DNA of 64,000 nt from Acidobacteriota bacterium (GCA_030949985.1 JAUZRX010000024.1:2526-66525), one strand, 5' to 3'; numbered from the stretch's first letter, positions 1 through 64,000 are shown. A program made the numbers and translations. Notes: a model not told the origin generated them from the letters alone.

Positions 1-499
1 GAAGCCGGGCCAGGAGGTGCTGTCCTCCGATGCCGCCGACATCGTTCTCGGCAATTGCCTGCCGCTGAAAAAGATCCCCGTCGGAACCGTCGTGCACAAC
101 ATCGAGTTGCGGCCCGGAAAGGGGGGGCAGATGGCCCGCTCCGCGGGAGCCAGCGCTCAGTTGCTGGCCAAGGAGGGGCGCTACGCCCATGTCCGCCTGC
201 CCTCCGGTGAAGTTCGGCTGGTGCTCACGACCTGCCGCGCCACCATCGGGCAGGTCGGCAATGTCGAGCACGGCAACGTGAGTATCGGCAAAGCCGGCAG
301 GATGCGTTGGAAGGGGCGTCGCCCGGTGGTTCGCGGTGTGGCGATGAACCCGATCGATCATCCCCACGGCGGCGGCGAGGGCAAGTCCTCCGGCGGGCGC
401 CATCCGGTGACGCCATGGGGCGTACCGACCAAGGGGCACAAGACTCGCAACAATCCGCGCACGGACAAGTTCATCGTCCGCCGTCGCGGGCAGAAGTAG
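1..499 (+). CDS. rplB: 50S ribosomal protein L2, C-terminal part (5' end outside window)
   Basis: Translation ends ...[51 protein letters not shown], the conserved L2 C-terminus; followed by S19. Confidence 0.9.
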
Positions 500-510
500 C
501 GGAGGCAGCC

Positions 511-792
511 GTGGCACGTTCGATCTGGAAAGGGCCCTTCGTCGACGACCACCTGATGAAAAAGGTGGAGCAGATGAACGAGTCGAAGGAGCGCAAGGTG
601 ATTCGGACCTGGTCGCGCCGTTCGACGATCACTCCGGAGATGGTTGGGCATACCTTCGCCGTCCACAACGGCCGAAAGTTCATCCCGATTTTCGTCACGG
701 AGAACATGGTGGGGCACAAGCTCGGTGAATTCGCGCCTACGCGGACCTACCGCGGACACGGCGGCAAGAAAGACAAGCGGGCCCGCAGGTAG
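511..792 (+). CDS. rpsS: 30S ribosomal protein S19
   Basis: GTG start 12 nt after rplB stop; [18 protein letters not shown]...[17 protein letters not shown] is canonical S19. Confidence 0.9.
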
Positions 793-822
793 GGCGGACG
801 CCGGAAGCCGAAGGAGAGCGAA

Positions 823-1170
823 ATGATTGCGCATGCCAAATTGCGCTACCTCAAGGCAAGCCCACAGAAGACCCGCCTGGTCGCCGACCAGGTGAGGGGC
901 TGCGACGTGGGCGAGGCGTTGGGCATCCTGAAGACGAGCCCCAAGAGGGTTGCCCGAAGCCTCGAAAAGCTGCTCAACTCCGCCATCGCCAACGCGGAGA
1001 ACCGTGAAGAGCGGATCGATGTCGATCGGCTCTACGTTTCGCGGATCTGGGTGGACAAGGGCCCCCAGGAGAAGCGAGGCCGTGCCGGCACGATGGGGCG
1101 ATTCTTCCCCGTACTCAAGCGGCGTAGTCACGTCACGATCGAGCTTGACTTGCGCAAAGCCGGCAAGTAG
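823..1170 (+). CDS. rplV: 50S ribosomal protein L22
   Basis: MIAHAKLRYLKASPQKTRLVADQVRG... L22 signature; S10-operon order. Confidence 0.9.
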   Translation: MIAHAKLRYLKASPQKTRLVADQVRGCDVGEALGILKTSPKRVARSLEKLLNSAIANAENREERIDVDRLYVSRIWVDKGPQEKRGRAGTMGRFFPVLKRRSHVTIELDLRKAGK

Positions 1171-1198
1171 CCGGGTTCGTTAGGAGCGAGGACGCGAG

Positions 1199-1855
1199 AT
1201 GGGTCAGAAAGTACATCCTTACGGATTCCGGCTCGGCTATAACCGCACGTGGCGCAGCCGCTGGATCGAAAAGAAGAAATACGGGGATTTCCTCCACGAG
1301 GATCTCAAGCTCAGGGACGAGTTGAAGAAGCGGCTCTACCATGCCGGTATCGCCGACATCTCCGTCGAACGGGCTGGCGAGCACAAGCTGAAGGTCAACC
1401 TCTATACCGCGCGGCCGGGCATCATCATCGGACGCAAGGGAGCGGAGGTGGACAAGCTCCGTGCCGATCTCAAAAAGCGCACGGGCCGAGAGGTTTTCAT
1501 CAATATTCTCGAGGTCGATAAGCCGGAGCTGAACGCGCAACTGGTCGCGGAAGGTATTGCGGCCCAGCTGGAGCGCCGGATCGCCTTCCGTCGGGCCATG
1601 CGCAAGGCCGTCGAGTCGGCCCAGCGTTTCGGCGCCAAGGGGATCAAGGTGCGCTGTTCCGGACGCCTGGGCGGTCACGAAATCGCCCGTTCGGAGTGGT
1701 ATCTGGTCGGGCAGCTTCCGCTCCACACCCTGCGGGCCGATATCGACTACGGCTACGCCAGGGCGAAGACGACCTACGGAGTGATCGGCGTCAAGTGCTG
1801 GATCTACAAAGGGGAGCAGACCGAGGTCGTCATTCCCCGTGGACGCCAGCGCTAG
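1199..1855 (+). CDS. rpsC: 30S ribosomal protein S3
   Basis: [22 protein letters not shown]... KH domain; canonical S3. Confidence 0.95.
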
Positions 1856-1876
1856 GCGGTCGGAGGGCTCAGGACG

Positions 1877-2290
1877 ATGTTGCAACCGAAGAGAACGAAG
1901 TTCCGCAAGCAGCAGCGCGGCCGTATGAAGGGCAACGCCCAGCGCGGCAACACGGTTGCTTTCGGCGAGTTCGGCCTCAAGGCGATGGGACGGGGATGGA
2001 TCACCGCACGGCAGATCGAGGCGGCTCGAGTTGCGATGACCCGTTCGGTCAAGAGAGGTGGAAAGATCTGGATCCGGGTCTTCCCCGACAAGCCTGTCAC
2101 CAAGAAGCCGATCGAAACCCGGCAGGGCAAGGGTAAGGGCGCGCCGGATCACTGGGTGGCCGTCGTGCGGCCCGGGCGGGTGATGTTCGAAATTGAGGGC
2201 GTGGCCGAAGACGTGGCGGCCCGGGCGATGAAGCTCGCGGCGAGCAAACTTCCGATCCCGGTCCGATTCGTCAAGCGTCGGCCGGTCTAG
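1877..2290 (+). CDS. rplP: 50S ribosomal protein L16
   Basis: [19 protein letters not shown]... canonical L16. Confidence 0.95.
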
Positions 2291-2316
2291 GCGGCGGGTG
2301 ACGGGGTGATGAACCG

Positions 2317-2523
2317 ATGAAAACGAGCAAGCTTCGCGACATGACGACCGACGAGTTGCACCGGGAGGCCGGAGAGTTGCGCCGGGCGCTGTTCAACCTG
2401 CGGCTGCAGAAGGCCACCGGCCAGCTCGAGAAGCCCCACAAGCTGCGGGAAACGCGGCACGATCTGGCCCGTGTGCTGACCTTGCTGAGCGAGCGGCGGG
2501 GCGACGAGAAGGAGAACGGCTGA
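2317..2523 (+). CDS. rpmC: 50S ribosomal protein L29
   Basis: 68 aa, LRDMTTDELHREAGELRRALFNLRLQKATGQLE typical L29; position between L16 and S17. Confidence 0.85.
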   Translation: MKTSKLRDMTTDELHREAGELRRALFNLRLQKATGQLEKPHKLRETRHDLARVLTLLSERRGDEKENG

Positions 2524-2798
2524 TGAGCGAATCGCAAAAGACGCGGGGCAAGGGCCAGAGCAAGGTCGGTACCGTGATCGGCCGCTCCGGTGCCAAGACG
2601 ACCAAGGTCCGTGTGGAGCGATACATCAAGCATCCGATTTACAAGCGGTACATCCGGCGTTCGAAGACCTATCTCGTCCATGACGAAAACGAGGCCTGCC
2701 AGGCCGGTGACAAGGTGGAAATCATCGAGTCCCGGCCGTTGTCGGCTCGCAAGCGCTGGCGCCTGCACAAGGTGATCGCTCGCGCCGAACGGGCATAG
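2523..2798 (+). CDS. rpsQ: 30S ribosomal protein S17
   Basis: ATG overlaps rpmC stop (TGATG); GTVIGRSGAKTTKVRVERYIKHPIYKRYIRRSKTYLVHDE is S17. Confidence 0.9.
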   Translation: MSESQKTRGKGQSKVGTVIGRSGAKTTKVRVERYIKHPIYKRYIRRSKTYLVHDENEACQAGDKVEIIESRPLSARKRWRLHKVIARAERA

Positions 2799-2807
2799 GG
2801 GATAGCC

Positions 2808-3176
2808 ATGATTCAAATGCAATCGATCCTCAAGGTCGCGGACAACTCCGGCGCGAAAAAGGTAATGGCGATCCGGCTGCGCGGCGGCAACTCCGGCAAG
2901 TATGGTGGCTTGGGGGATGTCATTACGGCCAGTGTCAAGGAGGCCAGTCCGGACGGAACCGTCAAGAAGGGCGCGGTGGTGCGGGCCGTGATCGTGCGTA
3001 CGCGGCACGCGAATCGACGGAAGGACGGTTCCTACATCCAATTCGACGAGAATGCCGCCGTCTTGATCAACGACGCCGGTGAGCCGATCGGCACCCGTGT
3101 TTTCGGGCCGGTGGCCAGGGAATTGCGTGAGAAGCAGTACATGCGGATCGTTTCCCTGGCGCCCGAGGTCCTGTGA
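2808..3176 (+). CDS. rplN: 50S ribosomal protein L14
   Basis: [27 protein letters not shown]... canonical L14. Confidence 0.95.
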
Positions 3177-3184
3177 GGTAGACG

Positions 3185-3505
3185 ATGCACATTCGCAAGG
3201 GTGACCAGGTCGCGGTGATCAGCGGCAAGGACAAGGGCAAGCGCGGCAAGGTGCTGCACATCATCGGCAATCGAGCGATCGTCGAAGGTGTGGGGATGAT
3301 TCGCAAGCACATGCGCGCCAACCCGCAAAAGGGAATCCAGGGTGGGATCCTCGAGCAAGAGGCTCCGATCCATGTCTCGAACCTGCTGCCCGTCGATCCA
3401 GAGAGCGGTAAGCCGACGCGTGTCGGTCACAAGTTCCTGGATAGCGACGGCGTCAAGCGCAAGGTGCGGATCGCCAGGCGGTCCAGCGCCGAGCTGGATA
3501 GGTGA
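3185..3505 (+). CDS. rplX: 50S ribosomal protein L24
   Basis: [27 protein letters not shown] motif; spc operon order. Confidence 0.9.
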
Positions 3506-3513
3506 GGAAGGCG

Positions 3514-4062
3514 ATGTCGGAGTATCCGCGTCTTCGCAGGATTTACGAGGAAGAAATCCGGGCGGCCCTGATGGAGGAGTTTTCCATCAAGAATCCGATG
3601 GCCGTGCCGCGGCTCAACAAGATCGTTGTCAACATGGGTCTTGGAGAGGCGTCGCGGGAGCCCAAGCTGCTCGATGAGGCGACCGAGGAACTCACGGCGA
3701 TCGTCGGGCAGAAGCCCACCGTCAGGCGGGCCAGGAAGTCGATCTCCAACTTCAAGCTGCGCGAAGGGATGCCGGTCGGCCTGGCCGCGACCCTGCGCGG
3801 CAACAGGATGTGGGAGTTCTACGACCGCCTGGTGAACCTGGCTCTTCCACGTGTGAGGGACTTCCGCGGCATTTCGGGCAAGGCATTCGATGGCCGGGGT
3901 AATTACACGCTTGGGGTGAAGGATCAACTCATCTTCCCCGAAGTGAACTACGCGAAGGTCAGCCGAGCCATTGGAATGAACATCACGATCGTGACTTCGG
4001 CCACGGCTGATGCCGAGGCCAAGGCGCTACTCCGGCGGCTCGGCATGCCGTTTGCGAACTGA
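3514..4062 (+). CDS. rplE: 50S ribosomal protein L5
   Basis: [23 protein letters not shown]...VVNMGLGEA aligns to L5 N-terminus; RBS GAGGAAGG upstream of ATG 3514 (track ORF begins 3502). Confidence 0.9.
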
Positions 4063-4084
4063 CAGGGACGAGGAGGAGAGCCCC

Positions 4085-4270
4085 ATGGCGACGAAGGCCA
4101 AGATGGCCCTGTTGCACAGGAAGCCGAAATATGCGGTCCGCGTGAGAAACCGGTGCCGGCGTTGCGGTCGGCCGCGCGGTTATATGCGGAAATTCCAGCT
4201 TTGTCGTGTGTGCTTCCGGGAACTCAGCCTGCAGGGCTATGTTCCTGGTGTCCGCAAGGCGAGTTGGTAG
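4085..4270 (+). CDS. rpsZ: 30S ribosomal protein S14 type Z (zinc-binding, 61 aa)
   Basis: [48 protein letters not shown] with CxxC...CxxC; internal ATG of track ORF 4010..4270. Confidence 0.9.
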
Positions 4271-4296
4271 GACCTGGGAACGGAAAGGGGTGATCG

Positions 4297-4695
4297 ATGT
4301 CGATGACTGACCCGATCGCGGACATGCTCACGCGCATCCGGAATGCGCTGATGGCGGAGCATCGCACGGTGGTCTTGCCCTCCTCGCGAATCAAGCGGGA
4401 GATCGCGCAGATTCTCAAGAGCGAGGGTTACATCAGTGACTTTCGTCACGAGGACGACGGCGCGCAGGGTGTTCTTCACGTGGAATTGAAGTACGGACCG
4501 GAGGGCGAGCGCGTGATCAGCGGGCTGCGCCGGATCTCCCGGCCCGGCCGCCGCGTCTATATCGGCCGGAAGGAGATCCCGGACGTGCTGGGTGGAATGG
4601 GGATCACCATTCTCTCCACCTCCAAGGGCGTACTGGACGGACGTTCCGCCCGCCAGCATGGTGTCGGCGGCGAACGCCTCTGTGACGTCTGGTAG
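4297..4695 (+). CDS. rpsH: 30S ribosomal protein S8
   Basis: [17 protein letters not shown]... canonical S8. Confidence 0.95.
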
Positions 4696-4707
4696 GGAGG
4701 AAGCGGG

Positions 4708-5250
4708 ATGTCGAGAATTGGAAATGCACCCGTAGCCCTGCCTGGAGGGGTCAGCCTGGACATGAAGGCGGACCACGTGCAGGTGAAGGGGCCGAAGGGC
4801 AACCTGGCCGTGCCTGTCGCCGCGGGTATTTCAGTCAAGGTCGAGGACGGAGTGGCCCGGTGCTCCCGGCGAGACGATTCGCCCCGGCAGCGGGCGCTGC
4901 ATGGTTTGACCCGCGCCCTGCTGGCCAATGCCGTCAAGGGCGTTTCGGAAGGCTACGAGCGCACCTTGTTGGTGGTGGGAACCGGTTATCGTGCCGAGGC
5001 CAAGGGCAATGGCCTGACCCTGAGCCTGGGCTTCTCGCATCCGGTGGAATACCCGCTTCCCGAGGGGATCTCCGCACGGGTGGAGGAGCGGAACACGGTG
5101 ATCGTTCTCAGCGGGATCGACAAGCAGAAGATCGGCCAGGTGGCCGCGGAAATCCGCGCCTTGCGTCCGCCCGATGCCTACAAGGGCAAGGGCGTTCGCT
5201 ACAAGGAAGAGCGGATTCATCTCAAGCCGGGCAAGGCCGCCGGAAAGTAG
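4708..5250 (+). CDS. rplF: 50S ribosomal protein L6
   Basis: MSRIGNAPVALPGGVSLDMKADHVQVKGPKGNL... two L6 repeats. Confidence 0.95.
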   Translation: MSRIGNAPVALPGGVSLDMKADHVQVKGPKGNLAVPVAAGISVKVEDGVARCSRRDDSPRQRALHGLTRALLANAVKGVSEGYERTLLVVGTGYRAEAKGNGLTLSLGFSHPVEYPLPEGISARVEERNTVIVLSGIDKQKIGQVAAEIRALRPPDAYKGKGVRYKEERIHLKPGKAAGK

Positions 5251-5264
5251 CGGGGTGAGAAGCG

Positions 5265-5633
5265 ATGTACGCTCGTAAGGATCGAAAGGCAGACCGCGTC
5301 AAAGTGCGCAGGAGGATCCGGGGGAAAATCCGCGGAACCGCCGACCGGCCGCGTCTGTCCGTTTTTCGCAGCAACCGGCATATCGCGGTGCAGGCGATCG
5401 ATGATGAGGCCGGCGCCACGCTGGCCGCCGCCTCGACTCTCGAGAAGAGCTGCAGGATCGAGGGTGGATCGAGCGGCAGCAAGGCAGCCGCCGCCGAAGT
5501 CGGGCGGCTGATCGCCGAGCGTTTGCGAGAGAAGGGACTCGAGACCGTGGTCTTCGACCGGGGCGGGTTCCTGTTTCACGGCAGGGTCAAGGCCCTCGCC
5601 GACGCGGCCCGTGAAGGTGGGCTCAAGTTCTGA
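5265..5633 (+). CDS. rplR: 50S ribosomal protein L18
   Basis: [33 protein letters not shown]... canonical L18. Confidence 0.9.
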
Positions 5634-5660
5634 CCGGCTACGGCCGCGGCGGAGGATGAA

Positions 5661-6221
5661 GTGGCTTTCGATAGATCAGATCGCGACGGCTCGGACCTCA
5701 GAGACCAGGTCGTCTTCATCAATCGGGTGACGAAGGTCGTCAAGGGCGGAAAGAACTTTTCGTTCTCGGCGCTGGTCGTGGTTGGTGATGGCAAGGGGCG
5801 TGTGGGCTTTGGCATGGGCAAGGCCAAGGAAGTGCCCTCGGCGATCTCCAAAGGGATCGAGCGAGCCAAGCACGCCATGGTGAAGATTCCTTTGAGGGGA
5901 ACGACCATCCCGCACCAGGTCGTCGGCAGGCATGGAGCCGGCCGGGTGTTGCTCAAGCCGGCTTCTCCCGGCACGGGCGTGATCGCCGGTGGGGCCGTAC
6001 GCGCGATCCTCGAAACGCTCGGCGTCCAGGACGTGCTGACCAAGTGCATCGGGACGCAGAATCCGCACAACGTCGTTCGCGCCACTCTCGACGGACTGCA
6101 GCAGCTCCGAGACCTGCGGGAAATCGCCAAGCTTCGGGGCGTTCCTCTCGAACACGTACAGGCTACCGCGGGCCCGACCGCGCCCTCGATCGGTGGTGGT
6201 CCCGGCGGAGGTGAGGGATGA
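5661..6221 (+). CDS. rpsE: 30S ribosomal protein S5 (with ~20 aa Gly/Pro-rich C-terminal extension)
   Basis: [42 protein letters not shown] canonical S5; stop overlaps rpmD start (ATGA). Confidence 0.95.
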
Positions 6222-6418
6222 GCGAGCAGGGAAAGCTGAGGATCCAGCAGTATCGCAGCGGCATCGGGTTTCCGCGGCGTCAGAAGCAGACCTTGGCCGC
6301 CTTGGGCCTGGGCAAGATCAATCGTGTCGTCGAACGTCCTGACAACCCCTGCATCCGTGGAATGGTGAGCAAAATTCCCCATCTCGTCCGTATCCTCGAC
6401 GAGAACACCGAGCGCTGA
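6218..6418 (+). CDS. rpmD: 50S ribosomal protein L30
   Basis: 66 aa, [44 protein letters not shown] typical L30. Confidence 0.85.
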
Positions 6419-6440
6419 GGCGAACCGGAGGTTTAGATCC

Positions 6441-6905
6441 ATGAGATTGCACGATATCGGCCCGGCCCCGGGCTCCCGGAAGAAGCGCAAGCGGATCGGT
6501 CGTGGACCTGGTTCCGGCACGGGGAAGACCGCCGGAAGGGGAGAAAAGGGCCAGAAGTCCAGGTCCGGCTACTCCCGGCGCTGGGGCTTCGAGGGCGGAC
6601 AGATGCCCCTCGTGCGGCGTGTTCCCAAGCGTGGATTCACGAACATCTTTCGTGAGGACTACGCAGAGGTGAACGTAGGGCGTCTCGGACGCTTCGATTC
6701 CGGAGCCGAGGTCACCCCCGAGGCGCTGGTCGACAAGGGCCTGTTGCGGCGGTCGGAGACCCTGCGGATCAAACTCCTGGGCAAAGGTGAGATCGATCGC
6801 CCCCTGACCGTACATGTGCACAAGGTCAGCGCCGGCGCGCGCAGCAAGATCGAAGGCGCCGGGGGCAAGGTGGTGATCATCGGAGGCGAGGCGGCCGAGT
6901 CATGA
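6441..6905 (+). CDS. rplO: 50S ribosomal protein L15
   Basis: [43 protein letters not shown] canonical L15. Confidence 0.9.
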
Positions 6906-8296
6906 TCGAAAGTCTGCAGAACATTTTTCGCATACCGGACCTGCGCAAACGAGTGCTCTTCACACTCGGTATGCTCGGCGTCTACCGGATTGGTGCTTTT
7001 ATTCCGATCCCCGGTATCGACCTGCAGGCTCTCGAGAGCTGGTTTCAGGCCAACCAGGGTGGTGTCTTCGGGCTGGTGGACATGTTCACCGGCGGGAATT
7101 TCAGCAACCTGACGATTTTCGCTCTCGGGATCATGCCGTACATTTCGGCGTCGATCATTCTGCAGCTGCTGGCCGTGGTCTGGCCGTACCTCGAACGCTT
7201 ACAGAAGGAAGGCGAGGCCGGACGCCAGAAGATCACCCAGTGGACGCGCTACGGAACCGTGCTGCTCTCGATCATCCAGGCCGTCGGAATCTGCGTCTGG
7301 GTCACGAAGATCGATGCGACCGGAGATCCGATCGTGCCGAATCCGGGCCCGACCTTCTGGCTGTTGACGATCATCACCCTGACCACGGGTACCGCCTTCA
7401 TCATGTGGATCGGTGAGCAGATTACCGAACGCGGCATCGGAAACGGTATTTCACTGATCATCTTCGCCGGCATCGTCGCCGGGCTCCCCGGCGGGACCCG
7501 AGCGATGGTGCAGGAGCTTCTGCGCGGCGAGCGCAGCATCATCGTAGCGGTCCTGCTACTGCTCGTGATGGTTGCCGTTGTCGCCGCGGTTGTTTTCATC
7601 GAGCGGGCTCAGCGGAGGATACCGATTCAGTACGCGAGTCGCGTGCGTGGGCGGCGCATGATGCGCGGAACCGCGACCTTCCTGCCGCTGAAAGTCAACA
7701 CTGGTGGCGTGATCCCGGTCATTTTCGCATCTTCGCTGCTCGCGCTGCCTCAGACCCTGATTACAGCGCTTTACCAGCGTTTTCCGAATCCTGTCTTCGG
7801 GATGCTCAACCGGCAGTTGAACTACAACATGCCGCTGTGGGACCTGCTCTACATCGTTCTGATCGTGCTGTTCTGCTTCTTCTACACCTCGATTATTTTC
7901 AACCCGATGGACACCGCCGACAATATGAAGCGGGTCGGTGGTTTCATTCCCGGGGTGCGGCCGGGCAAGCAGACGGCGAACTACATCGATACGGTGCTCA
8001 CCCGGCTGACCTTTGCTGGAGCCATTTACCTTTCGGCGATTTCGCTGCTGCCGATTTTCCTGATCAGCGGAATCCCGCTTCATCTGCTCGAACCGGCGGC
8101 GATCGGTGAGTTCTTCGAGCGCATGGTCCCGGGTTTCGTCCTCAATGGTATGAACGTCAAGTTCTACTTCGGGGGTACGTCACTGCTGATCGTGGTAGGC
8201 GTGGCGATGGACACGGTGCAACAGATCGAGAGCCAGTTGGTCATGCGGCACTACGATGGCTTCCTGAAAGGCACGCGCTTGCGAGGGAGGAGATAA
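6902..8296 (+). CDS. secY: Preprotein translocase subunit SecY
   Basis: 464 aa, 10 predicted TM helices, [19 protein letters not shown] and [15 protein letters not shown] motifs; follows rplO with 4-nt overlap. Confidence 0.95.
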
Positions 8297-8300
8297 GCCG

Positions 8301-8879
8301 TTGAACCTGTTGATCTTCGGCCCACCGGGGGCGGGCAAAGGAACCCAGGCGGCACGCATCAGCGCGCAGCGGGAGATTCCCCACATCAGCACCGGGGAAA
8401 TGCTGCGCGTCGCCGTGGGCTCCGGCTCGGAACTCGGCCTGAGAGTCAAGAAGATCATCGAACGCGGGCATCTCGTATCGGACGAAGTGATGGGCGAACT
8501 CGTTGCCCAGCGCCTGGCCGAAAAGGATGCCCGGGGCGGATTTCTGCTCGATGGATTCCCGCGAACTGTCGCCCAGGTCGAGATTCTCGACCAGGTCCTC
8601 GGGAACGCGCGGCGCATCGACAGCGTCCTGATGCTGGATGTACCGGATCGGGAGCTTGTCGAGCGGTTGCTGCGGCGGGCCACGATCGAAGGCCGGAAGG
8701 ACGACAACCGGGAGACCATCGAGGAACGGCTTCGGGTCTACCGTGCGCGCACGGAGCCCGTGGCGGGAGTTTACCAGAAGCGCGGGCTGCTCCGGACGAT
8801 CGATGGTACCGGGTCGATCGAAGAGGTGTTCGCGCGTATTGAGGCGGTTCTGGACCGTACCGCGGCTGAGGGCGCATGA
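8301..8879 (+). CDS. adk: Adenylate kinase, short-LID type (no Zn-binding insertion)
   Basis: P-loop GPPGAGKGTQA, GFLLDGFPRTVAQ, 192 aa without the ~27-aa Cys4 LID insert. Confidence 0.95.
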   Translation: MNLLIFGPPGAGKGTQAARISAQREIPHISTGEMLRVAVGSGSELGLRVKKIIERGHLVSDEVMGELVAQRLAEKDARGGFLLDGFPRTVAQVEILDQVLGNARRIDSVLMLDVPDRELVERLLRRATIEGRKDDNRETIEERLRVYRARTEPVAGVYQKRGLLRTIDGTGSIEEVFARIEAVLDRTAAEGA

Positions 8880-8954
8880 GTTCTGCTGTTGCAGGGCCGG
8901 CGTTCCCGGCAAAAGGCCGCCGCCGCATGAGCGGCGCGGTAAAGGAGTAGGGCC

Positions 8955-9173
8955 TTGGCCAAGGAAGAGGCCATCCAGGTAGAGGCAACGGTGATTGAAA
9001 CCTTGCCGAATGCGATGTTCCGGCTCGAGCTGGAGAACGGCCACAAGGTGTTGGCCCATATCTCGGGCAGAATGCGGAAGAACTTCATTCGCATTCTGCC
9101 CGGGGACCGGGTTCTGGTGGAACTTTCTCCGTATGATCTGAACCGGGGACGCATTGTCTACCGCTACAAGTAG
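8955..9173 (+). CDS. infA: Translation initiation factor IF-1
   Basis: 72 aa, [54 protein letters not shown]1-like. Confidence 0.95.
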
Positions 9174-9226
9174 GAACTTTCCGCAGGACGGGGGCTGTAC
9201 CCGGGTGGAAAGCGACGAGGTGAATG

Positions 9227-9340
9227 ATGAAAGTCAGAGCATCGGTCAAGAAGATGTGTGACAAGTGCAAGATTGTCCGGCGCAAGGGTGTGGTCCGGGT
9301 GATCTGCGAGAACCCCAAGCACAAGCAGCGGCAGGGTTGA
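9227..9340 (+). CDS. rpmJ: 50S ribosomal protein L36
   Basis: Not in ORF track (<60 aa). I translate [37 protein letters not shown], the canonical Zn-ribbon L36; position after infA. Confidence 0.85.
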
Positions 9341-9382
9341 CGGCCAGCGCCGTCCGGACCCAAGCGACTAGGAGAACGCAGT

Positions 9383-9760
9383 ATGGCACGCATCGCCGGT
9401 GTTGATCTTCCCCTGCAGAAGCGAATTGACATCGCTCTGACCTACATCTACGGAATCGGCCTGACGCGGTCGCTCAGCATTCTGGCCAAGGCGGAATGCC
9501 CCGGCCATGTGCGCGTCAAGGATCTCACCGAAGATCAGGCGCGGCGGATTCGGCAGATCATCCAGGATGAGGGTCGGGTCGAGGGAGATCTGCGGAAGAA
9601 CATTCAGATGGACATCAAGCGGCTGATCGAGATCGGTTGCTACCGGGGTATGCGGCACCGCATGAGCCTGCCGGTGCGGGGGCAGCGGACGCATACCAAC
9701 GCGCGGACGAAGAAGGGTCCGCGGGTGGCTGTGGCTGGAAAGAAGAAAGTACGCAAGTAG
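9383..9760 (+). CDS. rpsM: 30S ribosomal protein S13
   Basis: [26 protein letters not shown] canonical S13. Confidence 0.95.
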
Positions 9761-9901
9761 GGTGGGTAGTCGACACCCGCGGGGGCGGGGCCCTGCTCAT
9801 GGAAGCAGGGTACGGTCTATGGCGGTAGACCTCGAGCGCGCCCCGAGTCGTTGGCCGAACCGCTGCGAGCCTGCCACGGCAGGCGACGGAGAGTAGAGAG
9901 C
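9761..9901. promoter_or_regulatory. Unusually long (141 nt) structured rpsM-rpsK intercistronic spacer with several GC hairpins (e.g. CCCTGC..GCAGGG, GTCTA..TAGAC)
   Basis: Read directly in sequence; rpsM-rpsK spacers are normally ~15-25 nt; position matches where alpha-operon translational feedback structures occur. Confidence 0.3.
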
Positions 9902-10300
9902 ATGGCGAAAGGTGGCAAGGGCAAGAGGACCACGCGCCGCAAAGAGAAGAAGAACGTACCCCACGGCGTGTGCCACATCCAGGCGACCTTCAACAACACG
10001 ATCGTGACCATCACCGACCCGGTGGGGAACGTGGTGGCGTGGTCGAGCGCAGGACGGGTCGGCTTCAAGGGCTCGCGCAAGGGTACGCCCTTCGCGGCCC
10101 AGATGGCTTCTCAGCAGGCGTGCAACCTGGCAAGGGAGCACGGGGTTCGGACCGTGGACGTGCGTGTCCAGGGGCCCGGTGCGGGGCGGGAATCGTCGAT
10201 CCGGGCGCTTGCCGCCTCGGGTCTCGACGTTCGCTCGATCAAGGACGTCACACCGATTCCGCACAACGGTTGCCGGCCGCCCAAGCGGCGCCGGGTCTGA
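9902..10300 (+). CDS. rpsK: 30S ribosomal protein S11
   Basis: [39 protein letters not shown] canonical S11; internal ATG of track ORF 9851. Confidence 0.95.
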
Positions 10301-10313
10301 GGAGGGCTGGCAG

Positions 10314-10940
10314 ATGGGACGTTATATCGGTTCAGTTTGCAGGCTCTGTCGGCGGGAAGGCGCGCAGCTTTTCCTGAAAGGTGAGCGCTGCTTCAAGGAC
10401 AAGTGCGCCATCAAGCGCCGCAACTACGCTCCCGGTCAGCATGGCCGGCGTCGGATCAAGCTGCAGGGCTACGGCCTGCAGTTGCGCGAGAAACAGAAGG
10501 TCAAGAGGATCTACGGTGTTCTCGAGAGCCAGTTCCGGATCTACTTCCGTAAGGCTGCCGCCGCCCGAGGCGTGACCGGCGAGAATCTGCTGACGATGCT
10601 CGAGCGTCGCCTGGACAACGTGGTCTACCGGCTGGGTTTTGCGACCTCCCGGGCCCAGGCTCGGCAGTTCGTCAATCACGGGCATTTCGCGGTCAACGGG
10701 CGAAAGGTGGATATCGCCTCGTTCCAGGTGCGCAAGGATGACGTGATCGAACTGCGTGAAAACAGCCGGAAGAACGCTGTGATCCAAGGTAACCTGGACA
10801 CGGCCGAGGGACGTGGAATTCCGCGCTGGCTCTCGCTCGATGCGGCTCAGTTCAAGGGTACCGTGATGGCTCTGCCGACGCGGGAAGACATCGCGATGCC
10901 GATCCAGGAAAACCTGATCGTCGAGCTTTATTCGAAGTGA
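10314..10940 (+). CDS. rpsD: 30S ribosomal protein S4
   Basis: [31 protein letters not shown] Zn-finger N-term plus S4 domain; internal ATG of track ORF 10164. Confidence 0.95.
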
Positions 10941-11016
10941 TGCGGACGCACCGGCGGCCGGGCTGGACGGCGCGCCGGGTCCCTCGGGGTGCCACGCGCG
11001 CCCGGACGGAGGTACG

Positions 11017-11997
11017 ATGATCGAGACGGGTTTCCAAAAGCCGAAGTTCCTCGAGGTCGACCGCGCCAGCCTGACTGGCGAGTATGGCCTTTTTACCGCT
11101 CAGCCCTATGAAAAGGGATTCGGGACGACGATCGGCAACGCCCTGCGTCGGATCCTGCTCTCCTCGATCGAGGGAGCTGCTGTGACGGCGGTGAAGATCG
11201 AGGGGGTACTGCACGAATTCTCCTCGATTCCCGGAGTGATCGAGGATGTGACCGACATCATCCTCAACCTCAAGCGGATTCCGTTCCGGCTGCACATTCC
11301 CCGGGTGGAGACGGTGCGCATCAACGCCAAGGGCCCGAAGACGGTGACTGCCGGGGACATCGAAGCCGGCTCCAATATCGAGATTCTCGATCCGGACGCC
11401 GTCATCGCCACCCTCTCCGACGAGGGTGCTCTCGAAATGGAACTGAGGATCAAGCCGGGCCGGGGATACATTCCCGCCGACCTGAACATGGACGATGATC
11501 TGGCGCTGGGGTATATTCCGATCGACTCGGTCCATTCGCCCGTGCGGAGGGTGAACTATACCGTCGACCCGGCCCGTGTCGGTCGTTCGACAGACTATGA
11601 CAAGTTGATCCTGGAAGTGTGGACCGACGGCTCCATCGCACCGGTCGATGCTGTGGCGGCGGCGGCCAAGCTGCTCAAGGATCATCTTTCAATTTTCATC
11701 AATTTCGAGGACCGGGTCGAGGAAGACGACCAGCAGCAGGACACCGAGGACGAGAAGCTCCGCGAACACCTGGACCGCTCGATCGACGAGCTCGATCTGT
11801 CGGTACGCTCCTACAACTGCCTGAAGAACGCCGGAATCGAAACCGTGCGGGATCTGGTGCAGAAGACGGAGCCGGAGTTGCTCAAGACGAAGAATTTCGG
11901 GCGGAAGTCGCTGAACGAGATCAAGGAGATGATGGCCGACATGGGTCTCTCCCTGGGTATGCGACTCGGCGGCGGTGGCGCCGCAAACCAGGCCTGA
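11017..11997 (+). CDS. rpoA: DNA-directed RNA polymerase subunit alpha
   Basis: 326 aa; [20 protein letters not shown] and [49 protein letters not shown]. Confidence 0.95.
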
Positions 11998-12016
11998 TGG
12001 CAGAGGTTGAGGATCG

Positions 12017-12385
12017 ATGAGACATCGCTGGGGATACAGGAAGCTCGGGAGAAAGTCGGAGCATCGCAGGGCGACCCTGCGTAACCTGGCTACCGCACTC
12101 TTCGTCCACGAGCGCATCACAACCACGCTGGCCAATGCCAAGGAACTGCGTTCCTACGCCGAGCGCCTGATCACCCGCGCGCGTAAGGACAGCGTTCATT
12201 CGCGGCGGATCGTGGCCAGGGAATTGCACAGCCGGACGGTCGTCAAGCATCTGTTTGACGAGATCGCTCCGCGTTTTGCGGATCGACCGGGCGGCTACAC
12301 GCGAATCATGAAGATGATGCCGCGACGTGGCGACAACGCCGAGATGGCGATCATCGAACTGGTCTCGCGCAAGGACGGTGAGTAG
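12017..12385 (+). CDS. rplQ: 50S ribosomal protein L17
   Basis: [45 protein letters not shown] canonical L17; last gene of alpha operon. Confidence 0.95.
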   Translation: [122 protein letters not shown]

Positions 12386-12471
12386 GTCATCTCCATGAGA
12401 GGCGTGATCCCGGCGTCGCCGGGGGGAGTAGAAACCGCCGTGGGCGGAAATCCGAGGCAGAAAAAGGGAGG

Positions 12472-12508
12472 GTCGCCCGCGGGCGGCCCTTTTTCTTGAT
12501 CCCATCAG
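12472..12508 (+). terminator. Rho-independent terminator after rplQ (A-tract, GC stem GGGTCGCCCGC/GCGGGCGGCCC, then TTTTTCTT)
   Basis: Seen in sequence: aaaaagggagGGTCGCCCGCGGGCGGCCCtttttctt, ~90 nt after rplQ stop. Confidence 0.55.
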
Positions 12509-12523
12509 GCTGAGAGGGCGGGG

Positions 12524-15500
12524 ATGTCGCGACGGACAGCAATAAAGAAAGTCCTTGTCATTGGATCCGGACCGATCGTGATCGGCCAGGCCTGTGAGTT
12601 CGACTACAGCGGCACACAGGCATGCAAGGCCTTGCAGGAAGAGGGCATCGAAGTCGTCCTGGTCAATTCGAACCCGGCGACAATCATGACTGATCCCGAA
12701 GTGGCGGAAAGAACATATGTGGAGCCGCTGACGGTCCCTTCCGTAAGGGGCATCATCGCGCGCGAACGACCGGACGCAGTGCTGGCGACCGTCGGAGGAC
12801 AGACCGCACTGAACCTGGCGGTGGACCTCGATGAGGCCGGCGTCTTCGAAGAGTTCGGGGTGCGGATGATCGGGGTCAACCGCAAGGCTGTCGAGGTTTG
12901 CGAAGATCGCGAGAAGTTCCTCGCTGCCGTGGCGGGCGTCGGGCTGGAAATGCCGCGGGGGCGTTTCGCGACAAACCTCGACGAGGCGCGGGAGATCCGT
13001 GACGCGATCGGGTTTCCGCTGGTGATTCGGCCGTCTTTTACGCTGGGTGGTAGCGGCGGGGGCATTGCCTGGAACGACGAGGAGTTGACCGCGATCGCCG
13101 GCCAGGGGATCGACCTGTCGCCGATCGGTCAGGTCCTGATCGAGGAGTCGATCATCGGCTGGAAGGAATATGAACTGGAGGTGATGCGTGACGAGGCGGA
13201 CAACGTCGTCATCATTTGCAGTATCGAAAACTTCGATGCGATGGGTGTGCACACGGGCGACTCGATCACCGTCGCGCCGGCCCAGACGTTGACCGACCGT
13301 GAATATCAGTTGATGCGTGACGCTGCGATTCGAATCATTCGTGCCGTCGGGGTGGAAACCGGGGGCAGTAACATCCAGTTCGCCATCGATCCGGAAAGCG
13401 GCAGAATGCTGGTTATCGAGATGAATCCGCGGGTCTCGAGGTCGTCGGCATTGGCCTCCAAGGCGACCGGATTTCCGATTGCGCGCATCGCCGCCAAACT
13501 TGCCATCGGTTACACCCTCGACGAGATACCCAACGACATCACCAGGGAAACGCCGGCAAGCTTCGAGCCTTCACTGGACTACGTCGTGGTCAAAGTCCCC
13601 CGGTGGGCGTTCGAGAAATTCCCGTCGACCGCCCCCGACCTCGGAACCCAGATGCGCTCGGTAGGCGAAGCGATGGCCATCGGGCGCACCTTTCCGGAGG
13701 CGCTGCAGAAGGCGTTGCGGAGCCTCGAGACCGGCCGCTTCGGGCTCGGCGGAGATGGGACCCAAGTCGTTGAACCGGCGCGCCTGAACGAACGCATGGC
13801 GACTCCGAACTGGCAGCGCTTGTTCTACATCAAGCATGCGTTGCTGGCCGGAGAGAGTGTCGAGCGAATTTCCCGGATCACGCGGGTCGACCCGTGGTTC
13901 CTCAAGCAAATCGAAGAGCTCGTCGGGGTGGAAGGCCGGCTGCGTGCGTTCCGTCTCGACAGCGTTCCCGAGGAATTGCTGCGACGTGCCAAGCGCTTCG
14001 GTTTTTCCGACAGGCAGCTGGCGGTTCTGCTCGACTCCAGGGAAGAAGACGTGCGGCGGCGGCGCTGGGATATCGGTCTGCGACCGGTGTTCAAGCGGGT
14101 GGACACTTGCGCGGCGGAGTTCGAGGCGCATACACCCTATCTCTACTCGACCTACGAAGACGAATGTGAGGCGGAGCCCACGGATCGGAAAAAGGTGATG
14201 GTTCTGGGCTCGGGGCCGAACCGGATCGGGCAGGGGATCGAGTTCGACTACTGCTGCTGTCATGCTTCTTTCGCGCTGCGTGAGGAAGGCGTCGAGTCGA
14301 TCATGGTCAACTGCAACCCGGAAACCGTGTCGACCGATTTCGATACATCGGATCGGCTCTACTTCGAACCGTTGAACCTGGAGGACGTGCTGGAGATCGT
14401 CCATCGGGAGCAGCCCGACGGCGTGATCGTCCAATTCGGCGGTCAGACCCCGCTCAAGTTGGCGCTGCCGCTCAAGGAGGCGGGTGTGCCGATCCTGGGC
14501 ACCTCGCCGGAGAGTATCGACCTGGCCGAGGACCGCGAGCGATTCGGTGCGCTGCTGGGCGAACTGGGGATCAAGGCCCCGGAGTGGGGCACAGCCCGGT
14601 CCCTCGAAGAAGCCCGGGACATCGCTCGTCGTATCGGCTTCCCCCTGCTGGTGCGGCCGTCATACGTTCTCGGCGGGCGCGCGATGTTCATCTGCTGGGA
14701 CGAGGAATCGCTGTCGGTGATGACGCGCAAGGCGGTCGAGGCCTCTCCGGAACATCCGGTACTGCTCGATCGTTTTCTCGAAGACGCATTCGAGATCGAT
14801 GTCGACGCGCTCTGCGACGGCGAGCAGGTGGTCGTCGGGGCGGTGATGCAGCATATCGAGGAGGCGGGAATCCACTCGGGGGACAGCGCCTGCGTGATCC
14901 CGCCCTACCACGAGACGGTGCGGCGGCACGAGGACGAGTTGCGGCGCATCACCCGGGAGCTGGCGTTGGCCTTGAATGTGCGGGGCCTGGTCAATATCCA
15001 GTTCGCGATCCGGGACGATACGGTCTACGTGCTGGAGGTCAATCCGAGGGCTTCCCGGACCGTACCCTTCGTCGCCAAGGCGACGGGGCTTCCGCTGGCC
15101 GCGCTGGCGACGCGGGTCATGCTGGGCCGGAGCCTCGAGGAGCTGGGCGTGCGCGAAAGGCAAGTGGAGGGCGCGGTGTTCATCAAGGAGCCCGTGCTGC
15201 CCTGGGCGCGTTTTCCCGGCGAGGATCCGGTGTTGGGGCCGGAGATGAAGTCCACCGGGGAGGTGATGGGCGTCGGCGTCGATTTCGGCGAGGCCTTTCT
15301 CAAGGCGCAGTGGGGGGCCGGTGAGGATCTGCCCACGGAAGGACGCGCCTTCCTTTCGGTGCACGACCGTGACAAGCCGGGTCTGCTGGCTGTGGCCCAG
15401 GACCTGGTCGAACTGGGTTTCGTATTGCTGGCCACGGCGGGCACCGCCGAGTTTCTCCGGGGCCACGGGCTCGAGGTGGAAACGGTGTTCAAGGTCAACG

Positions 15501-15745
15501 AGGGTCGTCCGCACGTGGTGGACCGGCTGCTCAGCGGCGATGTGCAGGTGGTGATCAACACGCCCCTCGGTGCACCCTCTTTCTACGACGAACGGGCGAT
15601 TCGACTCAGTGCTCTCCAGCGCCGGATCCCGTTGATCACGACCCTGACCGGCGCCGCTTCGGCGGTGAGGGCGATTCGTACGCGGCAGGCTCAGAATCTG
15701 AGCTTCCGCTGTCTGCAGGAACTCCATGCCCAGCGACCGGACTGA
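12524..15745 (+). CDS. carB: Carbamoyl-phosphate synthase large subunit
   Basis: 1073 aa; duplicated ATP-grasp halves ([26 protein letters not shown] and [25 protein letters not shown]), MGS-like C-term. Confidence 0.95.
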
Positions 15746-16400
15746 GCTCCCCCCCGGCGCTCGGCGGCTGCCGCGGCCTCCCGAGGTGCTGCTTTTCGAT
15801 CTCGACGGGGTGCTGGTGGAGACTTTCGACGCGTGGGTCGCGGTGCTCGACGCCTGCCGCCGGCATCGGGGTCTGGCGCCGTTGGGACCGGAACCGATCC
15901 GGCGCACCTGGGGCCAGGGAATTCTGGCGGACTGCCGTACTTTTTTCCCGGGTACGGACCCCGCGCGGCTGGCGCGGGAATACGACCAGGGCTTCGCCCG
16001 CCACCTGGAGAAGGTGAAACCAATGGCCGGTGTGGGGGCGTTGCTGACCCTGTTGCGGCGGCGAGGGATCCCCACGGCGGTGGTGACCAACTCGCCGGCG
16101 GCCATGACCCGACGCCTGCTGGCCGGCGTGCAGGCGGACGGGCGGCCGCTGGGAGAGTTCTTCGATGTCGTGGCCTGTGGAGACGAGGTGCAACGGGGAA
16201 AACCGGCACCGGAATTGCTCGAACTCGCCCTCGAACGGCTGGGGCACGGCGTCCCGGGTTCGGTGATGGTGGGGGATACGGACAACGATCGGTTGGCGGC
16301 GCAGGCGGCCGGTATCCCTTTCGTCGGATTTTGCATCTCTGGAGACGAGTGCGTGGAGTGCCTCGACCAGTTGGCGCCCCGGCTCGGTTTGAGCGAATAA
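15726..16400 (+). CDS. HAD-superfamily hydrolase (phosphoglycolate phosphatase-like)
   Basis: Motif [11 protein letters not shown], motif III K (RGKPAPE), motif [16 protein letters not shown]; overlaps carB 3' end by 20 nt. Confidence 0.7.
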
Positions 16401-16457
16401 TCTTCCTCGGTGCCGGTGGACCCTCCGCCCGGGAGGGCGCCGGTGGGAGCTGGAACC

Positions 16458-16670
16458 ATGCCGATCTACGAGTTTCAATGCAAGGAGTGCGGCGAGAGTC
16501 TCGAGGCGTTGCGGCGCATGGGTCAGGGAGCCGAAGGGCTGCAATGCCCTCGCTGCGGGAGCCATGAGCTGGTGCAGAAGCTCTCCTCCTTCGCCACCTC
16601 CGGCGGTGCCGCCCCGTCGTGCAGCACCTCGCCCACTTGCGGCGCCGGGGGCGGCGGCGGTGGTGGGTGA
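16458..16670 (+). CDS. FmdB-family zinc-ribbon protein with poly-Gly C-terminal tail
   Basis: MPIYEFQCKECGESLEALRRMGQGAEGLQCPRCGSHELVQ (CxxC-x17-CxxC) then ...CGAGGGGGGG; internal ATG of track ORF 16410. Confidence 0.6.
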   Translation: MPIYEFQCKECGESLEALRRMGQGAEGLQCPRCGSHELVQKLSSFATSGGAAPSCSTSPTCGAGGGGGGG

Positions 16671-16684
16671 GCCTTCTGACCTCG

Positions 16685-16701
16685 CGGGCTCGGTGAGCCC
16701 G
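16685..16701. terminator. Perfect 7-bp GC hairpin (CGGGCTC-GGT-GAGCCCG) between convergent genes
   Basis: Seen in sequence 14 nt after FmdB stop and 30 nt after the stop of the minus-strand regulator; no U-tract. Confidence 0.3.
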
Positions 16702-16732
16702 TAGATGGACAGGCTTCTCCGCCACGCGCTCT

Positions 16733-17824
16733 TCAAGCGGGCGGCCGGCAGAGGCTGAGCACGCCGTGCAGGGGGAGGGTGGTATCCCAGCGGGGATCCG
16801 CCGTACAGCGCCGCAAGACCAGCCTGCCGCGTCGTCGGAGGGCGCCGGCCTCGCTGCGATTTCCCTGGCGCAGGTAGAGTTCCGGCTGGTCGAGCAGGGC
16901 TGCGCCCCGGAGGGCCGGCAGAGCCAGTTCCCGGCTCAGGGCGATGGCCCGGCGCGACCACTTCAGCCCCTCACCGCATCGTCCGGCAAGTGCCGCGCAG
17001 CGGGCGGCCGTGCGCAGGGACTCGATGCGGACCGGAGTTTTCGGCGAGCCCATCTGCAGCGCGCGTCGGCCGAGGGTCCATGCCGCGCGGCGACGTCCCT
17101 GGCGACGATAGACCTCGGCACGCACCGTCGTGGCCAGGGCCGCCACATCGTCGTCAGTCGGCGCATCGTCCGCGGTGCCGATCGCTTCGGCCAGCTCGAG
17201 GGCCTGCTTTGAGTGCGCCGTCGCGAGATGGCTGATCGCGCCCACCAGGCGGGTGAGAGGATCCGGCCTGAGGCCTGCGACCAGCAGGCCCGCCACCGCG
17301 GCCTGTCCGCCCCCGATCTGGGCGGTGGCCAGGGCCAGCACGTCGCCCCGGGATGGGGCGGAGGGCAGGGCCAGGCGGAGTACGTGGCAGGCCGCGTTCC
17401 AGCGGCCGAGGGCGGCTTCGGCCCGGCCCCAGCTGCGCAGACTGGGGCGGTCGAGGGCGGGCTGGCTCCTGGCGTGCAGCGCTCGCAGCACCCGTGTGGC
17501 CCCGAGCAGATCGCCGGCCGCCAGTGCCTGACGCCACCGGACCCGTCCCCCCGCGCCCTCCAGAAGATCTTCATCGAGCAGGGCCGCCAGGCGTGCGGTG
17601 GTTTCTCCGACGCCCTCGCCCAGGGCGCGCAGCAGGCTGAGATAGCGGGAAAGAGTGATGTCGGCCTGGCCCGTTTCCACCCGGGAGAGATGGGAACGGG
17701 TGACACGGACGCCTTCGCCGCGGGTGGCCCGTTCCACGTCGTCGAGCGAGAGTCGGCCTTCAAGGCGGATGTGGCGCAGGGCGCGGCCGAGAGTTGAACG
17801 CAGGGTCTGCTGGCGGGGATGCAT
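16733..17824 (-). CDS. XRE-family HTH transcriptional regulator with ~280-aa helical (TPR-like) C-terminal domain
   Basis: N-terminus MHPRQQTLRSTLGRALRHIRLEGRLSLDDVERATRGEGVRVTRSHLSRVETGQADITLSRYLSLLRALG fits HTH_3; GGAGGA RBS before ATG at 17824 (track ORF extends to 17929); rest Ala/Leu/Arg-rich helical. Confidence 0.65.
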   Translation of the reverse strand: MHPRQQTLRSTLGRALRHIRLEGRLSLDDVERATRGEGVRVTRSHLSRVETGQADITLSRYLSLLRALGEGVGETTARLAALLDEDLLEGAGGRVRWRQALAAGDLLGATRVLRALHARSQPALDRPSLRSWGRAEAALGRWNAACHVLRLALPSAPSRGDVLALATAQIGGGQAAVAGLLVAGLRPDPLTRLVGAISHLATAHSKQALELAEAIGTADDAPTDDDVAALATTVRAEVYRRQGRRRAAWTLGRRALQMGSPKTPVRIESLRTAARCAALAGRCGEGLKWSRRAIALSRELALPALRGAALLDQPELYLRQGNRSEAGALRRRGRLVLRRCTADPRWDTTLPLHGVLSLCRPPA

Positions 17825-18019
17825 CGCGAGTCCTCCTTGAATATGTTTTTTCGGTAGCCCCAGAGTGCCCCCGACGGGGTAGGAAAGAAAAGGGCCCGGG
17901 GCGGAAAAAGGCGACGTGGGAGGCGACAACCGCGAAACCTCGCGCTGGAGCGTGTGTTTTTTGTTGCATCGCTGCGTCCCCGTTTTGGGAATTGCCCCCG
18001 AGAGCGGGGCGTCGGGGAC

Positions 18020-20992
18020 TCAGGCGGTGACGACGGCGATCCGGGCCCGCACCGCGGTCAGCTCTTCGAGCAGCGAGAAGACGCTTGCGGGGCGCTGATT
18101 GGGATCTTTCGAGAGCAGGCGTGTGACCAGTTCTTCCACCGGTTGCGGGATGCCTTCCCGGAATCGGGAAATCGGTGGCGGCGGCTCTTCGATTTGCAGC
18201 CGCAACACCTCCGCCACGTTGTCCGATGCGAAGGGTTCCCGGCCCGTGAGCAAAAAATAGGTCAGTACGCCGATGGCGTAGAGATCGGCGCGCTGGTCCG
18301 CGGCTTCGCCGCGGATCTGTTCCGGGGCCATGTAGGCCGGCGAGCCCATCACCAGTCCTTCGCGGGTCAGGTGCACGTCGCCCTGGCGGGCGATGCCGAA
18401 GTCCACCAGCCGGGGCCGCCCCTCCTGGTCGAGCAGGACGTTTTCAGGCTTGACGTCCCGGTGAACGATGCCCAAGCGGTGGGCGGCGGCCAGGCCCGAG
18501 GCCACGCCGGAGATGAACTCGAGCACCTGGCCGAGGGGAATGGGATGACGGTTGCCGGCCCACTGGCGCAGGTCCACTCCGTCGATGTACTCCATGACGA
18601 TGAAGCGCAGCTCGCGCCAGCGTTCGAAGGTGTGGACCCGCACGATGTTGGGATGGTTGATCTGGCGCGTGAGTCGGATTTCCTGGATGAAACGCTTTTC
18701 CACCGTCTCGCCGATGGGACCGGAGAGTACCTTCAGCGCAACGGGTTCCTCGAGCACCAGGTCCCGTGCGGCGAAGACCGTACCCATGCCGCCGCGCCCG
18801 ATTTCCCGGAGGATCTCGTAGCGGTTGGCCAGCAAGGCGCCGGGCAGCAGGTGGGTACCGTGCAACTCTTCGAGAAGCTGCTGGGCCGAGCCGAGCCGAT
18901 GGGAACGATCGGGAACCAGGCAGCCTCGCACCACGCGCTGGAGCAGGTCCGGGATCGGGTGGCCCGCCCGCTCCGGCAGCCGCGGGGCTTCGGCGCCGCG
19001 GGGCGGGGGAGGGAGCGTACCGGTGAGCATCTCCCAGGCCAGCACGCCCAGCAGATAGATATCCGAAGACGGGTCGCAGCGCTCACCGCGCAGGGACTCC
19101 GGGGAGCGGTAAGCGGCAGGGAGGGTCGGATCGTCCGAGTGACGCAGGCCGATGCCGAAGTCGATCAGTCGGGCCTCGAACGATGTGCTGATGATGATAT
19201 TTTCCGGTCGCAGGTTGCGGGCCAGCAGGCCCAGTCCGTGGGCGTAGTCCAGGGCCTCGGCCAGGCGTGTGATGACCTGGATCGATCGCGGAACGTCGAG
19301 GGGGCCTTCGCTGGACAGGATCTCCCGCAGGGACTTGCCGGCGACATGTTCCTCGACGACGAAGATTCCCGCCCCGTCCCGGCCCGCATCGTGAATCGCG
19401 GCGATCGCCGGGTGGTGCAGCCGCGCGATGCGGCGGATATCCGCAAGGATTCTCTCGGCTGCCGACTCGGTGGGAATCAGGGGGGGCGCGAAGCGGCGCA
19501 GGACGACCCGCCGCTCCATGGTGCTGTCGATGGCCAGGAAGGCCTGACCGGGAACGTAGCCCTCCAGCGGCCCCTCGATGGTGTAGCGGTCGGGGGAACT
19601 CGAGGCCGGCCCTGGCTGCTGGTCGATACGTCGTTCGATCTGGGCCAGTCGCTGGGAGGCATCCCGGTAGTTCAACTCGAGGGCCACCACGCGGCCGAGA
19701 GCCGTGGCTGCGTCCCGCAGCTTGCCGGTGCGCTCGAGTACGTTGGCCAGGCGGTACCAGCCCTCCGGATCCGGCTCCCGCTCCGGGTCCGCCAACCCCC
19801 GGCGATAGTGGTCCGCCGCCACCGAGTCCATGCCCAGCCGCTCGAAGAGTCGGCCCAGCCGCATGGCGGCAGCGGTGGCGTCCTCGCTGTCGGCCGCGAT
19901 TCCCTGGAGCACGCGCACCGCCGCGTCCACGTCACCGCAGCGCTCGTAGAGTTCGGAAGCGGTCAGCCGTTCTCCCGCTTCCTCGTAGGCCCTCGCCGCC
20001 TCCGCCAGCTGGCCGCAGGCCTCCAGGCAGCGTGCCGCGTCACGGACCGAACCCGCGTCGCGGAAATGGCGCGCGGCGTCGGCGTAGTCCCCGGCCCGCT
20101 CCATGGCCGCCGCCGCGGCGACGATGTCTCCGGCCGCTTCGTGGGCCCAGGCGGCCTCCGCCGAGCACCCCAGTTGTTCGAGGCAGCCCGCCGCCTGGCT
20201 GGGGTGTCCCGATTCCAGGTAGAGAGCCGCCGCCTCGGCCCAGCGCGAAGCGGCGCGGAAGGCCTCCGCCGCCAGTTCGGGGTCGATTTCACCGGGGTTG
20301 AGCTTCTCGGCGATCTCGGCGGCGCGTTCGTTTTCGCCCGCGGCGAGAAAGGCGCGGATGGCTCGCTCCGGTCGGTGGGCCCGGGCCCAGGCGGCGGCGG
20401 CGTCCCGTGAGCGGCCCGAGCGTTCGAGCCAGCGGGCCCCGCGGTCGGGAATGCCGCTGGCGAGAAACTGTTGCCCGAGCCGGGCCGCCAGGCCCAGCAC
20501 CTCTTTCTGGTCCACGCGGACGTTGCCCGAGCGCAACAGGCTCTCGAGGCAGCGCTCGGCCTTGTCCGGGCAGCGGGCCTCGATGAACAGCCGAGCGGCC
20601 CGAAGAAAATCGCCGGTGTGTTCGTAGAGCGTAGCCGCCGGCTCGGGATGTCCGAGTTGCTCGTGAATCTCGGCGGCCCGCCGGGCCTGGTTGGCCTGGA
20701 CGAAGAGGCGGGCGGCCCGCTCCCGGTCGCCGCAGCGGAGGGCCATCTCGGCGGCCTCGAGAGTCATGCCGCCCATCTCGTACTCCCGGGTCGCGGTGGC
20801 GTGTTCGCCGAGTTCCGAGGCGACCTGGCCGGCGAGGCGATGGTGGCGGCCTTTTTGGTACATTTTCAGCGCCTGGCTGAGTTCACCACCCAGCCGGTAG
20901 AGATCGCCCGCGGTGGAATAGTCTCCCCTCAGGGCGGCCCACCTGGCTTTTCTTGCCCATCCTCGCGCCATCATATGCTCGGGGAAGAACAT
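18020..20992 (-). CDS. Multidomain Ser/Thr protein kinase: N-terminal helical repeat array, pseudokinase domain, then active Hanks-type kinase domain
   Basis: C-terminal domain carries all catalytic motifs (GRGGMG, VALKVL, HRDVKPEN, DFG, APE). The preceding kinase-like domain has DFG but K->R (VVLRRF) and HRD->ARN. The N-terminal ~500 aa are ~19-20-aa repeats (GD..AA..Y/FE..G). Preferred start MFFPEH (GGAGATCC RBS) avoids overlap with the divergent gene; the track ORF extends to 21154. Confidence 0.8.
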   Translation of the reverse strand: MFFPEHMMARGWARKARWAALRGDYSTAGDLYRLGGELSQALKMYQKGRHHRLAGQVASELGEHATATREYEMGGMTLEAAEMALRCGDRERAARLFVQANQARRAAEIHEQLGHPEPAATLYEHTGDFLRAARLFIEARCPDKAERCLESLLRSGNVRVDQKEVLGLAARLGQQFLASGIPDRGARWLERSGRSRDAAAAWARAHRPERAIRAFLAAGENERAAEIAEKLNPGEIDPELAAEAFRAASRWAEAAALYLESGHPSQAAGCLEQLGCSAEAAWAHEAAGDIVAAAAAMERAGDYADAARHFRDAGSVRDAARCLEACGQLAEAARAYEEAGERLTASELYERCGDVDAAVRVLQGIAADSEDATAAAMRLGRLFERLGMDSVAADHYRRGLADPEREPDPEGWYRLANVLERTGKLRDAATALGRVVALELNYRDASQRLAQIERRIDQQPGPASSSPDRYTIEGPLEGYVPGQAFLAIDSTMERRVVLRRFAPPLIPTESAAERILADIRRIARLHHPAIAAIHDAGRDGAGIFVVEEHVAGKSLREILSSEGPLDVPRSIQVITRLAEALDYAHGLGLLARNLRPENIIISTSFEARLIDFGIGLRHSDDPTLPAAYRSPESLRGERCDPSSDIYLLGVLAWEMLTGTLPPPPRGAEAPRLPERAGHPIPDLLQRVVRGCLVPDRSHRLGSAQQLLEELHGTHLLPGALLANRYEILREIGRGGMGTVFAARDLVLEEPVALKVLSGPIGETVEKRFIQEIRLTRQINHPNIVRVHTFERWRELRFIVMEYIDGVDLRQWAGNRHPIPLGQVLEFISGVASGLAAAHRLGIVHRDVKPENVLLDQEGRPRLVDFGIARQGDVHLTREGLVMGSPAYMAPEQIRGEAADQRADLYAIGVLTYFLLTGREPFASDNVAEVLRLQIEEPPPPISRFREGIPQPVEELVTRLLSKDPNQRPASVFSLLEELTAVRARIAVVTA

Positions 20993-21086
20993 AGGATCTC
21001 CCCCCGCCGGGGGGCCACTACCGACTTCGGTCAGAAGTGCTGGTCTCGTGCTAGCTTGGGCGCCAGACTGGCAGAAGGAAGCCCAG

Positions 21087-22931
21087 ATGACCGCTAGACC
21101 CCTGATCGACATGTTGCGCCGGCTGACCCCACCCGCGATCGAGGAGATCCTCATGCGGGAGCGGGTGGTTCGGCGTGCCCAGGCTTACGCGGCCGAAAAT
21201 CGCGTGGACGAGGTCTGGCTCGAGCGGGGCGCCCTGCGGGCTCACGTGTCGGGATCGTCGGAAACGCCCTACCACGCCGTGATTCGCCTGCGGGAGGGGC
21301 ATCTGGATGCCGAATGTTCCTGCCCCTACGAGCGCGGGCTGTGCTGGCATGTGGGGGCCATCCTGCTGACTCTCTCGAGCCACGGAGAACTGATCGACGC
21401 CCTCGAGGAAAACCTGGCCCCCGTCCTCCAGGAGGAGGAAGGCAGCGGGCCTGCCACCGCCGAGGATGACCAGGCGGGCGCTCCGGCCCCGCAAGGCGGG
21501 GTCCGCGCTGCGGGACCCACCGCCGCCCAGCAGGCCGCCTTGCGCCAGGCCCGCCGGGAGGAAGTGCAGGAACATCTGCTGGGCTGGCCTCGCCAGCGCC
21601 TGGTGGACCTGCTGACCGAGTTGGCCCTGGACGACGCCGGAGTGGAGGCCCGGATCCAGCGTTTCCAGGAGGAGCCCACCGACATCGACCTGCGGCTTTT
21701 TCGGCAGGCTGGAAAGACGGCTCTCCGCCCGGGGGTCGTGTTGGATCGCTACGAGGTGGCCCGTATCGCCGCGGACTTGCACGAGGTGGCCGCTTCGGTG
21801 CGGCGCCTGGTCCATTCCGGGCACCCGGAGCAAGCCCTGGATCTGCTGCTGGAACTGGCCTCCATGGCCTGGGCTCGGGCGGCCGAAGTGGACGACCGGG
21901 ACGGGGCCCTCGAAGGATTCGTGCGGGAAGTCCTGCGCACCTGGATCCAGGGCTGGGAAGAGATCGACGGGCGGGACCGCCAGCGCCTGGCTCGCGAGGT
22001 TTTCGGCTGGCTGATGGAGGACGCCGGGGCCCTGACCCGAGGCCTGATCTTCGAGGGCCGTGGGACCCTCGGACCGACCGGTCTCGAGACGCTGTCGAAC
22101 CTGCTCGCGCCGTTGCTCGAGCAGCGGCAGCAGCAGCGTCCGGCCATCCTGGGCGGAGAGGATGGCTGGACCCACGCGGATCCCCTGGCGGAGCGGATTC
22201 GGGCGGCCTTGCGGGAAACCGCCGAGGCCCGTGGCGACCTGGATGAATTTCTGCGGCACTGCGACCCGTCGGGAGGGCACGGCGTCGAGGTGCTGGCGGC
22301 TGCCCGCCGCCTGGAGAGAGAGGGCCGGCTCGACGAGGCCCTGGACTGGGTCGAAAAAGGTCGTCGCCGGGCCCGCGGCACGGCCCGGGCCAGCCTCGAG
22401 GACCTGCGGATTTCCCTGCTCCACCGCCTCGGTCGCAGGCGCCAGGCCATCGAGGCCGCCTGGGAGATCTTCGTCGCTCAGCCCGGGGCCCACACCTTCG
22501 CTCGACTCCAGGAAACGGCCGGCGAGCACGAACGCGGGCAATGGCGGACCCGGGCGATCGACCATGCGGAGGCCAGTTCGGATGCCACGGCTTTCGTGGA
22601 GATTTGCCTGGCGGCCCGGGAGGTCGAGCGGTTGGCGCATCGCCTCGATGCCAGCCCGGGCTTCATCCTGGCCGCCGCGCCGACAGTCCTGGAGCGGACC
22701 GCGCTGATGCTCGAAGATCGCAGCGCCTGGGCGTCTATGAAGATCTACCAGCACCTGGCGACCCGCCTGCTCGCCGAGGGCGACGCACGGCACTACGGCA
22801 AGGTCCGGGAGCATCTGGAAGGCCTTCGCCGGGCCTGCGGGAAAGACGAGAACGGTCCTGCCTGGGAGGCACACCTCGAGCAGCTGGCCAGGAACTTCGC
22901 CGTGGTACGGGCCTGGTTCCCGTCGCCATAG
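21087..22931 (+). CDS. SWIM zinc-finger family protein (N-terminal SWIM CxCx7CxH, long helical C-terminal region)
   Basis: HLDAECSCPYERGLCWHVGAILL matches the SWIM CxCxnCxH signature; AGGAAG RBS before ATG 21087 (track ORF from 21048); divergent from the kinase gene. Confidence 0.7.
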   Translation: MTARPLIDMLRRLTPPAIEEILMRERVVRRAQAYAAENRVDEVWLERGALRAHVSGSSETPYHAVIRLREGHLDAECSCPYERGLCWHVGAILLTLSSHGELIDALEENLAPVLQEEEGSGPATAEDDQAGAPAPQGGVRAAGPTAAQQAALRQARREEVQEHLLGWPRQRLVDLLTELALDDAGVEARIQRFQEEPTDIDLRLFRQAGKTALRPGVVLDRYEVARIAADLHEVAASVRRLVHSGHPEQALDLLLELASMAWARAAEVDDRDGALEGFVREVLRTWIQGWEEIDGRDRQRLAREVFGWLMEDAGALTRGLIFEGRGTLGPTGLETLSNLLAPLLEQRQQQRPAILGGEDGWTHADPLAERIRAALRETAEARGDLDEFLRHCDPSGGHGVEVLAAARRLEREGRLDEALDWVEKGRRRARGTARASLEDLRISLLHRLGRRRQAIEAAWEIFVAQPGAHTFARLQETAGEHERGQWRTRAIDHAEASSDATAFVEICLAAREVERLAHRLDASPGFILAAAPTVLERTALMLEDRSAWASMKIYQHLATRLLAEGDARHYGKVREHLEGLRRACGKDENGPAWEAHLEQLARNFAVVRAWFPSP

Positions 22932-22965
22932 CCTGCCGGCCCGGAAGTCGAGGGGAACGACGTTT

Positions 22966-23454
22966 TCAGACTCCCGGGAGAGCTTCGAGCAGGACCACCA
23001 CCCGCGTCCCGTCGCCGTTTCCGCCGGCCTCCACCGAAGCCCAGGCGAGGGTCCCACGGATCTGGCCGATGGCCTGCTCCTCGCTGGGGTGTCTGCTGAG
23101 ATCCTCGAACTCCGGCCGGCCCACGATCGTTCGCAGGGCCTCGAGAGCGGCCGCGACGCTCTCTTCCGCCGGAAGTTGCCCGGCATCCAGCCGATACCAC
23201 GCCACCGACAGCGGGCTTGCGCCGAAGCGACCCTGGTCGAGCAATCTCCAGGATTTCGGCCAGGGCACTTCGGGCGGGGCCTCGGGCGGGGTGGCGAGAG
23301 CTCCGGCGCGTGGCCCGCCTTCCGGGAAGAGGGCTGCGCCCGTCGGGGCGTCCTCCGCTCCGGCCCGCCGGTCAGCGTTGTCGGCAGGGCCGCAACCTGC
23401 GGCCAGGAGCGTCGTCAGCAGAAGCGATGCGAGCCGGGCGCTGCGGAATCCCAT
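22966..23454 (-). CDS. Small lipoprotein (162 aa), unknown function
   Basis: MGFRSARLASLLLTTLLAAGCGPADN: signal peptide plus lipobox LAAGC. Confidence 0.55.
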   Translation of the reverse strand: MGFRSARLASLLLTTLLAAGCGPADNADRRAGAEDAPTGAALFPEGGPRAGALATPPEAPPEVPWPKSWRLLDQGRFGASPLSVAWYRLDAGQLPAEESVAAALEALRTIVGRPEFEDLSRHPSEEQAIGQIRGTLAWASVEAGGNGDGTRVVVLLEALPGV

Positions 23455-23576
23455 GGCCCGAGCATGGCACGAAGCCCCCCGGCTCCGCCATCGCCGGGGC
23501 GGTGTTTCCCGCGCGGCAGGGACCTATATTCGCCGGGAAGGTGTGCGGGACCGCTGAACGGCGGCGCGAGGAGACC

Positions 23577-25022
23577 GTGCGGACGACCAGAGGAGTCGAG
23601 ACCACCCCCGTCATCGAAGCGGGTACCGAGTTCGCCGGAGGATGGCGGGTCGAGCGGGTATTGACGGAGGTTGCCGGCCTCGAAGCCTACTACGCCGTCG
23701 ATGGCGCCTACGGGCGGGCGATTTGCTTCCTGCTGCCGCCCGACGCTCCAGACCCCGAACTCGACGAGGAGGCCGCCGCAGCCTGGGGCACGACGCGCTG
23801 CATTCTGAGAGATCCGGTCCTCGGACGTATCGTCCTCGATGAAGTGCCCGAGGGACCTCTCTTCGCCGACCGGCTCGCGGAGGGCTGGACTCCCGGCGCG
23901 GCCTTCCTCGATCCGATCAGCACCGTCCTTCGCCGGGAGCACCGCCGGGGGCGCTGGCACGGTCAACTGGCGCCCGATCGTGTGGTTCTGGGAGCGGACC
24001 ACGTAGCCATCGCCGGGTGGGGACTGTGTGACGGGGACGCTTCCGATCTCAGGGCGCGGGACCTGGCAGGTCTGGCCGCCCTCTCCGGTCACGCCGATCG
24101 CTCCAGGGGCGGCGTCGGAGACGCCGGGCCCGGGGGCTCCGACAGGTCGGTGTCGCCGTCGTCCGCGGCCCTCTCCGCGCTCTGTGCCGCGATGGCTTCC
24201 GATCATCTCCCGACCCTGCGGGCGGCCCTCGATCGCTGGCGCGAAGATGGGGGAGACGAGCAAGTTCCCGAGTATCGAAGGGCGCTCGACGCCCTCGAGC
24301 GCATCGAACGCAAGGTCGACGAACACCTGGAAGCCGCTCGCCTGCAGGTCGAGCGCGGCGATCCCCTCGGGGCCGTGGCGGCCTGCCGGGAGGTCGTTCG
24401 CCTGGGCGCCGAGGACCGGGCCTTGCCCCTGATGAAGCAGGCCCGGCGCCAGGCCCGGGACATGCTCGGCGGCCGCCGGCCTTTCGTGCGCCGCGCCTGG
24501 ATTGTCGCGGCGGGAGCGGTGGGGCTGCTTCTCTGCGGCCTGCTGGGCTGGTGGTTGATGGGTCGGGGCGGGGACAGTGGCGAGATCGCGCGGCAGGCGG
24601 CACTGATGGCGCGGACGCACGGGGAGCGGGCCGTGATCGCCTGGTTGCTCGATCTCAGGGTGACGGGGGAGAGTTCCGCCGAGACCGAGGCCCTGCTCAC
24701 CGGGCACCTCCAGGCGCTGGCGGCCCAGGAACGGCAGAAGATGCTGGAGCTCCGGCGGGAAATCGTTTCCCAGGGGGCGAGGCCCCGCCAGGCCGATCGC
24801 CTGGCCGAGGAATCGCTCGCCCGGCTGGACGCCCTGGCCGCCGCCGATCCGCTCAGCGCTGGTTTCGGAACGCGCCTGACCCGGGTCCTGATCGACGTGG
24901 ACAAGGCGGCGGCCCGTTACCGGGCGGGAGCACGGATCGACAACGCCAGCGCCCTGCGGGCCGTCGAGCAACTGCTTCGCGAAGATCCTCTCTTCGGTGC
25001 GGCTGGAGGAGAAAAACGATGA
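23577..25022 (+). CDS. Membrane-anchored kinase-like pseudokinase with periplasmic helical domain
   Basis: N-terminal ~230 aa resemble a protein kinase fold with every catalytic motif degenerate (AICFLL for VAIK, HGQLAPDRVVL for HRDLKPENILL, VAIAGWGLC for DFG). Single TM AWIVAAGAVGLLLCGLLGWWLMG, then ~150-aa helical ectodomain. GTG 23577 after GAGGAG; alternative GTG 23541. Track ORF 23217 overlaps the opposite lipoprotein gene. Confidence 0.5.
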   Translation: MRTTRGVETTPVIEAGTEFAGGWRVERVLTEVAGLEAYYAVDGAYGRAICFLLPPDAPDPELDEEAAAAWGTTRCILRDPVLGRIVLDEVPEGPLFADRLAEGWTPGAAFLDPISTVLRREHRRGRWHGQLAPDRVVLGADHVAIAGWGLCDGDASDLRARDLAGLAALSGHADRSRGGVGDAGPGGSDRSVSPSSAALSALCAAMASDHLPTLRAALDRWREDGGDEQVPEYRRALDALERIERKVDEHLEAARLQVERGDPLGAVAACREVVRLGAEDRALPLMKQARRQARDMLGGRRPFVRRAWIVAAGAVGLLLCGLLGWWLMGRGGDSGEIARQAALMARTHGERAVIAWLLDLRVTGESSAETEALLTGHLQALAAQERQKMLELRREIVSQGARPRQADRLAEESLARLDALAAADPLSAGFGTRLTRVLIDVDKAAARYRAGARIDNASALRAVEQLLREDPLFGAAGGEKR

Positions 25023-26773
25023 GCGGCCTCGGTGCCATGCCCGGCAGGTTCCGGTGTCCCGCCGTCTGGGTTCTCTTCGTACTCCTGGGAGTGTCGGGGC
25101 CGAGCCAGGCGCTCCGCCTGGGGAACCGCGCTGCTGCGGACAGGAGCGCGGCGCGGCCCCTGCGGGAGGTCGATCTGGTGCGCGTACTCGCCGGCGAGGT
25201 CGAGGCGGGCGCCGCCGCGAGAGCGGCTCTCGAGCGCCTGCCCGCCCGCTGTCGACCGAGTCGGGCCCTGGCGAAGGAGGCCTGCGACGACGATCTCCGC
25301 TGCGCCTGGCTCTACGCCCGGGGCGAGGTGGTCCGTGCCTGGAGCGCTGAGGTGGCGCGGGGGCGGAAAGATGCGGCGGCCTGGCTGCACCGTGCGGCGG
25401 ACCGCCTGGCCGCCGGCGGGGCCTGCGGGCGCGGGGCGGCGCGCCGGGGAGCGTGGGAAGCCGATCGCCGCCAGGCGGCCGTGGATGATGGACGGGTTCA
25501 GCTGGCTCGGTTGCTGGAAGTGCGCCGACGGACCCACGCCGCCCTGCTGGCGGGAAGCGTCGCGCGCAGGGTGGAAGCGCTGGTGGCGGCGGCTCGTACG
25601 CAGGGTCTCGGGGCCGTCGATCCTCAGGCCCTCGCCGCCTTGCGCGGCGAGATCTTCACTGCCGCCCAGCGTGGCACGTGGTTGCTGGCCCACCCGGGGC
25701 TGGATCGGTTCCGCAAGATCCTGCAGGGGCTGTGGCAGCCCGCGGGGGGCATGCCCCAGGGCTGCGGAGACGAACTTTTCCGGCCCGATCTGCTGGACGA
25801 CCAGTGGCGCGGCTACCTGGTGCGTGAGGTCGTCCCCAGGGCCCTGTCCTGCCTGTCCGACGGTCTGCCCCGGGCCCTGGCCGGCAAGGGGCTGGCGCCC
25901 GCGGATCCCGTCGCGGGGAAGGATGTGGCCCGGGCTCTCGAGGCTCTCGCCCGGCGGGATTCCGGCGGACGCCATTTCTCGAGGGATCCTGCTCTCGGAG
26001 CCCGAATGGAGGCACTGGAAAGGGCGTTTCGCGCCGGGCGGCAGGTGGCCTCGAGGCCCGTCGCCGCGACTTCCTCTCCCGAGGCGGCCAGGCGGCCGGT
26101 GCCGGCACCTCCCCCCCGTCGGTCGCCCCGATCCTCGGGAGGCCGGGCTCCGCGGAAAGTCGCGCCCGCTCCCGCGAAGGTCGCCTCCCGCAGCGATCCC
26201 CTGCTGGTGAGGCGGGCGGAGAAGGTCCAGCGATTCCTGGAGACTCGGGAAGAACTGGTCGCCGCCGCCCGGGCGGCGAGGGACTCCCGTGCCCGCCGGC
26301 GTCTCGTCCAGCGGCTGGTGGTCGCCCTGCACCGCGGGGTGTGCGCCCCCCTCGAGAAGCTGGATCCCGTCGAACTCGCCGCCGCTCGGCGGGTCTTGCT
26401 CGACCTGGGATACCAGGCCGACGAGGCCGCCTGCAGCGCCAGGGAGGGGGAGGCCTACCTCGACCAGTTGCTGGAAGCGGCGGAAAATCTCCAGCGGCTA
26501 CGGACGGTGGCGCTGATGCGCCGGGCGGCACGGGAGATCGCCGATCGCAGCCCCAGCCTGGCGCTGGTCACCCTCGATCATGTGCCCAAGCGCTTCCAGG
26601 GGAGTTCGTGGACCCTCCTGCGGGCCTGGGCGGCCCGGGAGGAGGGTGATCACGTGACGGCCGACCGGCTGCTCTCGCGCATGGACGAGGAAACCCTCGA
26701 TCGTCTGCGCGCCAGCGGACAGGAAGAACTGGCGCGGGTGGTGGCCCACGCCTGGGTCGCGCGCTCGCCCTGA
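25019..26773 (+). CDS. Secreted/periplasmic Cys-containing helical protein (584 aa), unknown function
   Basis: ATG overlaps upstream stop (ATGA); GGAGGAG RBS; signal peptide MSGLGAMPGRFRCPAVWVLFVLLGVSGPSQA; no recognisable domain. Confidence 0.55.
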   Translation: MSGLGAMPGRFRCPAVWVLFVLLGVSGPSQALRLGNRAAADRSAARPLREVDLVRVLAGEVEAGAAARAALERLPARCRPSRALAKEACDDDLRCAWLYARGEVVRAWSAEVARGRKDAAAWLHRAADRLAAGGACGRGAARRGAWEADRRQAAVDDGRVQLARLLEVRRRTHAALLAGSVARRVEALVAAARTQGLGAVDPQALAALRGEIFTAAQRGTWLLAHPGLDRFRKILQGLWQPAGGMPQGCGDELFRPDLLDDQWRGYLVREVVPRALSCLSDGLPRALAGKGLAPADPVAGKDVARALEALARRDSGGRHFSRDPALGARMEALERAFRAGRQVASRPVAATSSPEAARRPVPAPPPRRSPRSSGGRAPRKVAPAPAKVASRSDPLLVRRAEKVQRFLETREELVAAARAARDSRARRRLVQRLVVALHRGVCAPLEKLDPVELAAARRVLLDLGYQADEAACSAREGEAYLDQLLEAAENLQRLRTVALMRRAAREIADRSPSLALVTLDHVPKRFQGSSWTLLRAWAAREEGDHVTADRLLSRMDEETLDRLRASGQEELARVVAHAWVARSP

Positions 26774-26803
26774 AGCCGACACGGCTCGAGGGCCGGCCGC
26801 CGG

Positions 26804-27358
26804 TCAGGTCGTTTCTTTCTTCACGGGAGCAAGAGTGACGGAAAGATCCCGTCCCATCATCTGGCGGGAACGGTCCTCGGGAATGCCGTGCTCCTGGACC
26901 GCTTCCACCACGCGGTCGAGCACCATCTCTCCCATTTCGGGGCGGCGCATTTCACGCTTGCGGTACATCACGGTGACGCGCACCTTGTGCCCCTGGTCGA
27001 GAAACTTGATCACTTTCCGTGTCTTGGTTTCGAAGTCGTGTTCATCGATGGCAGGCCGGTACTTGATCTGCTTGACCTCGACCTGGTGCTGCTTTTTCTT
27101 GGCGGCCTGAGCCTTCTTCTGCTGCTCGTAGTTGTACCGCCCGTAGTCCATGATGCGGCAGACGATGGGTCGGGCATCGGCGGCGACTTCGACGAGATCC
27201 AGGCCCTTGGACTGGGCGATGGAGAGGGCTTCTTCGACCGGGACGACGCCCACCTGCTGGCCCTCTTCATCGATCAGCCGGACGGGGCTGATGCGGATCA
27301 TGCGATTGATACGGACCTTGGGTGGGCCCTGACGTTCTACGATTCCTGGTCTTCTCAT
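26804..27358 (-). CDS. infC: Translation initiation factor IF-3
   Basis: VRINRMIRISPVRLIDEEGQQVGVV...PIVCRIMDYGRYNYEQQKKAQAAKKKQ...TVMYRKREMRRPEMG aligns to IF3 N and C domains; exact start (AUG vs non-canonical) uncertain. Confidence 0.9.
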   Translation of the reverse strand: MRRPGIVERQGPPKVRINRMIRISPVRLIDEEGQQVGVVPVEEALSIAQSKGLDLVEVAADARPIVCRIMDYGRYNYEQQKKAQAAKKKQHQVEVKQIKYRPAIDEHDFETKTRKVIKFLDQGHKVRVTVMYRKREMRRPEMGEMVLDRVVEAVQEHGIPEDRSRQMMGRDLSVTLAPVKKETT

Positions 27359-27536
27359 CCGGTGGCTTGCGTCCTCCTTGGCGCCCTGGGCGGGCGCTGG
27401 TTCAATTTTTGCGCCGGGCCTTCGCCATGTCCGGCCAGACGCCCCATCGTATCATCATCTCCGGCCTGCGCCGGTACTTTGCGGAGAATCTCGGTCCTCG
27501 GCGGCCCGGGAGCAAGGGGGCTCGGGTAGGAGAAAA

Positions 27537-28634
27537 ATGAGCGAAGCCAGGCGGTTGCTTTCCTTTGGCGCCGGGCCGGCCCTGTGGCCCGACCCGGTTC
27601 TCGAAGAGGCCTCCGGCGGTCTGCTGCCCGGCGCCGGCGGGGGGCTGTCCGTTCTCGAGTGGAGCCATCGGGGCGGGGCCTACGGCCAACTCCACGAAAG
27701 GGCTCTCGAGCGGCTGCGCCGCCTGTTGGGGGTCGGGCCGTCCCACGAGGTGCTCCTGCTTCCGGGAGGAGCGACCCTGCAGTTCGCCATGGTGCCCGCC
27801 AACCTCCGCCCACCCGGGAGAAGCGCCGACTACCTGGTCACCGGCCACTGGGCCCGCCGGGCCGCCCGCTACGCGGCCCTGACGGGGGCCGTCAACGTGG
27901 TGGCCAGTTCCGAGAGTGAAGGCTTTGCCCGGATTCCTCCCCCCGGACAATGGGCTCTCGATCCCCGGGCGGCCTACTTCCACATCACGACCAACAACAC
28001 GATCGCCGGCACACAGCTCCATGTACTGCCGTCTCCGGGGAAGGTCCCCCTGGTGGCCGATGCCAGCTCCGATATTCTGCTGCGGGAACTGCCGGTGACG
28101 AACTTCGACCTGCTCTACGCCGGGGCCCAGAAGAATCTCGGGCCGGCGGGCCTGGCGGTGGTGGTGATTCGCCGCGCCCTGCTGGAGGCGGCGGAGGGCA
28201 TGCCCGAGGGTGTTCTCGGCTACCGGGATCATGCGCAAAGCGGCTCTCGACTCAATACCCCGCCCACGGCGCTGGTTTTCCTGCTGGAGAAGATGCTGGC
28301 TTGGATCGAGGCCGAGGGGGGGAGGTCCGAGATGATCCGGCGCGCCCGGGAACGGGCCGCCTTGATCTATGGGGCTCTCGACCGCCATCCGGAGGTCTAC
28401 CAGCCCTCCGCGCGGCACGAGGACCGCTCGGTGGTGAACGTGGTCTTCCGCCTGCGCTCGAAGGATCGGGAAGAGGCCTTCATCGAGGCTGCGGCCAGGG
28501 AAGGCATGGTGGGGCTGGCGGGACATCGCACGGTGGGGGGGCTGAGGGCCTCGCTCTACGCGGCCATGCCGGTGGACGGCGCTCGCCGCCTGGCGGCCCT
28601 GATCGATGCATTCGCCGACCGGGAGAGGCGTTGA
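27537..28634 (+). CDS. serC: Phosphoserine aminotransferase
   Basis: LLSFGAGPA...HITTNNTIAGTQ...DLLYAGAQKNLGPAGLAVVVIRR (PLP-lysine) typical SerC; GGTAGGAG RBS; internal ATG of track ORF 27378. Confidence 0.9.
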   Translation: MSEARRLLSFGAGPALWPDPVLEEASGGLLPGAGGGLSVLEWSHRGGAYGQLHERALERLRRLLGVGPSHEVLLLPGGATLQFAMVPANLRPPGRSADYLVTGHWARRAARYAALTGAVNVVASSESEGFARIPPPGQWALDPRAAYFHITTNNTIAGTQLHVLPSPGKVPLVADASSDILLRELPVTNFDLLYAGAQKNLGPAGLAVVVIRRALLEAAEGMPEGVLGYRDHAQSGSRLNTPPTALVFLLEKMLAWIEAEGGRSEMIRRARERAALIYGALDRHPEVYQPSARHEDRSVVNVVFRLRSKDREEAFIEAAAREGMVGLAGHRTVGGLRASLYAAMPVDGARRLAALIDAFADRERR

Positions 28635-28656
28635 CCCCTCCGCGGTCGGCGTGTCG

Positions 28657-30180
28657 TCAGTCGCCGAAGTGGATTCCCTGGGCCAGGGGCAGATCGGGGG
28701 AGTAGTTGAGCGTACAGGTCTGGCGACGCATGTAGGCTTTCCAGGAGTCGGATCCGGATTCGCGTCCGCCGCCGGTCTCCTTCTCGCCACCGAAAGCGCC
28801 GCCGATCTCGGCGCCGGAGGTGCCGGTGTTCACGTTGGCCAGCCCGCAGTCGCTGCCGGTGGCCGATGTGAACGTCTCCGCGGCGAGGAAGTTCGTGGTG
28901 AAGATCGCCGAGGAGAGGCCCTGGGGAACTTCGTTGTTGACCGCGATCGCGTCGTCGATGTCGTCCACTTCGATCAGGTAGAGGATCGGGGCGAAGGTCT
29001 CCTCGTGGACGATGGGCAGGTCATGGGCCGCGCGGACGATGGTCGGCTCGACGAAGAAGCCCGGCCGCTCGAGGGCCTTGCCGCCGCAGAGGATTTCGCC
29101 CCCCTGCTCGCGCACCTTGTCCAGGGCGTCGAGCATGTCCTGGACCGCCCGCTGGTTGACCAGGGGGCCCATCAGGGTCGCCGGGTCCAGGGGATCGCCG
29201 ATGCGCACCTGCCCGTAGGCTGCCAGCAGGCGTTCGGTCAGGTCGCTGGCGATCCCCCGTTGCATCAGCACGCGCCGGGTGGACGTGCAGCGCTGACCGG
29301 CGGTGCCCACCGCTCCGAAGAGGATCGAGCGGGTCGCCATGCCCAGGTCGGCGTCATCGAGCACGGTGATGGCGTTGTTGCCTCCCAACTCGAGGATCGT
29401 CCGTCCGAGACGGGCGCCGACCACCTCGCCCACATGGCGACCCATGGGAGTCGAGCCGGTTGCGGAGATCAGCGGAACACGCTCGTCGCGGATCAGGGTC
29501 TCGCCCACGGTCCGTCCCGGCCCGATGACCAGGTTGAACAGGCCCCAGGCGTCGTGGCGCTCCATCACCTCGTCGCAGATCTTCTGTACGGCCAGGGCGC
29601 ACAGAGGCGTTTCGGAGGAGGGCTTCCAGACCATCGTGTCGCCGCAGACCGCCGCCAGTGCCGCGTTCCAGGCCCAGACCGCCACCGGAAAGTTGAAGGC
29701 GGAAACGATGCCTACCACCCCGAGGGGATGCCAGCGCTCGATCAGGTGATGCCCCGGCCGTTCGCTGGCGATGGTCAGCCCGTAGAGCTGGCGGCTGAGG
29801 CCCACGGCGAAGTCGCAGATGTCGATCATCTCCTGCACTTCACCTTCGCCCTCGGCGAGGATCTTGCCCATCTCCAGGCTGACCAGGGCGCCGAGTTCGC
29901 TCTTTTTCGCCCGCAGGGCGTTACCCAGGTCGCGGATCACCTCGCCCCGGGCGGGGCCCGGGCGCCGCCGCCAGCCGTCGAAGGCCTGGTGGGCGGCGCC
30001 GATCAGGGCGGTGGTCTGTTCGGCGCCGGCGCAACGCACCCGGCCGAGCACCTCGCCGGTGGCGGGATTGAGGGACTCGAGGACGTCACCGGTGGCGCGC
30101 TGTTCGCCGGCGAGGCCTCCGAGGCCGTCGAGAACATCTCCGGAAAGACCCAGAGACTCGAGAATCTGACGCGGGTCCAT
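28657..30180 (-). CDS. Aldehyde dehydrogenase, ALDH7 / piperideine-6-carboxylate (alpha-aminoadipic semialdehyde) dehydrogenase family
   Basis: WKPSSETPLCALAV, ELGGNNA, catalytic Cys QRCTSTRR, EETFAPILYL; GGGAGG RBS before MDPRQ. Confidence 0.85.
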   Translation of the reverse strand: MDPRQILESLGLSGDVLDGLGGLAGEQRATGDVLESLNPATGEVLGRVRCAGAEQTTALIGAAHQAFDGWRRRPGPARGEVIRDLGNALRAKKSELGALVSLEMGKILAEGEGEVQEMIDICDFAVGLSRQLYGLTIASERPGHHLIERWHPLGVVGIVSAFNFPVAVWAWNAALAAVCGDTMVWKPSSETPLCALAVQKICDEVMERHDAWGLFNLVIGPGRTVGETLIRDERVPLISATGSTPMGRHVGEVVGARLGRTILELGGNNAITVLDDADLGMATRSILFGAVGTAGQRCTSTRRVLMQRGIASDLTERLLAAYGQVRIGDPLDPATLMGPLVNQRAVQDMLDALDKVREQGGEILCGGKALERPGFFVEPTIVRAAHDLPIVHEETFAPILYLIEVDDIDDAIAVNNEVPQGLSSAIFTTNFLAAETFTSATGSDCGLANVNTGTSGAEIGGAFGGEKETGGGRESGSDSWKAYMRRQTCTLNYSPDLPLAQGIHFGD

Positions 30181-30278
30181 GTGATTTCCTCCCAAGGGTG
30201 GAGGAGGATTCTATACTTGGCGGAGAGCCGCGCCACGATGCCCCGGGTTCCTCTCGGCCGGGAGCGAGGAGAGCAGGA

Positions 30279-30989
30279 ATGAAATCCGCCCGCCGCCGGG
30301 CCTGGACACACGCTGGGGCCCTTGCCGCACTCGTCTTCCTGTCGATCAGCCTGGTCGGGTCGGGGGGCTGCGCCGGTGGTCCTCCACCGGTCTTCGATCG
30401 TCCCCCCGCCATCGGTGGGCACCTGCTGCTGCTCGCTCCGCAGCTCCGGCTCGGGGGGGCTCGCCTGGAGGTGGCGGCCGAAGACCTGGGCGAGCTGCTG
30501 GACAAGCTGCTGAGGGAGGGGTTCAGCGGCCGGGGGGTGTCCCTGGCCCGGGAAGAGCCGGCGATTGTCGACGCCTTGCGGCAGAGGCTGACGGCCGCCT
30601 GGGCCCAGCACAGGGGCTCGTCGTCACGGCGCTGGCGCCGGGGGGCGATTCTCGACCTGGGGGAGGCGTCTCGGGCCCGGGGCGCTGCCAGCGTCGCTTT
30701 CGCGGTGCTTTCCGTCTCGGGGGAGTCTTCAGACCGGGGGCTGCCCCTGCCCCCCGACGAGATGATTCCTCTACCCGACGAGCGTGCCGACTACGAGTTG
30801 CTGCGCCCGGGGAGCGCGGGCTCGGCCACGACCCTCGAGCTGGACCTGATCCTGGTGGACCTGCCCACCGGGGTTTTGCGCCTGCATCGACGGGTGGCCT
30901 ACCCGCTGATGCGTCCCGGCCAATGGGTGGACGCCCTCGAAACCCTGGTTCGGGAAGCCACCCGCGGCCTCCAGCCCCGGCACTCCTGA
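30279..30989 (+). CDS. Lipoprotein, unknown function
   Basis: MKSARRRAWTHAGALAALVFLSISLVGSGGCAGG signal plus lipobox; GGAGAGCAGGA RBS. Confidence 0.5.
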   Translation: MKSARRRAWTHAGALAALVFLSISLVGSGGCAGGPPPVFDRPPAIGGHLLLLAPQLRLGGARLEVAAEDLGELLDKLLREGFSGRGVSLAREEPAIVDALRQRLTAAWAQHRGSSSRRWRRGAILDLGEASRARGAASVAFAVLSVSGESSDRGLPLPPDEMIPLPDERADYELLRPGSAGSATTLELDLILVDLPTGVLRLHRRVAYPLMRPGQWVDALETLVREATRGLQPRHS

Positions 30990-31015
30990 CGCGCCCTCCG
31001 ACCGGGTGCGCGGAC

Positions 31016-31040
31016 CGGCCCCGTCAGTGGCCCGGGGCCG
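31016..31040. terminator. 8-bp perfect GC hairpin (CCGGCCCCG...CGGGGCCG) between convergent genes
   Basis: Seen in sequence between the lipoprotein stop (30989) and the radical SAM gene stop (31084). Confidence 0.35.
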
Positions 31041-31083
31041 CCGGGGGATCTTTGCCCGCGGCCGGCGGTGGGGAAGCCTCTAC

Positions 31084-32208
31084 CTATGAATGGCTCGATG
31101 AGGATCGACCGCTGTCGCCGGACGCCCAGAGACCGGGAATCGGGGTCCCGCAAGTCGGGCAGGCGCCCTCGACGAGGTGTCGGCGGAGAACCGTCAGGCC
31201 GTGGCGTTCGATCAGCAGCGTTTCGCAGGCAGGGCAGACGGTGGATTCGGCTCCCGTCCTCCCGGGCAGGTTGCCCGTATAGACGTAGCGCAGCCCCGCC
31301 CTGCGGCCCGCATCGACGGCTCGCAGGAGGTGACTGGGGCTGGTCGCTCCCCGGTCGGTCATCCTGTAATCGGGGTGAAAGGCCGTGACATGCCAGGGGA
31401 TGTCGGGCGAGATGGCGACGAGGAACTCGGCGATCTTTCCGAGTTCCCCGGAGCTGTCGTTGAGGCCCGGAACCACCAGGGTGACGACCTCGAGCCAGAG
31501 CCCGATGTCGTGCACCCTCCGGATCGTTTCGAGCACGTTGTCCAGTACGGCGCCCAGGCGCCGGTAAACCCGGTCCTGGAAGGACTTCAGGTCGATCTTG
31601 ACCATGTCCAGGCGGGGCGCGAGGAACTCGAGCGCTTCCGCCGTTCCGTTACCGTTGCTGACCATGCCGGTCAACATCCCCCTCTCGCGGCAGAGGTCGA
31701 AGACGTCCGCCGCCCACTCCGCGGAGATCAGGGGCTCGTTGTAGGTGCTGACCACCGCCGCGCAGCCGTGGCGCGAGGCCATCGAGGCGATCTGGTCGGG
31801 GGCCATGGGAACGATCTTTGCGGGATCGCTGGATTCCCGGGGGGCCTGGGAGGTGATCCAGTTCTGGCAGTAGCCGCAGTGCATGTCGCAGCCGAGCAGG
31901 CCGAAGGAGAGGGCCCGTGATCCGGGCCGGACGTGGAAAAACGGCTTCTTCTCGATCGGATCCGCCGCCAGGCCTCCCGCCACCCAGCCCCACGGCACCT
32001 GCAGCGCGCCGCGGTCGTTGAAGCGGATGCGGCAGATGCCCGCGCGACCGGGGCGGATCAGGCAGCGATGGGCGCAGGCCACGCAGTGCAGGGCTCCCGG
32101 CTCCGCGGCGGGCCTGCGCAGCTCGTCGCGCCGCCGGGTGTGAGCGCGCAATGCCGTTTCCAGTGAAAGGCCGGAGGAACCGGTTTCCATGGGCGCCCTC
32201 CGTAGCAC
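31084..32208 (-). CDS. Radical SAM enzyme, AmmeMemoRadiSam-system type
   Basis: N-terminal Cys cluster HCVACAHRCLIRPGRAGICRIR, radical SAM GCDMHCGYCQNW (CxxxCxxC); 14 nt downstream of spoVR on the same strand. Confidence 0.7.
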   Translation of the reverse strand: MLRRAPMETGSSGLSLETALRAHTRRRDELRRPAAEPGALHCVACAHRCLIRPGRAGICRIRFNDRGALQVPWGWVAGGLAADPIEKKPFFHVRPGSRALSFGLLGCDMHCGYCQNWITSQAPRESSDPAKIVPMAPDQIASMASRHGCAAVVSTYNEPLISAEWAADVFDLCRERGMLTGMVSNGNGTAEALEFLAPRLDMVKIDLKSFQDRVYRRLGAVLDNVLETIRRVHDIGLWLEVVTLVVPGLNDSSGELGKIAEFLVAISPDIPWHVTAFHPDYRMTDRGATSPSHLLRAVDAGRRAGLRYVYTGNLPGRTGAESTVCPACETLLIERHGLTVLRRHLVEGACPTCGTPIPGLWASGDSGRSSSSHS

Positions 32209-32222
32209 CCCCCGGTCCCATT

Positions 32223-33725
32223 CTACTCCGAGTCGACGCTGGCGACGGCCTTGATTTCCTCTTCGCTGTGTCGGTCGCCGTCGTAGCCCAGGCGGCGGGG
32301 CTTACGGGATACGATGGTCTCCAGGTAGACCGGTCGGCGCCAGATGCGGGCGATCGACGCCAGCACTTCCTGCGCCCAGTCCAGACGCAGTTCGACACCC
32401 TCGTGGTGATGGACCAGGAGCAGTTCCGCCCGATTGCGGTAGTTGCCGTCCACGATCTCGATGATCGGCGTGCCGGCATTGGTCAACTGGAAGAGCAGGG
32501 CCCGCTTGACCTTCTCGAATTCGCGGGAGGCCAGCACCCAGGCCTCCTGGCGGGGGTCCCGTGCGAAGGTGAAGAGCTTGTGCTGGTGGCAGAATTCCGG
32601 GGTCAGAAACTCATCGATGAAGCTCAGGTCGGAGTGGACCTTGCGCACCTCGAAGATCTTTTCCCGCCCCAGGCCGGTCTCCCGTTTCCAGTTGGCCCGT
32701 TCCGCCATGTCGTCGCAACTGCGCCATTCGGGGCCGAATCGTCCCGTATTCCAGCGGAACTCGATGTCCCGGAAGAGCTCGAGGCCCAGCTTGTAGGGGT
32801 TGAGTCGGCCCGGCTGCACGGCTGTGGTTCCCGAGTGGTGATCGGCGAAGTCGATGATTTCGGTGTCGTCGAGCAGGTGCCGGGTCAGGATCGTCGTGTG
32901 CCAGTAACTGGCCCAGCCCTCGTTCATGATCTTGGTCTGGCGCTGGGGCAGGAAGTAGTAGGACTCCTTTCGGATGATGTCCAGCACGTCCTGCTCCCAG
33001 TTCTCCAGCGGCGCATGCTTGAGCAGAAAGCCGAGGATGTCCCGCTGGGGGCGTGCGGGGAAACCGCGACGCTGTTCACGCTCGCGTTCCAGCGCGGCAC
33101 GCTTGCGCTCGATGTACTCCGGCGGGTTGATGAAGGCGTCCATGTAATCCTTGGCCTTCAGGCGCTTGACTTCGATGGGCGCTTCGGAGACGTCTTCGAT
33201 CCGACCCAGGCCGTACTGCTGCTCGAAAGCCGCGTGGGGGTCGATCAGGTCTTCGATGGCCAGGCAGTCATCGAGGAAGCGTTCGATCTTGTCGATTCCG
33301 TGCTGATCGCGGTAACGCCGTACGCGTGTGGCGTGGTTGGCCATCGCGTCGATCATCCGGCGATTGGTGTTGGAGAAGAAGACGTTGTGTTTGAAAAAAT
33401 CGGCGTGGCCGTAGACATGGGCCATGACCAGCTTGTGATCGAGAAAGGAGTTGCCCTCGAGCAGGTAGGCGTAGGTCGGATCGTTGTTGATCACCATCTC
33501 GTAGATCTTGTGCAGGCCGTACTCGTAGGATTTATCGAGTTGCTGGAACTCCATGCCCCAGCGCCAGTGCGGGTAGCGGATGGGAAATCCCGTATAGGCT
33601 GCGAGCTGGTTCATCTGCGCATAGTCGACCATCTCGAAGATGACGGGGAAAGTGTCGAGTCCGTAGCGGGTGGCGACGGCTTCGACTTCCATTTGCAGTT
33701 CGGCGAGTTCCCGCGGCAGCGTCAT
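32223..33725 (-). CDS. spoVR: SpoVR/YcgB family protein
   Basis: 500 aa; [47 protein letters not shown] typical SpoVR; third gene of prkA operon. Confidence 0.9.
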
Positions 33726-33728
33726 CGC

Positions 33729-34838
33729 TCATCTCCCCGTCGAAAGAAACGAACGAATGGCTTCGGGAATGCCTTCCTTGCCCTCGATCACCGTGAGCAC
33801 CACGCGCTCGTCTTCACCGAAGGGTTTTTCGAGATCGTGCAGGTACTGGCCCGATCCGTAGGGGCTTTCCACCTGGCCGTAGGCGAAGAGGTTGAGTTCC
33901 GGGAGAAGGTCCTCCGCCAGCAGTTTGACGCAGGACTCGGTGTCTCCCTGGGACCAGTTGTCGCCGTCGGAGAACTGGAAGAGATAGAGGTTCCACTCCT
34001 CGGGAGGAAAGCGGTCCTGGATGATTTTCTGCACGAGGTGGTAGGAGCTGGAGATCACCGTGCCGCCGCTCTCCCGGGTGCTGAAGAAGGTGTCCCGGTC
34101 GACTTCCCGGGCCTGGGCGTCATGGATGACGAAGACTGTTTCCAGGCCGCGGTACTGGCTGCTCAACCAGGTGTCGATCCAGAACGAAGCGATGCGGACG
34201 ATTTCTTTCTGCTCGTCTCCCATCGATCCGGAGACGTCCATCACGTAGATGATCACCGCGTTGGCCTGGGGCTGGGGATGGGTCTGAAAGGTCCGGTAGC
34301 GTTTGTCTTCGCGGATCGGGATGATGATCGGATTCTTCGGATCATAGACCCCGGCGGCGATCTGCCGTTGCAGCGCCCGCCTGAAGGTGCGCTTGAAATG
34401 CCTGAGGGACTCCGGTCCCGCGTGGGAGATCCCGGTGTAACGTCCCGAGTGGGTTTCGATGTTCTTCTTGCCCCGGGGTTGGATTCGAGGCAGCTCGAGT
34501 TCTTCGCCCAGCAGTTCCGCGAGTTCCTCGATGGTCAGATCGACCTCGAGGATGTGTTCGCCGGGCAGATTGCCGGCCTTGCCCCGGCCGTCACCCTGCT
34601 GGCCGGCAGGTCCCAGAATGCTGCCTTCCTCGCCTTCTCCCTGTCCGACGTGCTGTTGACCGCCGGGGGAGTGGACGAAGCGTGGGGTTTGAATCCGCGG
34701 CAGGGGAATGGAAACGATGTTCTTTCCCTTGCGTCCGAGCATCTCGCCGCGCGACATGAAGCGCCGCAGCTCGTCGCGGACCTTGCCGCGGACGATTTCG
34801 CGGAAGCGTCCGACATCGGTGTCGATCTTGAGGGCCAC
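33729..34838 (-). CDS. yhbH: YeaH/YhbH family protein (DUF444, VWA-like)
   Basis: 369 aa; Gly/Gln-rich linker then [20 protein letters not shown] (MIDAS-like) typical DUF444. Confidence 0.9.
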
Positions 34839-34853
34839 GTTCTGTCCCGCCCG

Positions 34854-36908
34854 TCAGTCCGTGTCCTTGGCATCGCCCCGGGCAAAAATGCTCGCGACGA
34901 AATGCAGCACGTCGGTGGCGCTTTCGTCGTTGTAGCCGTAGTCCTTGATCAGGCGCGCCTTGACCACGTCGATCTTCTCCTGGGTTTCCTTGTCGACGAT
35001 GGAGGTCACCAGGGAAGTCAGCTTGATCGTGTCCTTCTGGTCCTCGAAAAGCTTGAGTTCGAGAGCCTTGTGCAGTCGTTCGTTGGAGCGGTAGTCGAAC
35101 TTCTTCTCGTCCACTGCAAGGGCGCCGATGTAATTCATGATCTCCCGCCGGAAGTCGTCTTTCCGGTTGTCGGGGATGTCGATCTTTTCCTCGATCGAGC
35201 GCATCAGCCGTTCATCGGGTGGCTCGTCCTGGCCGGTGTAGGGGTTGCGGACCTTTTCCCGCTGGGTATAGGCCTTGACATTGTCCAGGTAGTTGGCGCA
35301 GAGCCGGGAGATCGCCGCCTCGTCGGCGGCGATGGCCCGCTGCACCTCGTTCTTGACGATGTCTTCGTACTCCTTGCGCACCTCGGCGAGCAGTTCGCGG
35401 TAGCGCGCGCGATCCTCCTCGTTGCTGATCAGCGAGTGGTGGCGCAGTCCCGCTTCGAGTTCGCGGAGGACCATGAAGGGGTTGATATGGTTGGCGGTGT
35501 CGTCCACCAGCGCGTTGGAGATCTTGTCCTGGATATAGCGCGGCGAGATGCCGTCGAGCCCTTCGCGGGCCGCACTCTTGCGCAGTTCCTTGACGTTGTC
35601 TTCGGTGTAGCCCGGAAGGGTCTTGCCGTTGTAGAGCTTGAGCTTCTGCATCAGCGTCAGGTTGTGCTTCTTGGGCTCTTCCAGCCGCGTCAGCACGGCC
35701 CACATGGCGGCCATCTCGACCGTGTGCGGGGCGATGTGCTTGCCGATGCGCTCGTTGTTGAAGTCTTTCGCGTAGATCTTGATCTCTTCGCTGAGCTTGG
35801 TGATGTAGGGAATGTCGACCTTCACCGTCCGGTCCCGCAGGGCCTCCATGTATTCGTTGTTCAGCAGCTTGCGGTACTCGGGTTCGTTGGTGTGGCCGAT
35901 GATCACCTCGTCGATGTCGGTCTGGGGGAACTTTTTCGGCTTGATCTTGTGCTCCTGGGAGGCGCCGAGCAGGTCGTAGAGGAAGGCGACGTCCAGCTTG
36001 AGGACCTCGACGAACTCGATCAGGCCGCGGTTGGCGATGTTGAATTCGCCGTCGAAGTTGAAAGCGCGGGGATCGGAGTCGGAGCCGTATTGGGCGATCT
36101 TGCGGTAGTTGATGTCGCCGGTCAGTTCGGTGGAGTCCTGGTTCTTCTCATCCTTCGGCTGGAAGGTGCCGATGCCGACGCGGTCCTTTTCGGAGAGAAT
36201 CAGCCGTCGGACTCGAATGTGGGCCAGCACTTGGGCCAGGTCGCCCTCGAAGCGCTGCATCAGCTCGCTGAATTGCTGGCGGCAGAAGGGACAGAGATCG
36301 CGCTCGATGCGTACCTGGTAGTCGGAGCCCGAGGCGTTGAGTTGTTCGACGACCGCCGGGCGAGTGGATTCCGGCAACAGGTGCAGCGGCTCCTCGTGCA
36401 TCGGGCACCAATCGACCGGCGCGCCGGGGTCGTCGGGCTTGGCGGTCCAGCCGAAGGTGTAGAGCATGCCCTCCTGGGAGCGGGAGTAGGCTTCGAGCCC
36501 CTTCTTGAGCAGCCGGACGATGGTGCTCTTGGCCGAGCCTACCGGACCATGGAGCAGGATCACGCGTTTTTCGGTGCCATAGCGCCGGGCGGCGGACTTG
36601 AAGATGTTCATCAACTTCATCAGCGAAATGTCGAGCCCGAAGACACCGTCGATGCCGCCGCCGAGAGGGTCGTCGAAGAAGTGGTAGTGAGTCATCCGCT
36701 TCTTGTTGTCGATGTACTCGGAAGTACCGTAGGACATGATCATGTCGTAGAGGCGCTCGTGGGCGCTGCGCGTGATGCGGGGTTGCTCGCGCACCATGCC
36801 GAGGTAGTCGGTGAAGGATCCGGTCCAGTGCTGCTTTTTGAACTGCTCCCGGTTCTGTGCGCTGGTGATCGCCTCTAGAATGCTCTTGCCGGTGTCTGTG
36901 GTGGCCAT
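34854..36908 (-). CDS. prkA: PrkA/YeaG-family serine protein kinase (AAA+ N-domain)
   Basis: Walker [14 protein letters not shown], 684 aa; start MATTD (track ORF extends 14 codons further). Confidence 0.95.
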
Positions 36909-37002
36909 GGTCTGGGCTCCTGTGGCTCGGATTCTCCGGCGGGGCCGCACCGGTCTCGCGGGAGTCCGCGCTGCTGCGGCAGCTTCACTTCGAAGATAGC
37001 TT

Positions 37003-38175
37003 TTGGGAGAAACCGGGGCAATGCAAAAGAGTTACGACACGGGGGCCGCGCTCCGCGGGGAAGGCGCGGTGCTGGTGCTGGAGGGGGCGCTGCATCCTCC
37101 GGGCGTGGCCCTGGTTCGCCGGGGCGAGGTTGTCGCCGCGGTGGATGTCAGCCGGGAGAAAGGCCCCAGCGGGGGGCTCGGAGCGGCCGCGGCGGCCATG
37201 CTGGTGCGGCCGGAGGCCCGGCGGCTCTCGGCCGTGGTGGTGGATTGCGGGCCGGGATCGTTCACCGGGCTGCGGGTGGCCTTGAGCTTTGCGCAGGGAT
37301 TGATCGCCGGGATCCCGGGGCTGGCGGGCTTGGGGGTCGATGCGCCCCGGGTGCTGACTTTCGGCGCCGGGCTGGGCTTTCCGGCACTCGTGGCCATTCC
37401 CTGGGGGCGTCTTCGCGTCTTGCTCGCCGAGGCGGGGATAGACGGCAGGCTGCGGGGCGAGGTGATCGCCCGGGAGGCTCTCTCCGGCCGGGGAGCGATC
37501 GCCGGCCGGGACGTGGCCACCACCGCCGCCGGGGCGTCGCTCGATTTCCCGGCCGGTGTGCAAGCCCATCCGCTGAGCGTGTCTCCGGTGGCCGTGCTGG
37601 CGGAGATGGTCGCCGGAGGCTGTGTGCCCGCCTCCGCCTGGCGGCCCCTGGAGCCGGTCTACCTGGTGCCACCCGATGCCGTGCTGCCGGCTCCCGCCCG
37701 GGTCGCGTCGTCCCCGGCGGCGGTGACGATCTTCGGTCCCTCTCGGCTCGCGGCCCTCGAGGCCTTGCTCGCGGCAGCCTTTGAGCGTCCCTGGAGTCGG
37801 GCCATGGTGCAGGAGGAACTGGCCGATCGGGACGATCGACGGGTCCTGGGGTGGCTCGACCGGGACGGGTGCGTCGGTGCGGCCATCTTCTTGCGCCGGA
37901 CGGGGGACAACCTCGAGATCCTCAACCTGGCGGTGCATCCTGATTATCGTCGGCGGGGCCTGGGGCGTCTTCTCGTGCAGGAGGCGATCGGGCGCGCGCG
38001 GCAGGAGGGGCTGCGGCAGGTGGACCTGGAAGTCTCCGAGGCGAACGTGGCAGCCGTGCGGCTCTACGAGACGGAGGGTTTCGTTCCGGTCGGGAGCCGG
38101 CCGCGCTACTACCCCGACGGCAGCGCCGCACTGCTGATGAGCCTGGTGCTCAGACGGGCTTCGGAGCCGGGATGA
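37003..38175 (+). CDS. tsaB: TsaB (tRNA t6A biosynthesis, YeaZ) fused to RimI GNAT acetyltransferase
   Basis: N-terminal ~220 aa: [33 protein letters not shown] (TsaB). C-terminal ~150 aa: [51 protein letters not shown] (RimI). Confidence 0.8.
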
Positions 38176-38267
38176 AAGCGGCTTTTCCAGCGGTGGGCCC
38201 GGTCGGGGCGGATCTGCCCAGCTGCCGGGCGCTGTGGTAGCCTGCGGAACCGGAGGAAGACTGCCAG

Positions 38268-38939
38268 ATGACCATGTTTGCACCCGCGGACTCGGGGAGG
38301 GCTTCACCGCGCCGCATCCCCATCGCCCGGGAGGGATGGCCTTTCGTCTTGACCCCGCTGGTGGCGGCCGGGTTCGCCCTGCTGGCGGGGTGGGTCTGGG
38401 CGGCCGTGGGATGCGGTCTGCTTGCGGCGGCTTGCGCGGCTTTCTTTCGCGACCCCGATCGCCGCGTCCCGACGGACCCGGCCCTGGTGCTCGCTCCCGC
38501 TGACGGGAAGGTCACCCGGGTCGAGAGGGCGGCCGACGGTCGACTGAAGATCTCGATTTTTCTCAGTGTCTTCGATGTTCACATCAACCGCTGCCCGGTG
38601 GCCGGCAAGGTGCGACGGGTGCGCTACCTGCCGGGGCGCTACCTGGCGGCCAACTTCGAGGCCTCTTCCGCGGAGAACGAGCGCAACGAGGTATGGCTCG
38701 AGACCGAGCGGGGAGAGGTGCGGGTGACCCAGATCGCCGGGGTGATCGCGCGCCGCATTGTCTGCCGGGTGCAGCCGGGGGACGAACTCGCCTCGGGCGC
38801 TCGCTTCGGGTTGATTCGTTTCGGGTCGCGGACTGATCTCGATCTGCCTCCCGAGGCCATGCCCCGCGTGCGACCGGGTGACCGGACGCGGGGCGGCCTG
38901 ACCACGGTGGCCGTGTGGGCCGGCGGGGACGTCGCGTGA
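38268..38939 (+). CDS. psd: Phosphatidylserine decarboxylase proenzyme (short type)
   Basis: FFRDPDR, ADGKV, VHINRCPVAGKV, self-cleavage-site motif FGSR. Confidence 0.85.
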   Translation: MTMFAPADSGRASPRRIPIAREGWPFVLTPLVAAGFALLAGWVWAAVGCGLLAAACAAFFRDPDRRVPTDPALVLAPADGKVTRVERAADGRLKISIFLSVFDVHINRCPVAGKVRRVRYLPGRYLAANFEASSAENERNEVWLETERGEVRVTQIAGVIARRIVCRVQPGDELASGARFGLIRFGSRTDLDLPPEAMPRVRPGDRTRGGLTTVAVWAGGDVA

Positions 38940-39718
38940 GCCTCGCGCCCCCGAAACGGCCGATTCGCGGCCGCTTGCGTGGTGTGGCCGGCTATCTGCC
39001 CGGCGCTCTGACCCTGGGCAACGTGTTGGCGGGATACCTGGCGATCCTGCTGGCTTCCCAGGGACGGCTGCTGACCGCGGCGATCCTGATCTTTGCCGCC
39101 GCCGTGCTGGACGGCCTCGACGGCCGAGTGGCTCGCTTGACGGGGACCACCAGCGACTTCGGCGAAGAACTCGATTCCCTGGCGGATGCGGTCTCCTTTG
39201 CGGTGGCGCCGTCGATCATCGCCTTCCACTTCGCCCTGGCGGATCTGGGCCGGGTGGGGTGGGGGGCCTGTTTCCTCTACGCTGCTTGCGGCGTGATCCG
39301 CCTGGCGCGTTTCAACGCGGCGGCGGGTGAGCACAAGGACTTCATCGGCGTACCCAGTCCCACCGCGGCGGCCGCGGTGGCCTGTCCCGCCCTGTTCACC
39401 GGTGGAGAGACGCTCGCATCCTTCCTCGTGCCGGGCTACCTGTTGCTGGTCGTCGTCATCGGCTTGCTGATGATCTCGCCGGTGCGCTACTTCTCCCCCA
39501 AGAATCTGCGTTTCGGCCCGCGGCCCTACCGGGCCCTGGCTCTCTGGGCGGCGATTCTCGCCGGGTTGATCATGCGTTACGAGTGGGTCGTGCCCGGGCT
39601 GATCCTTCTCTACCTGCTTTCGCCCCTCTTCCGGCCGTGGTTCGGTCGGCGTCGCAAGCGCGCCTCGGTCCCGCGATCCTCCGCGCCGTCCTCCTCTTCC
39701 AGGGACAAAGCCGAATGA
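38936..39718 (+). CDS. pssA: CDP-diacylglycerol--serine O-phosphatidyltransferase (CDP-alcohol PT family)
   Basis: DGLDGRVARLTGTTSDFGEELDSLAD = D-G-x2-A-R...G-x3-D-x3-D motif; GTG overlaps psd stop (GTGA). Confidence 0.85.
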   Translation: MSLAPPKRPIRGRLRGVAGYLPGALTLGNVLAGYLAILLASQGRLLTAAILIFAAAVLDGLDGRVARLTGTTSDFGEELDSLADAVSFAVAPSIIAFHFALADLGRVGWGACFLYAACGVIRLARFNAAAGEHKDFIGVPSPTAAAAVACPALFTGGETLASFLVPGYLLLVVVIGLLMISPVRYFSPKNLRFGPRPYRALALWAAILAGLIMRYEWVVPGLILLYLLSPLFRPWFGRRRKRASVPRSSAPSSSSRDKAE

Positions 39719-39800
39719 AATTCCGGCCGGGGTCGCGTGGTCTTGCCCCTGCGGTGGCGCTGAAGCTAGGATGCCCCTCCTCGCCTCAAGGGAGTCGTCG

Positions 39801-40616
39801 ATGAGAGCCTTGGATTCGTTTTCCCTCGATCAGTGGGAGCCCCGCCCCTGGCTCCGTCGACTCCTGCCCGTTCTGTTGGCTGTCCTGGTGCCGGTGCTTG
39901 CGGGTCATGCCCAGGTGGATGACGGTCTGGATCTCGACAATCCCTTCGACCGGGAGAAGGGCGCCGCTGTGGTCCATGCCCTCGAAGAGCGCTCCCGGAT
40001 CCTGGGCCGGCTGCTCGTGGACTTCTCGCGGGAGTATCGCCGGGTGGCCGTCGAGCGGGCAGCGGTGGCCCGGGAGTTGATCGAAACCCAGGCGGAGATG
40101 GATCGTCAGGTGATTCGGGTGCGGGACCTGACCTTCGAGCAGCTCGAGGCTCTGCGCGACCAGATCGTCGAGGTCCGCCAGCGCTACGACAAGCTGGAAG
40201 TCGACTCGCGGCGCCTGCTCGACGGCCTGCGCCTGCTCTTGCTCGAGCGTGACGCCCTGGACCAGCGCATCGCGGAGATCCGTGCCGAGACGCCGGGCTT
40301 CGAAGAGATCCTGTCCGGCGTCTGGGAGGTCACCTGGCTTCCGGCGGGGACCACGGGCACTTTCTATCTCGACCAGTCGGGCACTCTCGTCACGGGGCAG
40401 TACCGGCTGGGCGCCAGGCGCTCCGGTTCTCTGCGAGGGACCTTCGTGGGCAACAAGATCCAGCTCGAACGGGTCGATGCGGAACGTGGCCGCGATGCGG
40501 AACTCGAGGGTTTCCTCGACGAGGAAGGCGGCGTGATCCGCGGCACCTGGCAGTCCTTCGAAATGGTTCAGGGGGGGCTGCCCCACGGACAGTGGGTCGC
40601 CCGAAGGGTCCGGTGA
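39801..40616 (+). CDS. Secreted coiled-coil protein, unknown function
   Basis: Signal peptide MRALDSF...LLPVLLAVLVPVLAGHAQ; GGGAG RBS; stop overlaps lolE start. Confidence 0.5.
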   Translation: MRALDSFSLDQWEPRPWLRRLLPVLLAVLVPVLAGHAQVDDGLDLDNPFDREKGAAVVHALEERSRILGRLLVDFSREYRRVAVERAAVARELIETQAEMDRQVIRVRDLTFEQLEALRDQIVEVRQRYDKLEVDSRRLLDGLRLLLLERDALDQRIAEIRAETPGFEEILSGVWEVTWLPAGTTGTFYLDQSGTLVTGQYRLGARRSGSLRGTFVGNKIQLERVDAERGRDAELEGFLDEEGGVIRGTWQSFEMVQGGLPHGQWVARRVR

Positions 40617-41890
40617 GCGTGGCCGCTTCGGCCGCCCGCGCCGCCAGGACGCGATCCGTCTATGCGCCCTTCGTGGCCGGGCGTTTCCTGCGTACGCGTC
40701 GCCAGGGCTTCGTCTCGCTGATCGGGCTGCTGTCGGCACTGGGTTTCATGGTCGGGGTGGCCTCCCTGATCGTGGCCCTGGCGCTGATCACCGGTTTTCA
40801 GGAAGCGATGATCAGTCGAATACTGGCGGCCAACGCCCAGCTCCTGGTCTTTCCGGCTCCGGGGAGGGGGGCGATCGAAAATGCCGGGCAGGTGATCACC
40901 GAGCTGAAGGCGGTGCCGGGGGTGGTGGACGCCGCTCCCGTGGTCAGCACCAAGGGGTTGATCATGGCGGCCGGCCGGCGATTGCGGTGGGTGACCATCA
41001 ACGGGATCGATCCCGGGCCGGGTCTGCGCGTGACCGATATGGAGCAGACCATGGTGGAGGGGTCGTTCCACGACCTGGGCAGCGAGGCGGAAGATCTGCG
41101 GCCGCCGCTGATCCTGGGAGAGGAACTGGCGCTGGAACTGGGGGTGCTGCGCGGAGACCCGGTCACGCTCCTGGTGCCACGGCCCAAGCTGACACCGTGG
41201 GGCGTGAGCCTGCGCCAGTCGGTGTTTCGCGTGGCCGGCTTCTTCCGTACCGACTATTTCGAGTACGACTCCGGCTGGGCCTTCATTTCGCTGCACCAGG
41301 CCCAGCGTATCCTGGGCATGGGCGAGGACGTGAGCTGGATCGCGGCGCGGGTGGAAGACCTGGGCCGACTCGAGGAAATCGAAGCGCGGGCCCAGGAGCG
41401 CCTGGGAGAGGGTTTCCGGGTCGACGATATCCTGCGCCACAACCGGGCCCTGTTCTCGGCGATGAAGCTCGAGAAACTGCTGATGTTCTTCGCCGTGGGC
41501 CTGATCGTGCTGGTCGCGGCCCTGGGCGTGATCAGCACGCTGGTTTTGACGGTCATTCAAAAGGTCAGGGAAATCGGCGTCCTGGCAGCGATGGGGGCGA
41601 CTCCCGGGGGCGTTCTGCGAATCTTCATCCTCCAGGGCCTGAGTACGGGGCTGGTGGGAACCCTGGCCGGGGCCGTCTTGGGGGTGGGCGCGTGCTGGGT
41701 GATCGATCGCTTCAAGTTGATTCCCCTGGATCCGGATGTCTACTACCTGTCCTATGTGGCCTTGAGCGTGCGGCCCCAGGATGTGGCGATCGTGGTCTTC
41801 GTGTCTGTGCTCGTTGCCTTGCTTTCGACGCTCTACCCGGCCTGGCGGGCCGCCTCGCTCGATCCGGTGGAGGCCTTGCGCGGTGAGTGA
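40613..41890 (+). CDS. lolE: Lipoprotein-releasing system permease LolC/LolE (FtsX family)
   Basis: 4 TM, large periplasmic loop, C-terminal FtsX; GTG overlaps upstream stop. Confidence 0.85.
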   Translation: MSVAASAARAARTRSVYAPFVAGRFLRTRRQGFVSLIGLLSALGFMVGVASLIVALALITGFQEAMISRILAANAQLLVFPAPGRGAIENAGQVITELKAVPGVVDAAPVVSTKGLIMAAGRRLRWVTINGIDPGPGLRVTDMEQTMVEGSFHDLGSEAEDLRPPLILGEELALELGVLRGDPVTLLVPRPKLTPWGVSLRQSVFRVAGFFRTDYFEYDSGWAFISLHQAQRILGMGEDVSWIAARVEDLGRLEEIEARAQERLGEGFRVDDILRHNRALFSAMKLEKLLMFFAVGLIVLVAALGVISTLVLTVIQKVREIGVLAAMGATPGGVLRIFILQGLSTGLVGTLAGAVLGVGACWVIDRFKLIPLDPDVYYLSYVALSVRPQDVAIVVFVSVLVALLSTLYPAWRAASLDPVEALRGE

Positions 41891-42599
41891 GGTCCTGGTC
41901 GAGGCCCGTGGTCTGTGCAAGGACTATTGCCGCCGCGGGTTGGCCGCACCTCCCGTGAAAGTGTTGCAAGATTTGGATTTCCGCTTGCTTCAAGGCGAGA
42001 CCGTGGCGATTCAGGGCCAGTCGGGGGTCGGCAAGACGACGCTGTTGAACCTGCTCGGCGGTCTCGACCGGCCGGATTCGGGTATTCTCTTGTTCAGACA
42101 GGAGGAGATACCCTCGGATCCTGCGTCCCGCGCCCGGTGGCGCAGGGGGGCCGTGGGGATCATCTTCCAGTTTCATGGGCTGCTTGGTGAGTTTACAGCG
42201 GCGGAGAATGTGGCTCTCGCCGGCCTCATCCGGGGCTGGCGGCGCGCGGACGCGCTCCGGCGGGCCCGGGATCTGCTCGGGCGGCTGGGCCTGGCTGAAC
42301 GGGCCGAGCACCACCCCGATCAGCTCTCCGGGGGCGAGCAGCAGCGGGTGGCCCTGGCCCGGGCCCTGGTCACCGGGCCTCCGCTCCTGCTGGCCGACGA
42401 GCCCACGGGCAATCTCGACCCCCGGACCGGCGATCGCGTCCTCGACACCCTCTTCCAGTTGCAGCAGGAGTTGGGCTTCTCCCTCGTCGTGGCGACCCAC
42501 TCGGAAAGGCTGGCGCGTCGCTGCCACCGTGCCCTACGTTTGGAACGAGGCCGGCTCGTGGAGATCACCACGTTCGCCGGAAGCGAAGAACCCTCCTGA
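41883..42599 (+). CDS. lolD: Lipoprotein-releasing system ATP-binding protein LolD
   Basis: Walker A GQSGVGKTTLL, signature LSGGEQQRVALARAL, Walker B LLLADEPTGNLD; GTG overlaps lolE stop. Confidence 0.9.
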   Translation: MSEVLVEARGLCKDYCRRGLAAPPVKVLQDLDFRLLQGETVAIQGQSGVGKTTLLNLLGGLDRPDSGILLFRQEEIPSDPASRARWRRGAVGIIFQFHGLLGEFTAAENVALAGLIRGWRRADALRRARDLLGRLGLAERAEHHPDQLSGGEQQRVALARALVTGPPLLLADEPTGNLDPRTGDRVLDTLFQLQQELGFSLVVATHSERLARRCHRALRLERGRLVEITTFAGSEEPS

Positions 42600-42638
42600 C
42601 CCCATGGGACGGCTGGCGTCCCGAGACAAGGTGCGGCG

Positions 42639-45086
42639 ATGATCGAGCAGTTCACCGAGAAGGCGAAGCGTGTCCTCTTCCTGGCCCGTTACGAGGCGAC
42701 CCAGCGGGGCGCCCCCGTGATCGGGACCGAGCACATTCTCGTCGGGCTCCTGCGGGAGGACGACGGCTTGACCCGGGAGCTGTTTCACCGCAGCAACATC
42801 TCGGTGGACCTCCTGCGTGCCGAACTCGAGAGCCAGGAAGGCGCGGTACTCCAGGGCGGCCGGGGGGTCGACATTCCCTTCAGCGAAGAGGCCAAGCGCG
42901 TGCTCGAGTGCGCCCAGGAGGAAGCCCGCGGTCTGATGTCCCCCACGGTGGACGTCGAACACGTTCTGTTGGGCTTGATCCGTGTGGACGACGCTCCCGC
43001 CGGCCGCATTCTCGGCGAGCGGGGCATGCGGCTCTACACCGTGCGTGAGGACATCATCAACCTGGCCAAGCGCCTGGCATCGACGAGCGCCGAAAAGAAC
43101 GGTGCAGCGGAAGGGAAGAAGAAGGAGACCCCCTTCCTCGACGAGTTCAGTCGGGACATGACGCGTATCGCCGCCGAAGGCGGTTTCGATCCCCTGATCG
43201 GGCGCGAGGTCGAGCTCGACCGCGTGATTCAGGTCCTCTCCCGCCGCCGGAAGAACAACCCGGTACTGCTCGGTGAGCCGGGGGTCGGCAAGACCGCCAT
43301 CGTCGAGGGACTGGCCGGCCGCGTGGCCGACGGGTCGGTTCCCCCCTCGCTGACCGGTCGCCGGATCCTCGCGCTGGACCTGTCCCTGGTCGTCGCGGGA
43401 ACCAAGTACCGCGGTCAGTTCGAAGAGCGCCTGAAGGGCATCATCCAGGAACTGGTCAATGCGCGGGACGTGATTCTCTTCATCGACGAGATCCATTCGC
43501 TGATCGGCGCCGGTTCCGCGGAAGGTTCTCTCGACGCTGCCAACATCCTCAAGCCCGCCCTTTCCCGGGGTGAGGTGCAGTGCATCGGATCGACGACTCC
43601 CCGCGACTACCACAAGCATATCGAGCGGGATCGTGCCCTTGTGCGCCGCTTCCAGCCGATCAAGATCCAGCCGCCTACCGAGGAACAGACGATCGAGGTG
43701 CTCGAGGGCATCAAGGAGCGTTACGAGCGCTTCCACGGTGTGAGCTACACCGAGGAATCGATTCGCGCGGCGGTTTTCCAGTCCAATCGCTACATCACCG
43801 ACCGCTTTCTGCCCGACAAGGCGATCGACGTCATCGACGAGGCCGGTGCCTGGGTCAAGTTGCGCAAGCGGACTTCCTACCGGGCCTTGCGGGACGTGGA
43901 GCGAAAGATCAAGGACGCGGTGGAGGGTATGAAGGCGGCTCTCTCCCGGAAGGACTTCGACGAGGCGGTGACCTGGCATGACAAGGAGGTCACCCTTCGT
44001 GAAGAGGCCGAGGCGTTGCGCCGCAAGGCCGAGCAGGAAGCGAAGACCGTCATCGACGTGGTGCGTAGCGACGTGGAGGAAGTCATCTCCAAGTGGACGG
44101 GTGTTCCCATTACGCGAGTCGCCGAGAAGGAGATGGAGCGCCTGCTCAAGATGGAAGACCACCTGCACGAGCGTGTCGTGGGGCAGCACGAGGCCATCGA
44201 GGCGCTGTCCCGGGCCATTCGGCGTTCGCGGGCGGGCATCAAGAGCCCCAACCGACCTGTCGGTTCTTTCATCTTCCTCGGACCGACCGGTGTGGGAAAG
44301 ACCGAGTTGGCCAAGAGCCTGGCCCAGTTCCTCTTCGACAACGAGCGGGCGATGGTTCGTTTCGACATGTCGGAGTACATGGAAAAGCACTCCGTGGCCA
44401 AGATGATCGGCTCCCCTCCGGGATACGTGGGGCACGAAGAGGGCGGGCAGCTGACCGAGCGGATCAAGCGCCAGCCCTATTCGGTGTTGCTGCTCGACGA
44501 GATTGAAAAAGCGCACCCCGACATCCTCAACTTGCTGTTGCAGGTTCTCGATGACGGGCAGGTCACCGACTCCTACGGCGACCTGGTCGATTTCAAGAAC
44601 ACGATCATCATCATGACTTCCAACCTGGGTTCGGCCGCGCTGGTCAACAAGAGCCGACTCGGTTTCAGCTCCGGCGAGGAAAGCCAGGAGCGTAAGGGCC
44701 GGAACGAGATGGTGATGAGCGAACTGCGGCGTGCCCTGCCCCCGGAGTTCATCAATCGTATCGATGAGATCATCGTCTTCGATCCCCTCTCCGACGAGGA
44801 GTTGCTCGAGATCTCGAAGTTGATGGTGGGCCAGCTCAATCGCACCCTCGCCGACAAGGGCATTCGCCTCGCTCCGAGGGAGGAGGTCTACCAGTGGTTG
44901 GTGCGCACGACCTGCGCCGACCGCTCCTATGGCGCCCGACCCTTGCGCCGGGCCATCCAGCGCGCGTTCGAGGACGCCATCTCCGAGAAGGTGATCCAGG
45001 GAGACCTGGTGGGGATGGGCGAGATCGAGGTGCTGCTCGGGGATGACGACACCCTGGAGTTCCGCAACGTCATGGCCACCGCGTAG
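42639..45086 (+). CDS. clpC: ATP-dependent Clp protease ATP-binding subunit ClpC/ClpA family
   Basis: 815 aa; two Clp_N repeats, AAA-1 [18 protein letters not shown]-2 [15 protein letters not shown], ClpB_D2-small. Confidence 0.9.
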
Positions 45087-45123
45087 GCGGCCCGCGGAGA
45101 TCCCAACGCGGAGTCGAGCCCGT

Positions 45124-45149
45124 CCTTCCCGGCCACCCGGGCGGGAAGG
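45124..45149 (+). terminator. GC hairpin (CCTTCCCG...CGGGAAGG) ~40 nt after clpC stop; no U-tract
   Basis: Seen in sequence. Confidence 0.3.
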
Positions 45150-45375
45150 GGCGGCAGGTGCGCCGCCGGAGCGGGTTCCCGCCTCCGCGTGAGCCGATCG
45201 CCGCGGGGCCGGCTCCCGGCCCGCCCCGCGGGTCGCGGTCACGACGAAAGGCCCCGGGCGCGGCAGCCGGGGGCGATTCGCGTTAGAATGCGGGCGTTTC
45301 ACCATTTTCCCCTCGTTTTCGTCTGCGTGGATGCAGCACTCCTTGCGCTACCTGGTGCAGGAAAAGGAGATACCG

Positions 45376-45909
45376 ATGATGGTGCGACGTCTGTCGATGG
45401 CCCTGATTCTGCTGGCCCTGCTGGGTTTCGGCGTTCACTCGGCGGAGGCCCAGACCCTTCGTATCGGCGTGTTCGACGCCCAGCGTGTGTTCAACGAAAC
45501 CGCTGAAGGCGCCAAGATCCAGGCCCGGCTCAACGCCCTTCAGACGGAGAAGCAGGACGAGCTGGAGCGTGTCCAGCAGGAACTGAGGGCGATGCAGCAG
45601 AACATGGTGGCGACGGCGGCCAGCGTGAGCAACGACAAGCTGCGGGAGTTGCGCCTGAAGATCGACCGCAAGACCATCGAGCTCGAGAGCCTGCAAAAGT
45701 CCGCCACGCGCGAGTTCCAGCTTGCGGTGGAGCAGGCCCAGGCCGATTGGCAGGCGCGGCTGGAGGGGCTGGTCAGGAAGTACGGCAGGGAAAAGGGCTA
45801 TACCCTGATCCTTCCGATCGGCGTGGTCATCTACCATGCCGACACGACCGACATCACCGAAGACCTGATCAAGATCGTCGATGGGTCGGGAGCCGACTCG
45901 GCGTCATGA
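45376..45909 (+). CDS. skp: OmpH/Skp periplasmic chaperone
   Basis: Signal peptide MMVRRLSMALILLALLGFGVHSAEA, coiled-coil body, IGVFDAQRV; precedes lpxD as in many Gram-negatives. Confidence 0.75.
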   Translation: MMVRRLSMALILLALLGFGVHSAEAQTLRIGVFDAQRVFNETAEGAKIQARLNALQTEKQDELERVQQELRAMQQNMVATAASVSNDKLRELRLKIDRKTIELESLQKSATREFQLAVEQAQADWQARLEGLVRKYGREKGYTLILPIGVVIYHADTTDITEDLIKIVDGSGADSAS

Positions 45910-46949
45910 GACCGCGCGGCCGGGAGCGGTGGACCCTCGGCCGCCTGGCCGGGGCCCTCGGCAGGTCATGGCGGGGTGACCCGGACCGTGTCATCACGGG
46001 GGTCGCCGATCTGGCCGGCGCCGGCGAGCAGGACCTGGCGGCGGTCTACGATCCGCGGCTGAGCGATCGACTGCCCGGCTCGATGGCCGCGGCGGTGATC
46101 GTGCCAGACGATGGGACGTCAGGGTCGGGGAACCTGATCCTCTCTCCCTGCCCCAAGGCTGACTTCGCGCGCGCGGTGGAGCTGATCCGACCGGCGGCGG
46201 CGTTGATGCCGGGCATCCACCCTTCGGCGGTGGTGCATCCCGCGGCCCGGATCGCTGAAGACGTGGAGATCGGGCCGCTGGTCGTGGTCGCCGCCGGCTG
46301 CCGGGTGGGCTCCGGCTGCCGGCTGGGGGCCGGCGTGGTGCTCCTCGAGAACGTGGAACTGGGGGCCCGGGTCGAGTTGCACCCGCGGGTCGTGGTTTAT
46401 CCCGGTACCGTCATCGGTGATGATGCTCTGGTTCTCGCCGGGGCGGTGCTGGGCGCACCGGGATTCGGCCAGGCTCACGACGAGCAGGGGCGTGCCGTCC
46501 GTGTGCCCCACCTGGGTCGCGTCGTGGTGGGGGCCGGTGCCGAGGTCGGTGCGAACGCCACCATCGATCGCGCGGTGTTCGGCCGGACGGTGATCGGCGC
46601 GCGGGCCAAGCTGGACAACCTGGTCCAGGTCGGTCACAACGCCGAGGTCGGCGAAGACGCCATGATCGCCGCCCAGTCGGGACTCTCGGGCAGCAGCCGG
46701 CTGGGGCGAGGGGTCCGGGTCGGTGGACAGTCGGGTCTGGCCGACCATGTGGAAGTCGCGGAGGGGGCCGCCGTTGCGGCGAAGACCGCGGTTTTCCACT
46801 CCGTGGGCCGGGGCGAGGTCGTGGCGGGCATACCGGCGCGTCCCATCGCGGCCTGGCGGCGGATGATGGCGGTCCAGGCCCGCCTGCCGGAGCTCTGGGC
46901 CAGGGTGCGCCGCCTGGTCGAGGCGCGGCCGCCGGGAAAGGAAACTTGA
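45906..46949 (+). CDS. lpxD: UDP-3-O-(3-hydroxyacyl)glucosamine N-acyltransferase
   Basis: Left-handed beta-helix hexapeptide repeats, N-terminal LpxD domain; ATG overlaps skp stop (ATGA). Confidence 0.9.
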   Translation: MRPRGRERWTLGRLAGALGRSWRGDPDRVITGVADLAGAGEQDLAAVYDPRLSDRLPGSMAAAVIVPDDGTSGSGNLILSPCPKADFARAVELIRPAAALMPGIHPSAVVHPAARIAEDVEIGPLVVVAAGCRVGSGCRLGAGVVLLENVELGARVELHPRVVVYPGTVIGDDALVLAGAVLGAPGFGQAHDEQGRAVRVPHLGRVVVGAGAEVGANATIDRAVFGRTVIGARAKLDNLVQVGHNAEVGEDAMIAAQSGLSGSSRLGRGVRVGGQSGLADHVEVAEGAAVAAKTAVFHSVGRGEVVAGIPARPIAAWRRMMAVQARLPELWARVRRLVEARPPGKET

Positions 46950-46972
46950 GCCCCGCGGGGCGGGCTACTTCC

Positions 46973-47443
46973 ATGGGAGGTCTCGTGAGCGAGCCGGACA
47001 CCTTGGACATTGGCAGAATCCTCGAACTTCTGCCCCATCGTTATCCCTTTTTGCTGATCGACCGTGTCGAGCAGGTCGAGCGCCGCCAGAGGGCGGTGGG
47101 TATCAAGAACGTGACCATCGGGGAGCCCTTTTTTCAGGGGCATTTTCCCGGCGCGCCCGTCATGCCGGGAGTGCTGATCGTCGAGGCCCTGGCCCAGACG
47201 GCCGGGGCGCTGATCATGCTCGAACTCGAGGATCCGACCCGGCAGCTGCTGCTCTTCAGCGGTATCGACGAGTGTCGCTTCCGGCGTCCGGTGGTGCCCG
47301 GCGATCGGCTGGAGTTGGAAGTCGTCGTCCAGCGCCTCCGGCCCCGGATGGCCAAGGTCAAGGGGGTGGCTCGAGTCGGTGGGGAGACGGCGGCGGAAGC
47401 GATGCTCCTGTGTGCCATGATCCCGCGGGAGAAGGCTCCGTGA
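46973..47443 (+). CDS. fabZ: 3-hydroxyacyl-ACP dehydratase FabZ
   Basis: LPHRYPFLLIDRV...GHFPGAPVMPGVLIVEALAQ hot-dog fold. Confidence 0.9.
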   Translation: MGGLVSEPDTLDIGRILELLPHRYPFLLIDRVEQVERRQRAVGIKNVTIGEPFFQGHFPGAPVMPGVLIVEALAQTAGALIMLELEDPTRQLLLFSGIDECRFRRPVVPGDRLELEVVVQRLRPRMAKVKGVARVGGETAAEAMLLCAMIPREKAP

Positions 47444-48249
47444 TCGACTGGCTCCAGGGCATCCACCCTTCGGCGGTGGTGCATCCCGACGCTCGACTGG
47501 CGGAGGGGGTCTCCGTCGGCCCCTTCAGCGTGATCGGTCCCCAGGTGGAGATCGGCCGTGGGAGCTGGATCGGCCCCCATGTGACCATCGATGGCCAGGT
47601 TCGTCTCGGTGAGGACAATCGCGTCTTTCCCGGTACGACCATCGGTTTCGCGCCGCAGGACCTGAAATACGCCGGGGAACCGACCCGGGTGGAGATCGGC
47701 GACCGCAACGTCTTCCGGGAGGGCTGCCAGGTGCACCGGGGCACGGTGGGCGGTGGCGGACTGACCCGGATCGGCAACGACAGCTTCTTCATGGTTCTCT
47801 CTCACGTGGCCCACGATTGCCGTATCGGTGACCACGTGATCTTCGCCAACGCCGGGACCCTGGCCGGTCACGTGGAGGTGGGCGATTACGCGACGATCGG
47901 TGCCTACACCGGTGTGCATCAGTTCTGTCGTATCGGGCCCCACGCTTTCATCGGGGGCTACTCGGTCATCACCCGGGACGCGCTGCCCTACTGCCTGACC
48001 GTGGGCAATCGGGCGCTGTGCTATGGGATCAACCGAGTGGGCCTCAAGCGCAAGGGTTTCGCACGGGAGGCGATTTCGGCCCTCGAAAGAGCGACGAGGA
48101 AGATCTTTCGCCCCGAGACGCGGCGCGAGCACGCGCTGGCCGAGGTGGAGGAGGCATTCGGCGACGTCGCGGAAGTGCGCCAAGTGGTCGAGTTCATCCG
48201 TTCGAGTCGTCGCGGTGTGATTCCGATTCGCCTGGGACAGAGCCCATGA
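47440..48249 (+). CDS. lpxA: Acyl-ACP--UDP-N-acetylglucosamine O-acyltransferase
   Basis: IHPSAVVHPDARLAEGVSVGPFSVIGPQVEIG hexapeptide repeats plus LpxA C-terminal helical domain; GTG overlaps fabZ stop. Confidence 0.9.
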   Translation: MIDWLQGIHPSAVVHPDARLAEGVSVGPFSVIGPQVEIGRGSWIGPHVTIDGQVRLGEDNRVFPGTTIGFAPQDLKYAGEPTRVEIGDRNVFREGCQVHRGTVGGGGLTRIGNDSFFMVLSHVAHDCRIGDHVIFANAGTLAGHVEVGDYATIGAYTGVHQFCRIGPHAFIGGYSVITRDALPYCLTVGNRALCYGINRVGLKRKGFAREAISALERATRKIFRPETRREHALAEVEEAFGDVAEVRQVVEFIRSSRRGVIPIRLGQSP

Positions 48250-49220
48250 GTGTTTCCTTGCGTGCAGGTGTCGTGGGTGTGGGGTCGCTGGGCCAACACC
48301 ATGCGCGGATCTATGGCGAGATTCCAGGTGTTCGCCTGGTGGGCATCGTCGACAGCGATCCGCGGCGGGCCGGGGAGATTGCGGCACGCCACGGCTGCCG
48401 CGTCTTTCCCGACGCGGCGAGCCTGGCCGCCGAGGTCGATCTGGCCTCCGTCGCCACACCGACCACCGCGCACCAGCCGGTGGCGGAGGTTCTGCTGGCG
48501 GCGGGGGTTGCGACCCTGGTGGAAAAGCCCCTCGCCGGTGACATCGCGGAGGGACGGTCCCTGGTCGCCCTGGCGCGTCGGCAGGGCGTGCCGCTGATGG
48601 TGGGGCATACCGAGCGCTTCAACCCCGCCGTCTCGGCCCTGCTCGGGCAGACCCGCGACCCGCGTTTCATCGAGATTCATCGCCTGGCGCCTTTCGTGCC
48701 CCGCAGCCTGGACGTGGACGTGATTCTCGACCTGATGATTCACGACCTCGACCTGTGCCGCGTTCTGCTTTCCCGGGCCGAGGTGCAGAGCTTCGATGCG
48801 AGCGGAACGGCCGCTCTCACCGAGCGCATCGACATCGCATCGGTACGCCTCCGCTTCGCCGACGGGGCGGCCGCCAACCTGACGGCCTCCCGCATCAGCC
48901 AGGAACGGATTCGCCGGGTCCGGGTCTTCGAGATCGGGGCTTTTCACGCCTGCGACACCGTCAACGGAACGGCGAGCACCTTCCGCGTGCAGCGCGAAGC
49001 GGACGCTCCCCCCCGCATCGTCGGCGAAGAACTGACCCTGCCCCCCGGGGAACCGCTGGGCCGGGAACTGGCGGCCTTCTGCCAGGCGGTGGCCGCCGGT
49101 GACCGGGTACCGGTGCCGGGGGAGGACGGCCTGGCGGCCCTCGAACTGGCCCTCGAGATCCGCGACGACATCGAAAGCCAGCTTCGCCGATACCAGCCAG
49201 GTGGGAACTCGGGCCGATGA
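48246..49220 (+). CDS. Gfo/Idh/MocA-family NAD(P)-dependent oxidoreductase (possible GnnA-like UDP-GlcNAc 3-dehydrogenase)
   Basis: Rossmann GVVGVGSLGQHHARIY, EKPLA motif; ATG overlaps lpxA stop. Confidence 0.75.
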   Translation: MSVSLRAGVVGVGSLGQHHARIYGEIPGVRLVGIVDSDPRRAGEIAARHGCRVFPDAASLAAEVDLASVATPTTAHQPVAEVLLAAGVATLVEKPLAGDIAEGRSLVALARRQGVPLMVGHTERFNPAVSALLGQTRDPRFIEIHRLAPFVPRSLDVDVILDLMIHDLDLCRVLLSRAEVQSFDASGTAALTERIDIASVRLRFADGAAANLTASRISQERIRRVRVFEIGAFHACDTVNGTASTFRVQREADAPPRIVGEELTLPPGEPLGRELAAFCQAVAAGDRVPVPGEDGLAALELALEIRDDIESQLRRYQPGGNSGR

Positions 49221-49296
49221 GCGCTGGGGGGAGCCGGAGGGGCGTCGACCGGCATCCCGCGACCGCCGCGTGTGGCAGATTCGGAGATCGTGCAGG

Positions 49297-50451
49297 ATGA
49301 TGGGCTCGATGGCTTCCTGCCCTGCGTGCGGGCCGGACCGCCCCAGCCCTCCGGTCCACGACTATCTCGAGCGGAAGGTTGCCGCCGGCGCCTTTCCATC
49401 TGCGGTCTATGCTTTTGGCCCCGCCGGCCGGAGTCCGGCCTTCCTGGGGGCGGTGGGCTCGATGGCGCGGGAGCCCGAGTCCGTCGCTGCACGCCCGGAC
49501 GCGCTCTATGACCTGGCCAGCTTGACCAAGGGCGTGTTGACGGCAGTGGTCGCCGCCCGTCTTGCGGACCGCGGCGAGGTGGATCTCGATCAGCCCCTCG
49601 ACCCGTGGCTCGACGAGATGACGGGCTACGGCGGGGCGACGCCCACCCTGGCTTCCCTCCTCACTCACGACGCGGGCCTTCCAGCGTGGGTGCCTCTCTA
49701 CAGGGCGCCGGCCGGAGCTGCGGAGGTGGCGGCTACCATCGCGGCGCTGCCGCCGGACCGGCCTGCCGGGAGTGGAGCGCTCTATTCCTGCCTCGGCCCC
49801 ATCCTGGCGCTGGTGGCCCTGTGTCGGGCCACCGGGAAGGATGCCGCTCGCCTGCTGGACGAGGAGATTCGCCGCCCGCTGGGTCTCGACGCCGACGAGA
49901 TCGCCTTTTCTCCGCTACCCGGCGCGCTCATCGACCGCGTGGCTCCCACCGAGCGGGGACGGCTGCGGGAGGCGGCACTCGCCGGTCCCGGCTGCCGCAG
50001 CGATGAACTCGTCCCCGGACCTCGGAAGGTGCTCCGGGGCCAGGTACACGATGGGAACGCGGCCTTTCTGGGAGGAGCTGCGGGCAATGCCGGCCTGTTC
50101 TCCACTGCCAGCGCCCTGTTTCGCCTGGCCTCCGCCCTTGGCTGGTCCAGTGATTTCCTCTCCGCCGCCGCCCGGCGCCGCCTGGCCGAGCCTGCCGCGA
50201 GCGGGCCGGGCGGCGTGCGGACCCTGGGCTTCGAAGCGGCGTGTGGGGAGGACGGTCCCGGAGCGCCCCTGGGGGAAGACGCTTTCGGCCACGTGGGGTT
50301 CACCGGCACCTCGGTGTGGCTCGCCCCGGCTGCCGGTTGGGTGGTCGTGTTGCTGACCAATCGCGTGCATCCCGCCTGGGTCGAAGCGCCCATGCAGCGG
50401 TGGCGACACGAGTTTCACCAGCTTTGCCGTACCGCACTGGAGTCCTCGTGA
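49297..50451 (+). CDS. Beta-lactamase-related serine hydrolase
   Basis: S-x-x-K motif ASLTKG, C-terminal HVGFTGTSVWLAP; start uncertain (49297 ATG or upstream GTG). Confidence 0.65.
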   Translation: MMGSMASCPACGPDRPSPPVHDYLERKVAAGAFPSAVYAFGPAGRSPAFLGAVGSMAREPESVAARPDALYDLASLTKGVLTAVVAARLADRGEVDLDQPLDPWLDEMTGYGGATPTLASLLTHDAGLPAWVPLYRAPAGAAEVAATIAALPPDRPAGSGALYSCLGPILALVALCRATGKDAARLLDEEIRRPLGLDADEIAFSPLPGALIDRVAPTERGRLREAALAGPGCRSDELVPGPRKVLRGQVHDGNAAFLGGAAGNAGLFSTASALFRLASALGWSSDFLSAAARRRLAEPAASGPGGVRTLGFEAACGEDGPGAPLGEDAFGHVGFTGTSVWLAPAAGWVVVLLTNRVHPAWVEAPMQRWRHEFHQLCRTALESS

Positions 50452-51620
50452 GCAGCGCGGCCTGGCAGGCATCGCCGCGCGGCTTGGGCCCCCGGCGGGA
50501 CGGCGAGTTCCGGCGGCTGACCCTGGCGGCGCTGATCTCGGTGTCGATCCATCTTCTGCTGGCGCTGCTGCTCCTGCTCGGTGTGGATGCCGATCCTGAG
50601 GCCGAGGAGATCATCGTTCCCTTGAGCCTCGAAGCTCCTGCCGACCCGCCCCAGCCCGCACCCCCGGCACCCGAGCCGGCGGTGCCGGAGCCGGCCGAAG
50701 CCGAGCCCGCGCAGACGCCTCCACCCGATCCCGACCCGAGCCTGCTCGGCTGGAACTCCCAGGGCGATCTTCCCCGTCCTCCGGATCGCCCGCCGGGACC
50801 CGAGGCGGAGGTTCACGGCCCGCCGGAGCCCAGGGAAGGGGAGGACCGGCTCGAGGGCGCTGAAGAGCAGCCGCCGGAGCCCGATATCGACTCGCCGGCT
50901 GTCGAGACTCCTCCCGAGGCGGTTCAGGAGCCTCCCGTGGAAGAGGCTCCTGAACCGCTGGAGGAGCCCCCGCCCGAGAAGCAGCCCGAGCCTGTGGTGG
51001 AACCCGCCGACTCGCCGGCCGAGGCCGAGAGCGCGAGCGAGCCCTTGGAGGAGGGCCAGGGGCCGACGCCCCGGGAGCGGGAAGAAGTCGCCCCCGAGCG
51101 CGTTGCGCCCGAGGCGCTGCCTTTTCCTTCCCGCCCGCCGGTGCGCCGGGATCGTCCCGCGCCGCGCCGTCGACCCCTGGATTTCGACGCCGAGATCAGC
51201 GGCGGCTATTTCGGTGACCTGAAGTTCGACTCCAAGGACTACAACTGGTCCGAGTATTCCACGAAGATCTATTTCGCTGTTTACCGGGCCTGGCTGAGGG
51301 AACTGCACGCCCGGGTCTTGCGTTTCCAGCGCGACCAGACCCTGCTCGGCCTGCCTACCCTGGACGGCACGGTAACGATCCACTTCGTCTTCCATCGCGA
51401 CGGTCACGTCAGCGAGGTGGAGATTCTCGCGCCGTCTCCCGTGCCCACTCTCGACCGGGCTTCGGCCACGGCCCTGATCCGGGCGGTCTTGCCGCCCCTG
51501 CCCGCCGACTTCCCGCGGGACCAGGAGGGAATCACCTACAGCTTCACGATCCAGGGGTTCGAGTCTTCCCAGCAACTCCAGCGACGGTTGCGCTGGTCTC
51601 GAGCGAAGGGGGAGTTTTGA
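50448..51620 (+). CDS. TonB-family energy transducer (N-terminal TM, Pro/Glu-rich spacer, C-terminal TonB domain)
   Basis: TM LTLAALISVSIHLLLALLLLLGV, long PEPxxEP repeats, C-terminal ~90 aa TonB_C-like; GTG overlaps upstream stop. Confidence 0.7.
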   Translation: MSSAAWQASPRGLGPRRDGEFRRLTLAALISVSIHLLLALLLLLGVDADPEAEEIIVPLSLEAPADPPQPAPPAPEPAVPEPAEAEPAQTPPPDPDPSLLGWNSQGDLPRPPDRPPGPEAEVHGPPEPREGEDRLEGAEEQPPEPDIDSPAVETPPEAVQEPPVEEAPEPLEEPPPEKQPEPVVEPADSPAEAESASEPLEEGQGPTPREREEVAPERVAPEALPFPSRPPVRRDRPAPRRRPLDFDAEISGGYFGDLKFDSKDYNWSEYSTKIYFAVYRAWLRELHARVLRFQRDQTLLGLPTLDGTVTIHFVFHRDGHVSEVEILAPSPVPTLDRASATALIRAVLPPLPADFPRDQEGITYSFTIQGFESSQQLQRRLRWSRAKGEF

Positions 51621-51678
51621 CCCGGTTACAGGCCCCGTTCCGCCGCGGGTGCTATCATCACGGCTTTCGGAAAACCCC

Positions 51679-52929
51679 ATGGAAGACAACCCTTTGACAA
51701 GCTTTGCCGAGATGCCGCTGCGAGACGAGCTCAAACAGGTGCTCGCCCGGGCCGGCTTCGAGACTCCCACGCCGATCCAGGCCCGCTGCATCCCCCTCGC
51801 CACCGCCGGGCGGGACATCACGGGCGTGGCCCAGACCGGGACGGGGAAGACCCTGGCCTTCCTGGTGCCCATCTTCGATGCTCTCGAGCCCTGCGATGAT
51901 GTCCAGGCGATGGTGATCTGCCCCACCAGGGAACTGGCTCAGCAAGTGGGATCGGTGGCGCGCGATATCGGTGAACCCCTGGGAGTGAAGACGGCTGTCC
52001 TCTACGGCGGCACCTCCCTCGGGGGGCAGCAGAACGAACTGCGGGAACTTCCTGACGTCGTGGTGGGGACTCCGGGCCGGTTGATGGACTTTCTCAGCTC
52101 CGCCTGGCTGCGACCCCGCCGCCTGCGCTGGCTCGTGCTCGACGAAGCCGACCGCATGCTGGACATGGGCTTCATCGACGACGTGGTGAAGATCTGCTCC
52201 CGCTTGCCGCTCTCGCGGCAAACGATGCTCTTCTCCGCCACCATGCCCCCTCCCATCGAGGAGCTGACCTCCCGTTTCATGTATGAACCGGAGGTGGTGC
52301 GTATCGATGCCCAGACCCGGGTCGCGGCCGGGGTGGACCACTGCCTGTACTGGGTTCAGGAACGCGACAAGGAAAAGGCCCTGGCAGCGGTGATGGACAG
52401 GCACCGCGGCAAGAAGGCCCTGATCTTCACGGCGACCCGCGAGGCGACCAGCCAACTGGCGGCGCGTCTCCGCCGCCATGGTCATGAAGTGATCTCCCTT
52501 TCCAGTCTCCATTCGCAGAACAATCGGGAGCGGGCGCTCGATGCCTTTCGCAAGGGGGATGTGCCCGTGATGGTGGCGACGGACGTGGCCGCCCGGGGCA
52601 TCGACGTGACCGATATCGACCTGGTCGTCAATTTCGATCTGCCCCGCGGTTCGGAAGAATACATTCACCGGGTGGGTCGAACCGGTCGTGCCGAGCGCGC
52701 CGGCAGCGCCGTCAGCCTGGCCGCTCCCGGTGACGAGGGCAAATTGGCGGAAATCGAGAAGATGCTCGGTGAGCCGATTCCCCGGCAGGAGTTGCCGGGC
52801 ATCGAGACACCCGCCCGGGGGTCGTACACGCCGCGCCGCAGTGGCCGGGGTGGCGGTTCCCGCGAGGGGGGGCGGCGGAGGCGCCCCGGTCGTGGTGGTC
52901 GGGGCAGGGGAAAGGGTCAAAAGAAGTGA
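51679..52929 (+). CDS. DEAD-box ATP-dependent RNA helicase
   Basis: Q motif, AQTGTGKT, PTRELA, VLDEADRMLDMGF, SAT, C-terminal RGG-rich tail; alternative start 51649. Confidence 0.9.
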   Translation: MEDNPLTSFAEMPLRDELKQVLARAGFETPTPIQARCIPLATAGRDITGVAQTGTGKTLAFLVPIFDALEPCDDVQAMVICPTRELAQQVGSVARDIGEPLGVKTAVLYGGTSLGGQQNELRELPDVVVGTPGRLMDFLSSAWLRPRRLRWLVLDEADRMLDMGFIDDVVKICSRLPLSRQTMLFSATMPPPIEELTSRFMYEPEVVRIDAQTRVAAGVDHCLYWVQERDKEKALAAVMDRHRGKKALIFTATREATSQLAARLRRHGHEVISLSSLHSQNNRERALDAFRKGDVPVMVATDVAARGIDVTDIDLVVNFDLPRGSEEYIHRVGRTGRAERAGSAVSLAAPGDEGKLAEIEKMLGEPIPRQELPGIETPARGSYTPRRSGRGGGSREGGRRRRPGRGGRGRGKGQKK

Positions 52930-53594
52930 GCGCGATCTGGGACTTGTTCTCCAGGGGCGGGCCGGTGATGTGGCCGATTCTCGCCGCCTCTCTGCTGGCA
53001 TTGACCGTGGCGGTCGAGCGCAGTCTTGCCCTGCGTCGTTCGAAGATCATTCCCCTGGCTACCGTCCGGCAGGTGCAGGGATTGCTCGCCGGAGGGCGTG
53101 TCCGGGAGGCCGCGGAGGTTTGCCGTCACGACGGCGGGCCCTTTGCGCGGATCGTCTTCGCCGGGCTCGAGTGGTGGGAGCAGGGTACCGACGCGGTACG
53201 AGAGGCCATCGAGGATGCGGGCCGACGGGAAGCGCCCGTACTGATGCGTTGGCTGGGTGTGATCGGCACGGTCGCCTCGGTTTCGCCCCTGATGGGGCTG
53301 CTCGGGACGGTGCTCGGCATGATCAAGGTCTTCCGTACGATCTCCCTCGAGGGGCCTGGGCAGGGCCAGGGATTGTCCGCGGGCATCGCCGAGGCGCTGA
53401 TTACGACGGCCTTCGGGCTGGCCGTGGCCATCCCGGCTCTGATCGTCTTCAATCTGCTCTCATCCCGGGCCGAGCGCCTGATCCTGGATATCGAAGAGGC
53501 CTGCCACGGCGTGTTGCGCGAGCTGAGCCACCCCGCGCCCGATCGATCTCACGGTCCCGGCGAAAGTGCCGCGGTGGCCGACGGCGTGGAGTGA
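52926..53594 (+). CDS. exbB: MotA/TolQ/ExbB proton-channel protein
   Basis: 3 TM, GLLGTVLGMIKVF...GIAEALITTAFGLAVAIPA; GTG overlaps helicase stop. Confidence 0.85.
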   Translation: MSAIWDLFSRGGPVMWPILAASLLALTVAVERSLALRRSKIIPLATVRQVQGLLAGGRVREAAEVCRHDGGPFARIVFAGLEWWEQGTDAVREAIEDAGRREAPVLMRWLGVIGTVASVSPLMGLLGTVLGMIKVFRTISLEGPGQGQGLSAGIAEALITTAFGLAVAIPALIVFNLLSSRAERLILDIEEACHGVLRELSHPAPDRSHGPGESAAVADGVE

Positions 53595-53601
53595 CGCTGC
53601 C

Positions 53602-54030
53602 ATGCGCTTTCTCCAGCGCGCGCCGCGCAAGCCGAACATCGAGATCTCGCCGCTGGTCGACGTGGTCTTCTTGCTGATCATCTTCTTCGCGGTTTCCACC
53701 ACTTTTCGGGAAGGAGCCGGCTTGCCGGTGGAGTTGCCCAGCGCCGGCTCGGCGGTGATGCAGAACGCGGGACCGGTGGAGATCACCATCGGCTCCGAGG
53801 GTCGGATCGAAGTGGGAGGCAAGATCTTCCCCACACTCGAAGCTGCGACCGAAGCCATCTCCGTGGCGCTGGATGCTTCGTCCACCCGGAGCATCCTGTT
53901 ACGGGGAGACCGCAAGGCCTACTACGAGATCATCGTCAAGGTGCTCGATCTGGCCCGACGGCTCGAGGTCAAGGGCATCTCCCTGGCCACCCGTAAGGGG
54001 AGTGCGGCGGAAGAGGTTCCCCCCTCTTGA
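53602..54030 (+). CDS. exbD: ExbD/TolR biopolymer transport protein
   Basis: EISPLVDVVFLLIIFF single TM; internal ATG of track ORF 53566. Confidence 0.85.
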   Translation: MRFLQRAPRKPNIEISPLVDVVFLLIIFFAVSTTFREGAGLPVELPSAGSAVMQNAGPVEITIGSEGRIEVGGKIFPTLEAATEAISVALDASSTRSILLRGDRKAYYEIIVKVLDLARRLEVKGISLATRKGSAAEEVPPS

Positions 54031-54602
54031 GGATCATCGGCGGCAGCCTGCGTGGTCGTCGCCTGGGTGCCGTTCCGAAACGGGGGGTGCGTCCTACTGC
54101 TGATCCCGTACGGGAAGCGTTGTTCAACATTCTCGGGCCCGACGTGGTCGGGCACTTTTTCATCGATCTCTGCGCCGGCACGGGAGCGGTGGGCTTCGAG
54201 GCCCTGTCCCGGGGCGCTCGACCGGTGGTCCTGGTGGAAAAGAGCCGCGTGGCTCTTCGAGCGATCGACTCCAACATCGAACGCCTCGCCCTGGGCGACG
54301 CCGCTCACCTGCGGGTGGTACGGGCCGATGTACAGGCCTGGTTGGCCCAGGCCGGCCCCCTGGAGGGGCCGGGGGTGGTTTACGTGGATCCGCCTTACGG
54401 CGAGAGGCGTACAGGGCGCTGGGTCGACGCCCTGGTCGGGACCGGCGGGCTTCTGCCTGCCGGCGCCCTGGCCGTGGTCGAGCACCGCAGCGGACATCCG
54501 CCTCTCGTCACCGCGGGGCGTCCCTCGTGGACGCGGCGATACGGGGACACTTCCCTGAGTGCCTGGGCTGCCTCCCGGGAAACCGGCGCCGAATCCCGCT
54601 GA
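54027..54602 (+). CDS. rsmD: 16S rRNA (guanine966-N2)-methyltransferase RsmD
   Basis: RIIGGSLRGRRL...VRPTADPVREALFNIL...DLCAGTGAVGFEALSRGA...VYVDPPY; TTG start overlapping exbD stop. Confidence 0.8.
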   Translation: MRIIGGSLRGRRLGAVPKRGVRPTADPVREALFNILGPDVVGHFFIDLCAGTGAVGFEALSRGARPVVLVEKSRVALRAIDSNIERLALGDAAHLRVVRADVQAWLAQAGPLEGPGVVYVDPPYGERRTGRWVDALVGTGGLLPAGALAVVEHRSGHPPLVTAGRPSWTRRYGDTSLSAWAASRETGAESR

Positions 54603-54782
54603 GGCGGACTCCGGCGGGCGGTGGGGTCCAAACGCGAAGGTTGCGGGACCGGCACGAAAGCTTGCGAACACTGGCGAAGGGCGATTGCCCCCGAGGGGGG
54701 CGAGGATATACATTCCCTTGGGCTCCTTTCCTTGGGGAAGGACTGCCGACCGGTGGATGAAGAACACCGGTGTGGAGGATCC

Positions 54783-55994
54783 ATGGGTGTGCGAAGGGCT
54801 CTGACCTGTGTGGGCAGGCTGCTGGTGATGCTGGTGTTGGCGGGTGGCTGGGCGACGGTGGTGTCCGTGGCCCAGGGAGAAGATCCCGGAACGCGGGTGA
54901 GGGGATACGTGCCGCCACCCACGGCACTGCGACTCGTCGACGACCACTGGACCCCCTATCAGCCGCCGATGCCTCCCGAGGGTTCGCAGGTGCACGTCAT
55001 TGTCAAGGGTGACACCCTCTGGGACCTGGCTGCCCACTACTACGACGATCCCTATCTCTGGCCGGTGATCTGGGACGCCAATCGCTATGTGACCTACTCG
55101 CACTGGATCTACCCCGGCGACCCCCTGGTGGTCCCGCCCCATCCCACGGTGGTGGGTGAGGAGGGCGTTCAGACGGTCGCCGAGGCGGAGCCCGAGCCCG
55201 AGTTCATCCCCCGCCGTGTGAGAGAGGTGGAACCCGAGCCGGAGGCGGAGCCCGTCGCCCCGCCCCTTCCCCAGGGGCCTGTGCTGATTCCCGCCGTTGA
55301 ACAGCAGGAAATGATTTGTTCGGCCCAACTCGTCGAGCACTTCGATCCCACGCCCCTGTCCATTCTCGGCGCCGAGGAGCCGGAGAAAGAACTCCTGGCC
55401 CAGGCGGACATCGTCTACCTGTCGGCCGGAAGGGACATGGCCATCGAGCCGGGGGCGGAGTACATCGTCGTGCGCTCCTGGGGACGACTGCAGCGAAGCG
55501 TGGCCAAGCGTCGGCAGGATGGGCCGATCTACCTGCAGCGCCTGGGGCGCGTGCGTGTGCTGGCCAGCCATGCGGCCACGGCCACGGCGGAGATCCTCGA
55601 CGCCTGCGCGGCGATCAAGGCCGGTGATTTTCTCGTGCCGTACCGCGAGATGCCCGTCCCCATGGTCGAGCGCATCCCCTTGCAGGAATTGACGACCCCC
55701 TTCCCTGGACGGCTGAACGGCGAGGTGATCGTGGCCGCCCATCCCGAGGCGACGGTGGCCGCCTCCGGCGAAGTCGTGGGCATCGACCTGGGATCCCGGG
55801 CGGGCTTGACCGCGGGTGACCGCATCCTGTTCTGGCGGTCCGCCGAGGGGGCCGCCTCTAGGATGGGCGGTGCTTCACCCCGACGGGTCGTGGCCCAGGG
55901 GGTGGTGCTGGTGACCAACGCGGGGGGCTCGATGGTCAAGATTCTCGAGTCTCGCGCGGAGGTACGCGTGGGTGACGCCGCCGAGGTTCTCTGA
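54783..55994 (+). CDS. LysM domain-containing secreted protein
   Basis: Signal peptide MGVRRALTCVGRLLVMLVLAGGWATVVSVAQG; LysM HVIVKGDTLWDLAAHYYDDPYLWPVIWDAN; GGAGGATCC RBS. Confidence 0.7.
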   Translation: MGVRRALTCVGRLLVMLVLAGGWATVVSVAQGEDPGTRVRGYVPPPTALRLVDDHWTPYQPPMPPEGSQVHVIVKGDTLWDLAAHYYDDPYLWPVIWDANRYVTYSHWIYPGDPLVVPPHPTVVGEEGVQTVAEAEPEPEFIPRRVREVEPEPEAEPVAPPLPQGPVLIPAVEQQEMICSAQLVEHFDPTPLSILGAEEPEKELLAQADIVYLSAGRDMAIEPGAEYIVVRSWGRLQRSVAKRRQDGPIYLQRLGRVRVLASHAATATAEILDACAAIKAGDFLVPYREMPVPMVERIPLQELTTPFPGRLNGEVIVAAHPEATVAASGEVVGIDLGSRAGLTAGDRILFWRSAEGAASRMGGASPRRVVAQGVVLVTNAGGSMVKILESRAEVRVGDAAEVL

Positions 55995-56018
55995 GGCTCG
56001 GTCCGCCTGCCGGTCGGT

Positions 56019-57011
56019 TCAGGATCCGCAGGTCCGAAGGATCTTCTGCCGCAGGAGGATCGCCTCGAGGGCGAGGGAGACCGACGCCGCCAGGGCCTCG
56101 AGGGGCGGCGCGCCGGCGGGGGTGTTCTTCGGGCGATCCGCGTAGAGGGCGGCGACCAGCCGCCCGCGGACCGTGATGGGCAGGACGGCGACTGCTCCCG
56201 GCCATGTCTCCCCCCCCAAGCGTCGTAGCAGTTCCCGGTTGCCCGGGGCATCGGGCAGGGGGCCTTCGATCACCTCGCCGTCGGCGGCCAGTTTCTCGAA
56301 GACGTCTCCCGAACCCGTTTCCCAGGCCGGCCAGTCGCCCCCGGGTCGGTCCGAACCGAAGGCAGTGAGGATCGTGGCGCGGCCGTCCCGCAGGGCCAGC
56401 GCCGCACCCCGGGGAAAGAAGTGGGAGAGGGCCTCGAGAGCGATCTCGAGAACCTCGTCGCGGCTTTCCGCCCGAGCCAGGCGCCGGCCGGTTTCCTCGA
56501 GGGAAAAGGTTCTGACGGGCGTGGCCGCTGGAGGGGAAGGGGGCGTCCGGCGGGGCGGGCCCTGCGGCGTCGTGTCGGCTGTCCCCCGGCCGAAGAACTG
56601 CCCGAGGGCGTCGTTGAGCAGGATCTCCGGAGCGACGTGGGGAATGACGTTGAAGCCGGTCAGAAACGCTGCTTCGTGGATCGCCAGGCTGTCGGCCGGG
56701 TTCTGGATGGCCAGGCGCAGGTCTTCCCCTTCCACGCTGAAAGGCACGGCGTGATGGCGCCGGCAGAACTCCTCGGAGAGCAAGGTCGTGAGCTCGGGAG
56801 GCGCGGAAAGGAGGGTCTGCCGGTCCACCGACTCCACGCCGTGGAGAGCGGCCAGCGCCTGTCCGACAACGCCCTCGTCGATGAAGCCGAGTTGAACGAG
56901 GCGCGTCCCCAGGGCACCGCCGAAGGCAGCCTGGGAACGCAAAGCCTCGTCGAGCTGCTCCCGTGTGAGCTGCCCGTTTTCAATCAACCATTCGCCCAGT
57001 CTGGCCGCCAT
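56019..57011 (-). CDS. GspE_N (MshEN-like) plus GAF-like domain regulatory protein
   Basis: N-terminus LGEWLIENGQLTREQLDEALRSQAAFGGALGTRLVQLGFIDEGVVGQALA resembles T2SS-E N-terminal/MshEN fold; C-terminal ~150 aa GAF-like. Confidence 0.55.
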   Translation of the reverse strand: MAARLGEWLIENGQLTREQLDEALRSQAAFGGALGTRLVQLGFIDEGVVGQALAALHGVESVDRQTLLSAPPELTTLLSEEFCRRHHAVPFSVEGEDLRLAIQNPADSLAIHEAAFLTGFNVIPHVAPEILLNDALGQFFGRGTADTTPQGPPRRTPPSPPAATPVRTFSLEETGRRLARAESRDEVLEIALEALSHFFPRGAALALRDGRATILTAFGSDRPGGDWPAWETGSGDVFEKLAADGEVIEGPLPDAPGNRELLRRLGGETWPGAVAVLPITVRGRLVAALYADRPKNTPAGAPPLEALAASVSLALEAILLRQKILRTCGS

Positions 57012-57045
57012 CGATGGCGCCCTCCCGCGGGCTCGAGTGGGCAGG

Positions 57046-59136
57046 CTAGTGGCCCGCCTTCTCCCGCATCGCTGCCTTGCGTGACAAGCGGACGCGCCCC
57101 TGGGCGTCGATATCGATCACCTTGACCAGGACCTCATCACCTTCCTCGATCTCGTCGGTAGTGTTCTTGACCCGGTGTTCGGCGATCTCGGAGATATGAA
57201 GCAGGCCCTCGACGCCGGGGAGGATCTCCACGAAGGCACCGAAGTTGGTGGTCCGCACCACGCGGCCCATGTAGATCTTGTTCAACTCGGCCTCCGCAGT
57301 GAGTTCCTTGACGATTTCGGCGGCTCGCCGGGCGCCTTCGAGGTCCACCGAGGCGATGTCCACCCGTCCGTCGTCTTCGATGGAGATGTCGCAGCCGGTC
57401 TGTTCCTGGATCGAACGGATCACCTTGCCGCCCGGGCCGATCACGTCACGAATCTTGTCTTTCGAGATCCAGACGGTAATGATCCGCGGCGCATAGGGGG
57501 AGACATCGTCGCGGCCCTTGGCGAGAACCTCGTTCATCATGTCGAGCAGTTGGAAACGGGCCTTGCGGGCTTGCTCGAGAGCCTGGCTCATCACCTCGCG
57601 GGTCACGCCGCCGATCTTGATGTCCATCTGCAATGCGGTGATGCCGTCGACGGTGCCGGTGACTTTGAAGTCCATGTCACCGTGGTGATCCTCGGCGCCG
57701 GCGATGTCGGTCAGCACGGCGAAGTCACTGCCCTGCATCACCAGGCCCATGGCGATTCCAGCCACGGGTTTGCGCAGGGGCACGCCCGCGTCCATCAGCG
57801 AAAGGGATCCGCCGCAGACCGAGGCCATCGAAGACGAGCCATTGGATTCGAGGATGTCCGAGACCACCCGAATGGTGTAGGGAAAATCGTCGACAGAGGG
57901 AATCATCGGTCGCAGGGCCCGTTCCGCGAGCGCGCCGTGGCCGATCTCCCGGCGGCCGGGGCCGCGCAGGAATCGGACTTCACCGACTGAGAAGGGCGGG
58001 AAGTTGTAGTGCAGCATGAAGCGTTTCTCGCCTTCGAATTCGAGTGAGTCGATGCGCTGGGTGTCGGAAGCCGTGCCGAGGGTCGTCAGAACCAGGGCCT
58101 GGGTCTCGCCGCGGGTAAACAGCGCCGAGCCGTGAGTCCGGGGCAGCACGCCCACATCGATGGTCACCTTGCGGATCTCGTCGAGTTTGCGGCCATCGAG
58201 CCGGCGCTTGTGGGTCAGCACGAAGTCATGGAGGATTTCGTCCTGCAGGTCGTGGAAGATCTTCTTGATCTGACCGGCCTGCTCGGGCTGATCTTCGGGA
58301 ACCTCGGCAAGCAAGCCATCGAGAACAGCGCCGACCTGGGCGTAGGAATCGAGCTTGTTCTCGATCTGCATGGCCTCGAGCAGGGGGCCGCGGGCCGTGG
58401 CGCGAACCTTCTCCACCAGATCGGCGGGGATTTCCGGCGGGGTGAACTCGCGCTTGGGCTTTCCGGCCTCGGCAGCCAGTTCCTTCTGCGCGGCGATCAG
58501 CGGCTGGCAGGCTTCCTGGCCTTTGAAGAGCGCGGTGATGATCTCTTCTTCGGAGGCCTCGACCGCACCCGCCTCGACCATCACGATGGCTTCTTCACTG
58601 GCCGCCACGATGATATCGAGCTTGCTTTTCTTCATCTCTTCGTGGGTGGGGTTGACCAGGTACTCTCCGTCTACCAGTCCCATGCGCACGGCGGCGATCG
58701 GCGTGCTCCAGGGAATGTCCGACAGGGAGAGCGCGAACGAGGCACCGGTGACGGCCAGCACGTCCGGGTTGTGTTCACGATCCGCTGAAAGGACCAGGGC
58801 GATCACCTGGGTCTCGAAAGCCCACCCATCGGGGAACAAGGGACGCAGGGGGCGGTCGGTGAGACGGGCGGTGAGGGTCTCCTTTTCGTTGGGGCGTCCC
58901 TCGCGCTTGAAGAAGCCGCCGGGGATCTTGCCGCCGGCGTACATGTTTTCGCGGTATTCCACGGTCAGTGGAAGGAAGGGGATGTCACGGGCGGAGTTGG
59001 CCGCCTGGGCGGTGACGAGAACCACCGTATCTCCCTGGCGGATCGTCAGCGCGCCGCTGGCCTGGCGGGCCATCTTGCCCGTTTCCACGATGATCTCGTG
59101 GGGGCCTACCTGGATACTCTTCTTGACATGGGACAC
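57046..59136 (-). CDS. pnp: Polyribonucleotide nucleotidyltransferase (PNPase)
   Basis: 696 aa; two RNase PH domains, KH and S1; GTG start after AAGGAG. Confidence 0.95.
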   Translation of the reverse strand: MSHVKKSIQVGPHEIIVETGKMARQASGALTIRQGDTVVLVTAQAANSARDIPFLPLTVEYRENMYAGGKIPGGFFKREGRPNEKETLTARLTDRPLRPLFPDGWAFETQVIALVLSADREHNPDVLAVTGASFALSLSDIPWSTPIAAVRMGLVDGEYLVNPTHEEMKKSKLDIIVAASEEAIVMVEAGAVEASEEEIITALFKGQEACQPLIAAQKELAAEAGKPKREFTPPEIPADLVEKVRATARGPLLEAMQIENKLDSYAQVGAVLDGLLAEVPEDQPEQAGQIKKIFHDLQDEILHDFVLTHKRRLDGRKLDEIRKVTIDVGVLPRTHGSALFTRGETQALVLTTLGTASDTQRIDSLEFEGEKRFMLHYNFPPFSVGEVRFLRGPGRREIGHGALAERALRPMIPSVDDFPYTIRVVSDILESNGSSSMASVCGGSLSLMDAGVPLRKPVAGIAMGLVMQGSDFAVLTDIAGAEDHHGDMDFKVTGTVDGITALQMDIKIGGVTREVMSQALEQARKARFQLLDMMNEVLAKGRDDVSPYAPRIITVWISKDKIRDVIGPGGKVIRSIQEQTGCDISIEDDGRVDIASVDLEGARRAAEIVKELTAEAELNKIYMGRVVRTTNFGAFVEILPGVEGLLHISEIAEHRVKNTTDEIEEGDEVLVKVIDIDAQGRVRLSRKAAMREKAGH

Positions 59137-59370
59137 AGCTCGCTCCTTGCGTCAAAAGACGCCTGGGCCGTGGGGCGGGAGCAGGGGGAAAAGCCGTGAC
59201 GGGGAGAGTGGGCTGTGTAGCCAACGGACACGGCAAGGCGGAGGAACCCGGGGGCACCCTCGCTTTCTCGCGGCAGTTCGCGCCGACTTGCCGCAGCCTT
59301 GGCTACGCAGTCCAGTCACCCCAGACGATCTCACCCCCTCACCGCCCTGGCCGGATGAATGAGGGCCCAC

Positions 59371-59390
59371 TCCCCGGCAGGGAGCGGGGA
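59371..59390 (-). terminator. GC hairpin (TCCCCG-8nt-CGGGGA) 13 nt after rpsO stop; rpsO terminator / pnp leader processing element
   Basis: Seen in sequence within the 266-nt rpsO-pnp spacer. Confidence 0.35.
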
Positions 59391-59402
59391 AGGGAACCGC
59401 GC

Positions 59403-59672
59403 TCAGCGGCGGATTCCCAGCTTTTCGATCACCTGCCGGTACGCGGCGGGGTTCTTCCGCTTCAAAAAGCGGAGCAGCCGCCGCCGCCTGCCCACCATTT
59501 TGAGCAGGCCCAGTCGTCCGTGGTGATCGTGCTTGTGAATTTTGAAATGCTCGGTCAGGTGCTTGATCCGCGCGGTCAGTGCCGCGATCTGCACCTCCGG
59601 GGAGCCGCTGTCCGCCTCGTGACGGCGAAACTCCTGGATCTTCTCCGGGCTGAGTCCTGGTTTGTTCATCTC
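59403..59672 (-). CDS. rpsO: 30S ribosomal protein S15
   Basis: 89 aa [71 protein letters not shown]; internal ATG of track ORF 59403..59810. Confidence 0.9.
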
Positions 59673-59803
59673 GATCTTTCTCCCGCGGGGTTCGCCCTTC
59701 GGCCCCCCCAGTCTCGCGCCGCCCCGTTCGCACCGGACGACCGACAGGGAACTGCCATCTCCAACAAGAAAGCGGTGCGCGTGGCACACCGCAGCCGAGG
59801 ATC

Positions 59804-60724
59804 CTAGCACCCGGAGTCGGGGTCGGCAAGCCCTTGGCCGAGAACGACCTCCGGGCGGATCCAGCCGTCTTTTTCCACGCGGGCCACTCCCAGCAGGCGG
59901 TGCAGGGAGTCTACCGCCCTCAGGTGTTGTTCAACGGCTGGGGGGATGGGATGGGGCGCCTGGATGGCCCTGCCGTGACAGAAATCCCGCGCGCCGGCAT
60001 CCGGGAGCTCGATGGTGGGCAGGGGCAGGGGGATGGCCGAAAGGGGGATCAGGGCTGCGCGCATGTCTTCGCGCGTGACGTCCGTTGTGACGGCCTGGCG
60101 CACCGAGAGGGGGCCGATGGCCGTGCGACGCAACACGGTCAGGTGCCCCAGGGTGCCCAATCGGCGGCCCAGGTCCCTGGCCAGCGAACGGATGTAGGTG
60201 CCGCTGGAAACCCGGGCCGCGAAGAGCAACTCGGCGGGGGCGGAGGCCTGGAGCCGCAGGCGGTGGACGGTGATCTCGATCGCCTGAAGCACGGGCGCGT
60301 GGCCCTGGCGGGCGAGCCGATGGGCCCGCGTACCGCCGATTTTCTTGGCCGAGTAGGCCGGTGGCGTCTGGCGGTAGGTGCCGCTGAGGGTGCGGCTCAA
60401 CTCCCGCAGGACTTTCCAGGGGGGAGGTTGCAGAGGAGGATCGCGACGCTCGGTCACCGTGCCTTCCAGGTCGAGGGTGTCGGTCTCTTCACCGAGCCGG
60501 ATGCGGCCGGTGTAGGTCTTGGGCCAGCCATGGAGAAAGCGAACCAATCGTGTGGCCGGGCCTACCAGGCAGGGCAGGAGTCCCGTGGCGAAGGGGTCGA
60601 GGGTCCCCGCATGCCCGACCCGGCGCAGCCCCAGGTTGCGGCGGACCCGGCGGACCACGTCGTGGCTGGTCATCCCTGCGGTCTTGTCGATCAGCAGCAG
60701 GCCGCAGGGCGTGCCTTGCTTCAT
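59804..60724 (-). CDS. truB: tRNA pseudouridine(55) synthase
   Basis: [41 protein letters not shown] catalytic Asp motif. Confidence 0.9.
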
Positions 60725-61005
60725 CCCAGAAACTCCCGCGAGATTTCGGAAATGCCGCCCGGCACGACCCTGTCGGCCTCCTCCACGAGCCTGTCGAACA
60801 GGCGCTCGAGGGGCTCCTGGCGGTCGGCGACGGAGACGAAGGCGAGGGTGCCCCGTTGCCTGAGATCCTGGTGCTCGATTTCAGCGGTAGCGACGTTGTG
60901 CCGCGAACGCGCGCGATCCGAGATGGCCCGGATCACACGGCGCTTGTCTTTGAGCGAAGCGCTGCCCCGCAAGAAGACGTCGATCACGAGAAGACCCACC
61001 CGCAT
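60721..61005 (-). CDS. DUF503 (YlxP-like) protein
   Basis: 94 aa MRVGLLVIDVFLRGSASLKDKRRVIRAISDRARSRHNVATAEIEHQDLRQRGTLAFVSV; GGAGG RBS; internal start of track ORF 60721..61176; sits where rbfA normally is. Confidence 0.7.
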   Translation of the reverse strand: MRVGLLVIDVFLRGSASLKDKRRVIRAISDRARSRHNVATAEIEHQDLRQRGTLAFVSVADRQEPLERLFDRLVEEADRVVPGGISEISREFLG

Positions 61006-61048
61006 CGCACCGCCTCCTGTGCGCGGCTGCCCCGGCGCTCGGCCGTGG

Positions 61049-63736
61049 TCAAGCGTTGAGAGATTCGCGCTTGACCGATTCCACCACGAAGGCCTCGATC
61101 TCGTCGCCGGGCTTGATGTCCTGGTAGCGTTCGATGCTGATACCGCATTCGAAGCCGGCACGCACCTCCCGCGCATCGTCCTTGAAGCGCTTGAGCGAGC
61201 CGATCTTGCCCTCGTGGATCACGACGTTGTCACGCAGCAGGCGAACCTGTGCGTCGCGACGCACGAGGCCGTCGACCACATAACAGCCGGCGATGACCCC
61301 GAGTTTGGGCACCCGGAAGGTTTCGCGCACCTCCACTCGGCCGAGGTAGACTTCCTTTTCGACGGGGGAGAGGGTGGCGAGCATGGCCTGTTCGATCTCT
61401 TCGGCCACCTTGTAGATCACAGTGTGCAGGCGAATGTCCACGCCGACGCGCTGGGCGATTTCGGGGACACCGCGCTCGGGGCGGACGTTGAAGCCGATGA
61501 TGATCGCGCGGCTCGCCGAGGCGAGCAGGATGTCGTTCTCGGTGATGGCACCGGTTCCGGAGTGGATCACGCGTACCTTCACCTCGGAAGTGGAGAGTTC
61601 CTCCATCGCGGCCGAGAGCACTTCGACCGAACCCTGAACGTCCGCCTTGATCACCAGCGGCAACTCGTTGACATCGCCCTGCTGGATCATCTCGTGAAGC
61701 TTGTCGAGGGTCGGCAGGGCGGTCCGGCGCGCCTGCTCTTCTTCCTTCTGTTGTTGCCGGCGGTAGACCGAGATCTGCCTGGCCTTCTGCTCGTCCGGGA
61801 AGACTTGGAGCATGTCACCGGCCTGGGGCACTTCGTCGAGTCCCATGACCACCACCGGTGTCGCAGGCCCGGCTTCCTTCAGCCGCTTGTCGTGTTCGTC
61901 CACCAGGGCTCGGACACGGCCCATGCTCGCGCCGACGACGAAGACGTCGCCGATTTTCAGCGTGCCGTTCTGCACCAGGACAGTCGCAATAGGGCCTCGG
62001 GACTTGTCGAGTTTGGCCTCGAGCACCGTGCCGGTGGCAGGGCGCTTGGGGTCGGCCTGCAGTTCGAGGACATCGGAGACCAGCAGGATCATCTCGAGCA
62101 GTTGGTCGATGCCGTCTCCGGTCCTGGCCGAGACGTTGACCGTCACCGTATCGCCGCCGAAAGCCTCGACCAGGACATCGTGCTCGATCAACTGCTGGAG
62201 GACGCGATCTGGCGCGGCGTTGGGCTTGTCGATCTTGTTGACGGCCACTACGAGGGGAACATCGGCGGCCTTGGCGTGGTGGATCGCCTCGATGGTCTGG
62301 GGCATGACGCCGTCGTCGGCTGCCACGACCAGGACCACCACGTCGGTCACCCGGGCGCCGCGGGCGCGCATCATGGTGAAGGCGGCGTGACCCGGAGTGT
62401 CGAGGAAGACGATCTCGCGATCCTTGCCTTCGTGCTTCTGGGTGATCTTGTAGGCACCGATGTGCTGGGTGATGCCGCCCGCTTCCCGCTCGGCGACGCG
62501 GGTCCGGCGGATTGCGTCGAGCAGACTCGTCTTTCCATGGTCCACGTGGCCCATCATCGTCACCACCGGTGGCCGTGGAATGCCTTCGCCTTCGGCGTAG
62601 TCCGGCAGATCCTCGCCACTGATGCTGCTCGCTTCGGCGAGGGCTTCCTCTTCCATGGTCACCCGGTGAGGGGTCCCACCGAAGGCTTCAACGACCCATG
62701 CCGCGGTCTCCTCGTCGAGGGCGAGGTTGATCGTGGCCATGATCTTCTTTTCCATGAACAGGCGGGTGATGACGTCCTTGGCCTTGCGGTTCATGCGATC
62801 GGCAAGGTCTTTAATCGTGATGCCGTCGGAAATCTTCACTTCGCCCACCGGTGTCTCGGGGACCTCTGCGCGGCGCGCGGCGGCCTGCCGGGCTTCGGCG
62901 GCGGCTTCCTGTTGCTGTTGGCGCCGGCCGCCTTTCTTGCCCTTGCGGGACCCGGGGCGCTGGCCGGGCGAGGGGCGAGCCGCCGTACCTCGACGCGGAA
63001 CGGCACCGGCGCTGGCGGCGCGGGGATCCGGTCGGGTCGGCCGCAGATCGGAAAGAGGCCGGCCGAGAAGCTCGGCCCGCTCTTTGGCCGTCGTCGGGGG
63101 GGGGGCGATGACGGCCTTGCCCAGGCCGCCTCCCCGGGTGGCCGTCGGACCGGCAGGCTGCGCCGGCGACCGGGTCGGCGGGTCGGCGGTGGCGGGCGCC
63201 TCTGCGGGGGGCGGGGCTTCCGCCGCGGGGGCCTCCTGGTTCGTCGGGGCAGCCGTCGCGGGCGCTTCCGCCGCGGGCCGGGCCTCTTCCGTCACCGGCG
63301 GCTCGGGGGCCGGTGGCGCGGCCTGGGCCGCGGGGGGGGGAGCCGCGGGAGTCGGGGGGGCTTGGGGCTGGGGAGCCGGGACGGTGCTGGGCTCACCCTC
63401 CTCGGGCTTTTTGCGCGCCGCACTGCGGCGGGCGAGAGCCTTTTCGCGGGCCGCGCGCCGGGCTTCTTCCTTGCGCTGCTCTTCGCGCCGCGCGGCATCG
63501 GCAGCGGCGCGTTCGCGGGCTTCCCGCTCCGCGAGAGCCCGCCGAATGGCCTCTTCCTTGGCGTTGGCGGCAGCCTTGGGCTTCGGCTTGAAAAGCTCGC
63601 GCAGCTCGGCCTCCAGCTCGTCGGTCAGCGAGGCCAGATTGGACTTGGCCTCGATGCCCATATCTTCGAGGGCGTCGAGCAGGTCCTGGCTCTCGACTTT
63701 GAGCTCCTTGGCCAGTTGGAAAATCCGCACGGTCAC
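61049..63736 (-). CDS. infB: Translation initiation factor IF-2
   Basis: 895 aa; Ala/Pro/Arg-rich N-terminus, GTPase G1 [21 protein letters not shown]. Confidence 0.95.
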
Positions 63737-63754
63737 TACTCCTGTCTTTCCCGG

Positions 63755-64000
63755 TTATTCCTGCGGCCCGGTTTCGGCCGCGCCCTCTGCCGGGGCGGTA
63801 TCGCGGGTTTCGGCTTCCGGGGAGTCCTCCTCCCCGGGATTCTGCTGGTCAGGAAGACCGAGCAGAACACTGGCGTCCACCTCGTCTTCCGCGGCGGGTT
63901 GTCGTTCAGCGGCAAACTGCTCGGCGAGGCGTCGAGCCTCCTCCTCTTCCTGGCGGACGGCCTGGATCACCTGCTCGGCGTGATCATGGATGTGCAGGCA
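63755..64000 (-). CDS. 3' end of upstream gene with acidic C-terminal tail, probably nusA (5' end outside window)
   Basis: Track ORF 63755..63970 ends in an acidic tail ...EAETRDTAPAEGAAETGPQE and the frame stays open to the window edge; position upstream of infB. Confidence 0.4.
   Translation of the reverse strand, partial: CLHIHDHAEQVIQAVRQEEEEARRLAEQFAAERQPAAEDEVDASVLLGLPDQQNPGEEDSPEAETRDTAPAEGAAETGPQE

Follow-up and report, generated by a model that had tools for sequence, protein, structure and literature searches.

The AmmeMemoRadiSam system takes its name from a radical SAM enzyme (rSAM) that co-occurs in genomes with proteins of the AMMECR1 and Memo families, both of which have human homologues. 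This rSAM family is known but uncharacterised. A persistent gene neighbourhood has been described in which AMMECR1 accompanies a radical SAM enzyme and Memo, a protein resembling ring-opening dioxygenases, and Memo-AMMECR1 fusions were also noted (Balaji and Aravind, 2007; PMC2034487). Beyond this one relevant analysis, literature searches on AmmeMemoRadiSam returned incidental annotation mentions only, and no paper treating AMMECR1, MEMO1 and radical SAM jointly was found. The prkA, yhbH and spoVR genes (yeaG, yeaH and ycgB), a standard set for stress signalling, have been described as one operon in most bacteria, with mutual cofitness; in six bacteria the trio reportedly makes up a cofitness module that is closed (bioRxiv 10.1101/072470). 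ATP-dependent protease activity has been reported for PrkA of B. subtilis (PMC9512850).

Here we describe an acidobacterial locus at which members of both systems lie side by side. The window, i.e., the whole 64-kb stretch of DNA that was analysed, carries the same three families as the YeaG-YeaH-YcgB module, in the same order and on one strand, but adds a fourth same-strand gene after 32 nt. This gene encodes an rSAM of the same family as that of the published Memo-AMMECR1-rSAM clusters, although the cluster itself is absent from the locus. We conclude that these are probably two separate, already known genetic units, and that rSAM probably came to stand next to the prkA operon by a lineage-specific rearrangement.

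Gene content of the locus

The first-pass annotation had described a conserved prkA-yhbH-spoVR module followed on the same strand by a radical SAM gene, and this order was borne out by the four open reading frames on the minus strand and their HMM matches (Table 1). PrkA matched both AAA_PrkA (PF08298, 9e-92) and the PrkA C-terminal domain (PF06798, 7e-88); its mechanical ORF reaches further, to a GTG at 36950, and an AGGAG lies 8 nt before the ATG at 36908. YhbH was assigned by PF04285 (3e-88) and NF003711 (573 bits; cutoff, 388), and SpoVR by PF04293 (7e-140) and SpoVR_C (2.5e-9). The three families stand in canonical order on one strand and are separated by short gaps, and the operon is complete and self-contained. 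The divergent fusion gene at its upstream boundary matched Acetyltransf_1 (Pfam, 9e-21) and the N-terminal part of the TsaD family (1e-5).

Table 1. Genes and intergenic regions at the prkA-rSAM locus, numbered from the first letter of the window
Feature	Position	Strand	Remarks
infC (IF3)	26804..27358	-	IF3_N + IF3_C; last gene of rSAM-linked block
Class-V aminotransferase	27378..28634	+	PF00266 5e-32; syntenic in L002
Aldehyde dehydrogenase	28657..30195	-	PF00171 9e-133; in conserved block downstream of rSAM
Convergent small gene of unknown function, lipoprotein-like	30198..30989	+	Signal peptide plus Cys; no Pfam hit
AmmeMemoRadiSam-family radical SAM enzyme, 368 aa	31084..32190	-	TIGR04337 above cutoff
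spoVR-rSAM spacer, 32 nt	32191..32222	-	Shine-Dalgarno GGAGGG at 32196-32201; no terminator
spoVR/ycgB	32223..33725	-	3 nt after yhbH
yhbH/yeaH (DUF444)	33729..34838	-	15 nt after prkA
prkA	34854..36908	-	PrkA/YeaG-family AAA+ protein, 684 aa from ATG 36908
Divergent intergenic region upstream of prkA, 111 nt	36909..37019	.	Presumed operon promoter region
Divergent tsaB-like/GNAT (rimI-like) fusion gene	37020..38175	+	Upstream boundary of operon; ATG at 37020

Occurrence of the linkage in other genomes

PrkA, DUF444 and SpoVR were searched by tblastn against 80 species genomes listed as carrying the rSAMs nearest to that of the window (52-77% identity). In 72 of these 80 rSAM loci, the upstream sequence extends for 1.6 kb or more. 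A prkA operon was found upstream of rSAM in one genome (L005, the same as L002). PrkA, IF3 and aldehyde dehydrogenase of this genome are 96, 98 and 93% identical to those of the window. Since L002 is thus a close relative and the entire region is syntenic, its linkage reflects shared ancestry and is not an independent observation.

The first-pass annotation had also suggested that prkA operons be surveyed for a fourth radical SAM gene. Among the 80 metagenomic spoVR loci listed (SpoVR 48-75% identity), none yielded an rSAM at E < 1e-5; at least 1.2 kb of downstream sequence was available in 56 and at least 3 kb in 42, and the sample with downstream sequence has no member at 75%-91% SpoVR identity. 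The DUF444-spoVR order was present in most of these loci, with prkA upstream in the longer ones, and the fourth-gene arrangement was found in none of the 56 other operons with enough downstream sequence. In L086 and L087, which are the most closely related of the informative loci (SpoVR 70-71%, PrkA 87-92% identity), the operon ends against convergent genes. No exact match to the SpoVR protein of the window was present in the contig index. The four-gene prkA-yhbH-spoVR-rSAM operon did not recur in independent lineages in these two surveys, which, at 80 loci each and with pattern-seeded scans, may have missed a rare second linked lineage.

The next orthologues of rSAM (61-64% identity) keep its downstream neighbours but are without the prkA operon. 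In L165/L166 (rSAM 61% identity) and L168 (64%), a haem operon and a divergent gene of 571-579 aa lie upstream of rSAM, and one or two small genes, an aldehyde dehydrogenase (74%) and IF3 (70%) lie downstream. In L169 (63%), rSAM follows an MFS transporter gene, and a convergent 236-aa gene occupies the position of the small convergent gene of the window. Homologues of this small gene adjoin rSAM in L002 (76% identity) and L165/L166 (39%), and it is a conserved rSAM neighbour in this lineage. The aldehyde dehydrogenase gene is syntenic in L002 and L165/L166, with an Aldedh gene at the same position in L168, and IF3_N/IF3_C domains are found where infC would be expected in L001, L002, L165 (the source of the 70% value) and L168. 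A neighbour-joining tree of rSAM placed the window and L002 as sister to a group of L169 with L168 and L165, the last two being closest to each other. In the explanation that we favour, the ancestor of this acidobacterial lineage would have carried rSAM in a block with the small gene, aldehyde dehydrogenase and IF3, and a rearrangement in the branch that the window organism shares with the nearest relative sequenced would have brought the prkA operon immediately upstream of rSAM.

The spoVR-rSAM junction

The gap between spoVR and rSAM had originally been given as 14 nt, a figure that presupposes a GTG start at 32208. In the 77% identical relative (L002) this GTG reads GCG, and the conserved start is the ATG at 32190, which is also the choice of NCBI; the linkage is indeed tight, but the gap is 32 nt. 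L002 shares both the spacer and the ATG with the window. No terminator-like site was predicted between the two genes, although the first-pass annotation had named a terminator there as a possible objection, and RNA folding across the junction was no better than that of shuffled sequence (z = 0.10). In the region 3' of rSAM, a GC-rich hairpin without a U-tract was not significant (z = 0.43). A gathering-threshold Rfam scan of the whole window gave no hits and thus no riboswitch or leader before rSAM. With a 32-nt spacer that holds a Shine-Dalgarno sequence and no terminator, read-through from the prkA promoter probably extends into rSAM, which would then be co-transcribed with the operon. Two genomes whose rSAMs are 77% identical both keep the spacer (30-32 nt) and the Shine-Dalgarno sequence, and both lack a terminator. 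The arrangement has therefore persisted for a while and would lead to co-expression, which counts against the explanation that we favour.

We also considered whether rSAM, although adjacent to the operon, might be transcribed on its own from a promoter within the last part of spoVR, and so not be co-expressed with prkA at all. The rSAM genes of relatives have their own upstream intergenic region of 150-160 nt and are clearly independent units, but the sequence upstream of rSAM in the window has nothing in common with those regions. No sigma-70-like site was detected anywhere in 30000-38500, and no sigma-54-type -24/-12 pattern (TGGC-N8-TGC) upstream of prkA, although neither pattern is informative for this phylum and the consensus scan does not cover Acidobacteriota promoter types. 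Given, moreover, that no terminator or stable hairpin closes the spoVR transcript, we regard a separate rSAM promoter as unlikely.

The radical SAM protein and its usual partners

The radical SAM protein scored 285.3 bits against TIGR04337 (AmmeMemoSam_rS; cutoff, 220; E = 5.5e-85), in an alignment spanning model positions 8-335 of 349, and 70.8 bits against PF04055 (2e-19). It is identical to P0001, which carries the NCBI name "AmmeMemoRadiSam system radical SAM enzyme". The GCxxxCxxCQNW motif reads GCDMHCGYCQNW, with the CX3CX2C cysteines at C101, C105 and C108; an N-terminal cluster is formed by C36-x2-C39-x3-C43-x9-C53 and a C-terminal CxxC...CxxC pair by C319, C322, C344 and C347. The eight cysteines outside the core motif were invariant in alignments of 20 and 30 sequences, the former of which takes in the Memo/AMMECR1-adjacent rSAMs of L041, L046, L061 and L077, and the protein carries all 11 invariant cysteines of the family. 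It shares the GCDxHCxYCQNW form of the motif, both cysteine clusters and its length with the TIGR04337 family, and is 54-59% identical to members adjoining Memo or a Memo-AMMECR1 fusion. The family assignment and motifs of the first-pass annotation were thereby confirmed.

The locus differs from the TIGR04337 system in having no Memo or AMMECR1 gene adjacent to rSAM, whose upstream neighbour is instead the prkA operon. Memo and AMMECR1 HMMs were built from seeds that had been found by signature motif and validated with Pfam. These gave no match at E <= 0.01 in a six-frame translation of the 64-kb window, neither family was found in Pfam scans of 20 otherwise unlabelled window ORFs, and neither adjacency nor fusion of rSAM to either partner was observed in the window. 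The HMM route was also used for the 80 rSAM loci, around which neighbour clustering was confounded by high-GC shadow ORFs. Within ~8 kb of rSAM, Memo was detected in 14 and AMMECR1 in three of the 80 loci listed; both were absent from the remaining 66, and the loci with a partner nearby are scattered through the rSAM tree. The published Memo/AMMECR1/rSAM neighbourhood and Memo-AMMECR1 fusion were re-found in L046 and L061. The term "orphan" is therefore accurate as to the partners missing from the window but does not set this gene apart, because being without adjacent partners is the norm in this branch of the family. The function of the window rSAM is most likely a still-uncharacterised modification reaction with Memo and AMMECR1 proteins. 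We assume that other parts of the genome encode these two, as they apparently do in most relatives.

The tight linkage had been taken to suggest that the PrkA pathway is coupled to a modification by the radical SAM enzyme. On this proposal, rSAM would have been recruited in this lineage as a fourth functional component, e.g., modifying PrkA, YhbH, SpoVR or their target without Memo or AMMECR1. The shared strand, the short spacer with its Shine-Dalgarno sequence and lack of a terminator, the retention of the arrangement in the 77% relative and the absence of both partners from the window all speak for such a role. The proposal was not upheld by the surveys, however, in which linkage was seen in one of 80 rSAM loci and none of 80 prkA operons, the sole other case being closely related and fully syntenic. 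In addition, rSAM keeps every invariant residue of the Memo/AMMECR1-adjacent members, with no sign of neofunctionalisation, the next orthologues retain the downstream context without prkA, and an orphan location is usual in this branch. Functional recruitment into the pathway is thus improbable. We see a similarly slim chance that the prkA operon of this lineage has captured rSAM and that starvation or stress induces it together with PrkA, YhbH and SpoVR. This would connect the rSAM modification chemistry with the equally obscure PrkA pathway, through lineage-specific functional recruitment or as a clue to a physiological context that both share. There is no indication that rSAM acts on or with any of the three proteins.

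The structural comparisons also bear on whether rSAM is a PflA-like activase of a glycyl radical enzyme that has been wrongly placed in the AmmeMemoRadiSam family. PFL-activating enzymes are the nearest solved structures both by sequence (phmmer, E = 1e-8) and by fold: the core of the AF2 model (pLDDT 88) matched the PFL-activating enzyme 3C8F best (TM-score 0.78 normalised to the target), PflA structures giving a Foldseek E of 5e-13 and TM-scores of 0.78-0.80 normalised to PflA, and many homologues bear the JGI name "pyruvate formate lyase activating enzyme". However, identity to PflA (PDB 3C8F, 8FO0) is only 18%, and the second-best model, PFLA (TIGR02493), scored 63.4 bits (cutoff, 231.75), with the remaining activase models all far under their own cutoffs, whereas TIGR04337 passes. 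The window protein moreover adds an N-terminal Cys4 beta-domain (~85 residues) and, at the C terminus, a Cys4 ribbon, both invariant across the family, and the window yielded no gene for a glycyl radical enzyme. Membership of a different subfamily, raised at the outset as a possible objection, was rejected on the model scores and is scarcely credible. The window rSAM is an orthodox AmmeMemoRadiSam family member: its SAM core is a partial barrel like that of PflA, preceded by the N-terminal Cys4 domain and followed by the C-terminal CxxC...CxxC ribbon.

Assembly of the junction

The source is a metagenome-assembled genome and one further assembly (L001) carries frameshifts, but a chimeric contig is a negligible prospect and was rejected, because five contigs that were recovered separately all show the spoVR-rSAM junction, i.e., the window and L001, L002, L003 and L004 (NCBI GCA_030949355.1 and GCA_027001345.1, ENA ERZ23495147 and Logan SRR10312491).

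Implications

A short same-strand gap in one genome, or in two close syntenic ones, is weak evidence for functional coupling. Members of this rSAM family often lie away from their partners and behind unrelated genes, with comparably short gaps behind same-strand genes in L167 (29 nt after an aminotransferase gene) and L169 (44 nt after the MFS gene). Were the linkage functional, it would offer a first experimental handle on the PrkA/YeaG-YeaH-YcgB module and the AmmeMemoRadiSam trio, both of which are poorly understood and widely distributed. On the comparative evidence, the adjacency is probably a lineage-specific accident of gene order and would thus provide no such handle. Taken together, the pairing looks to be confined to one narrow group of soil-type bacteria, and has the appearance of a local genome rearrangement and not of a new pathway.

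Identity of the four genes

Pfam and NCBIfam searches confirmed prkA, yhbH (DUF444), spoVR and then a radical SAM gene on the minus strand, as described in the first-pass annotation. All four are orthodox members of known families and have been annotated before, the radical SAM protein being identical to the NCBI entry 'MAG: AmmeMemoRadiSam system radical SAM enzyme [Acidobacteriota bacterium]'. This protein scored 285.3 bits on TIGR04337 (cutoff 220), which upholds its assignment to the AmmeMemoRadiSam family rather than a different subfamily. As a PFLA activase it reached 63 bits against a cutoff of 232, and every model for other activases, viperin or MoaA was far under its cutoff. The cysteine signatures previously noted were both found, i.e., the N-terminal cluster (C-x2-C-x3-C-x9-C) and the GCxxxCxxCQNW-type core (GCDMHCGYCQNW), along with C-terminal cysteines (CxxC...CxxC); no variation was seen at any of the eleven cysteines when 20 and 30 family members were aligned. 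An AlphaFold model (pLDDT 88) predicts a PflA-like core fold, with the PFL-activating enzyme 3C8F as the nearest solved fold (Foldseek E = 5e-13, 18% identity; TM 0.78, normalised to the target). A sequence search for a closer solved structure found none.

Features of the window and of related loci (L numbers, loci from other assemblies)
Feature	Sequence	Position	Strand	Remarks
Ribosomal-protein gene cluster	window	within 1-12400		window start
GC-richest stretch	window	16000-26800		GC 0.68-0.735
TPR + Ser/Thr kinase protein	window	18020-21154	-	1044 aa
SWIM/DUF6880 protein	window	21048-22931	+
HTH/TPR protein	window	within 16000-26800
Large ORFs	window	23217-25022, 24551-26773		among several in 16000-26800; no Pfam match
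Lipoprotein-like gene	window	30198-30989	+	263 aa; convergent with radical SAM gene, downstream side; no Pfam match
Radical SAM gene	window	31084-32190	-	Pfam, NCBIfam
spoVR	window	32223-33725	-	Pfam, NCBIfam
yhbH/DUF444	window	33729-34838	-	Pfam, NCBIfam
prkA	window	34854-36908	-	Pfam, NCBIfam; mechanical ORF reaches 36950
Antisense ORF	window	32151-36878	+	1575 aa
tsaB-like/GNAT fusion gene	window	37020-38175	+	divergent from prkA
Envelope-biogenesis cluster	window	within 38268-48249
Lipoprotein-like gene	L002	6071-6781
Lipoprotein-like gene	L165	12070-12780
Lipoprotein-like gene	L169	7317-8027		paired by position and size only
Fused Memo-AMMECR1	L046	6481-8004		directly upstream of radical SAM gene
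Fused Memo-AMMECR1	L061	6442-7926		directly upstream of radical SAM gene
Operon-like spacing	L167	8781-11071		unrelated upstream gene
Operon-like spacing	L169	4846-7316		unrelated upstream gene

The spoVR-radical SAM junction

The tight same-strand spacing of spoVR and the radical SAM gene was borne out, but the 14-nt gap reported earlier was not. That figure presupposes a start at GTG 32208, a codon that is GCG in the nearest relative (L002, radical SAM protein 77% identical), whereas ATG 32190, the start used by NCBI, and a purine-rich Shine-Dalgarno sequence (GGAGGG, 32196-32201) are both kept there. The gap is thus 32 nt in the window and 30 nt in the relative. A terminator here, which the first-pass annotation had named as counter-evidence, was looked for and none was predicted; since, moreover, the folding of the junction RNA was on a par with that of shuffled sequence (z = 0.10) and an Rfam gathering scan of the entire window returned no RNA family, read-through co-transcription of spoVR and the radical SAM gene is plausible.

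On its upstream side prkA borders a 111-nt region, beyond which lies a divergent gene in which a TsaB/TsaD-family N-terminal region is fused to a GNAT (RimI-like) acetyltransferase domain. An antisense ORF covering all of prkA, yhbH and spoVR is a shadow ORF. With gaps of 15 and 3 nt, all three genes fall in one reading frame and, except for one CTA near the prkA 5' end, lack TTA, CTA and TCA codons, so that the codon-aligned antisense frame is stop-free.

Memo and AMMECR1 partners

The absence of Memo and AMMECR1, the named partner families, from the window was substantiated by two approaches. Ribosomal proteins, carB, IF3, BamA, LpxA/D, PNPase, IF2 and others were identified from translations by eye, and Pfam scans of the 20 ORFs not nameable in this way found neither partner. 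HMMs were also built from seeds picked from related loci by signature motifs and validated with Pfam (PF01875, 1e-50 to 1e-52; PF01871, 1e-30 to 6e-49), then run on six-frame translations of the window and all loci. Nothing was detected in the window at E <= 0.01, although a very divergent AMMECR1 could escape a model made from three sequences. We infer that both partners are encoded elsewhere in the genome.

The window also holds housekeeping genes, including a ribosomal-protein cluster, and an envelope-biogenesis cluster of psd, pssA-like and lolC/E-like FtsX permease genes and an ABC ATPase, after which BamA, Skp, LpxD, FabZ and LpxA were named by eye. In the GC-richest stretch, open frames on both strands make the gene calls ambiguous.

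Among 80 listed relatives (52-77% identical; one GTDB representative genome per species), Memo was found within ~8 kb of the radical SAM gene in 14, and directly adjacent in 12. Ten of these 12, mostly verrucomicrobial, have a stand-alone Memo as the immediate downstream neighbour; the last two, L046 and L061, are acidobacterial and also account for two of the three relatives with AMMECR1 within ~8 kb. In both of these Acidobacteria MAGs, a fused Memo-AMMECR1 of about 495-508 aa was observed. Partners lie 5-7 kb away in L033, L063 and L066. With the remaining 66 of 80 equally orphaned, the three genes are evidently often dispersed in genomes, and the orphan state in the window is not unusual. 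Linked loci were interspersed with unlinked ones in the neighbor-joining tree, and the window protein, 54-59% identical to linked homologues, retains every invariant residue.

Conservation of the linkage

The first-pass annotation had proposed a radical SAM modification step tied to the PrkA pathway, and suggested surveying prkA operons for a fourth gene. When the window PrkA, DUF444 and SpoVR were searched by tblastn against the 80 listed radical SAM loci, 72 of which have at least 1.6 kb of upstream sequence, a match was obtained only in L005 (one and the same contig as L002). L002 and the window are collinear over the entire region, with identities of 96% (PrkA), 91% (SpoVR), 98% (IF3) and 93% (Aldedh). 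Given this close relationship, L002 is not independent, and the linkage in the two is a single evolutionary event without independent support. A second assembly, L001 (GCA_030949355.1), encodes an identical radical SAM protein; there (1-1447 and 2678-3467) spoVR is broken into two ORFs and, compared with the window, a frameshift affects the 263-aa downstream gene, probably through assembly or consensus errors of that MAG.

The reciprocal survey, a metagenome scan with SpoVR (80 loci listed, 48-75% identity), found yhbH and prkA upstream of spoVR in most. No radical SAM homologue was present in any of the 80 at E < 1e-5, and only chance fragments even at E < 10; downstream sequence extended at least 1.2 kb in 56 loci, at least 3 kb in 42 and 6 kb in 27. 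Convergent genes come after spoVR in L086 and L087, the closest of the informative loci (SpoVR 70-71%, PrkA 87-92% identity).

Probable ancestral context of the radical SAM gene

The next-closest orthologues are P0006 (64%, L168), P0007 (63%, L169) and P0015 (61%, L165/L166). Downstream of the gene, L168 and L165/L166 have one or two small genes, an aldehyde dehydrogenase (74% to that of the window) and IF3 (70%); on the upstream side stand a haem-biosynthesis operon and a divergent gene of 571-579 aa. In L169, the same-strand gene 44 nt upstream encodes an MFS transporter and a 236-aa gene converges from downstream, and in L167 the radical SAM gene follows a class-III aminotransferase by 29 nt. 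Operon-like spacing with unrelated upstream genes thus recurs, and short same-strand gaps of this kind are common for the family. In a neighbor-joining tree of 85 radical SAM sequences, (window, L002) was sister to (L169, (L168, L165)). From these neighbourhoods and the tree, the downstream block appears ancestral and the upstream neighbour variable, with the prkA operon a derived neighbour on one terminal branch.

Composition agrees weakly with this, GC being 0.61 for prkA/yhbH/spoVR vs 0.68 for the radical SAM gene and 0.69 for the flanks in the high-GC DNA (0.61-0.73) of this Acidobacteriota MAG. As GC3 is alike throughout (0.79-0.87), composition gives no sign of recent foreign origin. A small lipoprotein-like gene (236-263 aa; signal peptide and cysteine, no Pfam match) lies convergent with or near the radical SAM gene across the acidobacterial clade, at 76% (L002) and 39% (L165) identity to that of the window; the L169 gene is paired by position and size only. 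The persistence of this small gene across the clade may be simple synteny.

Interpretation

For this family, Balaji and Aravind put forward a modification reaction of uncharacterised nature whose target may be an RNA base (PMC2034487). The PrkA trio has been described as a closed cofitness module and one operon in the majority of bacteria (10.1101/072470), and PMC9512850 reports B. subtilis PrkA to be an ATP-dependent protease; the accessible portions of these latter two sources make no mention of a radical SAM partner. That the radical SAM enzyme was recruited to the prkA pathway in this lineage is very improbable, as the linkage is not conserved and the proposal fails the comparative test. 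The adjacency is instead best explained, from comparative gene order, as a lineage-specific rearrangement, from which the four-gene arrangement would have arisen. Such an event would have brought the prkA operon directly upstream of the radical SAM gene, read-through from the prkA promoter could then yield a radical SAM transcript, and incidental co-transcription may occur.
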